Of a DNA stretch of 64,000 bases, positions 1 to 64,000 are shown in pieces. Location: the NCBI GenBank assembly GCA_965240325.2, contig OZ251228.1, forward strand, positions 2,232,001 to 2,296,000, read 5' to 3'. The notes below the pieces were generated by a model. It worked only from the letters and a program-made list of their open reading frames with translations, ran no database searches and was not told where the DNA came from. Position 1 is the first letter of the stretch. Every line of letters starts with the position of its first letter. Source of the DNA: Rebecca billardiae RCC1528. Its lineage: Eukaryota; Protista; Haptophyta. The position numbers and the translations under genes are program-made.

Positions 1-407
1 ATTCGTTCGATCGTGCGATGCCGAGCCCGAGCACGGTCCCAGCAGTGCGAGGAATGCTGATTTTTTCGACTGCAGGTCTTTGCTCGCGCCTGATACTTCC
101 TCACGACGCGCCGAGGGACGGCTGTATACCTAGCCGTACTGACTCGCAGTCTAGGCTGCCCGCAGCTCGCCGGGGGCCCGCCGCCGGGCGGCCGCAGGGC
201 CCGCGGGCGCGGGTCGCCCTCGGTCCGCAGCCTGTCGCGCCGTCGGGCTGTCGGCGGCGGCATCGTCGCGGGCCGCATTGTATGAATTCACCGTTCAGGC
301 GTCCAGCACGCCCTACGAGGCGTGTTCACTCATATGCACTGCAATTGCACCGTACTACGTCTACTGTCGTATTGCCTCTTAATGAGGCGCTAGCAGCAGT
401 TCAGCAC

Positions 408-2807
408 TCACTGCAGCGTCGCACGGTGATGAGGAGGAGCGCTGGCACCAGACGAAGCCTGGTCTGGCCGCTTGCGCATGCCGTTCGAGCCACTGGCGGG
501 AGCGGTGGTGGCCACTGCGCCGGTCTGGGTGGGCTGAGAGGCGGCAGCCGTGGCCCTGTCCTGCTCGACCATGGCAGCGAGGTATTGGCGGTCACGCATC
601 GAGAGCAGTGGCATGGTCTTGCCGTGCAGGTTGTACGCGGTCGACTTGGCGTGCACCAGGATGCGGTCGAGCGGCGGCACGACAAACGGCAGGAAGGGGA
701 GGGCGAGCATGCCGTACAACACGCGCGCCCAGTAGAGGAGCGAGCGCTGCCGCCAGCCGGAGGTCGTGACGAGCGCGTGCAGCGCCAAGATGCCCGCTAG
801 CATGAAGCACACCAAATCGTACGCCAGCATCGGCCGCAGCGCGCCGCCGCGCTGCAGCGTGTACGTGAGCCAGCCAAAGCACGTGTCCCGGTCGTGCGCG
901 ATCTCCTCGAGCAGCAGCCGCGTCTCGCCCCGCTGGTACCCGCCGCCCTTCCTGCCGTCAGCGGGCCTGTCCGCGCCGGCTCGTCTGTGCTGCGAGGACG
1001 CGTTCTGCTCCGGCTTGCCGCCCGCAACGGCGACGCTTCCCCGGCCCCCTGTCTCGGTCGATCTGCGGTGCTCGCTGCTGCCGCCTCCGCGCTCGAGGTC
1101 GGGGGCTGTGCCGGCGTGGTTGAGGCTCTTGCGCCCCCAGCGCCGCGGCTCTGGCTGCGGCGGCGCGGGCTCGGCGGCGCGGGCGGGGCTCTTGCGCCCC
1201 CAGCGCCGCGGCTCTGGCTGCGGCGGCGCGGGCTCGGCGGCGCGTGCGGGGCTCTTGCGCGCCCAGCGCCGCGGCTCCGGCTGCGCCTCCGCCCGCGCGG
1301 CGCTGCGCTCGCGCTGCTCCTCGATGGTCGCCGCCTTGACGAGCCGCTGCCGCTCCTCCTGCTCGAGCACCGCGCCGAGCGCGCCCTTCTGCCGCGAGAA
1401 GGGCAGCAGCAGGAACGCGCCCCACACGAGCAGCACGTTGAGCGTGAACGCCACGTTCTCCCACATGAACCCGTAGTACATGCCTGGCGCGCCGCGGCTG
1501 CTCATGTGCTCGCACGTGTCGTGCGCGGCGCAGTACTCGATGCGCACGCCGCCGATCAGCCCCGACATCGTGGCCGAGAGGAACTGGAACCCCTTGAACT
1601 CGAGGATGAACTGCGTGAGCTGGTACTCGTCGTGCTTGTCGCGGAAGAGGAAGAGCGCGAGGAAGGTCATCGGCTGCACGCCGTACACGGGGCAGAGGAA
1701 GCACGCCATCAGCGGCCAGTACAGCCAGAGCTTGATCTGCGCCCAGAAGGAGCGGTCGTACGGGTACAGCGTGTACAGCACCGCCGCGCGCACCTTGCGG
1801 TACGGGCTCGGCCACCACGGCAGCGGGCTCATCGCCTGCCGGATGCGCCGCAGCTCGGCGCGCCGCTTGAGCTGCGCGTAGTACGTGTTCTCGAGCAGGA
1901 TGCCCGCCAGCAGCTCGCGCTCCCACTCGTTCCACGCCCAGCGCGTGAGCCGGCCGATCCGCGCGCGCAGCAGCTCGGGCATGTCCGCGTCAGACGTCAT
2001 CAGCTCGATCAGCGAGCTGCCCGCCTGCTTGAGCCCGCGCATCGCAGAGATCTTGACAAAGTCGTCCGCCAGCCGCTCGGTCGCTGTCACCGTCGTGCGC
2101 TCCACCTTCGGCTTGGGCGGCGCCGAGCTGGCGGTGAGGCCGAGCGCGGCGAGCGCTGCGTTGAAGTAGCCGCCCTCGTCGCCGTCCGTGGGGCGGCGCG
2201 GCGAGAGCAGCTGCGCGGGCGCGACGTACACGAGCACGGGCCACACGCACCGGCCGAGGGCGCACACGAGCGTGAGCAGCAGCACGATCACGAGGATCAG
2301 CGTGAACACGTCGACCGGCGTGCCGAGCGGGGCGACGAACTCACCCAGCGCGCCCTCGACGCGCGAGGTCCAGCCCCAAGACTCGGGCCACTTGAACTGC
2401 AGCCGGTCCTCCACGAAGATCGCGGTGGCGATCTGGTTGGACTCCGCGGCGAACGCGAGCACGACGATGCCCGTGACCGCGCAGCACGTGACCAGCATGC
2501 AGAAGCTCAGCAGCAGCTGGCGTGGGAGCTCGCGCGTCCGCATGCGCTCGACCTCCAGGCCACGCAGGTGCTTGTGTCGCTGGAAATGCGCCTTCTGCTC
2601 CTCGTGGCGGTGCAGCGCTGCGGAGCGCGAATGGCGGCTGTCGGCAGGCACGGCCGACGAGGAGCTGCCGGAGCGCGGCCGCGTGGAGGGCACGGCCGAT
2701 GACGAGCTACCCGTGCGTGGCCGCGCGACCTTCATCCAGTCCAGCCCACCGCCGCCGCCCGCTGCTGGTGGCGCCGCCGGGGCGATTGCGTCGTTCGTCG
2801 GCGGCAT
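408..2807 (-). CDS. Hypothetical multi-pass membrane protein
   Basis: Part of the 849-aa ORF, with several hydrophobic segments (LLLSFCMLVTCCAVTGIVVLAFAA, VFTLILVIVLLLTLVCAL, LWLYWPLMACFLCPVYG, VAFTLNVLLVWGAFLLLPF) and strong GC3 bias. Start placed at ATG 2807 (MPPTND) because upstream sequence looks non-coding. Confidence 0.8.
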   Translation of the reverse strand: MPPTNDAIAPAAPPAAGGGGGLDWMKVARPRTGSSSSAVPSTRPRSGSSSSAVPADSRHSRSAALHRHEEQKAHFQRHKHLRGLEVERMRTRELPRQLLLSFCMLVTCCAVTGIVVLAFAAESNQIATAIFVEDRLQFKWPESWGWTSRVEGALGEFVAPLGTPVDVFTLILVIVLLLTLVCALGRCVWPVLVYVAPAQLLSPRRPTDGDEGGYFNAALAALGLTASSAPPKPKVERTTVTATERLADDFVKISAMRGLKQAGSSLIELMTSDADMPELLRARIGRLTRWAWNEWERELLAGILLENTYYAQLKRRAELRRIRQAMSPLPWWPSPYRKVRAAVLYTLYPYDRSFWAQIKLWLYWPLMACFLCPVYGVQPMTFLALFLFRDKHDEYQLTQFILEFKGFQFLSATMSGLIGGVRIEYCAAHDTCEHMSSRGAPGMYYGFMWENVAFTLNVLLVWGAFLLLPFSRQKGALGAVLEQEERQRLVKAATIEEQRERSAARAEAQPEPRRWARKSPARAAEPAPPQPEPRRWGRKSPARAAEPAPPQPEPRRWGRKSLNHAGTAPDLERGGGSSEHRRSTETGGRGSVAVAGGKPEQNASSQHRRAGADRPADGRKGGGYQRGETRLLLEEIAHDRDTCFGWLTYTLQRGGALRPMLAYDLVCFMLAGILALHALVTTSGWRQRSLLYWARVLYGMLALPFLPFVVPPLDRILVHAKSTAYNLHGKTMPLLSMRDRQYLAAMVEQDRATAAASQPTQTGAVATTAPASGSNGMRKRPDQASSGASAPPHHRATLQ
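1124..1285 (-). repeat. 63-bp coding tandem repeat (~2.6 units, PQPEPRRW(G/A)RKSPARAAEPAP)
   Basis: Repeat is directly visible in both the DNA and the translation. Confidence 0.9.
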
Positions 2808-3163
2808 TGAGGGCGCGCGTGAAAAGCGGATGCTAGGTCGCCCCGCTCCTGCAAACCGCGGCCACCAAGAAGCCGATGAGAACGACGATGATGAACGACG
2901 ACGAATGTTCCTACAGTAATCGGGTGCATGTCCGGGTAAGACACTAAGACTCATCAATTATAAGTTTTCCTAGAGGACTTGGTACGTAGGAGATATCCCT
3001 ATCAGATATCGATCTTTTCATTTCTTTTGAGGTCTTTCGGCCTCAGTTGGCGACGAGAACTCCTGGTCGTCAGGCTGCACCGGACACGCAAGGTCTCGGT
3101 CTTGAGCCGCTGGCTGCCCGCTGCCGCCCGGGCTGCTCGTGGGCTGCAGCCCCAGCCCGATCG

Positions 3164-4605
3164 ATGCTCGCCCGGCTGGGCAAGCGCCATGAGGCGGCAT
3201 GGGGCCTGCTCGCCGTCTCGGACGGCCGTTCGACGACTTCGCACCAGCTCAAGGGGCGCGTCTTCACCATCGGCCGCAGCTCGACCTGCTCGCTGCCGCT
3301 GCGCAACAAGGTGACCATCTCGGGCGTGCACTGCAAGCTCACGCTGGAGCCGCCCGAGCCGGACTCGGAGAGCGGCGAGCTCTTCGAGAACGGCGCGGAG
3401 CCTCGCGTGCTGCTCGAGGACTGCTCGAACAACGGCACGTGGCTCAACGGCCGCCGCCTCTCGCGCGGGCTGCCCGTCGAGATCCAGCAGGGCGACATGT
3501 TTGCCGTGCCCACCGGGCAGAACGCGCGCGACGGCGCGGGCGAGATGCTCAACTTTGTGTTCACGGACACGCGCTCGAATCTGCGGCCGCAGAGCGGCGG
3601 GCAGCCGGCGGTCGCCGCCGACTTCGCCATCAGCGTCGAGCTGGACGCCTCGGACGACGGCGTGTCCACGCCGCGCACGGGCTCGACCGGCCGGCGCACG
3701 CAGCCGATCGAGGAGGACGCGGTCGGCGCGTCGCTCAACATGCTGATGGTCGCGCCGACGCCGGCGGGGCTGAAGACGCTGACGAGCACGCTGCAGCGCG
3801 GGCAGCTCGACCTCGCCCTCTTCGTCGAGTCCGACGGCGCGGGCGCGCTGCTCGACGTGATCGCTGAGGCGGGCGCCTCCTCCAAGAAGTCCGCCTTCCA
3901 GTGGGACCTGCTCTCGTCGTCGCTCACCGCGCTGAAGGAGCTGCTCGACACGCCGGCGGGCGCGTCGAGCGTGCTCGGCACGCCGCGGGTCGCCGCGACC
4001 ATCGCCTCGCTGCTCGACGAGCGCGACGCGCGCGTGCGGCTGAAGGCGCTCGAGATCTTGTGCGTGCTGGTCGTACTCCGCGAGGACGGGGGCGGCGGCG
4101 GCGGCGGGGGCGGCGCGCGGAGCGGGCACGCGATCGTGGACGCGGCGCTCCGGCGCCGAGGCCGGCTGTCCCTCTCCGCCTTCCTCGCCGTCGAGGACGA
4201 CTCCTCCTGCCTGCTCAAGGCGCTGTGGCTGGCGAACAGCCTGGTGGCGCTCGCGCCGTCCAACGCCGCCGCGCGCGCCCTGCGCAGGGAGGTGGCGGTG
4301 GGCGGCTGGTGGTCGCGCGTGAGCGAGCGGCTCGACGGCGTGGACGGCGGCACTGAGCAGCTGCGCGCGTGGGAGCAGTCCGCGCTCGCCTTCGTCGAGG
4401 AGGAGGACGCGGAGGAGGCTGCTGGCGGCTCGGCCCGCCGCCCGCCGGCCGTCTCGACGTCGCCGCAGCAGACGCTTGGCGGCAGCCTCAAGAGGGCGGC
4501 AGAGTCAGTGGCGGCGGCCGTGGCGAGCTACGCGCCAGCCTCGCCGCGCTCGAGCAAGACGCCGTCGCCCGCGCAGGCTGCGCCGCCGAAGCAGCAGCAG
4601 CAGCC

Positions 4606-4643
<38 letters not shown>

Positions 4644-4711
4644 TGCCGGCCGCTGCCGCGGCGGCAAAGGCCAAGGCGGCGGCGAGCAAAGGTGCGGCAG
4701 CCGCTCCGCCG

Positions 4712-4742
<31 letters not shown>

Positions 4743-4837
4743 TGCCCGGCAAGGCGGCTAAGGGCGGAGCGGCGCCTCCGCCGCCACCGCCGCCGCCACC
4801 GCCGCCGCCACCGCCGGGCGGCGCGAAGGGTGGCGGC

Positions 4838-4871
<34 letters not shown>

Positions 4872-6331
4872 GCGGCGCAAAGGGTGGCGGCCCGCCGCCG
4901 CCCCCACCTCCGCCCGGGGGCAAGGGCCCGGCGGCGCCGCCGCCGCCGTCCGGCCCGCCCGCGCTCAAGCCGCTGCACTGGTCGAAGCTGCCGCCGGCGA
5001 AGGTGCGCGGCACGGTGTGGGACAAGCTGCCCGACCGGCTCCCCGCGAGCACGGCCCTCTTCGACGAGGCGGAGCTCAAGCGCCAGTTCGCTCCGACCAA
5101 GACGGTGGCGCGCGCGCCCAGCGGCGCGATCGCCGCGGGCGGCGCCGGCGCGGGCGGCGCGGGCAGCGGCGCCGTGCTCGACCTGAAGAGGCTGAACCAG
5201 ATCAACATCACGCTCAAGAAGTTCCGCCGGCCGTTCGACGAGGTCCTCGACGCCGCGCTCGGCTGCGACGAGGCCGTGTTCGGCGCGGCCGAGGACGTGC
5301 TGCGGCTGCGGGACTGCTTGCCCACCGACGACGAGCGCTCGCGCCTCGAGGCGCGCCCCGCCGAGACGCTCTCGGAGGCGGAGCGGGTGGCGGTGCGGAT
5401 GGCGCAGGTGCCCAGGATGAGCGAGCGCCTCGAGTGCTTCGCCTCGAAGCTCAACTTCGAGACGCGCGCGGAGGAGGCGCGCGCGCAGGTGCGCGCGCTC
5501 TCGGACGCGGCCGAGGCGGTGGTCGCAGACCCGGTGGTGCCGCTGCAGCTGGCGACCGTGCTCGCGGTCGGCAACGCGATGAACGCGGGCTCGTTCCGCG
5601 CGGGCGCGGCGGGGTTCCGGCTGGACGTGCTGGCGAAGCTCTCCGCCGTCAAGGCGACGGCGGACGGCGAGGCGCTCACGCTGCTGCACTTCGTCGCCGA
5701 GGCGGTGCGCGCGCACCTCGCCGCCACGCCCGACGGCGCGCGCGACGCGCGGCACGAGAAGACGCTCGACGTGCTCGAGCGGGTGCGCAGCACGAGCGTG
5801 GCGGACGTGCAGTCGGAGGCGGAGGCGCTGCGCCGCTCGCTCGAGGCGATCGAGGACGAGTACCCGCGCCACCGCAAGCCGTACTCCAAGGCCGACCTCT
5901 TCAGCGCCAAGATGAAGGCCTTCCACGAGCTCGCGCGCAGGCAGATGAGCGAGATCTCGTCGCAGGTGGACGGCATGGCCAAGGCGCTGCGCAAGGCGGG
6001 CTCGTACCTCGCCGGCGAGGAGGCGTCGTCCGAGGCCGAGGCGGCGGAGGCGCTGCAGCAGCTCCACGCGTTCTGCGTCAGCCTGCGCAAGGCGACCAAC
6101 GACAACGAGCGTAGGCGCAAGATGCGCGAGCGGCAGGCGGCGGCCAAGGCGGCGCCCAAGCCGGGCGCGCGCGGCGGCGGGCGCGGCCAGGCGGCGGACG
6201 CCGCGGCCGCGCTGCCGGGCGCGCACGGGCCCGGCGTGGCCAGGCAGATCTGGAGCACGATGCAGCGCGGCGACTTCGAGCAGCTCAAGCGCACGGAGCA
6301 GGCGAGCCAGCCCACGACGGTGCGGGGCTGA
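3164..6331 (+). CDS. Formin with N-terminal FHA domain, armadillo/FH3-like region, poly-Pro FH1 and FH2
   Basis: FHA motifs (FTIGRSS, ISGVHC, LEDCSNNGTWLNG), poly-Pro tracts, and FH2 motifs (LKPLHWSKL..GTVW, LDLKRLNQINITL, LAVGNAMNAG..AAGFRLDVLAKL, TLLHFV). First ATG is at 3164. Confidence 0.92.
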
Positions 6332-6976
6332 TGCGGGTCGCGCCCCGACCGGAGCAGGCATCACCGTCCGTCCGTCGTCTGCGCCAGACTCTGGGCCATC
6401 ACTGATGGTATACAGTGCCATGGTGGCTGCGATCGCAGCGGCTCGGCGATCAGCGCATGCAGCAGCGAACAGATGTTTTCAAACGCATGCAATTAAGACT
6501 ATAAGTCAGAATCAGTGGTTGTCAGCAATAATAATCAATATATATATATATATGTTATAAATCATTTATTTATTCAGCTGAATTTTGTCGGATGACGCGC
6601 CGATGATGACTGAACAGTGAACTACGCCTACGCCTACGGCTACCCTGGTGAGTGAGCCTGGAGGCGGCGCGGCTTCATTGAGACATCGAGTCACGCAGCG
6701 GACGACGTCAGACAGATAGTGCCAGTTAAGTGGGCCAGTACCGTCAGTTGTCACAGCGGTCCGCGGTGTCACGGTCAATTCGCTCGGTCAATGCGACAAC
6801 GACGACGACGAGTAAGTCTGATGATCGCCAGATTCGACTATGTTTTCGCCATGGGCCACGAGCGGGCGGGCGGGTAGGTGGGCGGGCCCATGGCAAATGC
6901 GGCATGGGCGGGCCATGGGCGCACCATCACTGGAACACATGGTCATGGAGCTGGCAGCACCCGCGTGGTGCGGCGC

Positions 6977-8242
6977 TCAGAGACCCATGCGGACGGCGGC
7001 CGCCTGCTTGCCGATCGGCTTGCGGATCCACCGGAGGAAGTCGGGCGTGGTGGCCTCCATGTTAAAGTTGAGCTCCGCCTTGCGCAGCTTGCCGCTTGCA
7101 AACGCGCGGTACCAGTCCTGGATCGAGCCGCCGAGGATCTTGGCGCGGTGGCGCGTGTTGCGCCGCAAGGCGTTGAGGCTGTCGTCGCTGGAGGGCTCCT
7201 CGCTGGACGAGTCCTCGCTGCAGGCCTCGCCCCACGCGTCGTCGTCGTCATCGGGCAGCGTCAGCCCAAAGTCCTGGTACATGTCGAACGGGCGCAGGCA
7301 CGACACGTGCGTCTCCTGCCACGTCGAGCCGCCCTCGCTCGTCGGCGCGCGCGCGTGCACGCCGTCGTGCGTCGCCACCTGCGTGTGGTGCACGCAGTAG
7401 AGCTCGACGAGCTGCTGCGTGCGCGGGTAGAAGGTGTGGATGCAGATGCCCGGGTTGGTCCACGCCGCGAGGTCCTGGCCGCGCGGGTCGTCGTACAGCA
7501 GCGCGCCCGCCCGGCGGTGCTCGACCGCCTCTGCCCAGTCGAGGTACAGCTCCATGCGGCTGGCCGGCATGGGGTCGTCGACCGGGATGACGACGAGGGG
7601 AAAGCCGCTCACCTCGCAGAGCAGGTAGAGCGGCTCGGTGTCGCTGCTGCGCGCCACGCGCATGTTCGGGCCCTTTCGCCACGCCGTCTCCACCGTGTGC
7701 GCAAAGCCCGCGTCCCGGTGGGCGAGGGCGCACAGCCTGGACACCGCGCTCGGGCTCGTGTGGCACACGAGGTCCAGGGCGAATGCACGGTGGTCCAAGA
7801 TCTGGCCGATCACCCCTTCGCGGCCCAGGCTGGGCCATGCCGCGAGGCACGCCGCGCGCCACGCGTCGCGCTTGGCGTTCACAAGCGACCGCCACACGCC
7901 GCACACCCCGCCGAGGCGGCACAGGTCCACCAAGTTGGCGCCCCGGACGAGGTAGCTGATGACCGTAGATACGCAGCGGGACGGGGTGCTGAGGGCGGCA
8001 CACGCGGCGCGCTGGGCCCGCTGCTTGCCGCGCGCGCCGGCCGTGGCCGGGCGTGCGGCACGCTTGCGCTCGGCGCACGCCCTCTTGCGTGCGCACGCCG
8101 CGCGCATCGCACTCGACGAGGCGTGGCGCGCGGCGGTGCGCGCGATCCGGGCGTGCCGTGCGGCGGCGGCGTATATGTCGACCACGGGGTCTTCGTTGTC
8201 ACTGGCGCTCTCGTCGTAGTCACCATCGTTGACCAACGTCAT
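6977..8242 (-). CDS. Hypothetical protein with possible F-box-like motif
   Basis: Long ORF with coding-like codon use. VISYLVRGANLVDLCRLGGVCGVWRSLV resembles the C-terminal half of an F-box. Start is uncertain. Confidence 0.6.
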   Translation of the reverse strand: MTLVNDGDYDESASDNEDPVVDIYAAAARHARIARTAARHASSSAMRAACARKRACAERKRAARPATAGARGKQRAQRAACAALSTPSRCVSTVISYLVRGANLVDLCRLGGVCGVWRSLVNAKRDAWRAACLAAWPSLGREGVIGQILDHRAFALDLVCHTSPSAVSRLCALAHRDAGFAHTVETAWRKGPNMRVARSSDTEPLYLLCEVSGFPLVVIPVDDPMPASRMELYLDWAEAVEHRRAGALLYDDPRGQDLAAWTNPGICIHTFYPRTQQLVELYCVHHTQVATHDGVHARAPTSEGGSTWQETHVSCLRPFDMYQDFGLTLPDDDDDAWGEACSEDSSSEEPSSDDSLNALRRNTRHRAKILGGSIQDWYRAFASGKLRKAELNFNMEATTPDFLRWIRKPIGKQAAAVRMGL

Positions 8243-8340
8243 CGGGCACCGCAGCGACGACGACGACGACAACAACGTGCCGGTTCTTATTTTCAGATCT
8301 CGCTTTCAAAAAGAAATGTTCCGCGCTACGTCTCCAGCAG

Positions 8341-8507
8341 GATCGCGCTTCAGCAGCTCAAGGCCGCGCTCAAGCTTTACGATCGCGGCGCAGGCTATGA
8401 CAGTATGCTCTGCCACCACCAACGCCGACTTCGTGTCGACGATCGGGCACCTCCGCCGACGAATCAGGAGACCCGCGTCGTCCTACCTGTGTCGTTAAAT
8501 CATAGAA
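8341..8507 (+). repeat. Dispersed repeat, copy 1 (related to 36091-36275 and 52033-52110, both inverted)
   Basis: Shared blocks: CAGCAGCTCAAGGCCG, CGACTTCGTGTC, GACGATCGGGCAC, GACGAATCAGGAGAC, TAAATCATAG. Confidence 0.8.
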
Positions 8508-8602
8508 TCAGAATGGGTATCCCGGCCCATCATTCATCAACGGCCCCGCAACGGGCCAACCGCCGGGAGTAGTGAGTATAAACTGCGCGCTGCTGACCAG
8601 CC

Positions 8603-9475
8603 TCAGCTCGAGTCGCCCCGCTTCTCGGGCGAGGCGGCCTCGCCCCGCCATCTGCTCGCGCGGGCAATCTCCGCCAGCTCGCGCACGAGCGGCTCGAGCG
8701 CGTCGAGGGGCCACTGCACGGCCGCGTCGCTCAGCGCCTCGGCCGGCCGGTCGTGCGTCTCGATGAAGAAGCCGTCGACGCCGACGGCGGCGGCCATCCT
8801 CGCGACGGTGGGCACATGCTCGCGCGAGCCGCCGGAGACGCTCGAGTCCGACGAGGGCGGGCGCTGCACCGCGTGCGTCGCGTCCATCACCACGAGAGCG
8901 CCCGGGGCAGCGGTGCGCATGCGCGGCAGGTTGCGGCAGTCCACGACGAGGTCGTCGTAGCCGAAGAAGGTGCCGCGCTCCGTGAGGAGTACCGTGTCAT
9001 TCCCTGCGTCGCGCAGCTTGCGCGCCGCGTGCCCCATCACCGCCGCCGAGGCGAACTGGCCCTTCTTCACGTTGACGGGCAGCCCGGAGCGCGCGGCCGA
9101 GACGAGCAGGTCTGTCTGCCGGCAGAGGAAGGCGGGGATCTGCAGCACGTCGACAGCCTCGGCGACCATGGAGACGTGGCCAGGCTCGTGGACATCCGTG
9201 AGCACGGGCAGGCCACTCGCGCGGCGCACGTCCTCGAAGACGCGCAGTGAGGCGTCGAGGCCGAGCCCACGCCGGCTTTGGACCGACGTGCGGTTGGCCT
9301 TGTCGTACGAGGACTTGTACACGACGGGTACGCCTACGCGCGCCGCGAGACTGGCCAGCCGCTCGGACATGCGCAGGGCGTGGTCGCGCGACTCGAGCGC
9401 GCACGGCCCGGCGATGAGGAAGAAGGGTGCTGCATCACGCAGACGAGCGAAGAGCGCGCCCGGCGGCGCCGCCAT
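8603..9475 (-). CDS. kdsA: 3-deoxy-D-manno-octulosonate-8-phosphate (Kdo-8-P) synthase
   Basis: Motifs FFLIAGPC, YKSSYDKANRTS, LTDVHE, QIPAFLCRQTDL, VNVKKGQF, ERGTFFGY, DATHAVQ, FIETH and SDAA. Confidence 0.97.
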   Translation of the reverse strand: MAAPPGALFARLRDAAPFFLIAGPCALESRDHALRMSERLASLAARVGVPVVYKSSYDKANRTSVQSRRGLGLDASLRVFEDVRRASGLPVLTDVHEPGHVSMVAEAVDVLQIPAFLCRQTDLLVSAARSGLPVNVKKGQFASAAVMGHAARKLRDAGNDTVLLTERGTFFGYDDLVVDCRNLPRMRTAAPGALVVMDATHAVQRPPSSDSSVSGGSREHVPTVARMAAAVGVDGFFIETHDRPAEALSDAAVQWPLDALEPLVRELAEIARASRWRGEAASPEKRGDSS

Positions 9476-9637
9476 GCTGCTGAGTTAACTTAGCCCGTGA
9501 CCCCGTGAGCGTCGTCGTCTGAGCGAGCGTTTCATGGCGCGCTTTTCTTGGCTCATGCCTCCATCCTGCGCGTCCAGCGTGCGCACCACCTGCTGATTCC
9601 GCGCGGGGGCGTTAGGTCGCTCACGCCCGCTGGGCTG

Positions 9638-11570
9638 ATGGGCGGCCCCCATTCGAAGCTCTCGCTGTCGTGGCGGCTGGCAGGGGCGGTGAACCTGCTC
9701 GTTTGCATCGTGCTCGTGGCCAAGCTCTGCGTGGCCAACCTCGACTACCCGCTCACGGCCGCGCAGGCGTCGGTGGCGATCGCATACTTCTTTGCGCTGC
9801 TCACCTGGGCAGAGGCGGAGCTGGTGTCCTGGGTGCACCGGCGCTTAGGGTACGCGATCGACTGCGACGGGTTTGCGCCGGGGGGCGAGGACGGCCACGA
9901 CGAGGAGAAGCTCGCCGTGCTGAGGCACGAGGAGAAGAGCGGCGCGCACGACTCGGACAGCGACGACGCGTGCAGCCGCGAGCAGCTGCCCGTTCCGCCG
10001 CTCTCGGCGGCGACGATGACGACGCTGCGCGCGTGCGCCGAGCTGGCGGGGATCATGGTGCTCATGTACGTGTGCGACCGCACCTCCCTCGTGGGGAAGG
10101 GCCCGAAGCACCAGAGCAAGCCCGAGTTCTGGGGCGTGATGCTCTGCCTGCTGCTCGGCAGCCTGCTCGGCCTGCGCCGCACCAAGGAGGCCAAGGAGGC
10201 GGACGGCGCGGCGGTTAAGCCGCTGCAGCGCGAGCAGACGGAGGAGTGGAAGGGGTGGATGCAGGTGATGTTCCTGCTCTACCACTACTGGGTCGCCACC
10301 GAGATGTACAACGCCATCCGCATCTACATCGCCGCGTACATCTGGATGACCGGCTTTGGCAACTTCTCGTACTACTACATCAAGCGCGACTTCGGGCTGC
10401 CGCGCTTCGTGCAGATGATGTGGCGGCTCAACTTCCTGGTGATCTTCGTGTGCCTCACGCTGAACAACGAGTACATGCTCTACTACATCTGCCCGCTGCA
10501 CACGCTCTTCACCATCATGGTGTACGGCACGCTGTACATTGGGTCGGAGCACAACCAGTCGAGGCCGCTCTTCCTGTGCGCCAAGATTGGGCTGGTGCTG
10601 CTGCTGTCGCTGGCGATCTGGGACAGCCCGAAGGTGGTGTTCGAGACGCTGACCGAGCCGCTCACGCCGCTGCTCCGCTACTCGGGCGACCAGTACAAGG
10701 CCGTGCTGCGCAGCGGCGACCCGTTGCCGCCGCTGCACGAGTGGCACTTCCGCTCCTCCCTCGACCACCTGGTGTGGATCTTCGGCATGGTGGTCGCCTA
10801 CTCCTTCCCCAAGTTCGACGCGTGGGTGAACGCGCTCGACGGGAGCACGGCCGACGGGAAGAGCCCGCAGCCGCTCATGCGGTGCGCGCGGCCGCCCTGC
10901 GCGCGAGGCCGCGAGCCGTGCCGCACCCGCCGCACGCGCGCGCGCGCGCCGCGGCCGAGCGCGCCCGCGCCGCGCGCGCGCGCCCGGCCCGCCCGCGCCG
11001 CGCGCGCACAGCTGGTCGGTGGTCGGCCTCGCGCTGGCCATCTTCGCCGCGTGGGTCAAGTTCGTCTTCCTGCTGCCCAAGTTCGACTACAACGCGCTGC
11101 ACCCGTACACCTCGTTCATCCCGATCGGCTGCTACATCCTGCTGCGCAACTCGACGCGCTGGCTGCGCGAGCGCGTGCTGCCCGCGTGGGGCGAGATTGG
11201 AAAGTACACGCTCGAGACGTACATCTGCCAGTTCCACATCTGGATGCGCACGACGGGCGAGAACGGCAACCCGAAGCACCTGCTCGTGCTCACGCCGAGC
11301 ATCGACACGCCGGCGTGGTTCTGGCTCAACTTCCTCCTCGTGAGCGCGATGTACCTGTACCTGTCCGTGCGGCTGTTCAAGATCACGGTCGCGCTCAAGG
11401 AGGTGGTGCTGCCCAACGACGTGCCCAAGATCAAGGCCAACCTCGCGCGGCTCGCGCTGGGCGCGGCGCTCACGTTCGCGCTCGGGTACGCGACGCGGAG
11501 CACGTTCCAGCCGGCCGTGGGGCCGCCGGGCTCGCAGAGCCACCACCTCGCGGTGATGGCGTCCGGCTGA
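9638..11570 (+). CDS. CAS1/RWA-family (Cas1_AcylT) O-acetyltransferase; intron 10882-11011
   Basis: Motifs REQTEEWKGWMQVMFLLYHY, YNAIRIYIAAYIWMTGFGNFSY, MLYYICPLHT, EWHFRSSLD, YNALHPYTSFIP and GKYTLETYICQFHIW. The GTGCGC..CAG intron joins two ORFs in frame (..PLMR/WSVVG..). Confidence 0.93.
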
Positions 11571-12148
11571 GATGGCGGCGCGGGGCAGCGGACACAGCCT
11601 ACTTACTGCTGCCTGCTCGTCGCCTCGTCAGCTTGAGCTGGAACGATGATTCTCGGGACGATGAGTCGATGTCGATGCTGATGGGCGCGCGCGTTGCCTG
11701 ACCGGCTCTCCTCTCATCACACTCTTCTGTCAGGCTGCGTGATCGGTCTGATTGCTCTACCTACACGTGAGAATGTGCATCTCTCTGGCAGTGGCCAGTG
11801 AGCTGACCTGATTCGGGTCCGAGTCAGCCGCTGGCGGCCGTGCGCTGCGCCGTAGTTCCGGTGATCGGGCGGGCCGCCGGGCCGCGCAGCCACGCCCACC
11901 CCACACAGTGAAGTACGGTCTGTACAAGTAAAGTAGTATGATACAATCATTCAAGCAGCACGATGAACCAACGGCGGACGATTGTCTGTTGCGATTTGCG
12001 ATGATGAACCAACCAGCCGAGCGACCGACGACGCCTTCCGAACGTCATTTCAAAAAAGCAGCAGCCGCCAGCCACGGCGGCTCTAGCCAGCTGCCTGCCC
12101 AGCTCCAACGCGACACAGCCAGATCGAGACCCGACGGGCGTCGAGGCC

Positions 12149-15100
12149 ATGGCCTCGCTCGCCGTGTGGCTGTCGCTGGCCGCGGCCGGCGACGGGGCCA
12201 CCCACGGCTTTGGCGCGAGCGCGCGCCTGGCCTCGTGCCTGGCATCGTCGCGGGACGACGCCCGCCCGCTCTTCGACGTGGGCTGCGCGACCAACGCCCT
12301 CGGCGGCCGCGGCGAGGCGGACGGCCTGGAGCAGTCTGCGCGCTTTGCCGCGCTCGTGCAGGCGGCGCCCTCGGCACTCTCGCCGGCGGCGCACGCGGAC
12401 GGATGGTGCGTACGACCGTTCCGCCCGCGTGCCGTCCGGTCGCCCGCGCCGCATCTCCGCGCCCTCCCCCGGCCCGTCCCCCCCCCCGCCCCCTGCGCGC
12501 GGCGTGAGCTTCTGCGCGCGAGCCGCGGCTGCTGCTGACTTGCGCGCTCGCTGCGGCGCGCCGCGCTCGGCCGCGCGCGCGCAGGCTGGCCCCACTCGGC
12601 GCGGTCGTGCACCTGGCCTTCGCCATGAACACATCCGCGGCGGACGATCTGCTCAGCCGCGCGCACCGCCACACGCGCGCGAGCGCGGCCGCCGGTTGCC
12701 ACTGGCTCGGCCTGTTGCTCTGCCCGCTGCGGCTGCGAGCGGCGAGCGGGGCGTGGCGGCGCGCGGCGCGCACGGTGCAGCCGGATGTGCAGCTAATGCT
12801 CGCGCTGGATGGGCTCGCGCACGAGCTCCTGGCCTCGCCCGCCGAGCGCGGGCACGCGCGCTCGCCGCCCGAGCCGGCCGCTGCGTTGACGGGTGAGCTG
12901 AGTGCAGCCGACGAGGCGGCGGCGGCGGCGGAGGAGCAGGAGGCGGCGGCGGCGTGCGCGCACGGCGCGGCAGCGACGGCTCGCGCCGTGCTCGCCGCGG
13001 CGGCGCACGACCGCGAGCGCGTGCGCGGCGCGCTGCACACGTGCGCGCACAGCGCGCACGCGGCGCACGCGGCCGTCGAGCTCGCGCGGCGCGCGGCGCT
13101 CAACGCGTCGCTGCTCAGCGCGCAGGCGTACGGGCAGGCGGCGGAGGTGCTCGCGGGCGCGACGGCGCAGGCGCGGGCCGTCGCGGCGCTCGCGTCCCTC
13201 GCGCCCGAGCCGGGCGCCGACGCCGGCCGCGCGGGCGCCGAGGCGGGCGAGATTGCGACGCGCGCGCTGCGGCTGAGCGCGCGCTGGGCGGCGCTGCACA
13301 GCCGAGCGCGCCGCGCGGCTGTGGTCGCGCTCGCGCTGGCGGCGTGCGCGCTCGCGGGCGTGGGCTGCGCGGCGGCGCGGCAGGTGCGCCGCGCGCGCGC
13401 CGCGGCGCGCGCCGCGCTCGCCGACGCCGACGCCACCGCGGCGGACGCGGACGAGCGCGCCCGGTGCGACGAGCAATCCCTGCAGGCTGCATCCCTCGCG
13501 CTGTCGCGCGCCGAGGGTGCACTCGCGTCCGCACTGGCGGAGGCGGACGAGGCGCGCGCGGCGGCGCAGGAGGCGGCGGAGGCGGCGGCGGGGGACCGCG
13601 CCGCGGCCGCCGCAGCCGCAGCCGAGCTCGAGCGCACGCGCGCGCAGCACGAGCTCTCGGCGTGGCGCGCGCGCGACGCGCTCACGGGCGAGTCGACGCG
13701 CGCGCGCGACGCGCGGCTTGCGGAGGCGCGCGCGGCGCGCGCGGCGGAGGAGGCGGCGGAGGAGGCGGCGAGCGCGCGCGCGCGCGCGGCGGAGGCGTGC
13801 TCGCGCGTGAGCGCGCTGCTCGACGCGTCCGCGCGGCGCGAGGCCGACGCCGACGCCGCCTCCGCGCGCGCGGCCGTCGAGCGCGCGATGCTGCGCGCCG
13901 AGGTTGCGGCCGCGGAGCGCGCGGCGCAGGGCGACCGCTCGGACACGGGGCTGGCGGCCGAGGCGGCGGGCACGCGGGCGAGCGCGGCGCAGGCGGCGGC
14001 GAGCGCGCGCGCCGCGCGCGCGGCGGCGTTCGAGATCCGCCGCGCCATCGCGCACGCCGGCGCCGCCGACGGCGAGCTCGGCGCGCAGCTCGAGAGCGCG
14101 CGGCGCGGCGCGGCCGCGGCCGCGAGCGCCGCGGCCGAGGCGCAGGCGGCAGCCGACTCGCTCGCGGCTGAGGAGGAGCTGGAGGCGGACATGCCGCCGT
14201 CGTCGTTGCCGGAGCGCGAGCGGCGGCAGCACGCGGCGGAGCGCGCGAGCCTCGCCGCGCGCGTCGCGTCCGCGGACCAGCGCGCCGCCGCCGCCGAGCT
14301 CGGCGCCGCCGAGGCCTCGGCCGCGTGCGCGTGCGCGTGCGCCGAGCTCGAGCGCGCGCGCGAACGCCACTACCTGTCGGCGCAGCGCACCGCCGCGCAG
14401 CTGGGCATGCTCAGGCGGCAGTACGCGCAGCAGTCGGCGGAGATGGCGGCGGCGCGCACGGGGTACACGCACGCGCGCGAGGCGTCCGCCGCCGAGCTCC
14501 TCGCCGTGCGCCGCCAGCTCGAGACCGAGCGGCACGCGTCGAGCAACGAGCGCACGCGCGGCCACGTCGCACTGCTGCGCGCGCACGCGGCGCGCGCGCG
14601 CGCGGAGGCGGAGGGGGACCTGCTCGCGGCCGAGCTGGCGGGCGCGGAGGCGGCGGCGGGCGGCGGCGCGGCGCGTCGCGGCTCGCCGAGCGCCGCCGCC
14701 GAGGCGCCAACGCCCGCCGCCGCGCCGCGCACGCCGCGCGCGCGCGCCACCCCGGCAGAGGCGGCGGGCTCGGCCGCGCTCGCCACCGAGCTGCGCGCGG
14801 CCGAGCTCGCCACCGACGCGGCGCGCGCGCACGCGGCCGACGCGGAGCGCGCGATGGCGCGGCTGCGGCGCGACGTGCAGCGGCAGGTGGACTCGATCGC
14901 GCGCAAGCTGGACGAGGCGGCCGCCGCGTCGAGTGCGCAGCTCGAGCGCAAGACGCGCCAGCTCGCGGACGCGGAGGCGGCGCTCGCGCACGCCAAGGCG
15001 GAGTCGGGGCGGCGCGCGCTGCGGCTTGCGGCGCTCGAGGCAGAGGTGCACGCACTGCGCGCGGGCGAGGCGGCGGGCGCGGGCGCGGGCGCGGGGGCGC

Positions 15101-15438
15101 GCCGGCTCAAGTCGCCCGGCGCCTCGCGCCTCGCCACGACGCCCAACGCGCTCACGGCGAGCGGCAACCCGTCCTCCGCCTCCACCTCCGCCTCCTCCTC
15201 GGTCGGACGGCTCGAGCGCAGCGCCACGCCGCGCGCGCTCGGCGCGGGCGCGGGCGCGGGCGCGACGCCGCTCGCGACGAGCCCGGAGCCGCGCGCGCCC
15301 GCGCCGGGCGGCGGCGCACACGCTGGGACGTACGCGCCCGCCACGGACGTGGCCCACGGCGCGAGCGAGGAGCTGTCGACGGCGGTGCAGGCCGCGTTCG
15401 CCGGCGGCGGCGCCAGCCGCAGCGCAGCCACCGAATGA
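12149..15438 (+). CDS. Ala-rich coiled-coil protein with putative signal peptide and one TM segment; intron 12406-12584
   Basis: ORF 12149 (MASLAVWLSLAAA) is joined in frame to the 943-aa ORF by a GTGCGT..GCAG intron. Long Ala/Glu/Arg helical stretch after AAVVALALAACALAGVGC. Confidence 0.65.
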
Positions 15439-15689
15439 TGATGACGATCGTCGGACCCGCGGACCGAAGTCAGGATCATACGATCCAGTCACTCAGTCAC
15501 TGATGCCCCGCCATATGGCCAAATGAATGATGAGTGATGACGAGCAGTCTTCATCGCGCCGTGCTATACTTCATCGTCATCGTCGCTGTCTTCTCACTTC
15601 AGAGTGCCGCCGGCGGCGCGGCCCGGCAGCCGGCCCGCGCGTTCTGACAGTGCTGCTGGTACGTTTCAGTTATCGCGTCAGTAACGCTA

Positions 15690-15693
<4 letters not shown>

Positions 15694-15761
<68 letters not shown>
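15694..15761. repeat. (TA)34 microsatellite
   Basis: Perfect dinucleotide run. Confidence 0.98.
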
Positions 15762-15762
<1 letters not shown>

Positions 15763-16572
15763 TGCTAACTGCTAGTTCAGCGCTGGTTCAGGTTGCCGTC
15801 CGACTAGAGTCTATAGCAGACGACTGTCGTATATACTGTAGACAGCACTCGTCACAGACACCTAGACACGACTAATACTACATTCCCGAGCAGCATATAT
15901 CAGACTCAGTGATGATGACTCGTCATCACTATGAGACACTATCACGCAGTCATCACACTAGCTGGTAACACTACTATTCACTGCTGCTAACAGCAGATTA
16001 TTACAGCAGCATGACTAGCGCCAGGCCCAGCGGCACGACTCGGCCACGTGCCCCCCGGCGGATCGGCGTGCGGCGGCGCCCACTCCTCAGCTCGCGCCGT
16101 CACTAGCTACTGCTCATCACACTGCTAGTGCGGGCGCGGCAGCACAGTCACCGCCCGCGGTCAGTCGTCGGCAGCGCAACTGATGTCAGTCAGTAACTAG
16201 TAGGCTAGCAGTAAGTGACGAGTAGCTATAGATAGCAGTGCAGTCGTAAGCGGCTCGGCAGCAGAGATTGCAGAGAATCTTGTCACCGTGGAGCTCACGA
16301 CACATCGTCAGTACAGCGCACTGGCGCCATCATCAATATAGTACATCACTACTCTGAGACACAGGCTCACAGCGCACTCGGCATAGCACGGACTGATGCC
16401 GTGATGGCAGCGGCCCCTCGTGGCGCACGTGTCCACGAGGCAGCTGCAATGATGAACGCGTAAAGTCTAAAGAGAGCAGCGGCGAGCACTCGCACACGCC
16501 GCGCGCGCAAGACTGCGCGTGAGAGCCGCGTGAGCACCGCAGTCCGCATCCGCCACGGGCCTGGCCGCTCGC

Positions 16573-17972
16573 TTAGGGCGGCCGACAGCGCAGGGGCAGC
16601 AGCAGCTGCGCCACGCACTGCGGCGCTCGCGCTCTGCCATCGTAGCCCACGCCCAGGCCGAGCGCGCCCGACTGTGTGCCGCATGCGTGCACGCCGCCGT
16701 CCGCTGTGACGTAGAGGGCGTGGCGATCGCCAAGTGAGCAGTCGCGCACGCGCACATGCGCGAGGCCCGCCATCCTCTCGGGCAGCGTGGGATCCACGTG
16801 GCCCCCCAGCCCCAGCTGGGTGTAGAAGTAGTTCCCAAACGCCTGCACGCTGCCGTCCGCGCACATCACCGCGCTGGTGCTACAGCCCGTGCAGGCGCGC
16901 ACGGCACGCATGCCGCCCAGTGCTTCGATGCGCGTGGGCAACCAGCGACCCGTCCGGTCCCCGTGGCCGAGCGAGCCGCAACCACAGCTTCCGAAGGAGT
17001 GCACGCCGCCGGCAGCGTCCACCACCAGGCTGTGGGTGATGCCAGCGCTCACGTGCACTGCGTGCACGCCCGCGAGCGCCTCGATGCGCCGCGGCGTGTG
17101 CTGCCGCTGCTCGTCACCGTGGCCAAGGCGGCCGTACCAGCCGTGACCGCACGAGTACACCGCACCGCACGCCGAGAGCAGCAGCGTGTGACAGCCGCCC
17201 GCGGCCACGCCGCCCACGCGCACGCCGTCCAGCGCCTCGATGCGCGTCGGCTCCAGCCGCTGCTCCGTGTCGGCGTGGCCGAGCTGGCCGCGCTCGTTGC
17301 CGCCCCAGCTGTACGCCGCGCCAGCAGCCGTGAGCGCAAGGTTGTGATAACCGCCAGCGCTTATACCGATGACGAGCTCCGCGCCCAGCGCCGCCACAAG
17401 CACGAACGCCCGTCGCTCCGCCTTGTCGCCCACGCCCAGTTGGCCGTGGTTGTTGCTGCCGCACGCGTACACGGCGCCCGCCTCGCTCAGCGCGAGCAGG
17501 CGCTCGCTGCCGGCAGCCACTGCACGCACGCGCACCGCCTCCAGCGAGCTCACGCGCGTCGGCACGAGCACGGGCGTCTCCATGCTGAGCTCGGGATGGC
17601 CCAGCGGTGCGCCGCATGTGTGCACGCCGCCGTCCGCGGCAACAAAAGCGGTCATCAAGAAGGGTGTTGCGCCGGTCGAGACAGCGTGCGCGTGCGCGTG
17701 CGCGAGCTCGAGCATGCGCTCGCGCACCAGCAGCTCCTCCGCCCACGTTGACCCGCCCGTGGGAAGGGCCGCCGGCAGCGCGGACTCGTGCCCGCGCTCG
17801 CGCGCGCGCTCGCGCAGCGCGTGCTCAAGCGTCGCGCCGCGGAAGAGGCGAGCGGCGGCATTCGCGGCGACGAGGTCGCGCACGACATCGAGGTGGATGA
17901 GGATGCGCGCGATCAGCTCGGGCGGCAGGCCGGTGAGCGCGCCTTAGTGCTCGCGCGCATCGTCGGCGCCAT
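16573..17972 (-). CDS. F-box + RCC1-repeat protein, 5' end frameshifted or unresolved
   Basis: About six RCC1 repeats (VYACGSNNHGQLGVG, AYSWGGNERGQLGH, VYSCGHGWYGRLGHG). In-frame upstream LTGLPPELIARILIHLD is F-box-like but is preceded by TAA at 17944-17946. The nearest ATGs (17960, 17972) are out of frame. Confidence 0.8.
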
Positions 17973-17977
17973 GCTGC

Positions 17978-19774
17978 ATGCCCACGCCGCCGGGCTGGCG
18001 GACGAACGGCTCCTACCTCGCGCAGCAAAGCGGACACGGACCGGGGCCATACATGGCGGCTCCCACGACGGCGACGCCGGCGGTCTCCCAAGGCCCTGGC
18101 AAGGGCCTTGGGAGGGCGTGGCACGAGTGCGGGATCTGCGGGCGCTTCTACATCCTCCGCGTGCGCACATGCGCCTCCTGCGGCTACGGCTGCTGCTCCT
18201 CGTGCATCCGCGGCGCGTCGTCGCGCTCGTGCTGGCTGTGCGTGCTCGAGAGCTCGGCGCCGCCCCCGGCGCCCGCCGGCGGCCCCGCGCCCGTGCGCGC
18301 GAGTAGCTTCGTCGTGCTCGGGGCCGGTATCGTCGGTACCTTCTGCGCGCTCCTCCTCGCGCGCCGCGGCTTCCGCGTGCACGTGTACGAGCGCGAGCCG
18401 GCGTCGGCGCTCACCTGGCCGGGCTTTCTGGTGCTCAATCAGCAGGGCGTGCGGCTGGTGGCGGAGGCGGGCCTGCTGCCCGCCGTGCTCGCGGAGGGGC
18501 ACGCCGTGCGCCGGAGCACCTTCTGGAACGCGCGGGGCACGCGCGAGATCCTGCGCTACGACATCCCCGCCGAGGGCGCGCGGTACGGGCTGCCAGGCTT
18601 CTTCGTGACGTGCCACCGGCGCGCGCTGCTGTCCACGCTGCGCGCCGCGGCCGAGGCGGCGGGCGCGAGGCTGCACTATGGCGCCGAGGCGGTGGAGATC
18701 GCGCAGCCCGCGGGCGGCGGGGTGGAGGTGGGCTTCGCCTCGGGCGCGCGCGCCTCGGCGGACTTCCTGGTCGCGGCGGATGGCGCGCACTCGGCCGCGC
18801 GCGCGCTGCTCTTTGAGCCCCAGCCGCACGCGCACGCGGCGGCGCGCGCCAGCGCGGCGCGCGCGGACGGTGGGCCGGCCGCGCCCGCCGCGGCGCCGCC
18901 GGCGCGCAAGCCGCTGCGCAGCACGGGCCACTACGCGCTGAACGGGCGGGCGCGCGGCGTCGAGCTCCCGCCCTCGCTCGCCCCCTCGGACATGGTGGAC
19001 CTCTGGGGCCCGGACGGCTCCTTCCTCATCTTCAGGGTGGGAGCAGCGGACTACTTCTGGGGCTGCCTCAGGCCGGGGGCGCGGCCGAGGCGCGCGGCGG
19101 GCGTGTCGCGCGAGGCGCAGCAGCGGGAGCTGCTCGCCGCGTGCCGCGCGCAGTTCGGCCCTCCGCGGTACCACCCCATTGTCGCGCGGCTCCTCGACGC
19201 CACCGAGCCGCCGTCCGTCATCGCGTTCGAGATGGGCGAGGTGCGGCAGCGCGGAGGCTGGGCGCGCGGCCACGCGCTGCTGCTGGGCGACGCGGCGCAC
19301 GGCATGTGCAACCGGCTGGGCTCGGGCGGCTGCACGGGGCTGGAGGACGCGCAGGCCCTCGCGGAGCTCGTCGAGCTGTGCGTGCGCGCGCGCGCGCGCG
19401 GCCCGGCGGACGAGGCCGCGGCGGTGCGCACGGCGCTCGGCCTCGTGCAGCGGCGGCGCGTGCGGCGCGCGAGGCGCATCCAGCACGAGTCCATGCTGCT
19501 CGCGCGGCTCACCGTGCTGCTCGCGGGACTGCCGCCCGTGCGCGCCTCGCGCGACGCCGCGATGCGCGCGGCGGGGCGCCTGCCCGAGGCGGTGCGCCTC
19601 CCGCTCTTCGACTTCCTGAACAACTACCGCGCCTCCCATGCCATGCGCCTCGTGCAGCACGCCGACGGCGGGGGCGCCGCCGGACGCGCCGCGGCCGATG
19701 GCCTACTCGACAGCGTCGAGCCCCGCGCACGCACACGCTGGGAGGCTCAGAGTCAGGCCAACGCACGCGCGTGA
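17978..19774 (+). CDS. FAD-dependent monooxygenase (FAD_binding_3 class) with N-terminal Cys-rich zinc finger
   Basis: Motifs VLGAGIVG..V.VYER, DFLVAADGAHS and LLLGDAAHGM..GSGGCTGLEDA. N-terminal CxxC..CxxC..CxxC..CxxC. Alternative start at 18053. Confidence 0.88.
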   Translation: MPTPPGWRTNGSYLAQQSGHGPGPYMAAPTTATPAVSQGPGKGLGRAWHECGICGRFYILRVRTCASCGYGCCSSCIRGASSRSCWLCVLESSAPPPAPAGGPAPVRASSFVVLGAGIVGTFCALLLARRGFRVHVYEREPASALTWPGFLVLNQQGVRLVAEAGLLPAVLAEGHAVRRSTFWNARGTREILRYDIPAEGARYGLPGFFVTCHRRALLSTLRAAAEAAGARLHYGAEAVEIAQPAGGGVEVGFASGARASADFLVAADGAHSAARALLFEPQPHAHAAARASAARADGGPAAPAAAPPARKPLRSTGHYALNGRARGVELPPSLAPSDMVDLWGPDGSFLIFRVGAADYFWGCLRPGARPRRAAGVSREAQQRELLAACRAQFGPPRYHPIVARLLDATEPPSVIAFEMGEVRQRGGWARGHALLLGDAAHGMCNRLGSGGCTGLEDAQALAELVELCVRARARGPADEAAAVRTALGLVQRRRVRRARRIQHESMLLARLTVLLAGLPPVRASRDAAMRAAGRLPEAVRLPLFDFLNNYRASHAMRLVQHADGGGAAGRAAADGLLDSVEPRARTRWEAQSQANARA

Positions 19775-19919
19775 CAGTGAGAGTTATATATCAGAGTAGT
19801 GTGAGACACCGAGACCGAGACACGCCGGGCCGGTGCGGCTGTAGCTATACAGTATGGGCGGGCGAATTCATGATGAAAACAATCGCGCGATAGAGAGAGA
19901 GAGGTCATATTACCGCGGG

Positions 19920-20828
19920 CTAGGTCCAGCATGCGCGGCACGGCGGCTTGCCGTCCAACGCTTCCCAGCTGATGTTGACGCCGTCGGCGCAGCCGGGCGG
20001 CGCACACGGGTGTTTTTTTGGTTTTTCACGGCGCACGTAGGGCAACACATACTGCATCAGCACCGTCTGGACCGACATGCCCGAGCGCGCAAGGTAGTCG
20101 GCGAGCACAGCCTCAGCGTCCTCGCGGTATGCAGCACCCAGGTGTTGGCGCAGCCTGGTGGGCCGCAGCCCGTCGCGGAAAGTCAGGAGCCCAAAGTAGG
20201 TGTTCATCGCGCCGCGGTGGCCACCCAGTATCTGATCGTTCACGTGGTACGGCCACACACGCAGCCTCAGCCTGCCCGCGTGGGGTCGCTCGTTCCACCA
20301 GTTATTTTGGTTTGCCTCAGACGCAGGCACGCACAGCTTTTCGTTCGGAAGCCTCTCCAGCCACTCGGGCTTGAGGACATGCCCGGGCCGGTACACCAGA
20401 TCGATGCGGGCTTTCACGAGGAAGTCGCGCACTCTAGGCTGTGGCTGTGCCGAGCGCTCCCACTCGATGAGCGCGTCGTACGCGGCTCGCAGGTGTGCAT
20501 ACTGCGCATAGTAGCGCGACTCGCAGTAAGGGTGGCGGCAGATACGGTGGTCGAAGCGCGATGCGTTGAGTGCCACCGTGATAGCCCGCTCGCGCACGAC
20601 GACAGCCTCGAGCCCTGCGGCCGCCGCACGCGCATCGTCGAATGCGTGCAGCCAGACCGCAGTCTCGTTCGGCTCGGCCGCGACAACGAGTGCGCACGCG
20701 AAGCGTGCCGATAGAGGGGCGAGAATGTGCTCGGCGAGCTCGCCCGGAAAGTCAATGCTCACTGGCGACACGTTTGGAGCGCGGTGCAGGAACGGGCCGG
20801 CGAGCAGCACCGCGACCGCCTTCGACAT
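19920..20828 (-). CDS. Hypothetical protein, possibly glycosyltransferase-like (copy 1)
   Basis: Intact ORF, duplicated at 28092-28964. Motifs KAVAVLLAG, DFLVKARIDLVY and NDQILGG resemble uncharacterised GT-like families. Confidence 0.7.
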   Translation of the reverse strand: MSKAVAVLLAGPFLHRAPNVSPVSIDFPGELAEHILAPLSARFACALVVAAEPNETAVWLHAFDDARAAAAGLEAVVVRERAITVALNASRFDHRICRHPYCESRYYAQYAHLRAAYDALIEWERSAQPQPRVRDFLVKARIDLVYRPGHVLKPEWLERLPNEKLCVPASEANQNNWWNERPHAGRLRLRVWPYHVNDQILGGHRGAMNTYFGLLTFRDGLRPTRLRQHLGAAYREDAEAVLADYLARSGMSVQTVLMQYVLPYVRREKPKKHPCAPPGCADGVNISWEALDGKPPCRACWT

Positions 20829-21785
20829 TACGGAAGGCTGGGTCTCGTCGAAAATCACGCGCTATTATGGGGGTACAACGCACTATAATTAAGAATAAGA
20901 GACGCACACAGCTCACGCAGGCGAGATACGCGAAAGCCGCCGCGCTCCCATTGCATGATGGCCGAATCGACTATGGGGCAAGGGCCCTTGTATGGCCAGG
21001 GGTATTGTGCACGTTAAATCATAGTAAACTGTATCGGTTCTTGAACCAGCATGCACAGGTTCAAGGTACTGCTAGATAATCTGCCCTGACGCTTTAGCTT
21101 GCGAACCAAGCCCCCCAAACGGGATGGCGAGCACTGGGCGACGAGAGGGCCCGCCTGCGCAGCGCTCCCAAGGCCGCATGCGGGCGTGACAGCCGTCCGC
21201 GGGCGCTTTGTGGGGGCAAGAAGACCCGTAGGCAGCAATCGCGCCGCCTCGTCGACGCCCTCGCCGCCCTCTCCGCGCGCAGAGACCTGCCGAATGGCAA
21301 GCGCAGTTCTGAAGAAGGCCTGTCCGACGAGCGTGATAGGCACGCGTGCGCCCCTGGGGCATCCAAAGGTCGCGCGGCTTTTTCGCTTCTGCGAGATGGG
21401 TATGGGTGTACTCAACATCACTGCTTCGCCGGCCGCCATGCCGACATCGATCAGACCGCACACACGCGCGCGACAGCTGGCAGGCCAACATCCGGTTGTG
21501 AATGGCGGCGCGCGTGATCACAAGGCTGTCGACGAGGAGACCGCAGTGCGAGCAAAAGTAGGGCGCGCAAGACATGCATCTCGGTCGTGAGGCGTGCATG
21601 AGCCGCGAGCACGGGCACGACTTGCACGACAAAGCCAGTCATGCGCCTCGACGCGCACGCGCCGCGGCGGCCCGACGAGCAGGGCGTGCGCAGGCTGGCC
21701 TTCTTGGCGGCGGCTGTCCGGGAGTGCCCGCGCACGCGCAAACTGTATTCAAAAAGCTCCCGGATGGCACAGGGGGTATACTCCC

Positions 21786-22203
21786 GCAGGCCCTCGCGGA
21801 GCTCGTCGAGCTGTGCGTGCGCGCGCGCGCGCGCGGCCCGGCGGACGAGGCCGTGGCGGTGCGCACGGCGCTCGCCCTCGTGCAGCGGCGGCGCGTGCGG
21901 CGCGCGAGGCGCATCCAGCACGAGTCCATGCTGCTCGCGCGGCTCACCGTGCTGCTCGCGGGACTGCCGCCCGTGCGCGCCTCGCGCGACGCCGCGATGC
22001 GCGCGGCGGGGCGCCTGCCCGAGGCGGTGCGCCTCCCGCTCTTCGACTTCCTGAACAACTCCCGCGCCTCCCATGCCATGCGCCTCGTGCAGCACGCGGA
22101 CGGCGGGGGCGCCGCCGGACGCGCCGCGGCTGATGGCCTACTCGACAGCGTCGAGCCCCGCTCACGCTGGGAGGCTCAGAGTCAGGCCAACGCACGCGCG
22201 TGA
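21786..22203 (+). pseudogene. 5'-truncated duplicate of the monooxygenase 3' end (19351-19774)
   Basis: Near-identical sequence from GCAGGCCCTCGCGGAGCTCG to the stop codon. All FAD motifs are missing. Confidence 0.92.
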
Positions 22204-22289
22204 CAGTGAGACACGCGGCCGGTGCGCGGCGCGGTACAGTATATGGGGCATGGCATGGGCGGGTCGCACGACGAATTCACAGACACTGA

Positions 22290-25102
22290 TGGCGCACGCC
22301 CCCCCCGAAAGGTCTGAGCGTGAGCGAAAGCCGGGGGGGGCGGCGCACGTGCTCCGCAAAATCAAAAAAGATAATGGCGCGCGTGATGCTGGTGGGGATT
22401 TTGTACTTGTAGCAGGGGGAGAGCTGCTAGTGAATGGCATTCAACCCCCTTGATGACGCTTGATTGCGTTCGTACTATCCGATTCCCCTGCTCGTATTAA
22501 TCTCTTTTTGCAGGCATAGATACTAATAGGACAATTCCCTCGCTGAATAGCACAAATGGCCTTGGCCTTCTTGGCCCAATGCGGGTGGGATTCGACATCT
22601 CTATCTGCGAGGATTAATAATTAAGAGCTCTCTGATGAAAGAAGTGTCAAGTGAGTGTGTCCTAGACAGCCAGTGAGCGTAAAGGTCAATAATTGCAGTT
22701 CTGATTCAAGATTCCGCTCAGCCCTTATTGCAAACTGATTCAAAGCCAATGTGGGTGTGATCGACGCGTTGTGATGCTCTATCTGGACTCGATGATCGGC
22801 GAACAGTCACGATCCAACCAAGGGGAGTCAGGGTACAGCACGTCCAGTTGGGCTGCAGCTGGAGCTTGGGTACAAAAGCTTCCCGCGGCGCAGCGGCACT
22901 CGCCGCCGCCGCCGCCGTCGAGGGGCGGTTGTGGCGCGCACGGCGTGAGCCGCTGCGGGCGCTGAGGTGCGCGCGACGGCGGCGCGCCCGGCGGCGCTGC
23001 TGTAGGAGGCCACTGCCCTCCTCTCTGCCCCGCGCGCTTCGCTCGTCGTCGCCGTCTCCGCGCCTGCGACTCAGCGCGCACGCGAGCGCGGCACCGCCCG
23101 GCAGCCGGGGCAATCTCTGCCGTGACTGCGCATGTGCGTCGCGACCTGGTCGGCCCAGCGCGCGAGGCGCGTGCGGGCGAGGTAGGGCCAGTATGGGCGC
23201 GCGCCATGCCGCCTCAAGTAAGCCCATCAGAGCGTACAACAGGGAACTGAGCACGTGTGTCTGGTTGGCCGCTTGGACTGTGTTCAAGCAATGCACGGGC
23301 CATCGTCGAGGCGATCTCGAGGCACTCAGTCAAAACGTCAGTTCAGCGCGCAGACGACCTGGGCGAGAGTCACTGACAATGTATGACTCGCATGATCACA
23401 AAAAGCTCTGCAACTATCGCGTCTGTACGCCTACTGCCTCGATCGTGCACACTGACGTCTGCGCTTGGGTGCCGCATTGTTTGTCAACGTTGTCGACAGA
23501 GGTGCAAGGCCCGCGACATGCCCACCGGCGCAAGGTCGAGGCGGCATGGCGCGCGCCCATACTGGCCCTACCTCGCCCGCACGCGCCTCGCGCGCTGGGC
23601 CGACCAGGTCGCGACGCACATGCGCAGTCACGGCAGAGATTGCCCCGGCTGCCGGGCGGTGCCGCGCTCGCGTGCGCGCTGAGTCGCAGGCGCGGAGACG
23701 GCGACGACGAGCGAAGCGCGCGGGGCAGAGAGGAGGGCAGTGGCCTCCTACAGCAGCGCCGCCGGGCGCGCCGCCGTCGCGCGCACCTCAGCGCCCGCAG
23801 CGGCTCACGCCGTGCGCGCCACAACCGCCCCTCGACGGCGGCGGCGGCGGCGAGTGCCGCTGCGCCGCGGGAAGCTTTTGTACCCAAGCTCCAGCTGCAG
23901 CCCAACTGGACGTGCTGTACCCTGACTCCCCTTGATCCAACTGCCGCCGGCACGTCGGCGCGAGTCAGTGTGTGGCTTTCCCGGAGACCCGGTGCGATCG
24001 CGTGGGGCGCGCGGCGGCGTGTGTAGCGGCCAGGCGGAGGCGTCGGGGGCGGCGGCTGAAGGGAGCGAGGGCGGTGGTGGCGGCACGGACGAGGGAGGCG
24101 CGCCGAACGGCATGTCCGTCCTCACCCTCGCCAGCGGCGGCCGCCCGCGCGTCACCGCCGCCGGCTCTCAGCCGACGCCGCCGCCCGCGAGTGCCGCCAA
24201 CGGCGCGCGGCGGGCGCGTCACGGCAGGCGGCGGGGGCGGCGACTGCAGGGAGCGAGGGCGATGGTGGCGGCGCAGTCGAGGGAGGTGCGCCATCCGGAC
24301 AGCGCGGCGGCGCGGCGCGCGGCCGAGCGCGGGAGCCTGGGCGGCGGCGGGCGCGCGGCGGGGCATGTGCTGCCCGAGAGAGAGGCTGGCGCACTCGCCC
24401 AGCGCCGCCGCGCACACCGCCGCCGACCTCGCGCGCACGACCTCCGTCAACTCCTCCGTCAGCGGCGGAGAGCGCGTCGCCTCGCCGCCCACGCTGCCGC
24501 CCAGCCGGTTCGTCATCCGAGCGCGGCTCGCGGGCGGCGGCCGCCCGCGGCGTGCGCCGGGCCGCGGTCGCCGCCTACTAACTAACTAAGCTTGCGGTGG
24601 GACCGCCGCTGGGGGGCGGGGCGGGCGGAGGAGATGGCGGTGGCGAAGGAGGACGCGGTGGTGGACGTGGACGTCACGCAGTCCGGGCTGCACTGGCTCA
24701 TCCATCTCCTCTCTGCACTCGACCCGCCGCCGTCACCGACGGCGCAGCAGCTGGCGGCGGCGCGACGGATGGTGGCGGGCGCGGCCGCGGCCGAGGCGGG
24801 CGCGCGCCGCGCGCGCCGCTGCGGCGGCGTGGAGCGGCGCTGAGCGGCGCGCTGCTGCACACGCAGTCACGCTGCGCACGTGCTGCAGACGCTGTACAAG
24901 CGCGCCACCGCCGACGCCGTCGCGCCGCCGCTGCCCCCGCCGCACGACCGGCACCGTCCGACCGTCCGCGACCGTGTCGTCACAAGCAGCAGCGGCTGCT
25001 GCTCACATTCACAAGCTCACTAGCTGCGTGATGGTGACTAGCCACTAGGGCCGTGCGCCCTCAACTTCGTTGTTCACTACCCGAAGATCGGCGTAGCCGA
25101 TC
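22290..25102 (+). mobile_element. Non-autonomous Helitron2-like element A
   Basis: 5' T-GGCGCACGCCCC folds into a 5' hairpin (22292-22346). Subterminal inverse GGGCCGTGCGCC at 25048-25059 (11/12 match). 3' hairpin GATCGGC-gta-GCCGATC at 25086-25102. Confidence 0.62.
22819..23934. mobile_element. 1116-bp non-autonomous foldback DNA transposon, ~397-bp TIRs, 7-bp TSD ATCCAAC
   Basis: Arms 22819-23215 and 23538-23934 are inverted, termini CAAGGGG..CCCCTTG. ATCCAAC lies at 22812-22818 and 23935-23941. Confidence 0.95.
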
Positions 25103-25106
25103 ATAA

Positions 25107-27970
25107 TGGCCCGCGGTGCAGGGCGGAGCGCGTAGCGTGGAGCCCCGCCGGGGGCCCTCACTACTACGTTGTCAAAAAGATCTTTTGATCAAAGAAAAGG
25201 GGACGGGGGACGATTTTTACGGTTGTTGGAGGGTGAGTTTTCGCTTTTTCGAGGGGTAGATAGCTCTCTATCGCAAGATGCGGTTGACGAAATAGGCGCG
25301 CCCGGACGTGAGTAATAAGAAAGATCGAAGGCCGCTGGCCGTCACTTTGTCAGTAAAGTTTAGTCATCGTGTCATCGACGCTATTGAAAACTTGGTCGCC
25401 GGTCCAAGGGCCGTATTGTTTTGACAAAGTGTGTTAGACTGAAGAAGAAGCGTGGGTGCTCCCTACCGCGCGTGTGGGCGATAGGTCCACCGGAAGCGAC
25501 CAGGCGGGCTAAGGACCGGCCCCGAAGGGGCAGGCGGACGGGGTCACATCATCGGATGATGGGTCAGGCAGCCCCAAACTCCCAGGGAGCAGTTTGGGGC
25601 TCCGGACTGGCCGAGATAGTGCCGGATCGTGCCTCCGCCGGTACGTGCGGGTAGATGCGGAAACTTACCCGCGACTCCTGTGGAACGGTGTCTTCGAGGA
25701 CTGGTGCCCAGTCTGACACTCCTCCTCACCGACCACAGCGAGGTGCGGTGCCTGAGTGCGCGTGCGCGTGTGCGTAAGTGTGAGTGGGGGCGTAAGGCGA
25801 GCGTGCGTGTGCGTGCCCGACTGTCTAGCTGCCAAGCTGTCCGGAAGCTGCGAATCGCAGCAGCGATCGAGGGACGTCTGGAGTTGCTCGCGAATCCGTC
25901 CGAGCAGTCGTACTCCAGTGAATGGACGCCTGCCGAGCTGGCTGACCAGGCTCGGGCTCGGCTTGGGCGTCGACGGGGGCGTGGTGCCCCAGGCAGTTGA
26001 TCGAGTGATCGTGTGGTCGTGCCAGCTGCTGTGGACTTACCGAGATCCACCTGCCTGCTCCTCCTCGATGGGTCGCGTCGACGGCGACGGTGCACCACCG
26101 CGTGTGGGCTGGTGCAATGGGACATGGACTGGTCTCACGCGTAGAACCTTGTGTCGGCTTCGGCCGCAGAATGACGCTGCCTCGCAACCGCGTGTCACGA
26201 AGAAGCTGCACATAGCGAGCGCGGAGATGATCGAGCGGCGCGCGGTGTCGATCGACGTGATCGTATCCGCTGTCGCCTAGTGAACGCGTAGATCGCGCCT
26301 CATCTCCTCCTTGCAAGCTGCTCGGCCATCTTGGCGGTCGAGGGCTGCATTCATGAAGTCAATCGACTTGGTGTCGAGACTCCTCCTGCATCTGAGCAGG
26401 GCGTGCGACTCGGCGCACGATGACGACGCGAATGTCGTCGGAATGAGGTACGTCAGCACCTCCTCCTTGAAGGCTGCCGCGGTTGGGCTAGCCTGCCTTG
26501 GACCATCCGACTTGGATGTGAATCGTCTCGCGAGCTCGCAACGCGCGATGCGCGCGAGCGCGTTCCTTGCGCCAGCGAGGTCGGGTCCGGTAACGAGCGC
26601 GTCTCGTTGCTGACCCCGATACCATGTTAGACTGAAGAAGAAGCGTGGGTGCTCCCTACCGCGCGTGTGGGCGATAGGTCCACCGGAAGCGACCAGGCGG
26701 GCTAAGGACCGGCCCCGAAGGGGCAGGCGGACGGGGTCACATCATCGGATGATGGGTCAGGCAGCCCCAAACTCCCAGGGAGCAGTTTGGGGCTCCGGAC
26801 TGGCCGAGATAGTGCCGGATCGTGCCTCCGCCGGTACGTGCGGGTAGATGCGGAAACTTACCCGCGACTCCTGTGGAACGGTGTCTTCGAGGACTGGTGC
26901 CCAGTCTGACAAAGTGCATGTGCATGGGTCATATACTACGACTGTTTCAAACTGCATGTCGGCGTACCGAGCGCGCTGTTTGCCGGTTTGCATTATTTTC
27001 CCGGCGCGCACGCCGACGCCGCCACCGCGGCTCGGCGGCCGGACTCATCTCGGCCCGCAGCGCTTGCGTCCCCCCGCGGCGGCGCGCGCCGCCGTCGCCG
27101 CCGCGCAGGCCGTGCACTCGGTGGATGAGGAGACGGCCCTGCTGCGCGCGGAGCGCTGCGCGCCGCGCGCTGCTCCTGCTGCGGCGCGCAGTAGTCCGCT
27201 CGTCCGCCCCGCGGGCTCGCCACGGAGCCGACGAGCGCGATGACGACAATCGAATGAGCACGAGTGCGCACGGAGGCGCTGGGCGCCGAGCTGGCGAAGC
27301 GCGGCGCCGAGCTCGACGCGCTGCGCGACGCGGCGACGGACGCGCTGGGCGCGCGCGGCGCCCTCGTCGCGACGCCCCGTGCAGCAGCTCGAGCAGCCAG
27401 CTGTGGAGTAGACGGCCGTCGACTCGAGGGCGCCACCGCGCCGGGTGAGTGAGCACGCACGGGCTCCGCCTCGGTCGGAGGCTGGCTGGCCGCCGCCGTG
27501 GCTTCGAGGCCGACGCGGCGGAGGAGGCGGCGGGCGAGCACGGTGGCGCGGTGGAGCAGGCGCGCACGCGCGGCGGCAGGCGCGACCCGCCGCTCGCCTC
27601 GTTCCACCCCGAGCTCCGCTCGGTCTCGCCTCTCGGTGCGCGGCTGCGCAGCGCCGTGAGCGCAGGCTGGGGCCGCTGGGGGTGGGGCCAGCAGAGTGGT
27701 GCGCGCTCTCGCTCTGCCGGCACGAGGCGCGCCGGCTGAGCGACCAGCGGCCCGTCGTCGAGCGCGTGGCGCAGCGCGAGCACCTCAAGGCAGGCTCGCC
27801 CTGCGCGCGCGCGCCGCTGCCCCGGCCGCCGTCCGTACTTCTTCGCGCGGGCCCGCGGCGACAGTCCTCATCGGCCCGCCATGTTGACCAGACTGAGACA
27901 GCAGCCGACGGAGGGTGCACCGCGGGCCCCTAACTACGTTGGTTCTACGGAAGGACCGCGGAACGCGGTC
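25107..27970 (+). mobile_element. Non-autonomous Helitron2-like element B
   Basis: 5' T-GGCCCGCGGTGCA with a 5' hairpin. Perfect subterminal inverse TGCACCGCGGGCC at 27916-27928. 3' hairpin GACCGCG-gaa-CGCGGTC at 27954-27970. Confidence 0.7.
25432..26911 (-). mobile_element. TRIM-like non-autonomous LTR retrotransposon (1480 bp)
   Basis: 287-bp LTRs at 25432-25718 and 26625-26911 (TG..CA), 5-bp TSD AAGTG, PBS TGGTATCGGGGTCA (rc 26611-26624), PPT GAGGAGGAG (rc 25719-25727). No intact gag or pol. Confidence 0.95.
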
Positions 27971-28062
27971 ATATATATATGTATATATATATACACATAT
28001 ATATATACTCTGCTGTGAAAACAATATCGAGAGCGAGAGTAGAGAGAGAGAGAGAGAGAGAG
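27971..28062. repeat. Interrupted (TA)n and (GA)n microsatellites
   Basis: Dinucleotide runs are directly visible. Confidence 0.9.
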
Positions 28063-28091
28063 GGCATATGCGTCGTCGTCATTACCGCGGG

Positions 28092-28964
28092 CTAGGTCCA
28101 GCATGCGCGGCACGGCGGCTTGCCGTCCAACGCTTCCCAGCTGATGTTGACGCCGTCGGCGCAGCCGGGCGGCGCACACGGCTGACGGCGCACGTAGGGC
28201 AAAACATACTGCATCAGCACCGTCTGGACCGACAGGCCCGAGCGCGCAAGGTAGTCGGCGAGCACAGCCTCAGCGTCCTCGCGGTATGCAGCACCCAGGT
28301 GTCGGCGCAGCCCGTTGCGGAAAGTCAGGAGCCCAAAGTAGGTGTTCATCGCGCCGCGGTGGCCACCCAGTATCTGATCGTTCACGTGGTACGGCCACAC
28401 ACGCAGCCTGCCCGCGTGGGGTCGCTCGTTCCACCAGTTATTGCGGTTCGCCTCAGACGCAGGCACGCACAGCTTTTTGTTCGGAAGCCTCTCTAGCCAC
28501 TCGGGCTTGAGGACATGCCCGGGCCGGTACACCAGATCGATGCGGGCTTTCACGAGGAAGTCGCGCACTCTAGGCTGCGGCTGTGCCGAGCGCTCCCACT
28601 CGATGAGCGCGTCGTACGCGGCTCGCAGGTGTGCATACTGCGCATAGTAGCGCGACTCGCAGTAAGGGTGGCGGCAGATGCGGTGGTCGAAGCGCGATGC
28701 GTTGAGTGCCACCGTGATAGCCCGCTCGCGCACGACGACGGCCTCGAGCCCTGCGGCCGCCGCACGCGCATCGTCGAATGCGTGCAGCCAGACCGCAGTC
28801 TCGTTCGGCTCGGCCGCGACAACGAGTGCGCACGCGAAGCGTGCCGATAGAGGGGCAAGAATGTGCTCGGCGAGCTCGCCCGGAAAGTCAATGCTCGCTG
28901 GCGACACGTTTGGGGCGCGGTGCAGGAACGGGCCGGCGAGCAGCACCGCGACCGCCTTCGACAT
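28092..28964 (-). CDS. Hypothetical protein, possibly glycosyltransferase-like (copy 2 of 19920-20828)
   Basis: 290-aa ORF nearly identical to copy 1, with only in-frame indels. Confidence 0.7.
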   Translation of the reverse strand: MSKAVAVLLAGPFLHRAPNVSPASIDFPGELAEHILAPLSARFACALVVAAEPNETAVWLHAFDDARAAAAGLEAVVVRERAITVALNASRFDHRICRHPYCESRYYAQYAHLRAAYDALIEWERSAQPQPRVRDFLVKARIDLVYRPGHVLKPEWLERLPNKKLCVPASEANRNNWWNERPHAGRLRVWPYHVNDQILGGHRGAMNTYFGLLTFRNGLRRHLGAAYREDAEAVLADYLARSGLSVQTVLMQYVLPYVRRQPCAPPGCADGVNISWEALDGKPPCRACWT

Positions 28965-29661
28965 TACGGAAGGCAGGTCTCGAAAATCACGCGCTCGCGA
29001 AAGCCGCGCTCATCGCCGAATAACGGGAGTGAACCAGCATGCCGGTCGGAATTTCGGGTGATGGGGATTTCTTTTCCGAAATAAATGCATGCGCAGGTTA
29101 CCACTGCCGCCGTCAGCAGAGCAGCACCGGCCAAGCTCCAAGCTCCCGGATCCCCAGTGATGGCCGGCCAGTGCCCAGTGGCTGTCGTCTGCTATTTTGA
29201 GGTGTCAATGATAGCGGATCATGTTTGCGGAGCGCTTTGCGCACGCAGTTTGCGCTCATCGTTGTCGGAGAGGTGGTGCAGGTGGCACGGGAAGCGCCAC
29301 GGGCGCTAGCCGCCCGGGCCTGGTTGGAGGCCGTGCCGCACACTGCACAGCAGCGCGACCCCCGTGTCGGGCCCGTGCTTCTGCGCCATCGCGCACGCCT
29401 CCGGGAAGGCGGCAGCTGCTTGCCGAGCGTGCCGATGTGCGGCTGGCAGGTCCCAGTCAGAGTCGGTGCCGCGGTGAGTGGAGGGGCGCCGGTCGACTTG
29501 AGCGGAACAGGGGCATGCATGAAACGGTGAAGTCGAGCGCGGTGAAAACCTTCTGCCGTGCCCGGTGGCGTCTCGGCCCGATGCCGGCGCTCGCTCGCAC
29601 GAAAAGCTCGTCGGGATGACCGCCGGGAGATCATCACGACCAGCCACGCTTCACGGCTTCA

Positions 29662-31458
29662 TCAGCCTGCACCGTCGCGGACCGGGACCCTCCTGGCCAT
29701 CACCACAGGTATGTCCTGTGGTTGCTGCCGCGGTGCTGCTCCTGCCGCCATCGATGGTGACGGTAGTGCTGGTAGACCCTGGTCGTAGATGCCATGGGCA
29801 GCCCGGATTGCGTTGTCACCTGCGTTGCCGGGCAGATGCTGCGCGTCCAGGACCCAGGCACCATCATTGACCACCCCGTCGTCAACCGAATGGATCGTGC
29901 CATCTGGCAAGCGCCAGCGGACGATGCTGACAGCGACCAGCGGCGGCGGTGGGGAAAGCTGCGGCGCGGCGTCCGAAACAGCGGCAACGCAGCTGGTGGG
30001 TTTGTGCTGTCGCTTCGCTGCGCGCGTGCCCTGGTCGCCGGTGCCATGCCCCAGCCTTCGCTTGAGGACGGCGAGCCGACGGTTCACCATTCCGGCCAGC
30101 TTGTGCGTGGCGCAACGGCTGACGCGCGCGTCGCCCGGCATGCCGAAAGTAGGCCGTGCGGTGCAGCCCGCGTGATCACACTTGCGGCTCCTCACGTCGA
30201 CCATGCCGGCCAGCTTGTGCTCAGCGCACCGGCTGGCGCGCGCGTCGCCCGGCATGCCAAACGAAGGCACCTTGGTGCAGTCAGCGTGATCACACTTGGG
30301 GCTCCTCACGTCGACCATGCCGGCCAGCTTGTGCGTGGCGCAACGGCTGACGCGCGCGTCGCCCGGCATGCCGAACGAAGGCCGCTTGGTGCAGTCAGCG
30401 TGATCACACTTGGGGCTCTTCACGTCGACCATGCCGGCCAGCTTGTGCGTACCGCACCGGCTGGCGCGCGCGTCGCCCGGCATGCCGAACGAAGGCTGCG
30501 TGGTGCAGCCCGCGTGGTCACACTTGGGGTGCTTCACGTCGACCATGCCGGCCAGCTTGTGCGTACCGCACCGGCTGGCGCGCGCGTCGCCCGGCATGCC
30601 GAACGAAGGCACCTTGGTGCAGTCAGCGTGATCACACCTGGAGCTCCTCACGTCGACCATGCCGGCCAGCTTGTGCGTGGCGCACCAGCTGGCGCGCGAG
30701 TCACCCGGCATGCCGAAAGAAGGCACCTTGGTGCAGCCCACGTGATCACATTCGGGGCTCACCACGTCGACCATGCCGGCCAGCTTGTGCGCAGCGCACC
30801 GGCTGGCACGCACGTCGCCCGGCATGCCAAACGAAGGCCCCTTGGTGCAGTCAGCGTGATCACACTTGGGGCTCCTCACGTCGACCATGCCGGCCAGCTT
30901 GTGCACTGCGCACCGGCTGGCGCGCGCGTCACCCGGCATGCCGAAAGAAGGCACCTTGGTGCAGTCAGCGTGATCACACCTGGGGCTCCTCACGTCGACC
31001 ATGCCGGCCAGCTTGTGCGTGGCGCACCAGCTGGCGCGCGAGTCACCCGGCATGCCGAAAGAAGGCACCTTGGTGCAGCCCACGTGATCACATTCGGGGC
31101 TCACCACGTCGACCATGCCGGCCAGCTTGTGCGCAGCACACCGGCTGGCACGCACGTCGCCCGCCATGCCAAACGAAGGCTGCGTGGTGCAGCCCGCGTG
31201 ATCACACTTGGGGTGCTTCACGTCGACCATGCCGGCCAGCTTGTGCGTAGCGCACCGGCTGGCGCGCGCGTCGCCCGGCATGCCGAAAGAAGGCACCTTG
31301 GTGCAGCCCACGTGATCACATTCGGGGCTCACCACGTCGACCATGCCGGCCAGCTTGTGCGCAGCGCACCGGCTGGCGCGCGCGTCGCCCGGCATGCCAA
31401 ACGAAGGCCCCTTGGTGCAGCCCGCGTGACCACACTTGGGGTGCCTCGCGTCGACCAT
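29662..31458 (-). CDS. EsV-1-7 cysteine-rich repeat protein, 12 repeats (copy 1)
   Basis: 38-aa unit VDVxxPxCDHxxCTxxPSFGMPGDARASRCxxHKLAGM matches the EsV-1-7 motif (C-x4-C..P.FG..C-x2-HK..M.DV). First ATG downstream of the transposon is 31458. Confidence 0.88.
   Translation of the reverse strand: MVDARHPKCGHAGCTKGPSFGMPGDARASRCAAHKLAGMVDVVSPECDHVGCTKVPSFGMPGDARASRCATHKLAGMVDVKHPKCDHAGCTTQPSFGMAGDVRASRCAAHKLAGMVDVVSPECDHVGCTKVPSFGMPGDSRASWCATHKLAGMVDVRSPRCDHADCTKVPSFGMPGDARASRCAVHKLAGMVDVRSPKCDHADCTKGPSFGMPGDVRASRCAAHKLAGMVDVVSPECDHVGCTKVPSFGMPGDSRASWCATHKLAGMVDVRSSRCDHADCTKVPSFGMPGDARASRCGTHKLAGMVDVKHPKCDHAGCTTQPSFGMPGDARASRCGTHKLAGMVDVKSPKCDHADCTKRPSFGMPGDARVSRCATHKLAGMVDVRSPKCDHADCTKVPSFGMPGDARASRCAEHKLAGMVDVRSRKCDHAGCTARPTFGMPGDARVSRCATHKLAGMVNRRLAVLKRRLGHGTGDQGTRAAKRQHKPTSCVAAVSDAAPQLSPPPPLVAVSIVRWRLPDGTIHSVDDGVVNDGAWVLDAQHLPGNAGDNAIRAAHGIYDQGLPALPSPSMAAGAAPRQQPQDIPVVMARRVPVRDGAG
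30088..31455 (-). repeat. 12 x 114-bp coding tandem repeat
   Basis: Counted from the translation. Confidence 0.97.
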
Positions 31459-31502
31459 GCTGGCCAGCGTGTGCGCAGCGCAGGGCTCCTCCGCTCCTGT
31501 GC

Positions 31503-32618
31503 CAAGGGGAGTCAGGGTACAGCACGTCCAGTTGGGCTGCAGCTGGAGCTTGGGTCCAAAAGCTTCCCGCGGCGCAGCGGCACTCGCCGCCGCCGCCGCC
31601 GTCGAGGGGCGGTGTGGCGCGCACGGCGTGAGCCGCTGCGGGCGCTGAGGTGCGCGCGACGGCGGCGCGCCCGGCGGCGCTGCTGTAGGAGGCCACTGCC
31701 CTCCTCTCTGCCCCGCGCGCTTCGCTCGTCGTCGCCGTCTCCGCGCCTGCGACCAGCGCGCACGCGAGCGCCGCACCGCCCGGCAGCAGGGGCAATCTCA
31801 GCCGTGACTGCGCATGTGCGTCGCGACCTGGTCGGCCCAGCGCGCGAGGCGCGTGCGGGCGAGGCAGGGCCAGTGTGGCCGCGCGCTATGCCGCCTGCAC
31901 CTTGCGCCAGTGGGCATGTCGCGGGCCTTGCACCTCTGTCGACAACGTTGACAAACAATGCGGCACCCAAGCGCAGACGTCAGTGTGCACGATCGAGACA
32001 GTAGGCGTACAGACGCGATAGTTGCAGAGCCTTTTGTGATCATGTGAGTCATGTATCGTCAGTGACTCTCGCCCAGGTCGTCTGCGCGCTGACGTTTTGA
32101 CTGAGTGCCTCAAGATCGCCTCGACGATGGCCCGTGCATTGCTTGAACACTCAACACAGTCCAAGCGGCCAACCAGACACACGTGCTCAGTTCCCTGTTG
32201 TACGCTCAGATGGGCTTACTTGAGGCGGCATGGCGCGCGGCCACACTGGCCCTGCCTCGCCCGCACGCGCCTCGCGCGCTGGGCCGACCAGGTCGCGACG
32301 CACATGCGCAGTCACGGCTGATATTGCCCCTGCTGCCGGGCGGTGCGGCGCTCGCGTGCGCGCTGAGTCGCAGGCGCGGAGACGGCGACGACGAGCGAAG
32401 CGCGCGGGGCAGAGAGGAGGGCAGAGGCCTCCTACAGCAGCGCCGCCGGGCGCGCCGCCGTCGCGCGCACCTCAGCGCCCGCAGTGGCTCACGCCGTGCG
32501 CGCCACAACCGCCCCTCGACGGCGGCGGCGGCGGCGAGTGCCGCTGCGCCGCGGGAAGCTTTTGTACCCAAGCTCCAGCTGCAGCCCAACTGGACGTGCT
32601 GTACCCTGACTCCCCTTG
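31503..32618. mobile_element. Second 1116-bp foldback DNA transposon (inverted relative to 22819-23934), 7-bp TSD CCTGTGC
   Basis: Same termini as copy 1. CCTGTGC lies at 31496-31502 and 32619-32625. The empty site is seen in the paralogous locus near 39107-39113. Confidence 0.96.
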
Positions 32619-32652
32619 CCTGTGCACCGCGCCGCTGAACAAGTCAAGGGAG

Positions 32653-32740
32653 AGCTTACGTACGTTTGTTGCTCTGCTGTGTGCCAACCTCGGCAACCTC
32701 GACATTCCTCGACATTCCTCGACCTTCCTCGACAACCTCG
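32653..32740 (+). repeat. ~70-bp direct repeat (partner 34561-34631) containing 9-10-bp GRCAACCTC/GACATTCCTC iterations
   Basis: GTACGTTTGTTGCTCTGCTGTGTGCCAACCT-GGCAACCTCGACATTCCTCGACATTCCTCG occurs at both sites. Inverted iterations at 35483-35522. Confidence 0.9.
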
Positions 32741-32858
32741 TTGACGGAGCTCGTCTTGTATTTGTCAGTAGGGAAATGCGAGGATTCCCCCGGGAACAAC
32801 GAGCACCTCCGTGCCGCTTGTCCGTCCCGTCCCACCCGGCCGATCCAACCCGGAGACC

Positions 32859-34103
32859 ATGACGACGCGCGCAACGACCAGCGAGCCGAAGAAGCCGTCG
32901 GCGGACGCCCCCCAGGAGCCGCGGGCGACGAAGTCGCAGAAGACGAACGCCACGTCCGACGTCGCCGGCGATGGCGGCGTCACCTCGGACGGGTTCGGCA
33001 CGTCGAACCCGGCGTCGGGCGGCCGTGCGCACGGCGGCGCGTGCGGCAAGCGCCCAGCAAGCGAGTGCCCGCAGGCGGAGACTGCCACGGGCGCTTCGAA
33101 GAAGCGCAATGCCGCGCCCGGCCTCGCTGCCGACGACGCCATCGGCATGCAGTCGCCTGCTGGCAGCACGTCGGCCGGCGGAAGCAAGGAGCCGCTCCCA
33201 CCGGCGGCGCAGGCGGTGCAGGACAAGATGCTGAAGCAGGTGTGCGCCGGGCGTGCGCCGCGCGCGCGCACGCTGCCTTGTGCGTCGGCGCTGACCCACC
33301 CCGCACCGCGCATCGCCTGCGCCGTTCAGGCCGAGGCGATCAACCGGCTCGCGCAGCAGCGCGCCAAGGCGCTGGAGAAGGCGACCGAGCTGAAGCAAAC
33401 GTCGGTGTCGCTCGGCCCGCCGGCGAACACGTCGTCGTTCGCGCAGGACCACGTCGAGCGCTGCGCGGACAAGAGCAACATCCGCGTGAACATCGGCGCG
33501 CAGATGCCGACGAAGCTCACGTTCGACGTGCGCCGCCAGGTGGTGTTCGGCGTGTACGACGTGGTGCACCAGGAGGGCGTGCCGGGCGCCGAGGCCATGT
33601 TCAATGAGGGCAAGCACGTGAACAAGAACGGCGAGCAGCGCAGCTTTCTCTACAACGAGGCGCCGTCCATCGAGTACGTGCCGGTGGCGGATGAGGACGA
33701 GCAGTACCGCGTGCGCGTGCGCGCCATCGTGTTCGAGCCGCGCTCGCGCCTGATGGCGGGCCACATCCTGGAGGGCATCAAGACGGCGCCGCTCGGCTTT
33801 GCGCCCATCGTGGGCACGCTCCCGACGGTGGACGAGGTCGACCTGAACATCCCGATCGCGCGCCGCCACTCGCTGATGGCGTTCTACGACGTGGACGGCG
33901 AGGCGTTCGACATCTTCGGCGACGACCTCAAGTTCTACATCAAGGCCATCGAGGCGCTGGCGGTTCAGGCTGGCGCCAGCGTGCTGCAGATCGTGCGCAC
34001 GCCGATCGAGACGCAGATGCACTTTGGCGGAGACATCGTGCTGGCCTGCAAGGTGACGACGGCGATCCGTGCTGAGCTGGGCGTGGCGATCACGGGCATG
34101 TGA
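32859..34103 (+). CDS. Hypothetical protein; probable in-frame intron 33240-33329
   Basis: Strong GC3 bias, disordered N-terminus and globular-looking C-terminal ~250 aa. Intron CAG|GTGTGC..GCTGAC..TTCAG|. Confidence 0.75.
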   Translation: MTTRATTSEPKKPSADAPQEPRATKSQKTNATSDVAGDGGVTSDGFGTSNPASGGRAHGGACGKRPASECPQAETATGASKKRNAAPGLAADDAIGMQSPAGSTSAGGSKEPLPPAAQAVQDKMLKQVCAGRAPRARTLPCASALTHPAPRIACAVQAEAINRLAQQRAKALEKATELKQTSVSLGPPANTSSFAQDHVERCADKSNIRVNIGAQMPTKLTFDVRRQVVFGVYDVVHQEGVPGAEAMFNEGKHVNKNGEQRSFLYNEAPSIEYVPVADEDEQYRVRVRAIVFEPRSRLMAGHILEGIKTAPLGFAPIVGTLPTVDEVDLNIPIARRHSLMAFYDVDGEAFDIFGDDLKFYIKAIEALAVQAGASVLQIVRTPIETQMHFGGDIVLACKVTTAIRAELGVAITGM

Positions 34104-34563
34104 GACGGCTGGCAAGACTGTGTGCGGGTGGGTGGGAAGGGGGTCGAGCACGGGTGGGTGGGAAGGGGTTCGGGTGGGCACGTGGGCCCGCAGTCGGTGA
34201 TAGGCCCCGCATGCACCGCCGAAGCGGTGTGCGTGTTGCAGCACGCACGGCCGATGCTGCAGCACAGTGACTGCGTGATCGGATAGAATACGACGTCAAG
34301 TATGATTTTTAGGGCGCGTGCCGCGCATAGACCGAATGGTGCACAGCGCCGGCGTGCACTAGCCTGGGGCTGGCAGGCGTCGTCCAGGCGGGAATGAATA
34401 CGTCATTATTCTCGCAGTTATTATTTCAGCTCCGCGCCTTGATCCTTGACGATTTTCCAAGCTCGGAGTCGGAGGATCAGCAACATCATCCTCAAGCGTT
34501 CTGCGACCTAGGAATCTAGGATCAGCGCAACATCGTCAAACGTGCTGAGACCTAGGTAGCAGC

Positions 34564-35367
34564 TTATATGTACGTTTGTTGCTCTGCTGTGTGCCAACCT
34601 AGGCAACCTCGACATTCCTCGACATTCCTCGGATCGTACACGACGAGCTTGGCAGCGCCGGGGATGGCCAGCACAGCGTGCAGCTGAGCTCGCGTGCAGT
34701 CATGCGCCTCGTCGAGCAGCACCAGATCGAAGCGCGTGTCGCGTTTGGCGTAGTCGAGTTGGTACAGCTTGAAGAGCACAGCATGCGTCCGTGCGGCATG
34801 TGAGCTGGGGTCCGCCTGGCGCTCCCACACGCGGCGCGCCGAGGCAAGAACAGCGCCGCGGCACCGGGCAAGCGCGGGCAGGTGCGCGTCGCAGAGGTGC
34901 GCGTCGGCCGATGATAGAAACGCACGCAGCGTCGCGCGCACGTCCGTCAAGCTGTCGTCGTCCGGCGCGTCACACGGAAGCACAGCCACCTGGTCGGCGA
35001 TGTGGCCGCCGTGCAGGGCATGCGTCGCCTCGAAAGCCAGAGCGTCGAGCGTGCACACGCGCACGTGCGCCATCGCGGAGCACAGCTCAGCCTGCTCCGC
35101 TGCCGCGCTGCGATTGAACGTCACGAGAACGGTGCGCAGGTGCGGTCGCGCCGCAGCGAACGCGCGCAGCGCGTGTGACTTGCCGGCACCTGCAACGGCG
35201 AGAATCTTCATCACATCACCGCGCTGCAGGGCGGTGTGCACGATAGCCTCGAGGCTGCCGGGTGGATCGTGGCGAACGAGAGCATGCAGCAGCACGCTCG
35301 ACGTCGGGCGTGCGAGCGGAGCGGCAGCCAATCGGCGTCGGCGCGGGCGCGCCGGCCCGGGCGCCAT
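34564..35367 (-). pseudogene. Truncated SF1 (UvrD/FBH1-like) helicase, N-terminal ATPase half only
   Basis: Walker A KILAVAGAGKS, motif Ia VTFN, TLDALAF, LFKLYQL, Walker B FDLVLLDEAHD. Motif III VVYDP is cut off at the 34561-34631 repeat. Confidence 0.85.
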
Positions 35368-35644
35368 GCAGTAGCCTGCGGTTGGCGCGTTCAGCTGAGC
35401 CAAATCGAAGCGGCGGGCGTGAAGGTGGGTTCCGGTGAGGTGGTTCCCCCACGTCGCGATGAGCACGCTCGCCACCGGACTTTGCCGAGGTTGTCGAGGT
35501 TGCCGAGGTTGTCGACGTTGGCGAAAACGTAGCAACCGACCCATCCGACCTCAAAGGTATTGCCTTCGGCTTGGCTGATCCCCTTCATTCCTTTGGCTGA
35601 GTCAAGCAAGGGCGCTTCCCGGGATCCTGCCACACGCTCCCGAA

Positions 35645-35677
35645 AGCAATGCCCCCCCCCTGGGGGGGGGCATTGCT
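35645..35677. other. Perfect 16-bp-arm palindrome AGCAATG-C9-T-G9-CATTGCT
   Basis: Directly visible. Confidence 0.9.
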
Positions 35678-35810
35678 ACCGGACTGGCGCGGGCCGTAAT
35701 CAAATGTACCCGCTTGAAATAGAGGAAGCCCATTTCAATAGGAACGCGGTTCGATTTGGCGTATGACCAGTGCGGGGAACGCCCCTGGTGTCCGGAGGGA
35801 GTCTCAAAAT

Positions 35811-35944
35811 TCGAAACTCGGTCTCCTTCAGCCCTGAAAATCGTCCCCCGTCCCTTTTTTCTTTGATCAAAGATCTTTTTGAACGTGGTTCGGGCCCGCT
35901 GGTGCGGGCTCCAGGCTGCGCGCTCCGCCCTGCACCGCGGGCCA
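35811..35944 (-). mobile_element. 5' end of a third Helitron2-like element (family of element B)
   Basis: Reverse complement matches 25107-25245 (GGCCCGCGGTGCAGGGCGGAGCGCG..TCAAAAAGATCTTT..GATCAAAGAAAA..GGGACGGGGGACGATTTT). No matching 3' end found. Confidence 0.7.
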
Positions 35945-36090
35945 GCAATAATAAAACCGTGCTGACTCCTTATTGTCTCCACGGTTGTCCTTTCCCCGTT
36001 CCCGTTTCCGTCGCACCCCTCGGCCTCGCCTAGCGACTAACTACTAACTAAGCGAGGGGTGCTCGATGACCCAAATGTTCTACTTGACTA

Positions 36091-36275
36091 CTATGATTTA
36101 CCGACACGTAGTAGGTAGGACGGCGCAGACTGTCTCCTGATTCGTCGTCGGCAGTGCCCGATCGTCTGACACGAAGTCGACGCTGGTGGTGCCAGAGCAT
36201 AGCCTGAACGAGTGAACCGCGCAATCAAATGGCTTGAGCGCGGCGGCCTTGAGCTGCTGGAGCGCAATCCACCTG
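36091..36275 (-). repeat. Dispersed repeat, copy 2
   Basis: Inverted homology to 8341-8507. Confidence 0.8.
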
Positions 36276-37492
36276 CGCTGCGCGGCTCGCATCCGTTACT
36301 TACTACTCGGGAGATTAGCAGACTTGTGCACGACCTGAAAATTTGCGGATATATATGTGGCGTTATAACGCAGTTATAACCGAATGTGTCGGGAGGCTGG
36401 AAGGTGATGCGTCGCAGTGTCGTGACAGCCAAGGCCAAGGGCCTCCATCGTCTACCTGATCCTGCAGGTAGTTGCTTCGTGCTGGTACGGCGCTCGAGAT
36501 CATATCCAAGATCATCTGCAGTCATCCGAGTGGCAGCTTTCCAGTTCATCAAGCAACTAACCAGTCGAGCTCACACAAATCGGCACTTTACGACCTTTCG
36601 CGCCGAGCTCACAAGCTGCTCATCAGTTACTGCCAGTCGGCCCCTTGCCTCATCATCAGCAAACGAGGCCCCATCTCCTTCGCCGTCGCGTGCTTCTTTG
36701 CTCGTGCTCGCTCGCTCGTTTGGGGACCTTGCTGCCACACGCTGGCGCAGTCTGCGCGCAGCTTTGGCACCGTCGGCTCAGTCGCTCTTCCCGTCATCCA
36801 GGGACAAATCCCCACCTCACACAAGTATATATACACATCGATTGGCGCCGCTTCAATCTTTGTGCAGGAGGACACATATATATATATATATATATATGGG
36901 GATTAGTCTTTTCCGAAAATGAGCAGGTTATTGCCACTGCCGCCATTGACGTCAGCAGAGCAGCACCGGCCAAGCTCCCGGATCCCCCGTCGGGCGGCCA
37001 GTGATGGCCGGCCAGCGGCTGTCGTCTGCTATTTTGAGGTGTCAATAGCGGATCATGTTTGCGGAGCGCTTTGCGCACGCAGTTTGATGCGCTCATCGTC
37101 GTCGGAGAGGTGGTGCAGGTGGCACGGGAAGCGCCAGGCGCCAGCCGCCCGGGCCGGGTTGGAGGCCGTGCCGCACACTGCACAGCAGCGCGACCCCCGT
37201 GTCGGGCCCGTGCTTCTGCGCCATCGCGCACGCCTCCGGGAAGGCGGCAGCTGCTTGCCGAGCGTGCCGATGTGCGGCTGGCAGGTCCCAGTCAGAGTCG
37301 GTGCCGCGGTGAGTGGAGGGGCGCCGGTCGACTTGAGCGGAACAGGGGCGTGAAACGGTGAAGTCGAGCGCGGTGAAAACCTTCTGCCGTGCCCGGTGGC
37401 GTCTCGGCCCGATGCCGGCGCTCGCTCGCACGAAAAGCTCGTCGTGATGACCGTCGGGAGATCATCACGACCAGCCACGCTTCACGGCTTCA

Positions 37493-39067
37493 TCAGCCTG
37501 CACCGTCGCGGACCACCCTCCTGGCCATCACCACAGGTATGTCCTGTGGTTGCTGCCGTCGTGCTGCTCCCGCCGCTATGGATGATGACGGTAGTGCTGG
37601 TAGACCCTGGTCGTAGCTGCCATGGGCAGCCCGGACTGCGTTGTCACCTGCGTTGCCGGGCAAGGCGGACAGGTGCCGCTCGTCCAGGGCCCAGGCACCA
37701 TCATTGACCACCCCGTCGTCAACCGAATGGATCGTGCCATCTGGCAAGCGCCAGCGGACGATGCTGACAGCGACCAGCGGCGGCGGTGGGGAAAGCTGCG
37801 GCGCGGCGTCCGAAACAGCGGCGAAGCAGCTGGTGGGTTTGTGCTGTCGCTTCGCTGCGCGTGTGCCCTGGTCCCCGGTGCCATGCTCCAGCCTGCGCTT
37901 GGGGACGGCAAGCCGAGTGTTAACCATGCCGGCCAGCTTGTGTTCAACGCACCGGCTGGCGCGCGCGTCGCCCGGCATGCCGAATGAAGGCGCCTTGGTG
38001 CAGTCAGCGTGATCACACTTGGGGTTCTTCACGTCGACCATACCGGCCAGCTTGTGCGTACCGCACCGGCTGGCGCGCGCGTCACCCGGCATGCCGAACG
38101 AAGGCCCCTTGGTGCAGCCCGCGTGGTCACACTTGGGGTTCTTCACGTCGACCATACCGGCCAGCTTGTGCGTACCGCACCGGCTGGCGCGCGCGTCACC
38201 CGGCATGCCGAAAGAAGGCACCTTGGTGCAGTCAGCGTGATCACACTTGGGGTGCTTCACGTCGACCATGCCAGCCAGCTTGTGCGTAGCGCACCGGCTG
38301 GCGCGCGCGTCGCCCGGCATGCCGAAGTAAGGCACCTTGGTGCAGCCGGTGTGATCACACTTGGGGCTCTTCACGTTGACCATGCCGGCCAGCTTGTGCA
38401 CTGCGCACCGGCTGGCGCGCGAGTCACCCAGCATGCCGAAAGAAGGGTGCTTGGTGCAGCCTGTGTGATCACACCTGGGGCTCCTCACGTCGACCATGCC
38501 GGCCAGCTTGTGCGTGGCGCACCAGCTGGCGCGCGAGTCACCCGGCATGCCGAAGTAAGGCGCCTTGGTGCAGCCGGTGTGATCACAATTGGGGTGCTTC
38601 ACGTCGACCATGCCGCCCAGCTTGTGCGTAGCGCACCGGCTGGCGCGCGCATCGCCCGGCATGCCAAACGAAGGCCACTTGGTACAGCCCGCGTGATCAC
38701 ACTTGGGGCTCACCACGTTGACCATGCCGGCCAGCTTGTGCGTAGCGCACCGGCCGGCGCGCGCGTCGCCCGCCATGCCAAACGAAGGCTGCGTGGTGCA
38801 GCCCGCGTGATCACACTTGGGGCTCTTCACGTCGACCATGCCGGCCAGCTTGTGCGCAGCGCACCGGCTGGCGCGCGCGTCGCCCGCCATGCCAAACGAA
38901 GGCTGCGTGGTGCAGCCCGCGTGATCACACTTGGGGCTCTTCACGTCGACCATGCCGGCCAGCTTGTGCGCAGCGCACCGGCTGGCGCGCGCGTCGCCCG
39001 GCATGCCAAACGAAGGCCCCTTGGTGCAGCCCGCGTGACCACACTTGGGGTGCCTCGCGTCGACCAT
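37493..39067 (-). CDS. EsV-1-7 cysteine-rich repeat protein, 10 repeats (copy 2)
   Basis: Same 38-aa unit and same C-terminal tail as copy 1. First ATG is 39067. Confidence 0.88.
   Translation of the reverse strand: MVDARHPKCGHAGCTKGPSFGMPGDARASRCAAHKLAGMVDVKSPKCDHAGCTTQPSFGMAGDARASRCAAHKLAGMVDVKSPKCDHAGCTTQPSFGMAGDARAGRCATHKLAGMVNVVSPKCDHAGCTKWPSFGMPGDARASRCATHKLGGMVDVKHPNCDHTGCTKAPYFGMPGDSRASWCATHKLAGMVDVRSPRCDHTGCTKHPSFGMLGDSRASRCAVHKLAGMVNVKSPKCDHTGCTKVPYFGMPGDARASRCATHKLAGMVDVKHPKCDHADCTKVPSFGMPGDARASRCGTHKLAGMVDVKNPKCDHAGCTKGPSFGMPGDARASRCGTHKLAGMVDVKNPKCDHADCTKAPSFGMPGDARASRCVEHKLAGMVNTRLAVPKRRLEHGTGDQGTRAAKRQHKPTSCFAAVSDAAPQLSPPPPLVAVSIVRWRLPDGTIHSVDDGVVNDGAWALDERHLSALPGNAGDNAVRAAHGSYDQGLPALPSSSIAAGAARRQQPQDIPVVMARRVVRDGAG
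37925..39064 (-). repeat. 10 x 114-bp coding tandem repeat
   Basis: Counted from the translation. Confidence 0.97.
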
Positions 39068-39190
39068 GCTGGCCAGCGTGTGCGCAGCGCAGGGGGCTCC
39101 TCCGCTCCCGTGCACCGCGCCGCTGAGTCAAGGGAGTGCCATCGGCTTGGCTGAGTGCACGCGCCGCCGCCCGCCGTCGTCTTCGGCCAC

Positions 39191-39923
39191 ATGGCGGCGA
39201 GCGACGCCATCCTGTACGAGGTCTTCCTCCACGGCGCCGAGTGGAGCACCGCGGCGGGCAGCGCCGAGGAGCTCGCCGAGGGCATCGGCTCGCTCGGCGC
39301 GGGCGAGGGCGAGCTCGTGCCCGCGCGAGCGCCGCCGCCGGCGCCGCCGCTGCGCGGCGCCGCGCTGCGCGTGTGGCGGCTCGATCCGGCCGCGCTCGTG
39401 TCCGTGGTCGTGGACGCGAGCTCGGCCGCCGACGCGGCGCGCGGCGTGCTGGCGTGGGTGCGCGCCGCGCTCGCGCTCGCCCGCTCGCCGCCGCCGCCCG
39501 CCCTCGTGCGCGCGCGGCGCGACGCGGCCGATTGGCAGCTGGCCGTGTCGGCCGGCGCGGAGGTGGTCGCGCTCGTGCGGCACCACGCCGTCTCGCTGCA
39601 TGAGCAGCAGGACAACTACTCGACGATCGCCGCGATCGCGCCGCTGCCGCCCGACCGCCGCCCCTCGCTCCGGCTGAGCGCGTGGGCGACGGACGCGAGC
39701 GCGCTCGCGGTCGCGGGCTCGGACGCGTCGGTGCGACTGATCGAGCGGCGCGGCGCGCTGCTCTGCGCGCTCGACGGCGGCGAGTGGGGGCTGCGCGCGC
39801 GCGGCGGGCTGGTGGCGCTCGCGCTGCGCGCGCTGCCCGCCGGGCGCGGGCTGCTGCTCCACGTGCTCTCGTCCGACGGCTGGCTGCAGCTGCTGCACAT
39901 TGCGTGGGCGGTGCCGGAGGGCT

Positions 39924-39963
<40 letters not shown>

Positions 39964-42577
39964 CACCGCTGGCGGCGGCGGGCCGGCGGGCGCGGCGCCG
40001 GCCGCTGTGTGCGCGCTCGGCGGCGCGCGCGTCGCGCCACCCGGCTGCGCCGCGTGCGCCCTCGAGCTGATGGCGCCGCGGCACGGCGCGGGCGGCGCGG
40101 GTGGCGCGGCCGAGGGTGCCGGCGCTCCCGCGGGCGCTGCGCTCGACGCCGGTGCGACGGACGTCGCCGACGTGTCTGACGTCGTCGTGGGCGGCGCCGC
40201 CGCGGACGGCGCGCCCCTCGTCGCCGTGTGGCGCGCGCACGTGCTGCGCCCGCTCGGCGCGCGCGGCGCGGCGGCGCCGCGAGGCGGCGCGGCGGCGCGC
40301 GTGCGCGTGGTCGCACTGGCGAGCACGGCGGATGCGCGCACGGGGCGCAGCGCGGCGGCGTCGGCCGAGCTGCTCGGGCGCGCTGCCGGCGGCGGCGAGG
40401 ACGCCGTCGCGCCGGTGCACTGCGTGCGCGTCTCTCCGTCGGGCGAGCGCGTCGCGTGCCTCGACACGGCGGGCTCGCTCTGCGTGTGGCGATACGCGCA
40501 CCCGCCGGCGCCGGCGCGGCTCGCGGGCGGCGCGGGCGCGCGCGCGGGCGGCGGCGACGGCGACGGCGGCGAGGAGGACGGCTCGGCGTCGCTCACGCTC
40601 GAGGTCTCGATGCCCGCCCCCGCGCCGGGGCCCGCCCCCGCGCCCGCCCGCCCCTGCGCCGTCTCCTTCTGGTCCGAGACCGCGCTGATCGTCGGCCGCA
40701 CGGACGGCACAGTGAGTGTGTGCGCGCCTCCAGACTCTGCGAATCTGCTCGGCGACGCGCCGGAGCAGCTGGCGCCGGGCGGCGTGGCGGCGCTGACGAG
40801 CGCGCACGACGGCGCCTTCTTCTGCCTCGAGCGCGAGCGCGCGTGGCGACGCCACGCCTCGCGCGCGCGCGAGGCTGCGTGGGGCGGGCGGCGCGGCGCG
40901 CTCGGCGCGGCGCGCGCGGCCGCGGCGCGCGCCGTCGCCGCGCTGTGGTTCGCGTGCGCCACGCTGCTGCGCTGGGCGCTCGCGTGGGCGGTGGCGCTGC
41001 CGGCGGCGTCGGCGCCGGGGCTGGTCCCCGTCGACACGTACCGCCTGCTCTCCGTGCGGCGCACCTCCGCCGCGCTCCTCTTCGAGCGCCGGCTGCGCGC
41101 GCGCGACTGGGCGGGTGCGCTGCTGCTAGCGCGCGCGTACGGGCTGGGCGCGGACCCGGTGTATGAGGCGCAGTGGGCGGAGCTGAGCGGGGCGAGAGGG
41201 TGGGCGAGGGCGCCGGGCGAGGCGGGCGCGGTGGGCGCCGCGGCGCACACGCCGCCGGCGCACGCGCCGCCCCTCAGCGCCGCCGCCGTCGCCGCCGTCC
41301 TCGAGCCGCTGCGCTGCGCGCGCGCGGCCGTGCGCGCGTGCTTGGGCGCGGTGCCGCCGAGCGCGGCCGAGGCGCGCGCTCTGCTCGAGTACGCGCGTGC
41401 GCGGTGCGTGCGCGCGCTCGAGGCGAGCGAGCGCGAGGCGCGCGCCGGCGCGGCCGAGCCCGACGCCGACGAGACGCCGGCGGCGTGGCGCGCGCGGCTG
41501 CGCGCCGTGCGCGCCGCCGCGCGCCGGCTGGCCACTTTCGAGGCGATGATGGCGGCGGCCGCGGCGGACGGCGGCGGCGCCGAGGGCGGCGGGCTGGCAC
41601 CCTTCGACGCCGCCGCGTTCCTCCGCTTCCGCGACGCGCCGATCGCGCTCTCGCTCGGCGCGGCCGCGCGCGCCGCAGACCTGCGCACCCTCCGCCTGCT
41701 CTGGGCCCGGCACGCGACGCGAGAGCTGTCACTCGGCGCACAGCTGGAAGCGCTGGCGCAGCTGCCCGCCGTCACGGAGGCGGAGGCGGTGCGCGAGCTG
41801 CTGCCGCGCGTGCGCGCGCGCGCGCCGCGCCGCCGTGGGCGCGCGCGCGCGCGCGCCGAGGCCGAGTCCGACGCGAGCGAGGCGGAGGCCGCGGACGCGG
41901 ACGCGGCGGCCGCGCCGGGCGCGGACGGCGCTTCAGGCTCGAGCGAGGGCGGCGGCAGCGAGGCGGAGGGTGCGGCGCCGGCCGCGGCGGAGCGGGCGGC
42001 GGAGGCGAGGGCGGAGGAGGCGGAGCGCGCGCGCGCCGTGTGCGCGTGGGCGTGCGAGCGCGCGCGCGCCGTCGAGGCGCGCACGGGGCTCGTCGACCAC
42101 GCCCTCGCCCTCGTGCACGCCGCACTGACGCAGGAGGACGCGGCGAGCCGCGCGGCGGAGCGCGCGGCCGATGGCTCCGGTGGCGCGGCCGCGCGGTCCG
42201 CGCTGGACGAGCTGCGCGCGCTGGGCTGCACACTGAGCGAGCTCGCCTTCCTGGTGTACCGGCAGACGGCGGCGGGCGCGGCGGCGGACGGCGGTGCCGA
42301 TGGCGCTGAGGGCGGCGGCGGCGCTGACGACGACGACGACGACGACGACGCGTACAGCGCTGAGCACCGCCCGAGCGTTGGCCTCGGCGCCGCCGCCTCA
42401 GCCTCCGCCGCTCTGGAGTGGCGGCTGTGCTTGTACGAGCGACTGCAGCCGGGCGCGCGCGCGCACGCGCTGCTCAGCTCGTGCGACGCGAAGGCTGAGC
42501 TCGGCTTCGTGCTCGCTGAGCTGCTGCCGCCGCTGCTCGCGCGCGCGGCGGAGGGCGCGGCGGCGGGCGCGGCGGCG

Positions 42578-42639
<62 letters not shown>

Positions 42640-43063
42640 GGAGCGCTCGCGCCGGCTCGCGTCCGCCGCCGTGGACGTGCTGGCGGCCGCGCTCGCGCCG
42701 CGGCCGCGCGCGCCCGAGGTCGGCGCCGGCGCCGGCGCCGGCGCGCACCCGCCTGTGCCCGCCGCCGCGGACGAGGGCGGCGCGGAGGAGGAGGAGGAGG
42801 CGGCCGCGCTCCGGCGGTGCCGCTGGCTGGTCGCACTGGCGCGCGCGCCCGCCGCCGAGCACGCCGCGCTGCTGCCGCTGCTTGGCGGCGGCGAGGGCGC
42901 GGCGGGGATGCGCGCGCGCGTGGCGTCCGTCGTGCTCTCCGCTCTGTACGCCACATCGAGCGCCCACGCGCGCGCCGTCGACGCGGTCGTCGCCCTCGCC
43001 GCCGAGCTGCCCGCACTGCTGCCAGACGGTGGCGGTGGCGGTGGCGGTGGCGGTGGCGGTGGC

Positions 43064-43140
<77 letters not shown>

Positions 43141-46100
43141 GGGCGCCGAGTCGGCCGCGGCGCTGCGCGCGCGCGTGGCCGCGCTGCGCGCGCACGCGCG
43201 CGCGCAGCAGCTGCTCCGGCGCTACGGCCACGCGCAGCCCATGCGCTTCTACGCCGGCGGCGCGCCGGTGCTGCCGCACGCGCCGCTGCCCGCCGGCGCG
43301 TCCGCGCCGTCCGCGCCGCCCGCGCCGCCCGGCGGCGCGTCCGCGTCCGCGCCGCCGCCCGAGCCTCCGGCGCCGCGGCCGGACTACGTGGGGGCGCTGT
43401 TCGAGTCTGTGGCAGAGTGGGCGCGGCGCGCGGACGCGGCGCACCGCGGCGCGGCCGAGCCGGGCGCGGCGGGTCACGGCTCGCTCGGCGCGGGCGTCGC
43501 GCGCATGGCGGCCGCGGGCGTGGCCGCGGCCACGCCCGCAGCGCTGCGCGCGACCGTGGTGGCCGCCGCCGCCGCCGCTGCTGACGCGGCGGCCGCGGCG
43601 GGCGGCGGCGGCGGCGGCGCGGAGGGCGCGCGCGGCGTGCCCTGGCACGGCCTCGTCGTCGACCTCGCCGCGCTCCACGCGCTGCTCGTGCGAGGCGGCG
43701 GCGGAGGCGACGGCGGCGGTGGCGCCGACGGCGGCGCCGACGGCGGTGGCGACGGCGGCGGCGGCACCGCCAGCGCGCGCGAGCGCGCGCTGCCGCTGCG
43801 CACGCCGCTGCTGCTCTGGCTGCGCGCGGCGCTGGGCGCGCGGCGCTTCGGCACGGCGCGCGCCTTCGTCGAGCGGCAGGGCGCCGTGCTGCGCGCCGCG
43901 GCGGCCGCCGCCTCGGCCGAGCCAACCGCCGCCGCCGCCGCCGCCTCGGGCGCGGCCGAGTGGGCCGCCGCGCCGCCCGAGCCGCTGGCGGAGGCAGAGG
44001 CGGAGGCGGAGGCGGAGGCGGAGGCGGGGTGCGCGCACGCCGGCGCGTCCTCGGCGCGCGCGTCGCACATCTCCGCCGCGGACGTGCGCGACCTCGCGCT
44101 CAGCGCCGCGTGCGAGCTCCTGAACGGCGCTCCCTCGCTCGAGCACGCGGCCGTTGCGGACGCGCGCCGCTGCCTCGACGACTTCGGCTCGGTGGGCGCG
44201 CAGCCGGGGCTGCAGCCGCGCCGCGCGCTCGCCGCGCCGCACGGCGCGCGCGCGCGCGCGCAGCTCGAGGCGCTCGACGCGGAGCGCGCGCTGATCGACG
44301 GCTGCGAGGCGTGCGGCCGCCTGTTGGCGCGCGCGCGCGGCGGCGGCGCGCGGCGCGGCGGCGGCGCCGCCGCCGGCTGCGCGGAGGGCGCCGAGCGCTC
44401 GGGGCCGAGCGAGCACCTGGTGCCGCTGCAGCTGCGGCTGCGGCTGCGCTGCGGCGCGGAGGAGCGGCTGGCGCTGCTGCGCTCGGTGCTCGAGGCGTGC
44501 GCCGCGCCGCACGAGCGCGAGGCGGACGCGCTCGCGCTCGCAAGCTGCCTCGGCCTCGGCGCGCCCGGCGCGTGCGCCGCTCGGGAGCTGCTCTGCCGCT
44601 CCGCCCTGCGGTACGGCGACGTGTCCAGCGCGGCGCAGCTCGCGCTCACACTCGCCGCGGACGGGCACGGAGGCGCGTGGGACTGCTGCGAGGTGCTCAG
44701 CGGCTCGGCGGCGCTCGGCGGCGCGGCGGGCGCAGCCAAGCGCACCGCACTGCTTGCCCACGCGCTCCGGCACGCGCCACCTGCCGCGCTCGGCGCCGTC
44801 CTTGCCAAGTGGCGGCGCGCGCAGCAGCAGGGGCAGCAGCAGCGGCAGCAGGGCGGCGGCGGCGCGGCGCGCACGCCACCGCGCGGCGCGCGCGGCGGCG
44901 CGGCCGAGACGCCGCCGCCGCCGCCGCGCGCGGCGCCGCGCTACCTCGCGCGCGCCGCGGAGGGCCCGCGCGCGCTCGGCGCCGCCGTCGAGCGCGCGGG
45001 CGGCGGCGCTTCCGCCGAGGCGGCGCAGGCGGCCGCGCGCGCGTGGCACGCAGCGCTGGCCGAGACGGCGGCGCGCGCGGCCGCGGCGGCGGACGCGGCG
45101 GATCGCGCCGCCGAGCGCGCGGCAGAGGCGGAGTTTGCCGAGTGCGCCGCGCTCGCCGCGCGCGCGCTCGGAGCGTGCGCGCTCGCGCGCCGCGCCGCGC
45201 GCGCCGCCGCCGCCGCGGACGACGACGACGACGCCGCCTCGGCGGCGGCGGCGGCGGCGGCGGCGCTGGGTGTGGGCGCCGCCGGCCGCGCCGCGGCCGG
45301 CTCGGTGCGCGCGGACGCGCCGCCGGGCGGCGGCGGCGCGTTGGAGCGCGCGTGCGCGCTCGCGCTGCGCGGCGACGCGGATGCGGCAGCCCTGCTGCCC
45401 GCGCGCGCGCTGCGCCCGCTGCTGCTCCGGCTGCGCGCCGGCGCCGACGCCGACGCCGCCGCATGCGCCGCGGCTGACGCGGCCCTGCACTTCGGCGCGC
45501 TCGGCGCGCGCCTCCGCCGCGCGCGCCGCGTGCGCGCCGCGTGCGCGGTGCGCGTGCGCGCGTGCGCCTTCGCCCTCGACGGCAGCGTGCGCGCGGCGCT
45601 CGCGGCCGAGCTGGCCGCGCTCGGCAGCGTGCGCGCGCTGCGCTGCGCGCTCGAGCTCGCGCGCGCCGAGGACGACGAGGTGCGAGGCAGCGCGGCGCGC
45701 GACGGCGGCGGCGGCGGCGGCGGCGGGGCGGGCGCGGGCGCGGACGGCGACGAGGCGGGCGCTGAGGGTGGCGAGGGCGGCGGCAGCGCGTGTGCGGAGT
45801 GGCGGCTGCGACTAGCGCACACGCTCGCCGCGCTGCGAGCGCGCGGCGCCGAGGAGGAGGCGGCGGCGGAGGCGGCGGCGGAGGCGGTGGCCGGCTCTGA
45901 GCAGGAGCCGCCGCCCACCGCCACGGCCGCCGCCGCCGCCGCCGCCGCCGCCGAGCTCTCCGCCGACGACGAGACGACGCGAACGCTGCTCAGCCGTCCG
46001 CGCGCGCTGTGGCGCGCGCTCGGCGGCGCCGACGGCGCGCTGAGCCTGCTGCCCGCGCGCGCGCACCGCAGCCGCGCGCACGCGTTTGGGCTGCTCGCGG

Positions 46101-48310
46101 CGTGCGCGCGCGCCGAGGCCGCGCGCGGCGCCGAGCGCGCGGGGCGCGCGGCGCGCCACACTGCCGCGGAGGCGGAGGCGGCGGCGGCGGCGGAGGCGAT
46201 GTCGGCCATGTGCGCACTGCATGGCGCGCTGGGCGCACACGCGCCCACCGTCGACGCGTCCACGCTCGTGGGCGTGCGCTGGGCGGCGCACGCCGCCGCG
46301 CCAGCCGGGCCGGGCGCGGGCGCATGGCTGGCCGTCGCGGCGCGCGCGGCGCGCGCGCGCGGCGCGGCCGTGCCGGGCGGCGCGGCGGGTGGTGCGGAGC
46401 TCGCGCGCGCGTGCGTGCGCGCGCTCGCGGCCGCCGTCGCCGACGCGGAGGACCGCTGCGGCGGGGACGGCGCCGCGCTTGTCGCCGTCGGCGCGGCGCT
46501 GCCGCACCCCTCGCTGCTCCGACTCGACGGCGGCGAAGCCCAAGCCCAAGCCCAAGCCGAAGCCGACGGCAGTGCCGCGCGCGCCGCGTCGCCGGCAGCG
46601 GCGGCGGAGGGCGGCGGCGCGGCGCGCGCGGCCACGCTCGCACACGCGGGCGTGGACGTTGCGCTCCTCACAGACGCCTTCTTCGGCTGCTGCGCGCGCC
46701 GCGCCGTGCTCCGCGTGGCGGCTGCGCACGCGGCGGGCGCGCGCGCGCAGCGCAGCCACGCCGCCCAGGCGTCGCTCGCGCGCGCGCTCGGCGCGTGGGC
46801 GCGCGCGCGCGCCGCGGACGCTGACGCGCGCCCCGAGGCGGGCGAAGTGTGCGCGCCGGCCACCGTCGTCACGGAGGCGGCCGCCACCGTCGTCACGGAG
46901 GCGGCCGCGTTTGAGCTCTGCGCAGACGAGCTGATGGCCACCGTCCTCGGCACGGCCGACGCCGACGCCGAGCCCGCCGGCGCGCCCGGCGCGGAGCGCG
47001 CCGCGCCGCCGGCCGCCTCCTCCGCGCTCGAGCAGCTCGAGGCCGTGCTGCGCGCCGCGCCCGCGCAGAGCAGGCTCGCGTCTTGCACGCGCGCGCGCCA
47101 GCTCGCGCACAGCGGCCGCGTGCCCGCGGCCGCGCGCGCGCGCGTGCTGAGCGCGCTGGGCGCGCGCCGCGGCGGCGCGGCCGGCGGCGCGGCCGGCGGC
47201 GCGGGCGCGGCGGCGGAGGCGGCGGCGCTGGACGAGTGCGCCGCGCTGCACGCCGCTCTCCGCACGCTCGCGCTGCTGCCGCCGAGCTGGCGAGCCGCGC
47301 GCGCGCGCTGGCGGCCCGCCGCGGACACCGACGCCGCCCTCGCCGCCGACTTGGCCGCGCCGGGCGGCGCGGCGCGCGCGAACCGTTTCGGCAGCCTGCT
47401 CGGCTGCGCGCGGCGCGCGGCGGACGCGGCCGCGCTCGCGGCCGTGCTGGCGGAGTGGGAGGGCGGTGCGGCCGCGGCGGCGGCGGCCGCGTCCGCAGAG
47501 CCGCCACGCGCGGGGCTCGACGGGTGCTGGGCGCGGCTCCTCGGTGTGTGCGCCGCGCGCGGCTGGCTCGGCACCCTGGAGGGCGGCGCGCGCGCGTGCG
47601 CCGAGCATGCGCGCGCGCGCGCCTCGCACGCTGCGCTCGCGCGCGGCGCCGAGCCGGGCGCTGCCGCCGCGGCCGCGGCCGCGCTGCCTGCCGAGGACGC
47701 AGCCGAGATCGGCGCGAGGCTGTGGGCAGCACAGCCGCCGAGCGCGCGCCCGCACCGCTCGAGCGCGGATGACGACGACGACGACGGCGACGACGACGGC
47801 GGCGACGAAGGCGGCCCGTGGACGGCGGCGCGCTCGCGCGGCGCCGCGCTGCGGCTGCTGCTGCTGCTCAGCCCACCGGCGCCCGCGCGCGCGCTCGCCT
47901 CCGGCTGGCTGGGCGGCGCGCGCGCGAACGCAGGGCACGGCGCGGCCGACGAGGACGACAGCGCGCAGCCGATCGCGTTCGACGGCTCTCTCGCGCGGCT
48001 GCTCGCCGCCTCAGACGTCGCGGCGGACGCGCGCGCGCCGCCGCTCCTGCCGCTGCTGGCCGCGCGGCGCGCGCACTGGCGGCCGCTGCGCGAGGCGCTC
48101 GCGAGGCTCGGCGGCCGCGCCGCGCCGGTCCGGCAGTCCGCGGCGGTGCTCGCGCGCGCGGGGCTGCTCACCCAGGCGGCCGAGCTGCTGTGCGACGCAT
48201 ACGCCGTGCCGCCCGCCCTCCGCGGCGTCGCGGCGGGCGTGCACCTCGTGCGCGCCGCGCTCGCCGAGTCCGAGGCCGCGTCGGAGCTCCTCGCGCGCCC
48301 GGCGCTCTGA
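39191..48310 (+). CDS. NBAS: NBAS/Sec39/MIP2-like ER tethering complex subunit
   Basis: N-terminal beta-propeller-like region. Blocks LLSVRRTSAALLFERRL..ALLLARAYGLGADPVYEAQW, FLRFRDAPI..LRLLWARH, WACERARAVEARTGLVDHALALV and LVPLQLRL correspond to conserved NBAS blocks recalled from memory. Contains Gly/Ala-rich insertions. Confidence 0.82.
43028..43139 (+). repeat. (GGY)n poly-Gly tract (second tract at ~42578-42637)
   Basis: Trinucleotide run, in frame in the NBAS-like ORF. Confidence 0.95.
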
Positions 48311-49521
48311 GCGACGTGGGCTGATGTCCGGCGTGGCGGCTGCAAGGGCTGCGTGCCGGGTCGGTCGGCTGCCGGTCCGGATGGCCGCGCAGCTCCTGGC
48401 CCGCCCGGGTGGGGGCCGAGCGCGGGCGGCGCGCTCCGCTGCTACTCGACGACGTGGCCCGCGCCCCCGCCGGCGATGAGTCTGACCGGGCCGCTGCAGA
48501 CCGCGGCGCGGCATGACCGTTGAATTGAGGATTTGAGGCCTGCACACTGCATGGCTCGACGAATGATCGGAACCGCCACCCGTGGCCGTGCCGGCGGCAG
48601 GCTGCGCCATGTGTGGCGACACGGCTGACGCTCGAGTGACGCGCGCCCCGGCCGCCGGCGGTCACTCACCGCGTCGCTCGCTGGCTGACGGCAATCCGTG
48701 AGAATCTATCAACCGTGTGGCGGGGCCCGCCGCCGCCGCGGCCCCGCCCGTGTCGGCGCCGCCGCCCGGCGCCGGCGGCGCCCGCCGCTGCCGCCCGTGC
48801 CCACCGCCTTCCCGGTCCGACCGTCGAACCGTTAGTAGTGATCGAATTCGAGGCAGCACACTACACGAGTACCGACGGTCGTCATAGTCTTCATAGCTCC
48901 GAGCTAGCGACCGTAGATCTGTTGTCGCCGTCCGGTCTGACGGCGGTACCGGCGGACTGGCCGCACCTGGTGGCGGGATCCTTAATGTGGCAGTGGTCAA
49001 CCGGCTGCCACATTAAGGCTGAATGTGGTGGCGGGATAAGGGATTCGGCTTAATGTGGTAACCGGCTGAAGTCCTCCACCTGACTCATCGGAAGTCCGAG
49101 CGGCCCAAGCGGCAAGCGCAGGCTCGGCTAGTTTGCTGGCAGCCATTACCACCCTGTAGGCATGAGTGCATCGGTTCTGCGGCTGCTGGTTGCGAGTGGG
49201 TTGTCCGGGCGACTTGGGCTTGTCCGGCTTTCAGGGCGCCCGTTCGGATTCTCTGATTGTTGCATAAGTGATGAGCCTATCAATCATTGTCCGCGGACAT
49301 ACTGCGCTTGACTTGTACTAAGCACTGGCACCTGGCGGCGGCGGGCGGCGCAAAGCACGAAAAGCGAGCAGCACGCGCGGTGGTCCGGCTTTTCGTCTGG
49401 GCCTGCGCGCGCACCCTCGCCCGATCTTGAGCGCTCAGTGCTCGCGCGCGGGGCCGCACGGACCCAGGCTTTCCGCTCCGCAGCGTGCTCCCCTCGGCCC
49501 GCGCATCGCCGGTGGGCAAGC

Positions 49522-51519
49522 ATGGCGCCGGCGCGTCCCGTGTCCGGTGAGTGGCGCATCCCCTTGAAGGCGGGCGCGGCAGCCCCGCCTCCCCCGGCGG
49601 CTGCCCCGCCACCGCCGCCGCCGGCTGCGGCAGCGGCGGCGGCGGCGCCGCCGCCGGCCCCAGCGGCGGCGGCGGGGGCGGCGGGTGGGTCGTCGGCCAA
49701 GCTGTCGCCTCTGCTGCTGCTCCTGCTGCTGCTGTGCTGCTGCCTCCTGGTCGGCGGAATCATCGCCCTGGTCGTCCTGCTGAACGCGGGTGGCGCTGGC
49801 CCGGCGCTCGGTGGCGGCGCAGCGGTGGCAGCCGCCCTGCAGCCGCCCTCGCCGCCCTCGCCGCCATCCTCGCCGCCATCGCCGCCATCGCCGCCATCGC
49901 CGCCATCGCCGCCATCGCCGCCATCGCCACCCCCTGCGCCGCCATCGCCGCCATCGCCGCCGCCATCGCCGCCATCGCCGCCATCGCCACCCTCGCCGCC
50001 GTCGCCGCCTCCCGCGCCGCCGTCGCCGCCGTCGCCGCCTCCCGCGCCGCCGTCGCCGCCGCCCGCGCCGCCATCGCCGCCGCCATCGCCGCCATCGCCG
50101 CCATCGCCGCCATCGCCGCCGCCATCGCCGCCATCGCCGCCATCGCCGCCGCCGCCGCCCTCACCCCCGCCGTCGCCGCCATCGCCGCCAACGCCGCCGA
50201 GTCCTCCCCCGCCGCCGCCGTCGTCGCCGCCGGCTCCCCCGCCGCCGCCGTCGACGCCGCCGCCCCCGCCCGCTTCGCCCCCGTCACCCCCGCCGCCGCC
50301 TTCGCCGCCGCCGGCGCCCCTGAACCCGCCGCCCGCGCCGCCGCCGCCGCCCCTGCCGCCGCACTTCAAGAACGTCGGCGAGGTCGAGTTTGCGTACACG
50401 TTCATCAACACGGGCCGCGCGGTCGGCGGCACGACCAACGAGGTTGCGCTGCAGACGTTCGACGCGAACGACGACCCGCTGTTCCGCGTGGTGCTGCTGC
50501 CCGAGGGCGTCGGCCCCTTCACCAAGGAGACCGCCGTCGTCCGCGACCTCGTCCACAGCTACGACTGGGAGAGCGTGCGCCGCGCGGAGTTTGAGGTGAA
50601 GGGCGACGACAAGACGCGCATCCCGATCTACTTGCTTGTGATGGTGTTCGAGCGCGGGATGATTCGGATCTCGCCGCCCAACAAGAGGCTGGTCTCGGAG
50701 GAGCGCGCGGCGTCCATGGGGATCACGGTGCCGGCGGAGCTGTACGACTGTACGCGCGCCGAGCCGCGCCGCCGGCCGCGCGCCCGCGCGCCGTCAGCGG
50801 CGCTTGCGCGCCGCCGCGCCCGCGCGCCCCCGCCTCGCGCCTCTCTCTCACCCCCTGCCCTCCGCCTGCCCTCCGCCCTCGGACGCCCTCCGCTGCTTGC
50901 AGGGCCCGAGCCCACGCTGCACATCACCGTGACGGGCGGCGAGAACACCGCCGGCGTGAAGCTGTACACCCAGATCCGCGGGTACCACTCCTCCGACCTC
51001 ACGCCCGTGCTCTCGCCAAAGGCGCTCGTCACCGAGGGGGTGGCCAAGGGCGAGAAGATCGAGGCCTACGTCTTCGACGTGATCTGGCGGGTGCGCGCGC
51101 GCGAGAGGGAGCGAGCGCGCACGCGGCGACGCGCGCGCGCGGGCACGCCCCGCGGCGGGCACGCCGCCGCCGCCGCCCGCCCCCGCGCGCCGCGAGCGCG
51201 GCTCACGCGGCCGATCCCGCGCGCGCCGCCCGCGCGCGCCCTCCCCCGCGCTCAGGCGGCCGAGGGCATCGACTTCCTCTACGAGAAGGACGCGCTCATC
51301 TTCACGATCGAGGGCGCGGAGGGCGACTCCGTCACCTACGACGAGATCGGCGTCGAGCTCGGCATCTTCGGCGAGGTGGACGACGGCGACATCGAGCACT
51401 TCTCGGTGAACGCGACCAAGCCCGGCCTCACGCCGTCGCCCTTCTGGCTCCACGTGCTCACGCCGGGCGACTCGGAGCTCAAGGACGAGGAGAACGCCGA
51501 GGTCGAGCGCCGGCGCTAA
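49522..51519 (+). CDS. Single-pass membrane protein with long Ser-Pro (PPSPP) stalk and C-terminal globular domain; introns 50750-50902 and 51091-51255
   Basis: TM segment LLLLLLLLCCCLLVGGIIALVVLL, then ~170 aa of SPP repeats. Two GT..CAG segments (153 and 165 bp) of low-complexity Arg/Ala/Pro can be removed in frame. Confidence 0.8.
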   Translation: MAPARPVSGEWRIPLKAGAAAPPPPAAAPPPPPPAAAAAAAAPPPAPAAAAGAAGGSSAKLSPLLLLLLLLCCCLLVGGIIALVVLLNAGGAGPALGGGAAVAAALQPPSPPSPPSSPPSPPSPPSPPSPPSPPSPPPAPPSPPSPPPSPPSPPSPPSPPSPPPAPPSPPSPPPAPPSPPPAPPSPPPSPPSPPSPPSPPPSPPSPPSPPPPPSPPPSPPSPPTPPSPPPPPPSSPPAPPPPPSTPPPPPASPPSPPPPPSPPPAPLNPPPAPPPPPLPPHFKNVGEVEFAYTFINTGRAVGGTTNEVALQTFDANDDPLFRVVLLPEGVGPFTKETAVVRDLVHSYDWESVRRAEFEVKGDDKTRIPIYLLVMVFERGMIRISPPNKRLVSEERAASMGITVPAELYDCTRAEPRRRPRARAPSAALARRRARAPPPRASLSPPALRLPSALGRPPLLAGPEPTLHITVTGGENTAGVKLYTQIRGYHSSDLTPVLSPKALVTEGVAKGEKIEAYVFDVIWRVRARERERARTRRRARAGTPRGGHAAAAARPRAPRARLTRPIPRAPPARALPRAQAAEGIDFLYEKDALIFTIEGAEGDSVTYDEIGVELGIFGEVDDGDIEHFSVNATKPGLTPSPFWLHVLTPGDSELKDEENAEVERRR

Positions 51520-52032
51520 GGCGGCGCGCTGCGCGCCGACCTGCCGCGTGCGCGCGTGCGGGCTCGCTCCGCGTGCGAAGGCTGCCGGCGCACCGGCCGC
51601 ACTCGCGCGCCGCAGTCCGAGAGGGCCATTCGCCAACGAGTGCTTGGAAGAAGACCAGGCTCGTTGCGTAGCCTCCACGGATCAAGGCGGGAGTGCGCTC
51701 GCATGCGCGATCCATTGACCATCGCGTGCACGGGCGGTGCGAATTCACTTCAGCGCCCGCCACCCGGGCGCGGGCGCCGGGGCGCGACGCACCTCGTCGC
51801 CTCGTCGACGCCGTGAGTGCCACTCGGGGGTGTCGGCACAGTCATCACGGGCGGGTCTCGGTCCTCTGTCCGCACCGGCGGCACTGCGCCCATCAGCCCA
51901 TCAGGCGAGATCGTGACGGCACTCCGGGCAGGCTCGGAGAGTGAGGCGGCGCCCAGCCCCCGCGGCACACGGCACAGTGACAGTGCGGAGTGCCGCACAC
52001 GTACAAGCCACAAGGGCCCCGCAGGCTACTGG

Positions 52033-52110
52033 CATTCTATGTTTTAACGACTAACAGGTAGGAAGGAGTAAGGACGGCGCAGCCGCAGGTCTCCTGAGAC
52101 CTGATTCGTC
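52033..52110 (-). repeat. Dispersed repeat, short copy 3
   Basis: ATTCTATG..TTAACGAC..ACAGGTAGGA..GGTCTCCTGA..TTCGTCG is the inverse of 8457-8508. Confidence 0.6.
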
Positions 52111-53343
52111 GCGCTGCGTCACTGTGCTGGCAGACATGCTGACTGACTGAGTGTGTCAGCACTCAGTCAGCAGTGCCCCGGATCTGCCCGATACCGTTCC
52201 GGCCGTCCGGCTAGTCGGTCCCGACCCGCCCCCCACTCCCCAGTCCGGTCACTGGAGCGTTACATCTTGAGTTGACACTGCAATCGGCGGGATCACGCCG
52301 CCGCTCTGATGATCCGTACGATACTCGATAGCTCCTACTCCTAGACCACCCCAGGCGGTCCCTTGGACGACATTACGGCCAGACGATGGCCATGCATCAA
52401 TCATCATCCTGAGCCACACCTCCAATAGGTTCAGACTCTATTTTTCTATAATTAAATACCCAGTCCGGGTACCATTTTCGCATATGTATACAGGTGTCCG
52501 GAATTCGCTCCCGGGTTGTGCTGAAATCTGAGTAAGGGACGGGTAATTGAAACATCGTAAAAATAGATCGAGTCTGAACCTATTGGGAGGTGGTCGGATG
52601 CGACATTTCTCGTTGAAGTCATCAAACTCATCAATCGGCCATTTATCGGCCTAATCGGGGGTCGGAAGGGACTCTGCTGCATGGTCCGCTTGGACTTGGT
52701 TGACTTCGTTCGGCTCGGGGCCAATCTGACGGAACGGAGCTGGGGGGGGGGCGGAGCCGTCCGATTACTTACTTAGTAACTTCAAAGGCATCTAATTATT
52801 CGAGCGTCTAGACTCTAGTCATCACAACTTCAACTTCAAGGCGGTCGCCGTGCCATGTCTACAACTACAAGTGAGTAAAGGACAGCCTGTGTGACGTCTT
52901 CTACAGTAGTTAGTGTCTGCTCCGAGTCTGAGCTCATCATACTATTATTCGTTCGGTCTATTAGCAGCAGCCACTTCGTCGTCTAGACGAATTTTAAATA
53001 AATCGATCAGCGTTCTTATCCCGCGGACTGAGAGTGATTGATAGAATCTATACTCGAGCAGTAATGTCACTCTCTAATTGGCTGTCAGTCGCATCATCAT
53101 ATTTATTAATTAATATTATAAATATAATTTAAGTGGCCCGGCCTGCCCGAGCAGTGCCGATGCCCGATTGCCGAACGCTTGAACCGGCCCGCCCGCCGGC
53201 CGCCCGGGGCCGGGGCCGCCGGGCCCCGGTTAGTCTGAGCTCACTCAGCTCTTCGGTCTTCCGGACTCCGACGCCACGCAGACCGAGTACCGTACCGGCT
53301 ATGCCGGCGCTGTCTCATGACTCGCGCATCACGCAGCGCGGTC

Positions 53344-54198
53344 TCACGGGCGGCACATGCGACCTGGTTTCACCTTCCGAGGCTCCGCTGGACCACTCGA
53401 TGTGCCACTCGTCTCGCCACGGTCTGCCCCGCCGCGCTGTGCCTTCTTCCACGCGCGGTACTCTGCGCCCTCGCCGGGGCCGAAGAGCTCATGGCGCCAC
53501 TCCGGGCTCTCGACAAAGCGCTTCACGCCTTGCACGTACACGTCTGCACCGAAGCTCTGCGAACGGAGGACCGTGCACAGATACGGATACAGCACGCATC
53601 CGTTCCACGGCCCGCCAGTGTAGTAGTAGTAGACGTTGCGCGTCCATCGTGTGCGGTTGCTGCCCAAGTCGTCCAGCCAGTACTCGAAGCTGCCGTGAAC
53701 GTTGCCCAGGCAGGGGCCCACGCAGCCTTGGATGAGTGGGTTGGTGAAGGCCTGGCGGCCGTGGAAAAGGGCGTAGTCACCCCGATCCTCTGCGACCTCG
53801 TACTGGAAAATCGAGTAGATGCATCCCGCGAAGAGAAACCTCTCGTAGACCAGGTCACCGCGCGCGAACGGACGCCATGTGACGCCACCCGTGCTCAGCG
53901 TGTTGGGGTAGACGCTGGTCCAGAGGCGAGACGTCATGACGGCTTCGTACACATCCTCCGGTGGCGCGTCGATCTCGATGACGTCCTGGAGGATGTACGT
54001 GCCCTTCTTCTTCTGCCACGCCGCGCGCATGCGGGCCAGGCGCTCATCCTGTGCACCTGGCGCCGTGCTCAGCCACAGCGGCTCAACGCTCGACGGGCAG
54101 AAGCAGCAGCAGAACGAGTAGGCAGGAAAGCACGCCAAGCAGCGGTTGGGCGTCACGGGCGTCGGGTGCATCGGCGGGGTCGTCGTCATCACCGGCAT
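53344..54198 (-). CDS. SRPBCC/polyketide cyclase-like domain protein
   Basis: IEIDAPPEDVYEAV....W...YP at the N-terminus, FEYWLDDLGSNRTRWTRNVYY, and C-terminal helix YVQGVKRFVE. Confidence 0.75.
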   Translation of the reverse strand: MPVMTTTPPMHPTPVTPNRCLACFPAYSFCCCFCPSSVEPLWLSTAPGAQDERLARMRAAWQKKKGTYILQDVIEIDAPPEDVYEAVMTSRLWTSVYPNTLSTGGVTWRPFARGDLVYERFLFAGCIYSIFQYEVAEDRGDYALFHGRQAFTNPLIQGCVGPCLGNVHGSFEYWLDDLGSNRTRWTRNVYYYYTGGPWNGCVLYPYLCTVLRSQSFGADVYVQGVKRFVESPEWRHELFGPGEGAEYRAWKKAQRGGADRGETSGTSSGPAEPRKVKPGRMCRP

Positions 54199-54287
54199 GA
54201 TGCTGCACTTCGGTCGCGCGCGCGCGGACGGGGCGATGAAAATCCGAAATCGAGTTCGGTCGTCGTGGCGTGGTGAGGCCGGGCGGT

Positions 54288-54465
54288 TGGCCAATCAGAT
54301 GACGACAACTACTGTCGCCGTAGTCAACCGCTGAACCGCATGATCTATCGTCATCATCATTCTCTTAATTGGCCTATTGCTGGGTTTCAGGTTTTGGCCT
54401 TCCGGTTCGGCCAATCATCAGACGGATTGGCTGCCGAGTTCAAAAACTCCGTTCGCCAATCAGGC
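54288..54465. promoter_or_regulatory. Cluster of CCAAT/ATTGG motifs in a divergent intergenic region
   Basis: About five CCAAT/ATTGG motifs within 180 bp between two divergently oriented genes. Confidence 0.4.
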
Positions 54466-54666
54466 CATCAGGGAAACCTGCTCGAAAACCAGTTTACTCA
54501 CCCACTATTAATATCGTACGGCGAATCACCTAGATAGTAAACCGCTACCCCGGCCGCTCGTCTTCGCCGCTCGCTCGCAACCGGCGCGACGCTCCGCGTC
54601 GTCCCTCCCCGGAACGCGCGGACTGCCAGCACCTGCGGGGATTCGTCGCGACGCGGGACAAGACCA

Positions 54667-57600
54667 ATGGACGAACGTCCACGCGCTCTGCCAAGAATGG
54701 CCACCGACGTGCTCTTGGCACTCGCCAGCATGGTGCCGCTCCTGTGCTCGGGGCTCATGTTGCTACTTTTCGCCGTCGGCCTGACCACTGTCAGAGTCAC
54801 GGGCTCGCGCGTTGTTCGAGGTACGAGCGAAGCTGCGCGCGTCCAGGCGAGTGCAACCGTGTGGCCCGCCGCGGCGCAGGCACTGAATGTGGGCACTGCA
54901 CTTGCAGCCTTGCTCTTCGTCGTCGCGTCGAGCGCGAGCATCGAGCTGATGCACGGGTCGAAAGCTCAGCGCGCGCACCGCGCGGCAAACACCGCCCGCG
55001 CCACCGCCGACATCACTGTCGGTGTGCTCGTCGCCATCGCGCGCATCGACGCGGCCACCGGTGGCACGCCTGGACCCGAGAACGCCCCGATCGACTTTGT
55101 CGCCTCGACAATGGTGCAGTTTGCGGCGTTGGTCTGGCTCAGCTATGCCACCGGCGAGTACACTGGCTGGCCGCTCGTGCAGCTGAGGCTGCCGTGCGCC
55201 TTCTTCGACAGCGCAGCTGCCGCTGCCGGGACGCTGAGAGAGACGAGCGGCGCACCTGGTCCGCGTGAGCGCCTCGAGCTGCTGATCGCCAGCCACCCAG
55301 TGCTCGACGACGTGTGGTACGCCTTCGTGCACGCGGATCTGCTGATTCTGGTCGGGCTGCTCGCGCTCGCCATCGGCTTCCTCGTGCGCGCCGCGCGGAC
55401 GGGCACGCAGCTCGAGCGGTGGGAGGAGACGCTGAGCGTTGCGTGGGGCGTGTGGTGGGCTGGGCTCGCGCTCGGCTGGCTCCTCGTCACGTCGGCCGTT
55501 CGCATGCTCAACCTGGCCGTGCACCTCGTGGCCAGCGGGATGCGAGGGCACTTCTTGCAGATGATGAATGCCGTGCTCGCGGCCGTGGACGTGCTCTGCG
55601 CTGTCGCCGCGGCCGCCGCGAGCGCGCGGCCGGGCGCCGAGCGAATGCTGGTGCTCGGCGGCGCATGGGCGGCGCGCGCACTTGCGCACACGTCCTGCCT
55701 GTACGCGTGGGGCCTCGCCGAGCCCGCGCCGCACGCCAGCGCGGGCCCCAGCCCGGTCAGGGAGGGCAGCAAGGAGAGCGCGTCGAGCTACCACGCGGCC
55801 GCGCGCACCCCGGGCGGGCGGGGCGGCACCATCGAGGCGAAGGGGCGCGCGAACTCGCTCGCCTCGAGCGCAGCTGAGCAGGTGCGCGCGCTCGCCACGT
55901 GGATCGACCCGGCCGCGGGCAGCGCCGCCGAGCACGGCGGCGCGGACGAGGCCGAGCGCCCGCTGCGCATCCTCTCGCTCGACGGCGGCGGCGTGAAGGG
56001 CCAGAATCTGGCGCTGGCGCTCGAGGAGATCGAGGCGAGATCGGGCCTGCCGATCGACGAGATGTTCGACCTGGTCGTGGGGACGAGCGCGGGCGGCGCG
56101 GGTGCGCTCACCCTGCACGCGTTCCCCGGCTTCCAGGGCGTGCACGAGGTGCGCAAGGCCATCTTCGACGAGTTCCTCGACGTGCTGCGCACGCGGAGGC
56201 TCTCCAACCTGCTGTGGCCGGGCGGCACCATCTACAGCTCGGAGGCGCTCGTGCGCAAGTTCGAGGACAAGTGGGCGGGCACGGCCCCCGTGCCGAGCTC
56301 CTCGCGCGCCGCCGCGCCCGGCGCCAAGCCACGCCGGCTCAGGGTCGCGGCGCTCGCCGCGAAGATGGTCCCCGACGGCGCGCCCGAGCCGTTCCTGATC
56401 CGCAGCTACGAGCTGGAGGAGGGCAGGAGAGGGGGGGGGCAGCCGCTCGCGGGCACGCACAGCTGGAGCTACGTCGAGGGCGCGCGCGCGACGTGCTGCG
56501 TGCCCTACTTGTTCGCGCCCTTCGTCAAGGACGGCCACACGTAGCTCGACGGCAGCTTCGTCGCGTGCAACCCCACGATGGTCGCGCTGAACGAGGCGCG
56601 CGCGCTCTTCCAGGGTGCGCGTGCACGCGCGGCCGCAGCCGCGCCCGGCTCGGAGCGCGCGCGGCTCTCGGGCGCACGCGACGCGCGCCCACCATCGCCG
56701 CCCGCCTCGCCGCGCGCGCCGCGCTCGCAGGCCGACGCATCGGCGTGATCGCCTCCATCGGCTGCGGCAAGGCCTCGCCCGCGGGCGCGGCCGAGGGCGC
56801 GGCCGAGGGCTCGGCGATGGCGTACATGATGCACCTGCTCGCGCGCGCCGTCTCCGCGGAGGAGACGCACCGCGACCTGCTGCGCATGCTGCACGCGACC
56901 GAGTCGTCGGACGCGGCGCCGGAGCTCGCCGGGGTGAGCTACTACCGCATCAACCCGCCGACCGGGGACTACGCCCTCGACGAGCGAGACCCGGCGCGGC
57001 TGCAGGCGATGAACGACGCGTGCGCGCACTACCTGGGCGAGCACGCGGAGGCGATCGAGAGCCTGGTCGCCAAGCTGGGCGGGAAGGCGGCGGTGCGGCC
57101 CGTGGGGGGGGTGCCGGGCGCGTGTCCGCCGCCCGCGCCCTCGCTCGAGCTCGAGCGCCGGCGCGCGGCGGCGGCGATGCTCGGAGCGGCCCTTCCGTCG
57201 CGCCGGCTCTCGCAACGGCTGTCGCAACGGCTGTCGCACCGGCTGTCGCTGTCGCATCAGCGCTCGAGCGAGGAGCACGCGCGGCGCGCGGCGTGCGCGT
57301 GCGTGCCGTGGCTGCGCGCGGGCGCCTCCGCCTCGGTCGAGTCCCGCCGCGCGCGGATGCGCCGGCGCCACGCCTCAGTCGCGGACGCGTGCGCGCCGGC
57401 CGCGCACGCGAGGCGCCTGCTTGCGTCGGCGTTCAGCCGCGCGCGCCCAGCCGCGCTCGTGCTCGCTCTCGGCGCGAGCGCAGCCACGCGCCTCGGCGAG
57501 CTGGGCGCGGTGCACGCCCTCGGCGCGCCCTCGCTACTCGACGCGAGCCCCGCGGCGCACGCGGCGCTCTACTGCGCACAGCTGGGCTGCGCAGGCGGCT

Positions 57601-59747
57601 GCCTCTGGGCGTCGGCGGCGGCGTCCATGTGGCTCATCTCGACGGCGTCGGGCAGCCCGGCCGAGCGCAGGCTCGAGCTCCACTTCGGCGCGACCCCGCG
57701 CGCCGAGCTGTGCGTGCTGTGCGCCGGGCTGCTCAACATCGCCACGGCGCGGCTGCAGCTGCTCCGGCTGACGGGCCCCGCGCCCGGCTCGGCGGGCGCG
57801 GGCTGGCGCGCTGGCCATCGCGCCGCGCGCGCGCTCAGCACGGAGGTGTGGCTGTTGGACTGGGCGGTCGCCCTGGGCACGTACTGCTTTGCATGGCACG
57901 AGCTCGCGCCGCACGCGCTCCACTACGGCGGCACGGTGCTCGTAACCGTGCCGACGCGCTGCGCCGCCGGCACCCAGTGCCGCCGTCCGCGCGCGCCGCC
58001 GCGCGACCTGGAGCTCGGCGCCGCGGCGCGGCCCACGATGCGGCTTGGGCGCGGCGCGGCGCTCGCAGCCGCACTCGCCGAGCTGCTCGCTGGGCCGCTG
58101 GCGCAGCTGCAGCTGCTGTACTGGGCGTACGCGCTGCTCGCGCTGCCCGCGCAGGTCCTGGGCGCACGCCTCGCGCGCTGCGCCGGCCGCTCGTGCCTCG
58201 GCGCGCCCGTGGGCACCGCCCTCGCCGCCATCGACGTCGGACTGGTGGGCGCGCGCGCGTGCGGCTTCGGGCTGCTGGCGGCGCTGAGCGGCACGGCGAG
58301 CGTGAGCGCGCTCGGCGTCGCGGAGGCGCTCGCGGACGCGCTCGTGGCGGGCAGCGCATCCGTGCTGATCGCCTGCCAGCTCGGCGCGCGCCCAGCCGCC
58401 GCGGAGCAGGACGGCGACGTGGCCTTTGCCTCGCGGCTCGGCGCGCTGCTGCTGCGCGCGGGCGTGGCCACGGCGGCTGAGGTGGGCACGCGCCGCATGG
58501 CGATGCTCGCGGTGCGGGAGCCCGAGCTGCAGAAGCACTTCAGCGGCGACTACGTGCGGCGCGTCCGCCCCGGCGCCACCCGGCCCGGCCTCGACCTCAC
58601 CTCGCACCCCAACAAGCCGCAGCTCGGCGCGGCACGGCGGCGGTGCGCGCGCGTGCTCGCCCTCGAGGGACTGGGCGCGCACGCGCTCAGCGCCATCGTG
58701 GCGCTCGAGCTGCTGGAGGAGCGCACGCGCACGCCGGTGGGGCGGCTGTTCGAGCTGGTGGTGGGCTCGGGCGTTGGCGCGCTCGTGGCGCTGGTGATCA
58801 GCGCCACGCCCGTCGAGCCCGACCCCCTCGCCCCCGGCGCGCACTCCCTCGCGCTCACGCGCGCGCGCAGCTCCGTCGAGCGGCTCGTCGAGCGGCTGCT
58901 GCCCGACCTGGGCGCCTCGCGCACGCGGCTGCTGCGCACGGGGTACAGGGGCTCGCTCGAGGCCGTGGCTGGGTTCGCGCGGCAGGTTGTGGCCGACGCG
59001 GGGCTCTCGGCGCTCGGGCGCCGCGCGCCGGGCGCGCCGCACGCCGCGTGCGTGCTCACGCGCGTGGGCGGCGCGGGCGTCTCCGCCGACGCCTTTTTGC
59101 AGCTCGCCGTGCGCCGCACGTACGCGCTCGAGCCCGAGCGTGCAGCGCGGCTCCCGCCCGAGGTTGAGGCTGGCGTGGGGGCGGAGTTGGTGCTGGGGGC
59201 GTGCGTCGCCATCCCGGGCGACTTCCCGCCCGAGCCGAGCGCGAGCGGCGCCGTGTACATGACGGGCGCGATGGCGGCGCCGTGCCCGGCGCTCGTCGCG
59301 CTCACCGAGGCCGCGGCGCTCTGGCCCGAGCGGCGCGCCGCGCTCGTCGTCTCCGTTGGCGCGGGCACCGGCACGCAGGTCGGCAGCTCGAGCCAGTCCA
59401 TCAAGGTGCTCGCGGGCACGCTGCTCAGCCTCGCGCTCTCGGGCGAGCGCGAGTACCGCAAGGTGGAGCGGCTGCTGCCCTCGGTGGTGCCGGGCGCGAG
59501 GCTGTGGAGGCTGGACGCGCCCGTCACGGTCTCGCCCGCCGAGACGTCTCGCGAGCGGCTCGGCGCGATGGAAGAGAGCACCCGCGCTGCGCTGCTTGCG
59601 CAGCTCACAGCGAGCTCCGGGGGCCCTGCGCCAGACGACGAGCAGATGGAGCCGGAGGTGAGCGGCCTCGGTGTGAGCGGGGATGCGCTGCTGCTGGACG
59701 ACATTGCCGCCTCGCTCGTCCGGCGGCGCAGCCCAAGCATCAGCTGA
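54667..59747 (+). pseudogene. Membrane protein with two patatin-like domains; in-frame TAG at 56542-56544; intron 56615-56730
   Basis: LRILSLDGGGVKG, FDLVVGTSAGG and APFVKDGHT*LDGSFVACNPT. The intron restores LFQG/RRIGVIASIGCG. The second domain is degenerate (LALEGLG, VVGSGVGA, VVSVGAG). Confidence 0.8.
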
Positions 59748-60316
59748 CCGTCGCCGGCGTCGCGCGCGCGCGAGTCGGCGAGAGCTATAATCATCATCGT
59801 CGATCTCATCATCGTCACTAGTTACCCTGCCAGTGCGAGCTGCGAGGCCCTCGTCAGCATTCATACTCGCTTCGTAGTCATGCGCATCGATCTGAGAGAA
59901 AGAGAGAGAGTAGCAGCAGACGAAAGAGCAGTCGAGACGTGAGCGCGCAGAGAGATATCGGCGCTGCGCTATCGAGACGAGTCACGACAAGAGAGAGCCG
60001 CGCGCCAAGTCTCGATATATCAGCAAGTCATCAGGCCGGCGCCCTCTGACTCCTCTAGCTACGGTAGCTAGTCCTCTGCGCTGAGAGAGATATATATGTG
60101 CACCGCAGCAGATAGCGCGTGGCGGCTGCACGCTGCAGACCGTTACATCGGTATAGCTATATTGTCATCATCATCAATCACGCAGCTGCTGCTGATGCGA
60201 CGCGACCGAAGAGCAGCTCGTCACCCGCTGGCGGGATCGGTGACGCCAGCGATGCTACAGTTGCTGTAGTGGCCTGTGGGCGGACCCGCGGTGATCCCGC
60301 TGGCCGCGAGGTGTGG

Positions 60317-63300
60317 TCATGGCTCACGCTGCTCATGCTGCTGGGGCGCCGTCTGCCGTGCCAGCGTCGGTGCATTCTTGCTGCTGTGATGGTGGTGGTG
60401 GTGGCGAGGCCGACGAAAGGGGACGTCCGCCGCGCGCGGCGCGCGGCTGTCTCGAGGGGCGCCGTGCTGCGCGGCGCTACCACTCGCAGCGCCGGTGGTC
60501 GGCGGCTCGGCCGTTTGCTGGACCGGCGCGCGCGCCGCGAGGGCGATGGTGGATGCAGAGTAGAACGCGCACGACGCAGTGATGCCGCCGCCGGCGCGCG
60601 CCCTCGCATCCGCGCGTGCGGCGGCGCGGCCGCGCTGCTGCCGCGGCTGCGCGGCCGCTGCGTACGTCTGATTCAGCGCGCGCGCCTCGGGCTTGGCCGC
60701 GCCCACGTGCTCGCGGAGCTGGTCGCTGTCGCCGCGCTCCGCGGCGGCGGCCGCCGCTTTGGCGATGCGCCTCGCGCGCACGTGCAGCCAGAGGCAGTCG
60801 AGCGAGAACTCGGGCGGCGGCGCGGCGGCGCGGTAGGCGGCGCGCAGCCCGCCGCGCGCCCAGCGCTCCTGCACGCGGCGCAGCGCGCCCGCGTGCACCC
60901 GGCCGATCGCGGCCGCCGAGAAGAGCGCGCGCATCTGCGGCGCCGCCTGCAGCGCGAGCGCGACGACGCGCGCGCGCTGGTCGCGCATCGTGCGCATCGC
61001 GCGCACCGCGTCGTCGAGGCTCGGCTCGCACCACATGTCGTCGGGCGAGTAGGGCGCCGCGCCCGCGCCCACCCTGGCGCGCGGGCAGCGCACGCCGAGC
61101 CCGTCGCGCAGCGCCGCCGGCAGCCTCCCCATGAAGTCGAGGCTGCCCGAGTACGCGGACGCAATCACGGGCGTGCCGTCGAGCACCGCCTCGAGCAGGT
61201 TGAGCCCGTACCCCTCCGAGCGGTGTAACGACACGTAACAGTCCGCGCCCAGCTTGAGCGCGCGCAGCCGCTCTGGCGGGTAGTGGCCGGAAAGCACGTG
61301 GATCGAGGGCCAGCCGTCGATCTGTGCTGTGAGCTCCGCCTCGAAGCGCGCGTCGCAGTTGTGCTGCTTGAGCAGCAGCCGCACGGAGCCGTCCGAGCGC
61401 TCGAACGCGCGCTGGAACGCGCGCACCGCGCCCTCCGCGTTCTTCCGCCTCGGCACGGAGCGGCAGTCGAGGGCGTGGAGGAAGACGCACAGCTCCGGCG
61501 GCAGCTCGAGCGCGCGCCGGCTCTCCGCGCGCAGCGCCGCCACCTCCTCGAGCGGGCGCAGGTCGGGCACGCCCACGTCGGCGGCGAACACCGGGACGTG
61601 CCGCGCGAGCGCGTCCGCGCGCAGCCGCGCGCGCACCGCGCCCGCCGTGTAGTTCGAGATGGCCCAGATCTCGTCAAAGCCGAGCGCGGCGAGGTGCGCG
61701 GCGGGCGGCGCGCGCTCCGTCTCCCACGCCCAGTAGCCGATGTTGTACTGCGACGCCCACGCCGACCACGGGTACGCCGGCAGCCCGTGCGCGCGCGCCT
61801 GCCCCAGGCTCTTGGCCTCGTCCTGCGCGTTGAGCGCGACGAGGTTGAAGCGGAACGGCGCGGCGCGGCCGGCGGCGCGGAACGGCGCGTACGCGTGCAC
61901 CGCGGAGCGCGGCCACGCGACGGCCGCGGTGGGCACGCCGGCCTCGCGCAGCCCGGCGTACAGGTACTCCGCCATCTTGCCCACGCCGAACATGCCGCCA
62001 AAGTGGCCGATCACGTTCACGCCGAACGGGCGCGCGCCTCGCCGCCGCGCCGCCTCGGCGGCGGGCGGCGGCGCGCGCGCGCTCAGCGCGCGCCACCACA
62101 CCCGATGCGGCAGCTGCGCGCTCGCGTTGGGCGCGTGCTCGGCGATGCGTGGGCACCGGCGCTCGAGCTCGGCGAGCAGGGAGCCTGCCGGTGGTGACCA
62201 GTCGGGCGGCGGTGACTCGAGCTCGGCCGCGCGCGCGCCGTCGTCCGCACCGCCGCGCGCCCACCAGCGCAGCGCCGGCGTGGGCTCTGGCAGCAGCGGC
62301 CCCCGCCTGCCGCTCCTGCCGCGGCCGCCGCGGCCGCGCGCCCGGCCGTCGAAGAGCGCGGCGCAAAAGGCCGGGGCGTGCTCGAGCAGCGGGTGGCCCT
62401 CTGGGCGCGCGCTCTGCGCGGCGGAGGGCGCGCGCTCGTGCGCGAACGGATCGCCCGGCTCCGCCGCGCGCCAGCGCGCCAGCGCGGCGCACTGCTGCGC
62501 GACGAGCTCGCGCACGCGGCCGTTGCCGAGCGCGGCGCCGTCGCCGTACGCCCCGAGCACCACGCCGAACGAGAGGCCCCAGCTTGTCACGGCGGGCGGC
62601 GCGCCGCACTCGGCGGCGCGCACGCCGAGCGCGCCGAGCAGCCGCTCGACAAAGTTGGGCACGTGCGCCTCGGCCACGCCCGCGAGTACGACCGAGGACG
62701 CGCTGGTCTCGCCCAGCCACGCCCACAGCGAGCCCTCCGCGCGGTCGTCAAAGAGCCGCGCCGCGCCGATCTCGCGCAGCGAGGTTGCGTGCTCGGGCTC
62801 TGGCAGGTACGGCGCGCTCGGCTGCGTGCGCCCCTCGGCGTGCGTCTGGAAGAGGAGCGCGCGCACCCACGGCGGCACGCGCACGCCGTTGTCAAAGTGG
62901 TTGAAGCCGTACGCCACGCGCCGGCAGCGCGCGTGCCGCTCCGTGCCGGTGAGCGCCACGTACAGCCTGAGCAGCGGCCGAAGGTTGGTGAGCTCTGCCG
63001 CGCTGAAGCGCGTCTGGTGTGGCGAGATGTGCTCGGGGTCGAAGCGCTCGGTGGCCATGCCGGAGAAGTGGAAGAAGACGAGCGGCGCGCCGGCGTACAG
63101 CACCTCGACGGCGCGCGCGTCGCTGCCGTTGCCGCGCACCTCGACGTGCCGCCCCGTGTAGTGCAGGTTCCAGTACGCGACGTTGTACCGCGGGTCCTGG
63201 AGCACGTGCACCGCCGCACTCGGGAAGAGCGCTGGGATGAGCGAGCTCCACCCCTGCTCGCTGTGCAGCCCGCGCGAGAGGTCGACCTCGCCCTGGTAGC

Positions 63301-64000
63301 GCAGCCGCGCGGCCCACCACGCGACCAGGTCGGCAGCCACCCCGGGCTGCGCGCGCGAGAGGCCGACAAAGCCGACGTTGAAGACGCCCGCGCGCAGCAG
63401 CTGCAGGTCAGAGGGCCACAGGCCGTCGGACGGCGTGGGCACGAGGACGTGCGGCGTCAGCACCACGCTGCGCGCGCGCAGCCGCAGCGCGACCTCGTCG
63501 AGGCCGGCGAAGACGAGGATGTCCGGGTCGAAGTAGAGCACGGCCGACGCGTTCGTCTGCAGCAGCCGCGCAAAGCCGGCTGGCTTGAGCGCCGCGCTGA
63601 ACTCCTTGAGCTCGTAGCGCATCGCGAGCTCGAGTGGGTCGTACGCCATCGCCAGGCCCGCGTCGGCGACGCTCATCATCTCGACGCGCCGCGGGCGGTA
63701 GAGCGCGGCGAGGTCGTCAAACTCGGCGCGAATCGTCGAGACCTCCGGGTCGGACGTCTCCCACCGGTCCGCGACGAGCCACACCGCGCGCTCCAGCGCC
63801 GGGTTGGTGGACAGCACCGACGTCAGCAGCACGCGCACCAGCGCCCAGTTGTTCCACGCGGACACGGTCAACGTGACAACGCCCGCCCACAGCGCAGGCT
63901 GGTGACGAGCGCGCACGGCGTCGAGCGCGGCGCGCACCAGCGTCTCGTTGCGCACTCCGTCGCAGCTCGACGGCCCGCCGTGCACGAGCGCGAGGCAGAG
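60317..64000 (-). CDS. Two-domain glycosyltransferase (GT-A/GT8-like + GT-B/GT4-like), 5' end probably outside the window
   Basis: N-domain: AMRYELKEFSAALKP, LYFDPDI, LTPH, GVFNVGF, YNVAYWNLH, FFHFSG. C-domain: GVNVIG, YNIGYWAWET, FDEIW, RKNAEG, DCYVSLHRSEGYGLNLLEA, PVIASAYSG. Confidence 0.88.
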   Translation of the reverse strand, partial: LCLALVHGGPSSCDGVRNETLVRAALDAVRARHQPALWAGVVTLTVSAWNNWALVRVLLTSVLSTNPALERAVWLVADRWETSDPEVSTIRAEFDDLAALYRPRRVEMMSVADAGLAMAYDPLELAMRYELKEFSAALKPAGFARLLQTNASAVLYFDPDILVFAGLDEVALRLRARSVVLTPHVLVPTPSDGLWPSDLQLLRAGVFNVGFVGLSRAQPGVAADLVAWWAARLRYQGEVDLSRGLHSEQGWSSLIPALFPSAAVHVLQDPRYNVAYWNLHYTGRHVEVRGNGSDARAVEVLYAGAPLVFFHFSGMATERFDPEHISPHQTRFSAAELTNLRPLLRLYVALTGTERHARCRRVAYGFNHFDNGVRVPPWVRALLFQTHAEGRTQPSAPYLPEPEHATSLREIGAARLFDDRAEGSLWAWLGETSASSVVLAGVAEAHVPNFVERLLGALGVRAAECGAPPAVTSWGLSFGVVLGAYGDGAALGNGRVRELVAQQCAALARWRAAEPGDPFAHERAPSAAQSARPEGHPLLEHAPAFCAALFDGRARGRGGRGRSGRRGPLLPEPTPALRWWARGGADDGARAAELESPPPDWSPPAGSLLAELERRCPRIAEHAPNASAQLPHRVWWRALSARAPPPAAEAARRRGARPFGVNVIGHFGGMFGVGKMAEYLYAGLREAGVPTAAVAWPRSAVHAYAPFRAAGRAAPFRFNLVALNAQDEAKSLGQARAHGLPAYPWSAWASQYNIGYWAWETERAPPAAHLAALGFDEIWAISNYTAGAVRARLRADALARHVPVFAADVGVPDLRPLEEVAALRAESRRALELPPELCVFLHALDCRSVPRRKNAEGAVRAFQRAFERSDGSVRLLLKQHNCDARFEAELTAQIDGWPSIHVLSGHYPPERLRALKLGADCYVSLHRSEGYGLNLLEAVLDGTPVIASAYSGSLDFMGRLPAALRDGLGVRCPRARVGAGAAPYSPDDMWCEPSLDDAVRAMRTMRDQRARVVALALQAAPQMRALFSAAAIGRVHAGALRRVQERWARGGLRAAYRAAAPPPEFSLDCLWLHVRARRIAKAAAAAAERGDSDQLREHVGAAKPEARALNQTYAAAAQPRQQRGRAAARADARARAGGGITASCAFYSASTIALAARAPVQQTAEPPTTGAASGSAAQHGAPRDSRAPRAADVPFRRPRHHHHHHSSKNAPTLARQTAPQQHEQREP

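Follow-up and report, generated by a model that had tools for sequence, protein, structure and literature searches.

Neighbouring Rebecca billardiae genes with EsV-1-7 arrays that diversify at a few fixed unit positions: probable sequence-specific DNA readers

EsV-1-7 proteins form one of the largest gene families of brown algae, with the developmental regulator IMMEDIATE UPRIGHT (IMM) as a member, and also occur commonly in giant viruses; algal and giant-virus genomes alike contain expanded, tandemly clustered sets. For Ectocarpus, a Tc1/mariner transposase with an N-terminal EsV-1-7 domain has been reported (PMC12477816). In the searchable papers on EsV-1-7, a scope outside which the original 2017 IMM paper lies, no ligand, hypervariable sites or nuclease fusion were described, and direct binding of DNA, RNA or zinc was found there for no family member. 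The window analysed here, a stretch of 64,000 nucleotides from R. billardiae, contains two paralogous genes which share with the EsV-1-7/IMM family the pattern C-x4-C-x16-C-x2-H and the tandem 38-residue units. Compared with the family, their units differ unusually little from one another, and the hypervariable sites are thereby exposed. Nature has in effect run a clean experiment at this locus: against a nearly frozen scaffold, positions of the specificity type stand out.

The two neighbouring genes, A and B, lie on the minus strand. The probable coding sequence of gene A (29662-31458, within an ORF at 29662-31776) specifies 598 aa, comprising array A (30091-31458, 12 × 114 bp) and a 142-aa tail; that of gene B (37493-39067, within an ORF at 37493-39115) specifies 524 aa, comprising array B (37928-39067, 10 × 114 bp) and a 144-aa tail. 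These array limits are based on TRF, the motif and the dipeptide reading. The unit numbers and motif given in the first-pass annotation were confirmed, as TRF reported 12.3 × 114 bp with 88% matches at 30086-31482 and 10.3 × 114 bp with 90% matches at 37923-39091, and the motif was present in 22/22 units with a period of exactly 38 aa. When the M of MVD is counted as position 1, the first ATG of either gene is M1 of unit 1; no ATG precedes unit 1 in the ORF of gene A, where this codon is at 31458. Positions 16-17, the variable pair of CT-xx-P, read KG, KV, TQ, KV, KV, KG, KV, KV, TQ, KR, KV, AR in array A and KG, TQ, TQ, KW, KA, KH, KV, KV, KG, KA in array B, exactly as listed before. Both arrays are basic (pI about 9; K+R 55-64 versus D+E 30-44).

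The proposed assignment to the EsV-1-7 family was borne out by an HMM search: Pfam PF19114 (EsV_1_7_cys, gathering cutoff 25 bits) matched gene A in 12 stretches (E 8e-173, 560.4 bits) and gene B in 10 (E 6.3e-143, 464.7 bits). No other Pfam domain was found in either protein, with no match to zf-C2H2, KRAB, SET or TALE. The four predicted zinc ligands were invariant across 93 aligned four-unit segments. Unlike IMM, genes A and B have no IMM-type N-terminal domain and end in an orphan tail. Tail A (29662-30090, minus strand) consists of a basic linker, MVNRRLAVLKRRL...AAKRQHKP (about 29998-30090), and an orphan region of ~110 aa up to the stop codon. It had no Pfam match and no homologue among the 5.8 billion proteins searched or in Atlas, and BLAST of both tails against EsV-1-7 homologues returned nothing. 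Tail B (37493-37927, minus strand) is 89% identical to tail A at the protein level. With a pS of 0.106 and a pN of 0.042 between them (pN/pS about 0.4), the two tails are under constraint.

The gene pair evidently originated by segmental duplication. Self-BLAST delimited copy 1 at 29111-31502, covering the gene and about 550 bp of 3' flank, and copy 2 at 36950-39113; 29111-31254 matches 36950-39091 at 90%, and 30314-31502 matches 37923-39113. Mismatches in the 3' flank amount to 2.6%, with 29331-29730 almost identical between the copies. A leader common to both copies (31459-31502 in copy 1, minus strand) contains a partial unit remnant (..PCAAHTLAS) just 5' of the first ATG. Next to it, a 1.1-kb element with 397-bp inverted ends (31503-32618; second copy at 22819-23934, 96%) abuts the 5' end of gene A, and residues 1-91 of ORF A fall inside this repeated element, so the N-terminal extension of the ORF is considered spurious. 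The genomic context is cellular, with about 70% GC and an adjoining NBAS-like gene, which is oriented divergently to gene B and has its first ATG only about 120 bp from that of gene B. Since the start codons are this close at gene B and the sequence upstream of gene A is a repeated element, the promoters are uncertain.

Such surroundings fit an explanation in which the variation has no function, i.e. the copies are decaying or unexpressed, positions 6 and 17 are the least constrained ones and the counts are inflated by gene conversion and CpG mutation. The region is transposon-rich and segmentally duplicated, with abundant repeats and elements of the helitron-like or inverted-repeat kind, and long ORFs arise easily at 70% GC. 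In the expression look-up, a single run contained related sequence words, and its short contigs of 90-97% identity stem from paralogues or relatives. Against decay, all 88 predicted zinc ligand residues of the 22 units are intact, and the pN/pS of the tails points in the same direction.

Across the 22 window units, diversity was concentrated at the second variable residue of CT-xx-P, as had been claimed: codon 17 encodes 7 amino acids by the 7 codons listed previously (GGG, GTG, CAG, CGG, TGG, GCG, CAC), with a piN of 0.605 and a piS of 0.04. The next most variable codons were 5 (piN 0.40), 33 (0.40) and 6 (0.34). The scaffold was however wrongly described as almost invariant at synonymous sites, given a piS of 0.158 versus a piN of 0.101 over all unit codons and a tree of the units with about 35 synonymous changes. 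Many scaffold codons had synonymous changes and zero replacements, a sign of purifying selection and not of homogenisation alone. Relative to the synonymous rate, 11.5 replacements were counted at codon 17 (2.8 expected) and 11 at codon 6 (3.6 expected), apparent counts that are inflated by inter-unit gene conversion, seen as recombination homoplasy at one synonymous site, in codon 12, with 6 changes. In the six colinear A-B unit pairs, codons 17 and 6 each accounted for 6 of the 34 nucleotide differences where 0.9 were expected (P = 2.4e-4 each), a concentration of change beyond chance. Three of the 6 minimal steps between codon-17 alleles could be CpG transitions. Between positions 6 and 17, which are 11 residues apart, there was no covariation (z 2.3); position 6 covaried strongly with position 3 (z = 11), and part of its variation may thus be structural.

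The same sites were fast in relatives. Within-protein diversity in 54 other independent array lineages ranked 17 > 6 > 19 > 5, and their diversity profile correlated with that of the window (Spearman 0.68). Between the members of nine other close pairs, position 17 differed in 25 of 40 aligned units versus 28% overall (P 8e-6), and in three viral orthologues omega was 3.6 at this position versus 0.19 over the other array positions and 0.14 in the nuclease domain. Codon 17 reached a pN/pS of 2.27 (bootstrap CI 1.67-3.17) in 19 independent giant-virus arrays, followed by codon 19 (2.12) and codon 6 (1.83), whereas the remaining codons stayed at about 1 or less; the bootstrap intervals exclude 1 at the fast codons. 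These viral arrays are AT-rich, and CpG effects therefore cannot apply to the replacement excess there. At the variable sites a restricted set of residues is used, S/N/H/D for position 6 and R/I/Q for position 17. Altogether, the homogeneous scaffold with variable residues pointed out in the first-pass annotation is real and recurs in independent arrays from other organisms, and the pattern is family-wide and not special to this locus. That three fixed positions per unit outpace synonymous sites throughout the family is a statement absent from the searchable literature. Recurrence of the excess at the same codons in AT-rich arrays, together with the scaffold codons that tolerate synonymous changes only, makes variation without function improbable.

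A C-terminal domain, encoded 3' of the array, is common to 105 of the 120 best homologues. Its AF2 model (pLDDT 87.5) matched only PD-(D/E)xK nucleases, led by the catalytic domain of the homing endonuclease I-Bth0305I (Z 8.5) and followed by NGO0050 (7.5) and Vsr (7.4), where a Z of 7-8 is only moderately above background for the aligner used; PDB sequence-profile searches with the domain gave nothing. The domain has the conserved motif RPD...IxExDExQH...FIRxNPD, and its profile collected 5,403 clusters at E 1e-10, with EsV-like units upstream in 126 of the best 146. In the nuclease-fused proteins, unit number scales with protein length. Other relatives (Effrenium, P0016 and P0052) have tails with Vsr/DUF559-like motifs, recognised by eye and from the name of one source, with no significant Pfam match. 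The proteins of giant viruses and metagenomes that join an array to a Vsr/EDxHD-like PD-(D/E)xK domain (P0050, P0002, P0005 and many GVMAG contigs) have arrays homologous to A and B at 42-58% identity, with the same unit length and the same fast positions 17 and 6, but differ from them in that position 19 is not variable in A and B, where positions 5 and 33 are. That the array usually accompanies a homing-endonuclease-like nuclease is likewise a family-wide statement absent from the searchable literature.

The window proteins themselves have no C-terminal nuclease with its RPD, ExDExQH and NPD motifs, and comparison of tail A with the nuclease profile A2 by hhalign gave a probability of 0.2, i.e. 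no relation. I-Bth0305I (EDxHD family) and the Vsr/DUF559 endonucleases thus resemble the C-terminal domain of the relatives only, and the fusion argument reaches genes A and B only via homology of the arrays. Fusion to a Vsr/homing-endonuclease-like domain and to a transposase supports DNA targeting and gives the nucleic-acid binder proposed in the first-pass annotation indirect backing. This bears on the possibility that the arrays bind RNA like PUF, PPR or CCCH modules, with one or a few nucleotides recognised per unit. A small, basic, repeated module with a restricted polar alphabet at positions 6 and 17 would suit such a role, but the fused catalytic domain is structurally closest to enzymes that act on DNA (I-Bth0305I, Vsr, restriction enzymes), the transposase points to DNA as well, and none of the relatives showed a domain related to RNA. 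We consider RNA as the ligand to be quite unlikely.

The metal-free AF2 model of four units (pLDDT 84, pTM 0.52) contained no helices and had no significant PDB match with Foldseek or VIA-align; hence no known structure suggests how the array would bind DNA. The weak best matches of the unit were RING domains (Z 2.1-2.7). These would be in line with arrays that act as protein-protein interaction scaffolds of the ankyrin, FNIP or LIM/RING type, the hypervariable residues forming a protein-binding surface in host-virus conflict. Expanded repeat families in giant viruses often bind proteins, and binding repeats generally have hypervariable positions on their surface, whatever the class of ligand. 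The RING matches are however far below significance. The array nearly always occurs in fusion with the homing-endonuclease/Vsr-like nuclease, varying mainly in its number of units, and is found also on a transposase; both partners need DNA targeting. A protein ligand therefore seems unlikely to us, though it deserves to be kept in mind.

The EsV-1-7 arrays of genes A and B are probably sequence-specific DNA readers, because the fast-evolving residues are the same family-wide and most viral relatives carry a DNA-cutting domain. For the complete reading, in which the arrays read a long DNA site through their hypervariable residues, we estimate a probability of roughly 0.55. The 38-residue unit would be a small zinc-knuckle module on a basic scaffold, with C9, C14, C31 and H34 as predicted ligands. 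Purifying selection maintains the scaffold, and diversification between units and between paralogues affects a small number of fixed positions, above all 17 and 6, then 5 and 33 in the window and 19 in the viral relatives. Aligned along DNA, the array would read a long site, to which the hypervariable residues would make the contacts that confer specificity, and new combinations would arise by gain, loss and conversion of units in the minisatellite-like 114-bp array. In giant viruses, a similar array would direct the C-terminal Vsr/homing-endonuclease-like nuclease, a domain which the window genes have lost or never had. With their NLS-like basic linker and orphan tail, the products of genes A and B could be nuclear DNA-binding proteins that serve as regulators or site occupiers.

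More tentatively, and with doubt prevailing, EsV-1-7 arrays in general may represent a previously unrecognised modular and evolvable class of DNA recognition. Each module would then read a short DNA step via positions 6, 17 and 19 (alphabets S/N/H/D, R/I/Q and T/N/S/V, respectively), with 5, 32 and 33 as auxiliaries. Giant-virus arrays would be natural zinc-finger nucleases of the homing-endonuclease type, and nuclease-less algal arrays would regulate genes, or block or repress viral or transposon sites, in an arms race analogous to that of KRAB-ZNFs with transposons. Modular DNA reading, if true, would explain IMM-type regulators and bring to light site-specific nucleases as a large class of viral enzymes; the arrays would also provide a new scaffold on which to design DNA binders. 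If the arrays are not DNA readers, the site-specific diversification of the EsV-1-7 family still needs another explanation.

Two known systems show a comparable organisation. TALE repeats are likewise near-identical, with variation at one or two residues per unit, but they are helical hairpins of 33-35 aa that have no metal ligands and carry the RVD at positions 12-13, whereas the units of A and B are predicted helix-free zinc knuckles with sites 6 and 17. Identity with TALE repeats was rejected on the 38-aa period, the helix-free model, the Cys/His ligands and the missing TALE Pfam match, and a TALE-like relation of one unit to one base is unsupported by the analysis, as are the reprogrammability and the NLS suggested in the first-pass annotation. 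Identity with C2H2 arrays of the PRDM9/KRAB-ZNF kind was also rejected, as there was no zf-C2H2, KRAB or SET domain, no helix and no significant structural match; C2H2 units have 28 aa, the pattern C-x2-4-C-x12-H-x3-5-H and a beta-beta-alpha fold, those of A and B 38 aa, another ligand pattern and no predicted helix. Like A and B, PRDM9 and KRAB C2H2 arrays are minisatellite-like, change unit number and order between recent paralogues, and combine purifying selection on the scaffold with a replacement excess at few fixed residues per unit. In its evolutionary logic, the putative recognition system of genes A and B would thus be nearer to PRDM9 and KRAB C2H2 arrays than to TALEs.

Tandem Repeats Finder recovered the two 114-bp arrays at 30086-31482 (array A; 12.3 copies, 88% matches) and 37923-39091 (array B; 10.3 copies, 90% matches). 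All 22 units fitted C-x4-C-x16-C-x2-H with a period of exactly 38 residues, so the first-pass annotation had been right in describing two paralogues with 12 and 10 tandem units, and its lists of the dipeptides in CT-xx-P matched exactly in both copies. The ORFs holding the arrays, both on the reverse strand (29662-31776 and 37493-39115), contained 12 and 10 stretches of Pfam PF19114 (EsV_1_7_cys; E 8e-173 and 6.3e-143, respectively), and the proposed EsV-1-7 membership was thus confirmed by HMM. Genes A and B are new members of this known family.

In either ORF, the first ATG (31458 in A, 39067 in B) encodes M1 of unit 1 and directly follows a 44-bp remnant of a partial unit that is common to both copies. 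The products predicted from these starts probably have 598 and 524 aa and contain nothing but the array, a basic linker (MVNRRLAVLKRRL...AAKRQHKP) and a C-terminal tail of ~110 aa, in this order. The 106 residues of ORF A upstream of the first ATG were rejected as coding sequence: the first 91 fall within a repeated element with inverted ends and are likely non-coding, and the rest is the shared partial-unit leader. The tail gave no match in Pfam or with hhalign, and no relative of it was found among the array homologues, in a collection of 5.8 billion proteins or in the Atlas; between A and B it is moderately constrained (pS 0.106, pN 0.042). In a search for expression, reads compared with 28900-30320 yielded short contigs only, at 90-97% identity and from one run, two sister runs being empty; these contigs derive from paralogues or relatives.

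Self-comparison revealed a segmental duplication of 29111-31502 and 36950-39113. On the 5' side of copy A, homology with copy B ends at 31502, where a 1.1-kb element starts whose inverted ends of 397 bp are perfect or nearly so. This copy of the element (31503-32618) adjoins gene A at its 5' end and is 96% identical to a second one at 22819-23934; the element may represent a transposon of the foldback or MITE-like type. A 0.9-kb segment at 28081-28995, which holds a 290-aa ORF (28092-28964, reverse strand) with no Pfam match, is duplicated with 94% identity at 19909-20863, and thus the sequences on either side of gene A both occur again 8-9 kb upstream. Between the two genes, a 326-aa ORF (34564-35544, reverse strand) showed weak matches to P-loop helicases (AAA_30, AAA_19 and Viral_helicase1, E 2e-4 to 2e-3) and may be a fragment of a transposon helicase. 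The short tandem CCTCGACATT is present at 32697-32734 and again at 34607-34631, and near-identical direct repeats are found at 19350-19782 and 21785-22211 (97%) and at 25432-25718 and 26625-26911 (100%).

Within the arrays, A and B do not differ in unit 1, and five further unit pairs (A3/B2, A5/B6, A8/B8, A9/B9 and A11/B10) are colinear mutual nearest relatives; pS of the colinear nearest pairs is 0.06-0.12, close to the value of the tail. Recent copies inside one array were also detected (A2/A4/A7 and B2/B3). Together, these patterns point to a single ancestral array with later gain, loss or conversion of single units. The 3' flank is a mosaic in which 29331-29730 is nearly identical between the copies, which indicates gene conversion and limits the use of a simple molecular clock.

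The GC content is ~70% along the whole window, and the gene pair is adjoined by a 3,051-aa intronless ORF (39155-48310, forward strand; ~84% GC, long Ala/Gly runs) with weak matches to Nbas_N and Sec39. Both features identify the DNA as cellular and of eukaryote type. The first ATG of the NBAS-like ORF (~39191) lies only ~120 bp from the ATG of gene B on the opposite strand. A homologue search with the first 700 residues of this ORF was negative, and Rfam gave no match. A location of the gene pair inside an integrated giant virus was considered and rejected, because its GC content equals the surrounding 65-70% and the neighbouring NBAS/Sec39-like gene is cellular.

We then compared the 22 units codon by codon, counting M of MVD as position 1. 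Codon 17, the second of the CT-xx-P pair, had the highest piN (0.605, with piS 0.04) and encodes seven amino acids; codons 5 and 33 (piN 0.40 each) and codon 6 (0.34) were also variable. Over all codons piS was 0.158 versus a piN of 0.101, and many scaffold codons, including 20, 24, 27 and 38, carried several synonymous changes and zero replacements. The earlier description of the scaffold as almost invariant even at synonymous sites was therefore wrong; synonymous-only change at scaffold codons instead implies purifying selection on a working protein. When replacements were counted by parsimony on a maximum-likelihood unit tree, with the expectation taken from the synonymous rate, codon 17 had 11.5 replacements (2.8 expected), codon 6 had 11 (3.6 expected) and codon 5 had 8 (3.3 expected). 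One synonymous site in codon 12 changed six times on the same tree; since recombination homoplasy inflates this site too, the Poisson P values of the unit tree were not taken at face value and replicated tests were preferred. In a tree-free test on six colinear A-B unit pairs, codons 17 and 6 each accounted for 6 of the 34 nucleotide differences (0.9 expected each, P = 2.4e-4 each). The first-pass observation of concentrated variation is hence confirmed, codon 17 being the most variable. That the variation carries no meaning at all is improbable.

The same positions were variable across the family. A protein search returned at least 547 PF19114 proteins, the best matches coming from metagenomes, Effrenium, Coccomyxa and brown algae at an identity of only 42-64%. 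Within-protein diversity was measured on 435 units from 74 proteins with at least five strict units each, which form 54 lineages by the identity of their consensus units; it decreased in the order 17 > 6 > 19 > 5 > 37, 32, 33, 3, and the profile correlated with that of the window arrays (Spearman 0.68). In very homogeneous foreign arrays (homologues P0050, P0059, P0070, P0099 and others), differences between units were almost confined to positions 3, 6, 17 and 19; P0050 and P0059, which agree in scaffold and nuclease, have different residues at position 17 in 4 of 5 units. Three viral orthologues of 413 aa, encoded on contigs of 26% GC (tree dS 0.16), gave an omega of 3.6 at position 17 and 2.3 at position 6, compared with 0.19 over the remaining array and 0.14 in the C-terminal domain. 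Position 17 also differed in 25 of 40 aligned units from nine further pairs of close proteins, versus 28% overall (P 8e-6). In 19 independent IMG/VR arrays, many of them on contigs named GVMAG, unit pairs of at least 80% nucleotide identity were analyzed with equal weight per array and bootstrap (global pS 0.162, pN 0.102). Here pN exceeded the global pS at three codons only, namely 17 (ratio 2.27, CI 1.67-3.17), 19 (2.12, CI 1.41-3.08) and 6 (1.83, CI 1.35-2.49). The AT richness of these viral arrays rules out CpG mutation as an explanation of the hot spots. Thus, the hypervariable sites are real, lie above the synonymous rate and are a general property of EsV-1-7 arrays instead of a peculiarity of this locus; this recurrence throughout the family is the principal new finding.

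Each hot spot draws on a limited set of residues (S/N/H/D at position 6, R/I/Q at 17, T/N/S/V/I at 19). Over all arrays, position 3 (D/N) covaries strongly with position 6 (z = 11 against within-protein shuffles), position 6 tending to be D or S in units with N3, and N or H in units with D3, which suggests that the two residues are in direct contact. Position 17 covaried with no other position. Some units of homologues P0003 and P0005 also matched Pfam PF24906 (Zf_WRKY19; E 6e-9 in P0003), which hints at a link between the EsV-1-7 family, absent from land plants according to published statements, and a plant zinc-finger domain.

An AF2 model of four units, built from 93 aligned segments, was fairly confident per residue (pLDDT 84) and uncertain in the arrangement between units (pTM 0.52). 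It contained zero helices; short DSSP bridges join residues 20-21, 30 and 2'-3' of the next unit. Neither Foldseek of the model against the PDB (nothing at E <=1e-3), nor a wide VIA-align search (no significant match; best Z 2.7, to RING domains), nor the unit profile against PDB sequences gave a significant match. The unit is therefore neither a C2H2 finger nor TALE-like. Since residues alternate along the bridged strands, positions 17 and 19 and positions 3' and 5' of the next unit may in this model share one exposed sheet face.

Among the 120 best homologues, 105 have in common a conserved C-terminal domain of ~175 aa with the motifs RPD, IxExDExQH and FIRxNPD. AF2 modelled this domain with confidence (pLDDT 87.5, pTM 0.82), and the leading Foldseek matches were all PD-(D/E)xK nucleases (McrC, BstEII, Hjc, R2 endonuclease, BanI and SfsA). 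VIA-align ranked the catalytic domain of the homing endonuclease I-Bth0305I first (Z 8.5, 95/97 residues), followed by the DUF559-like NGO0050 (Z 7.5) and Vsr (Z 7.4), all moderate Z values; the domain profile had no match among PDB sequences. Given the uniform matches and the conserved acidic/histidine motif, a nuclease fold is the reasonable reading. The profile retrieved 7,733 clusters among 1.84 billion representatives, 5,403 of them at E 1e-10; in IMG/VR it matched at least 575 loci. EsV-like units preceded the domain in 126 of the best 146 clusters, and their number scaled with protein length. Giant-virus and metagenomic relatives combine 4-12 units with this Vsr/homing-endonuclease-like domain (DNA loci L001:8001-9242, L004:3001-4242, L005:2103-3344 and L006-L085), an architecture for which no description was found in searchable papers. 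Five homologues without the common domain (P0009, P0046 and P0103 from Effrenium voratum, P0016 and P0052) have tails in which Vsr/DUF559-like motifs were read by eye (EFxGxxxHG, as EFLGNYYHG and EFHGDFWHG, and EYDGNYYH). One of these tails is named Vsr endonuclease by one source, and Pfam gave no significant match for the Effrenium, P0016 and P0052 tails; by these motifs the array would have another nuclease partner in them, independent of the first. Clearly cellular members (brown algae, Coccomyxa) carry low-complexity Q/A/P-rich tails with K-R-x-R motifs.

Searchable papers present EsV-1-7 as a domain that may be a new zinc finger and has no known ligand, and IMM as a regulator of development whose mechanism is not known; direct evidence for a function of the array was not found there. 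The Ectocarpus TcMar-2 transposase is reported to have gained an N-terminal EsV-1-7 domain (2025 paper, PMC12477816). Homing-type nucleases and transposases need a DNA-targeting module, and the array is the sole candidate in these proteins. From these fusions we infer that the array may target DNA, which would extend to genes A and B only through the homology of their arrays. Binding to protein is possible though rather doubtful, and binding to RNA is improbable. A DNA-reading array is the best-supported mechanism, with a probability of about 0.55. The function originally proposed is thus partly supported: DNA reading is favoured by the fusions of the relatives and by site-specific diversification. 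For the window arrays, finger arrays of the PRDM9/KRAB type are the closest analogy, ahead of TALEs, and the viral relatives may be likened to natural zinc-finger nucleases.
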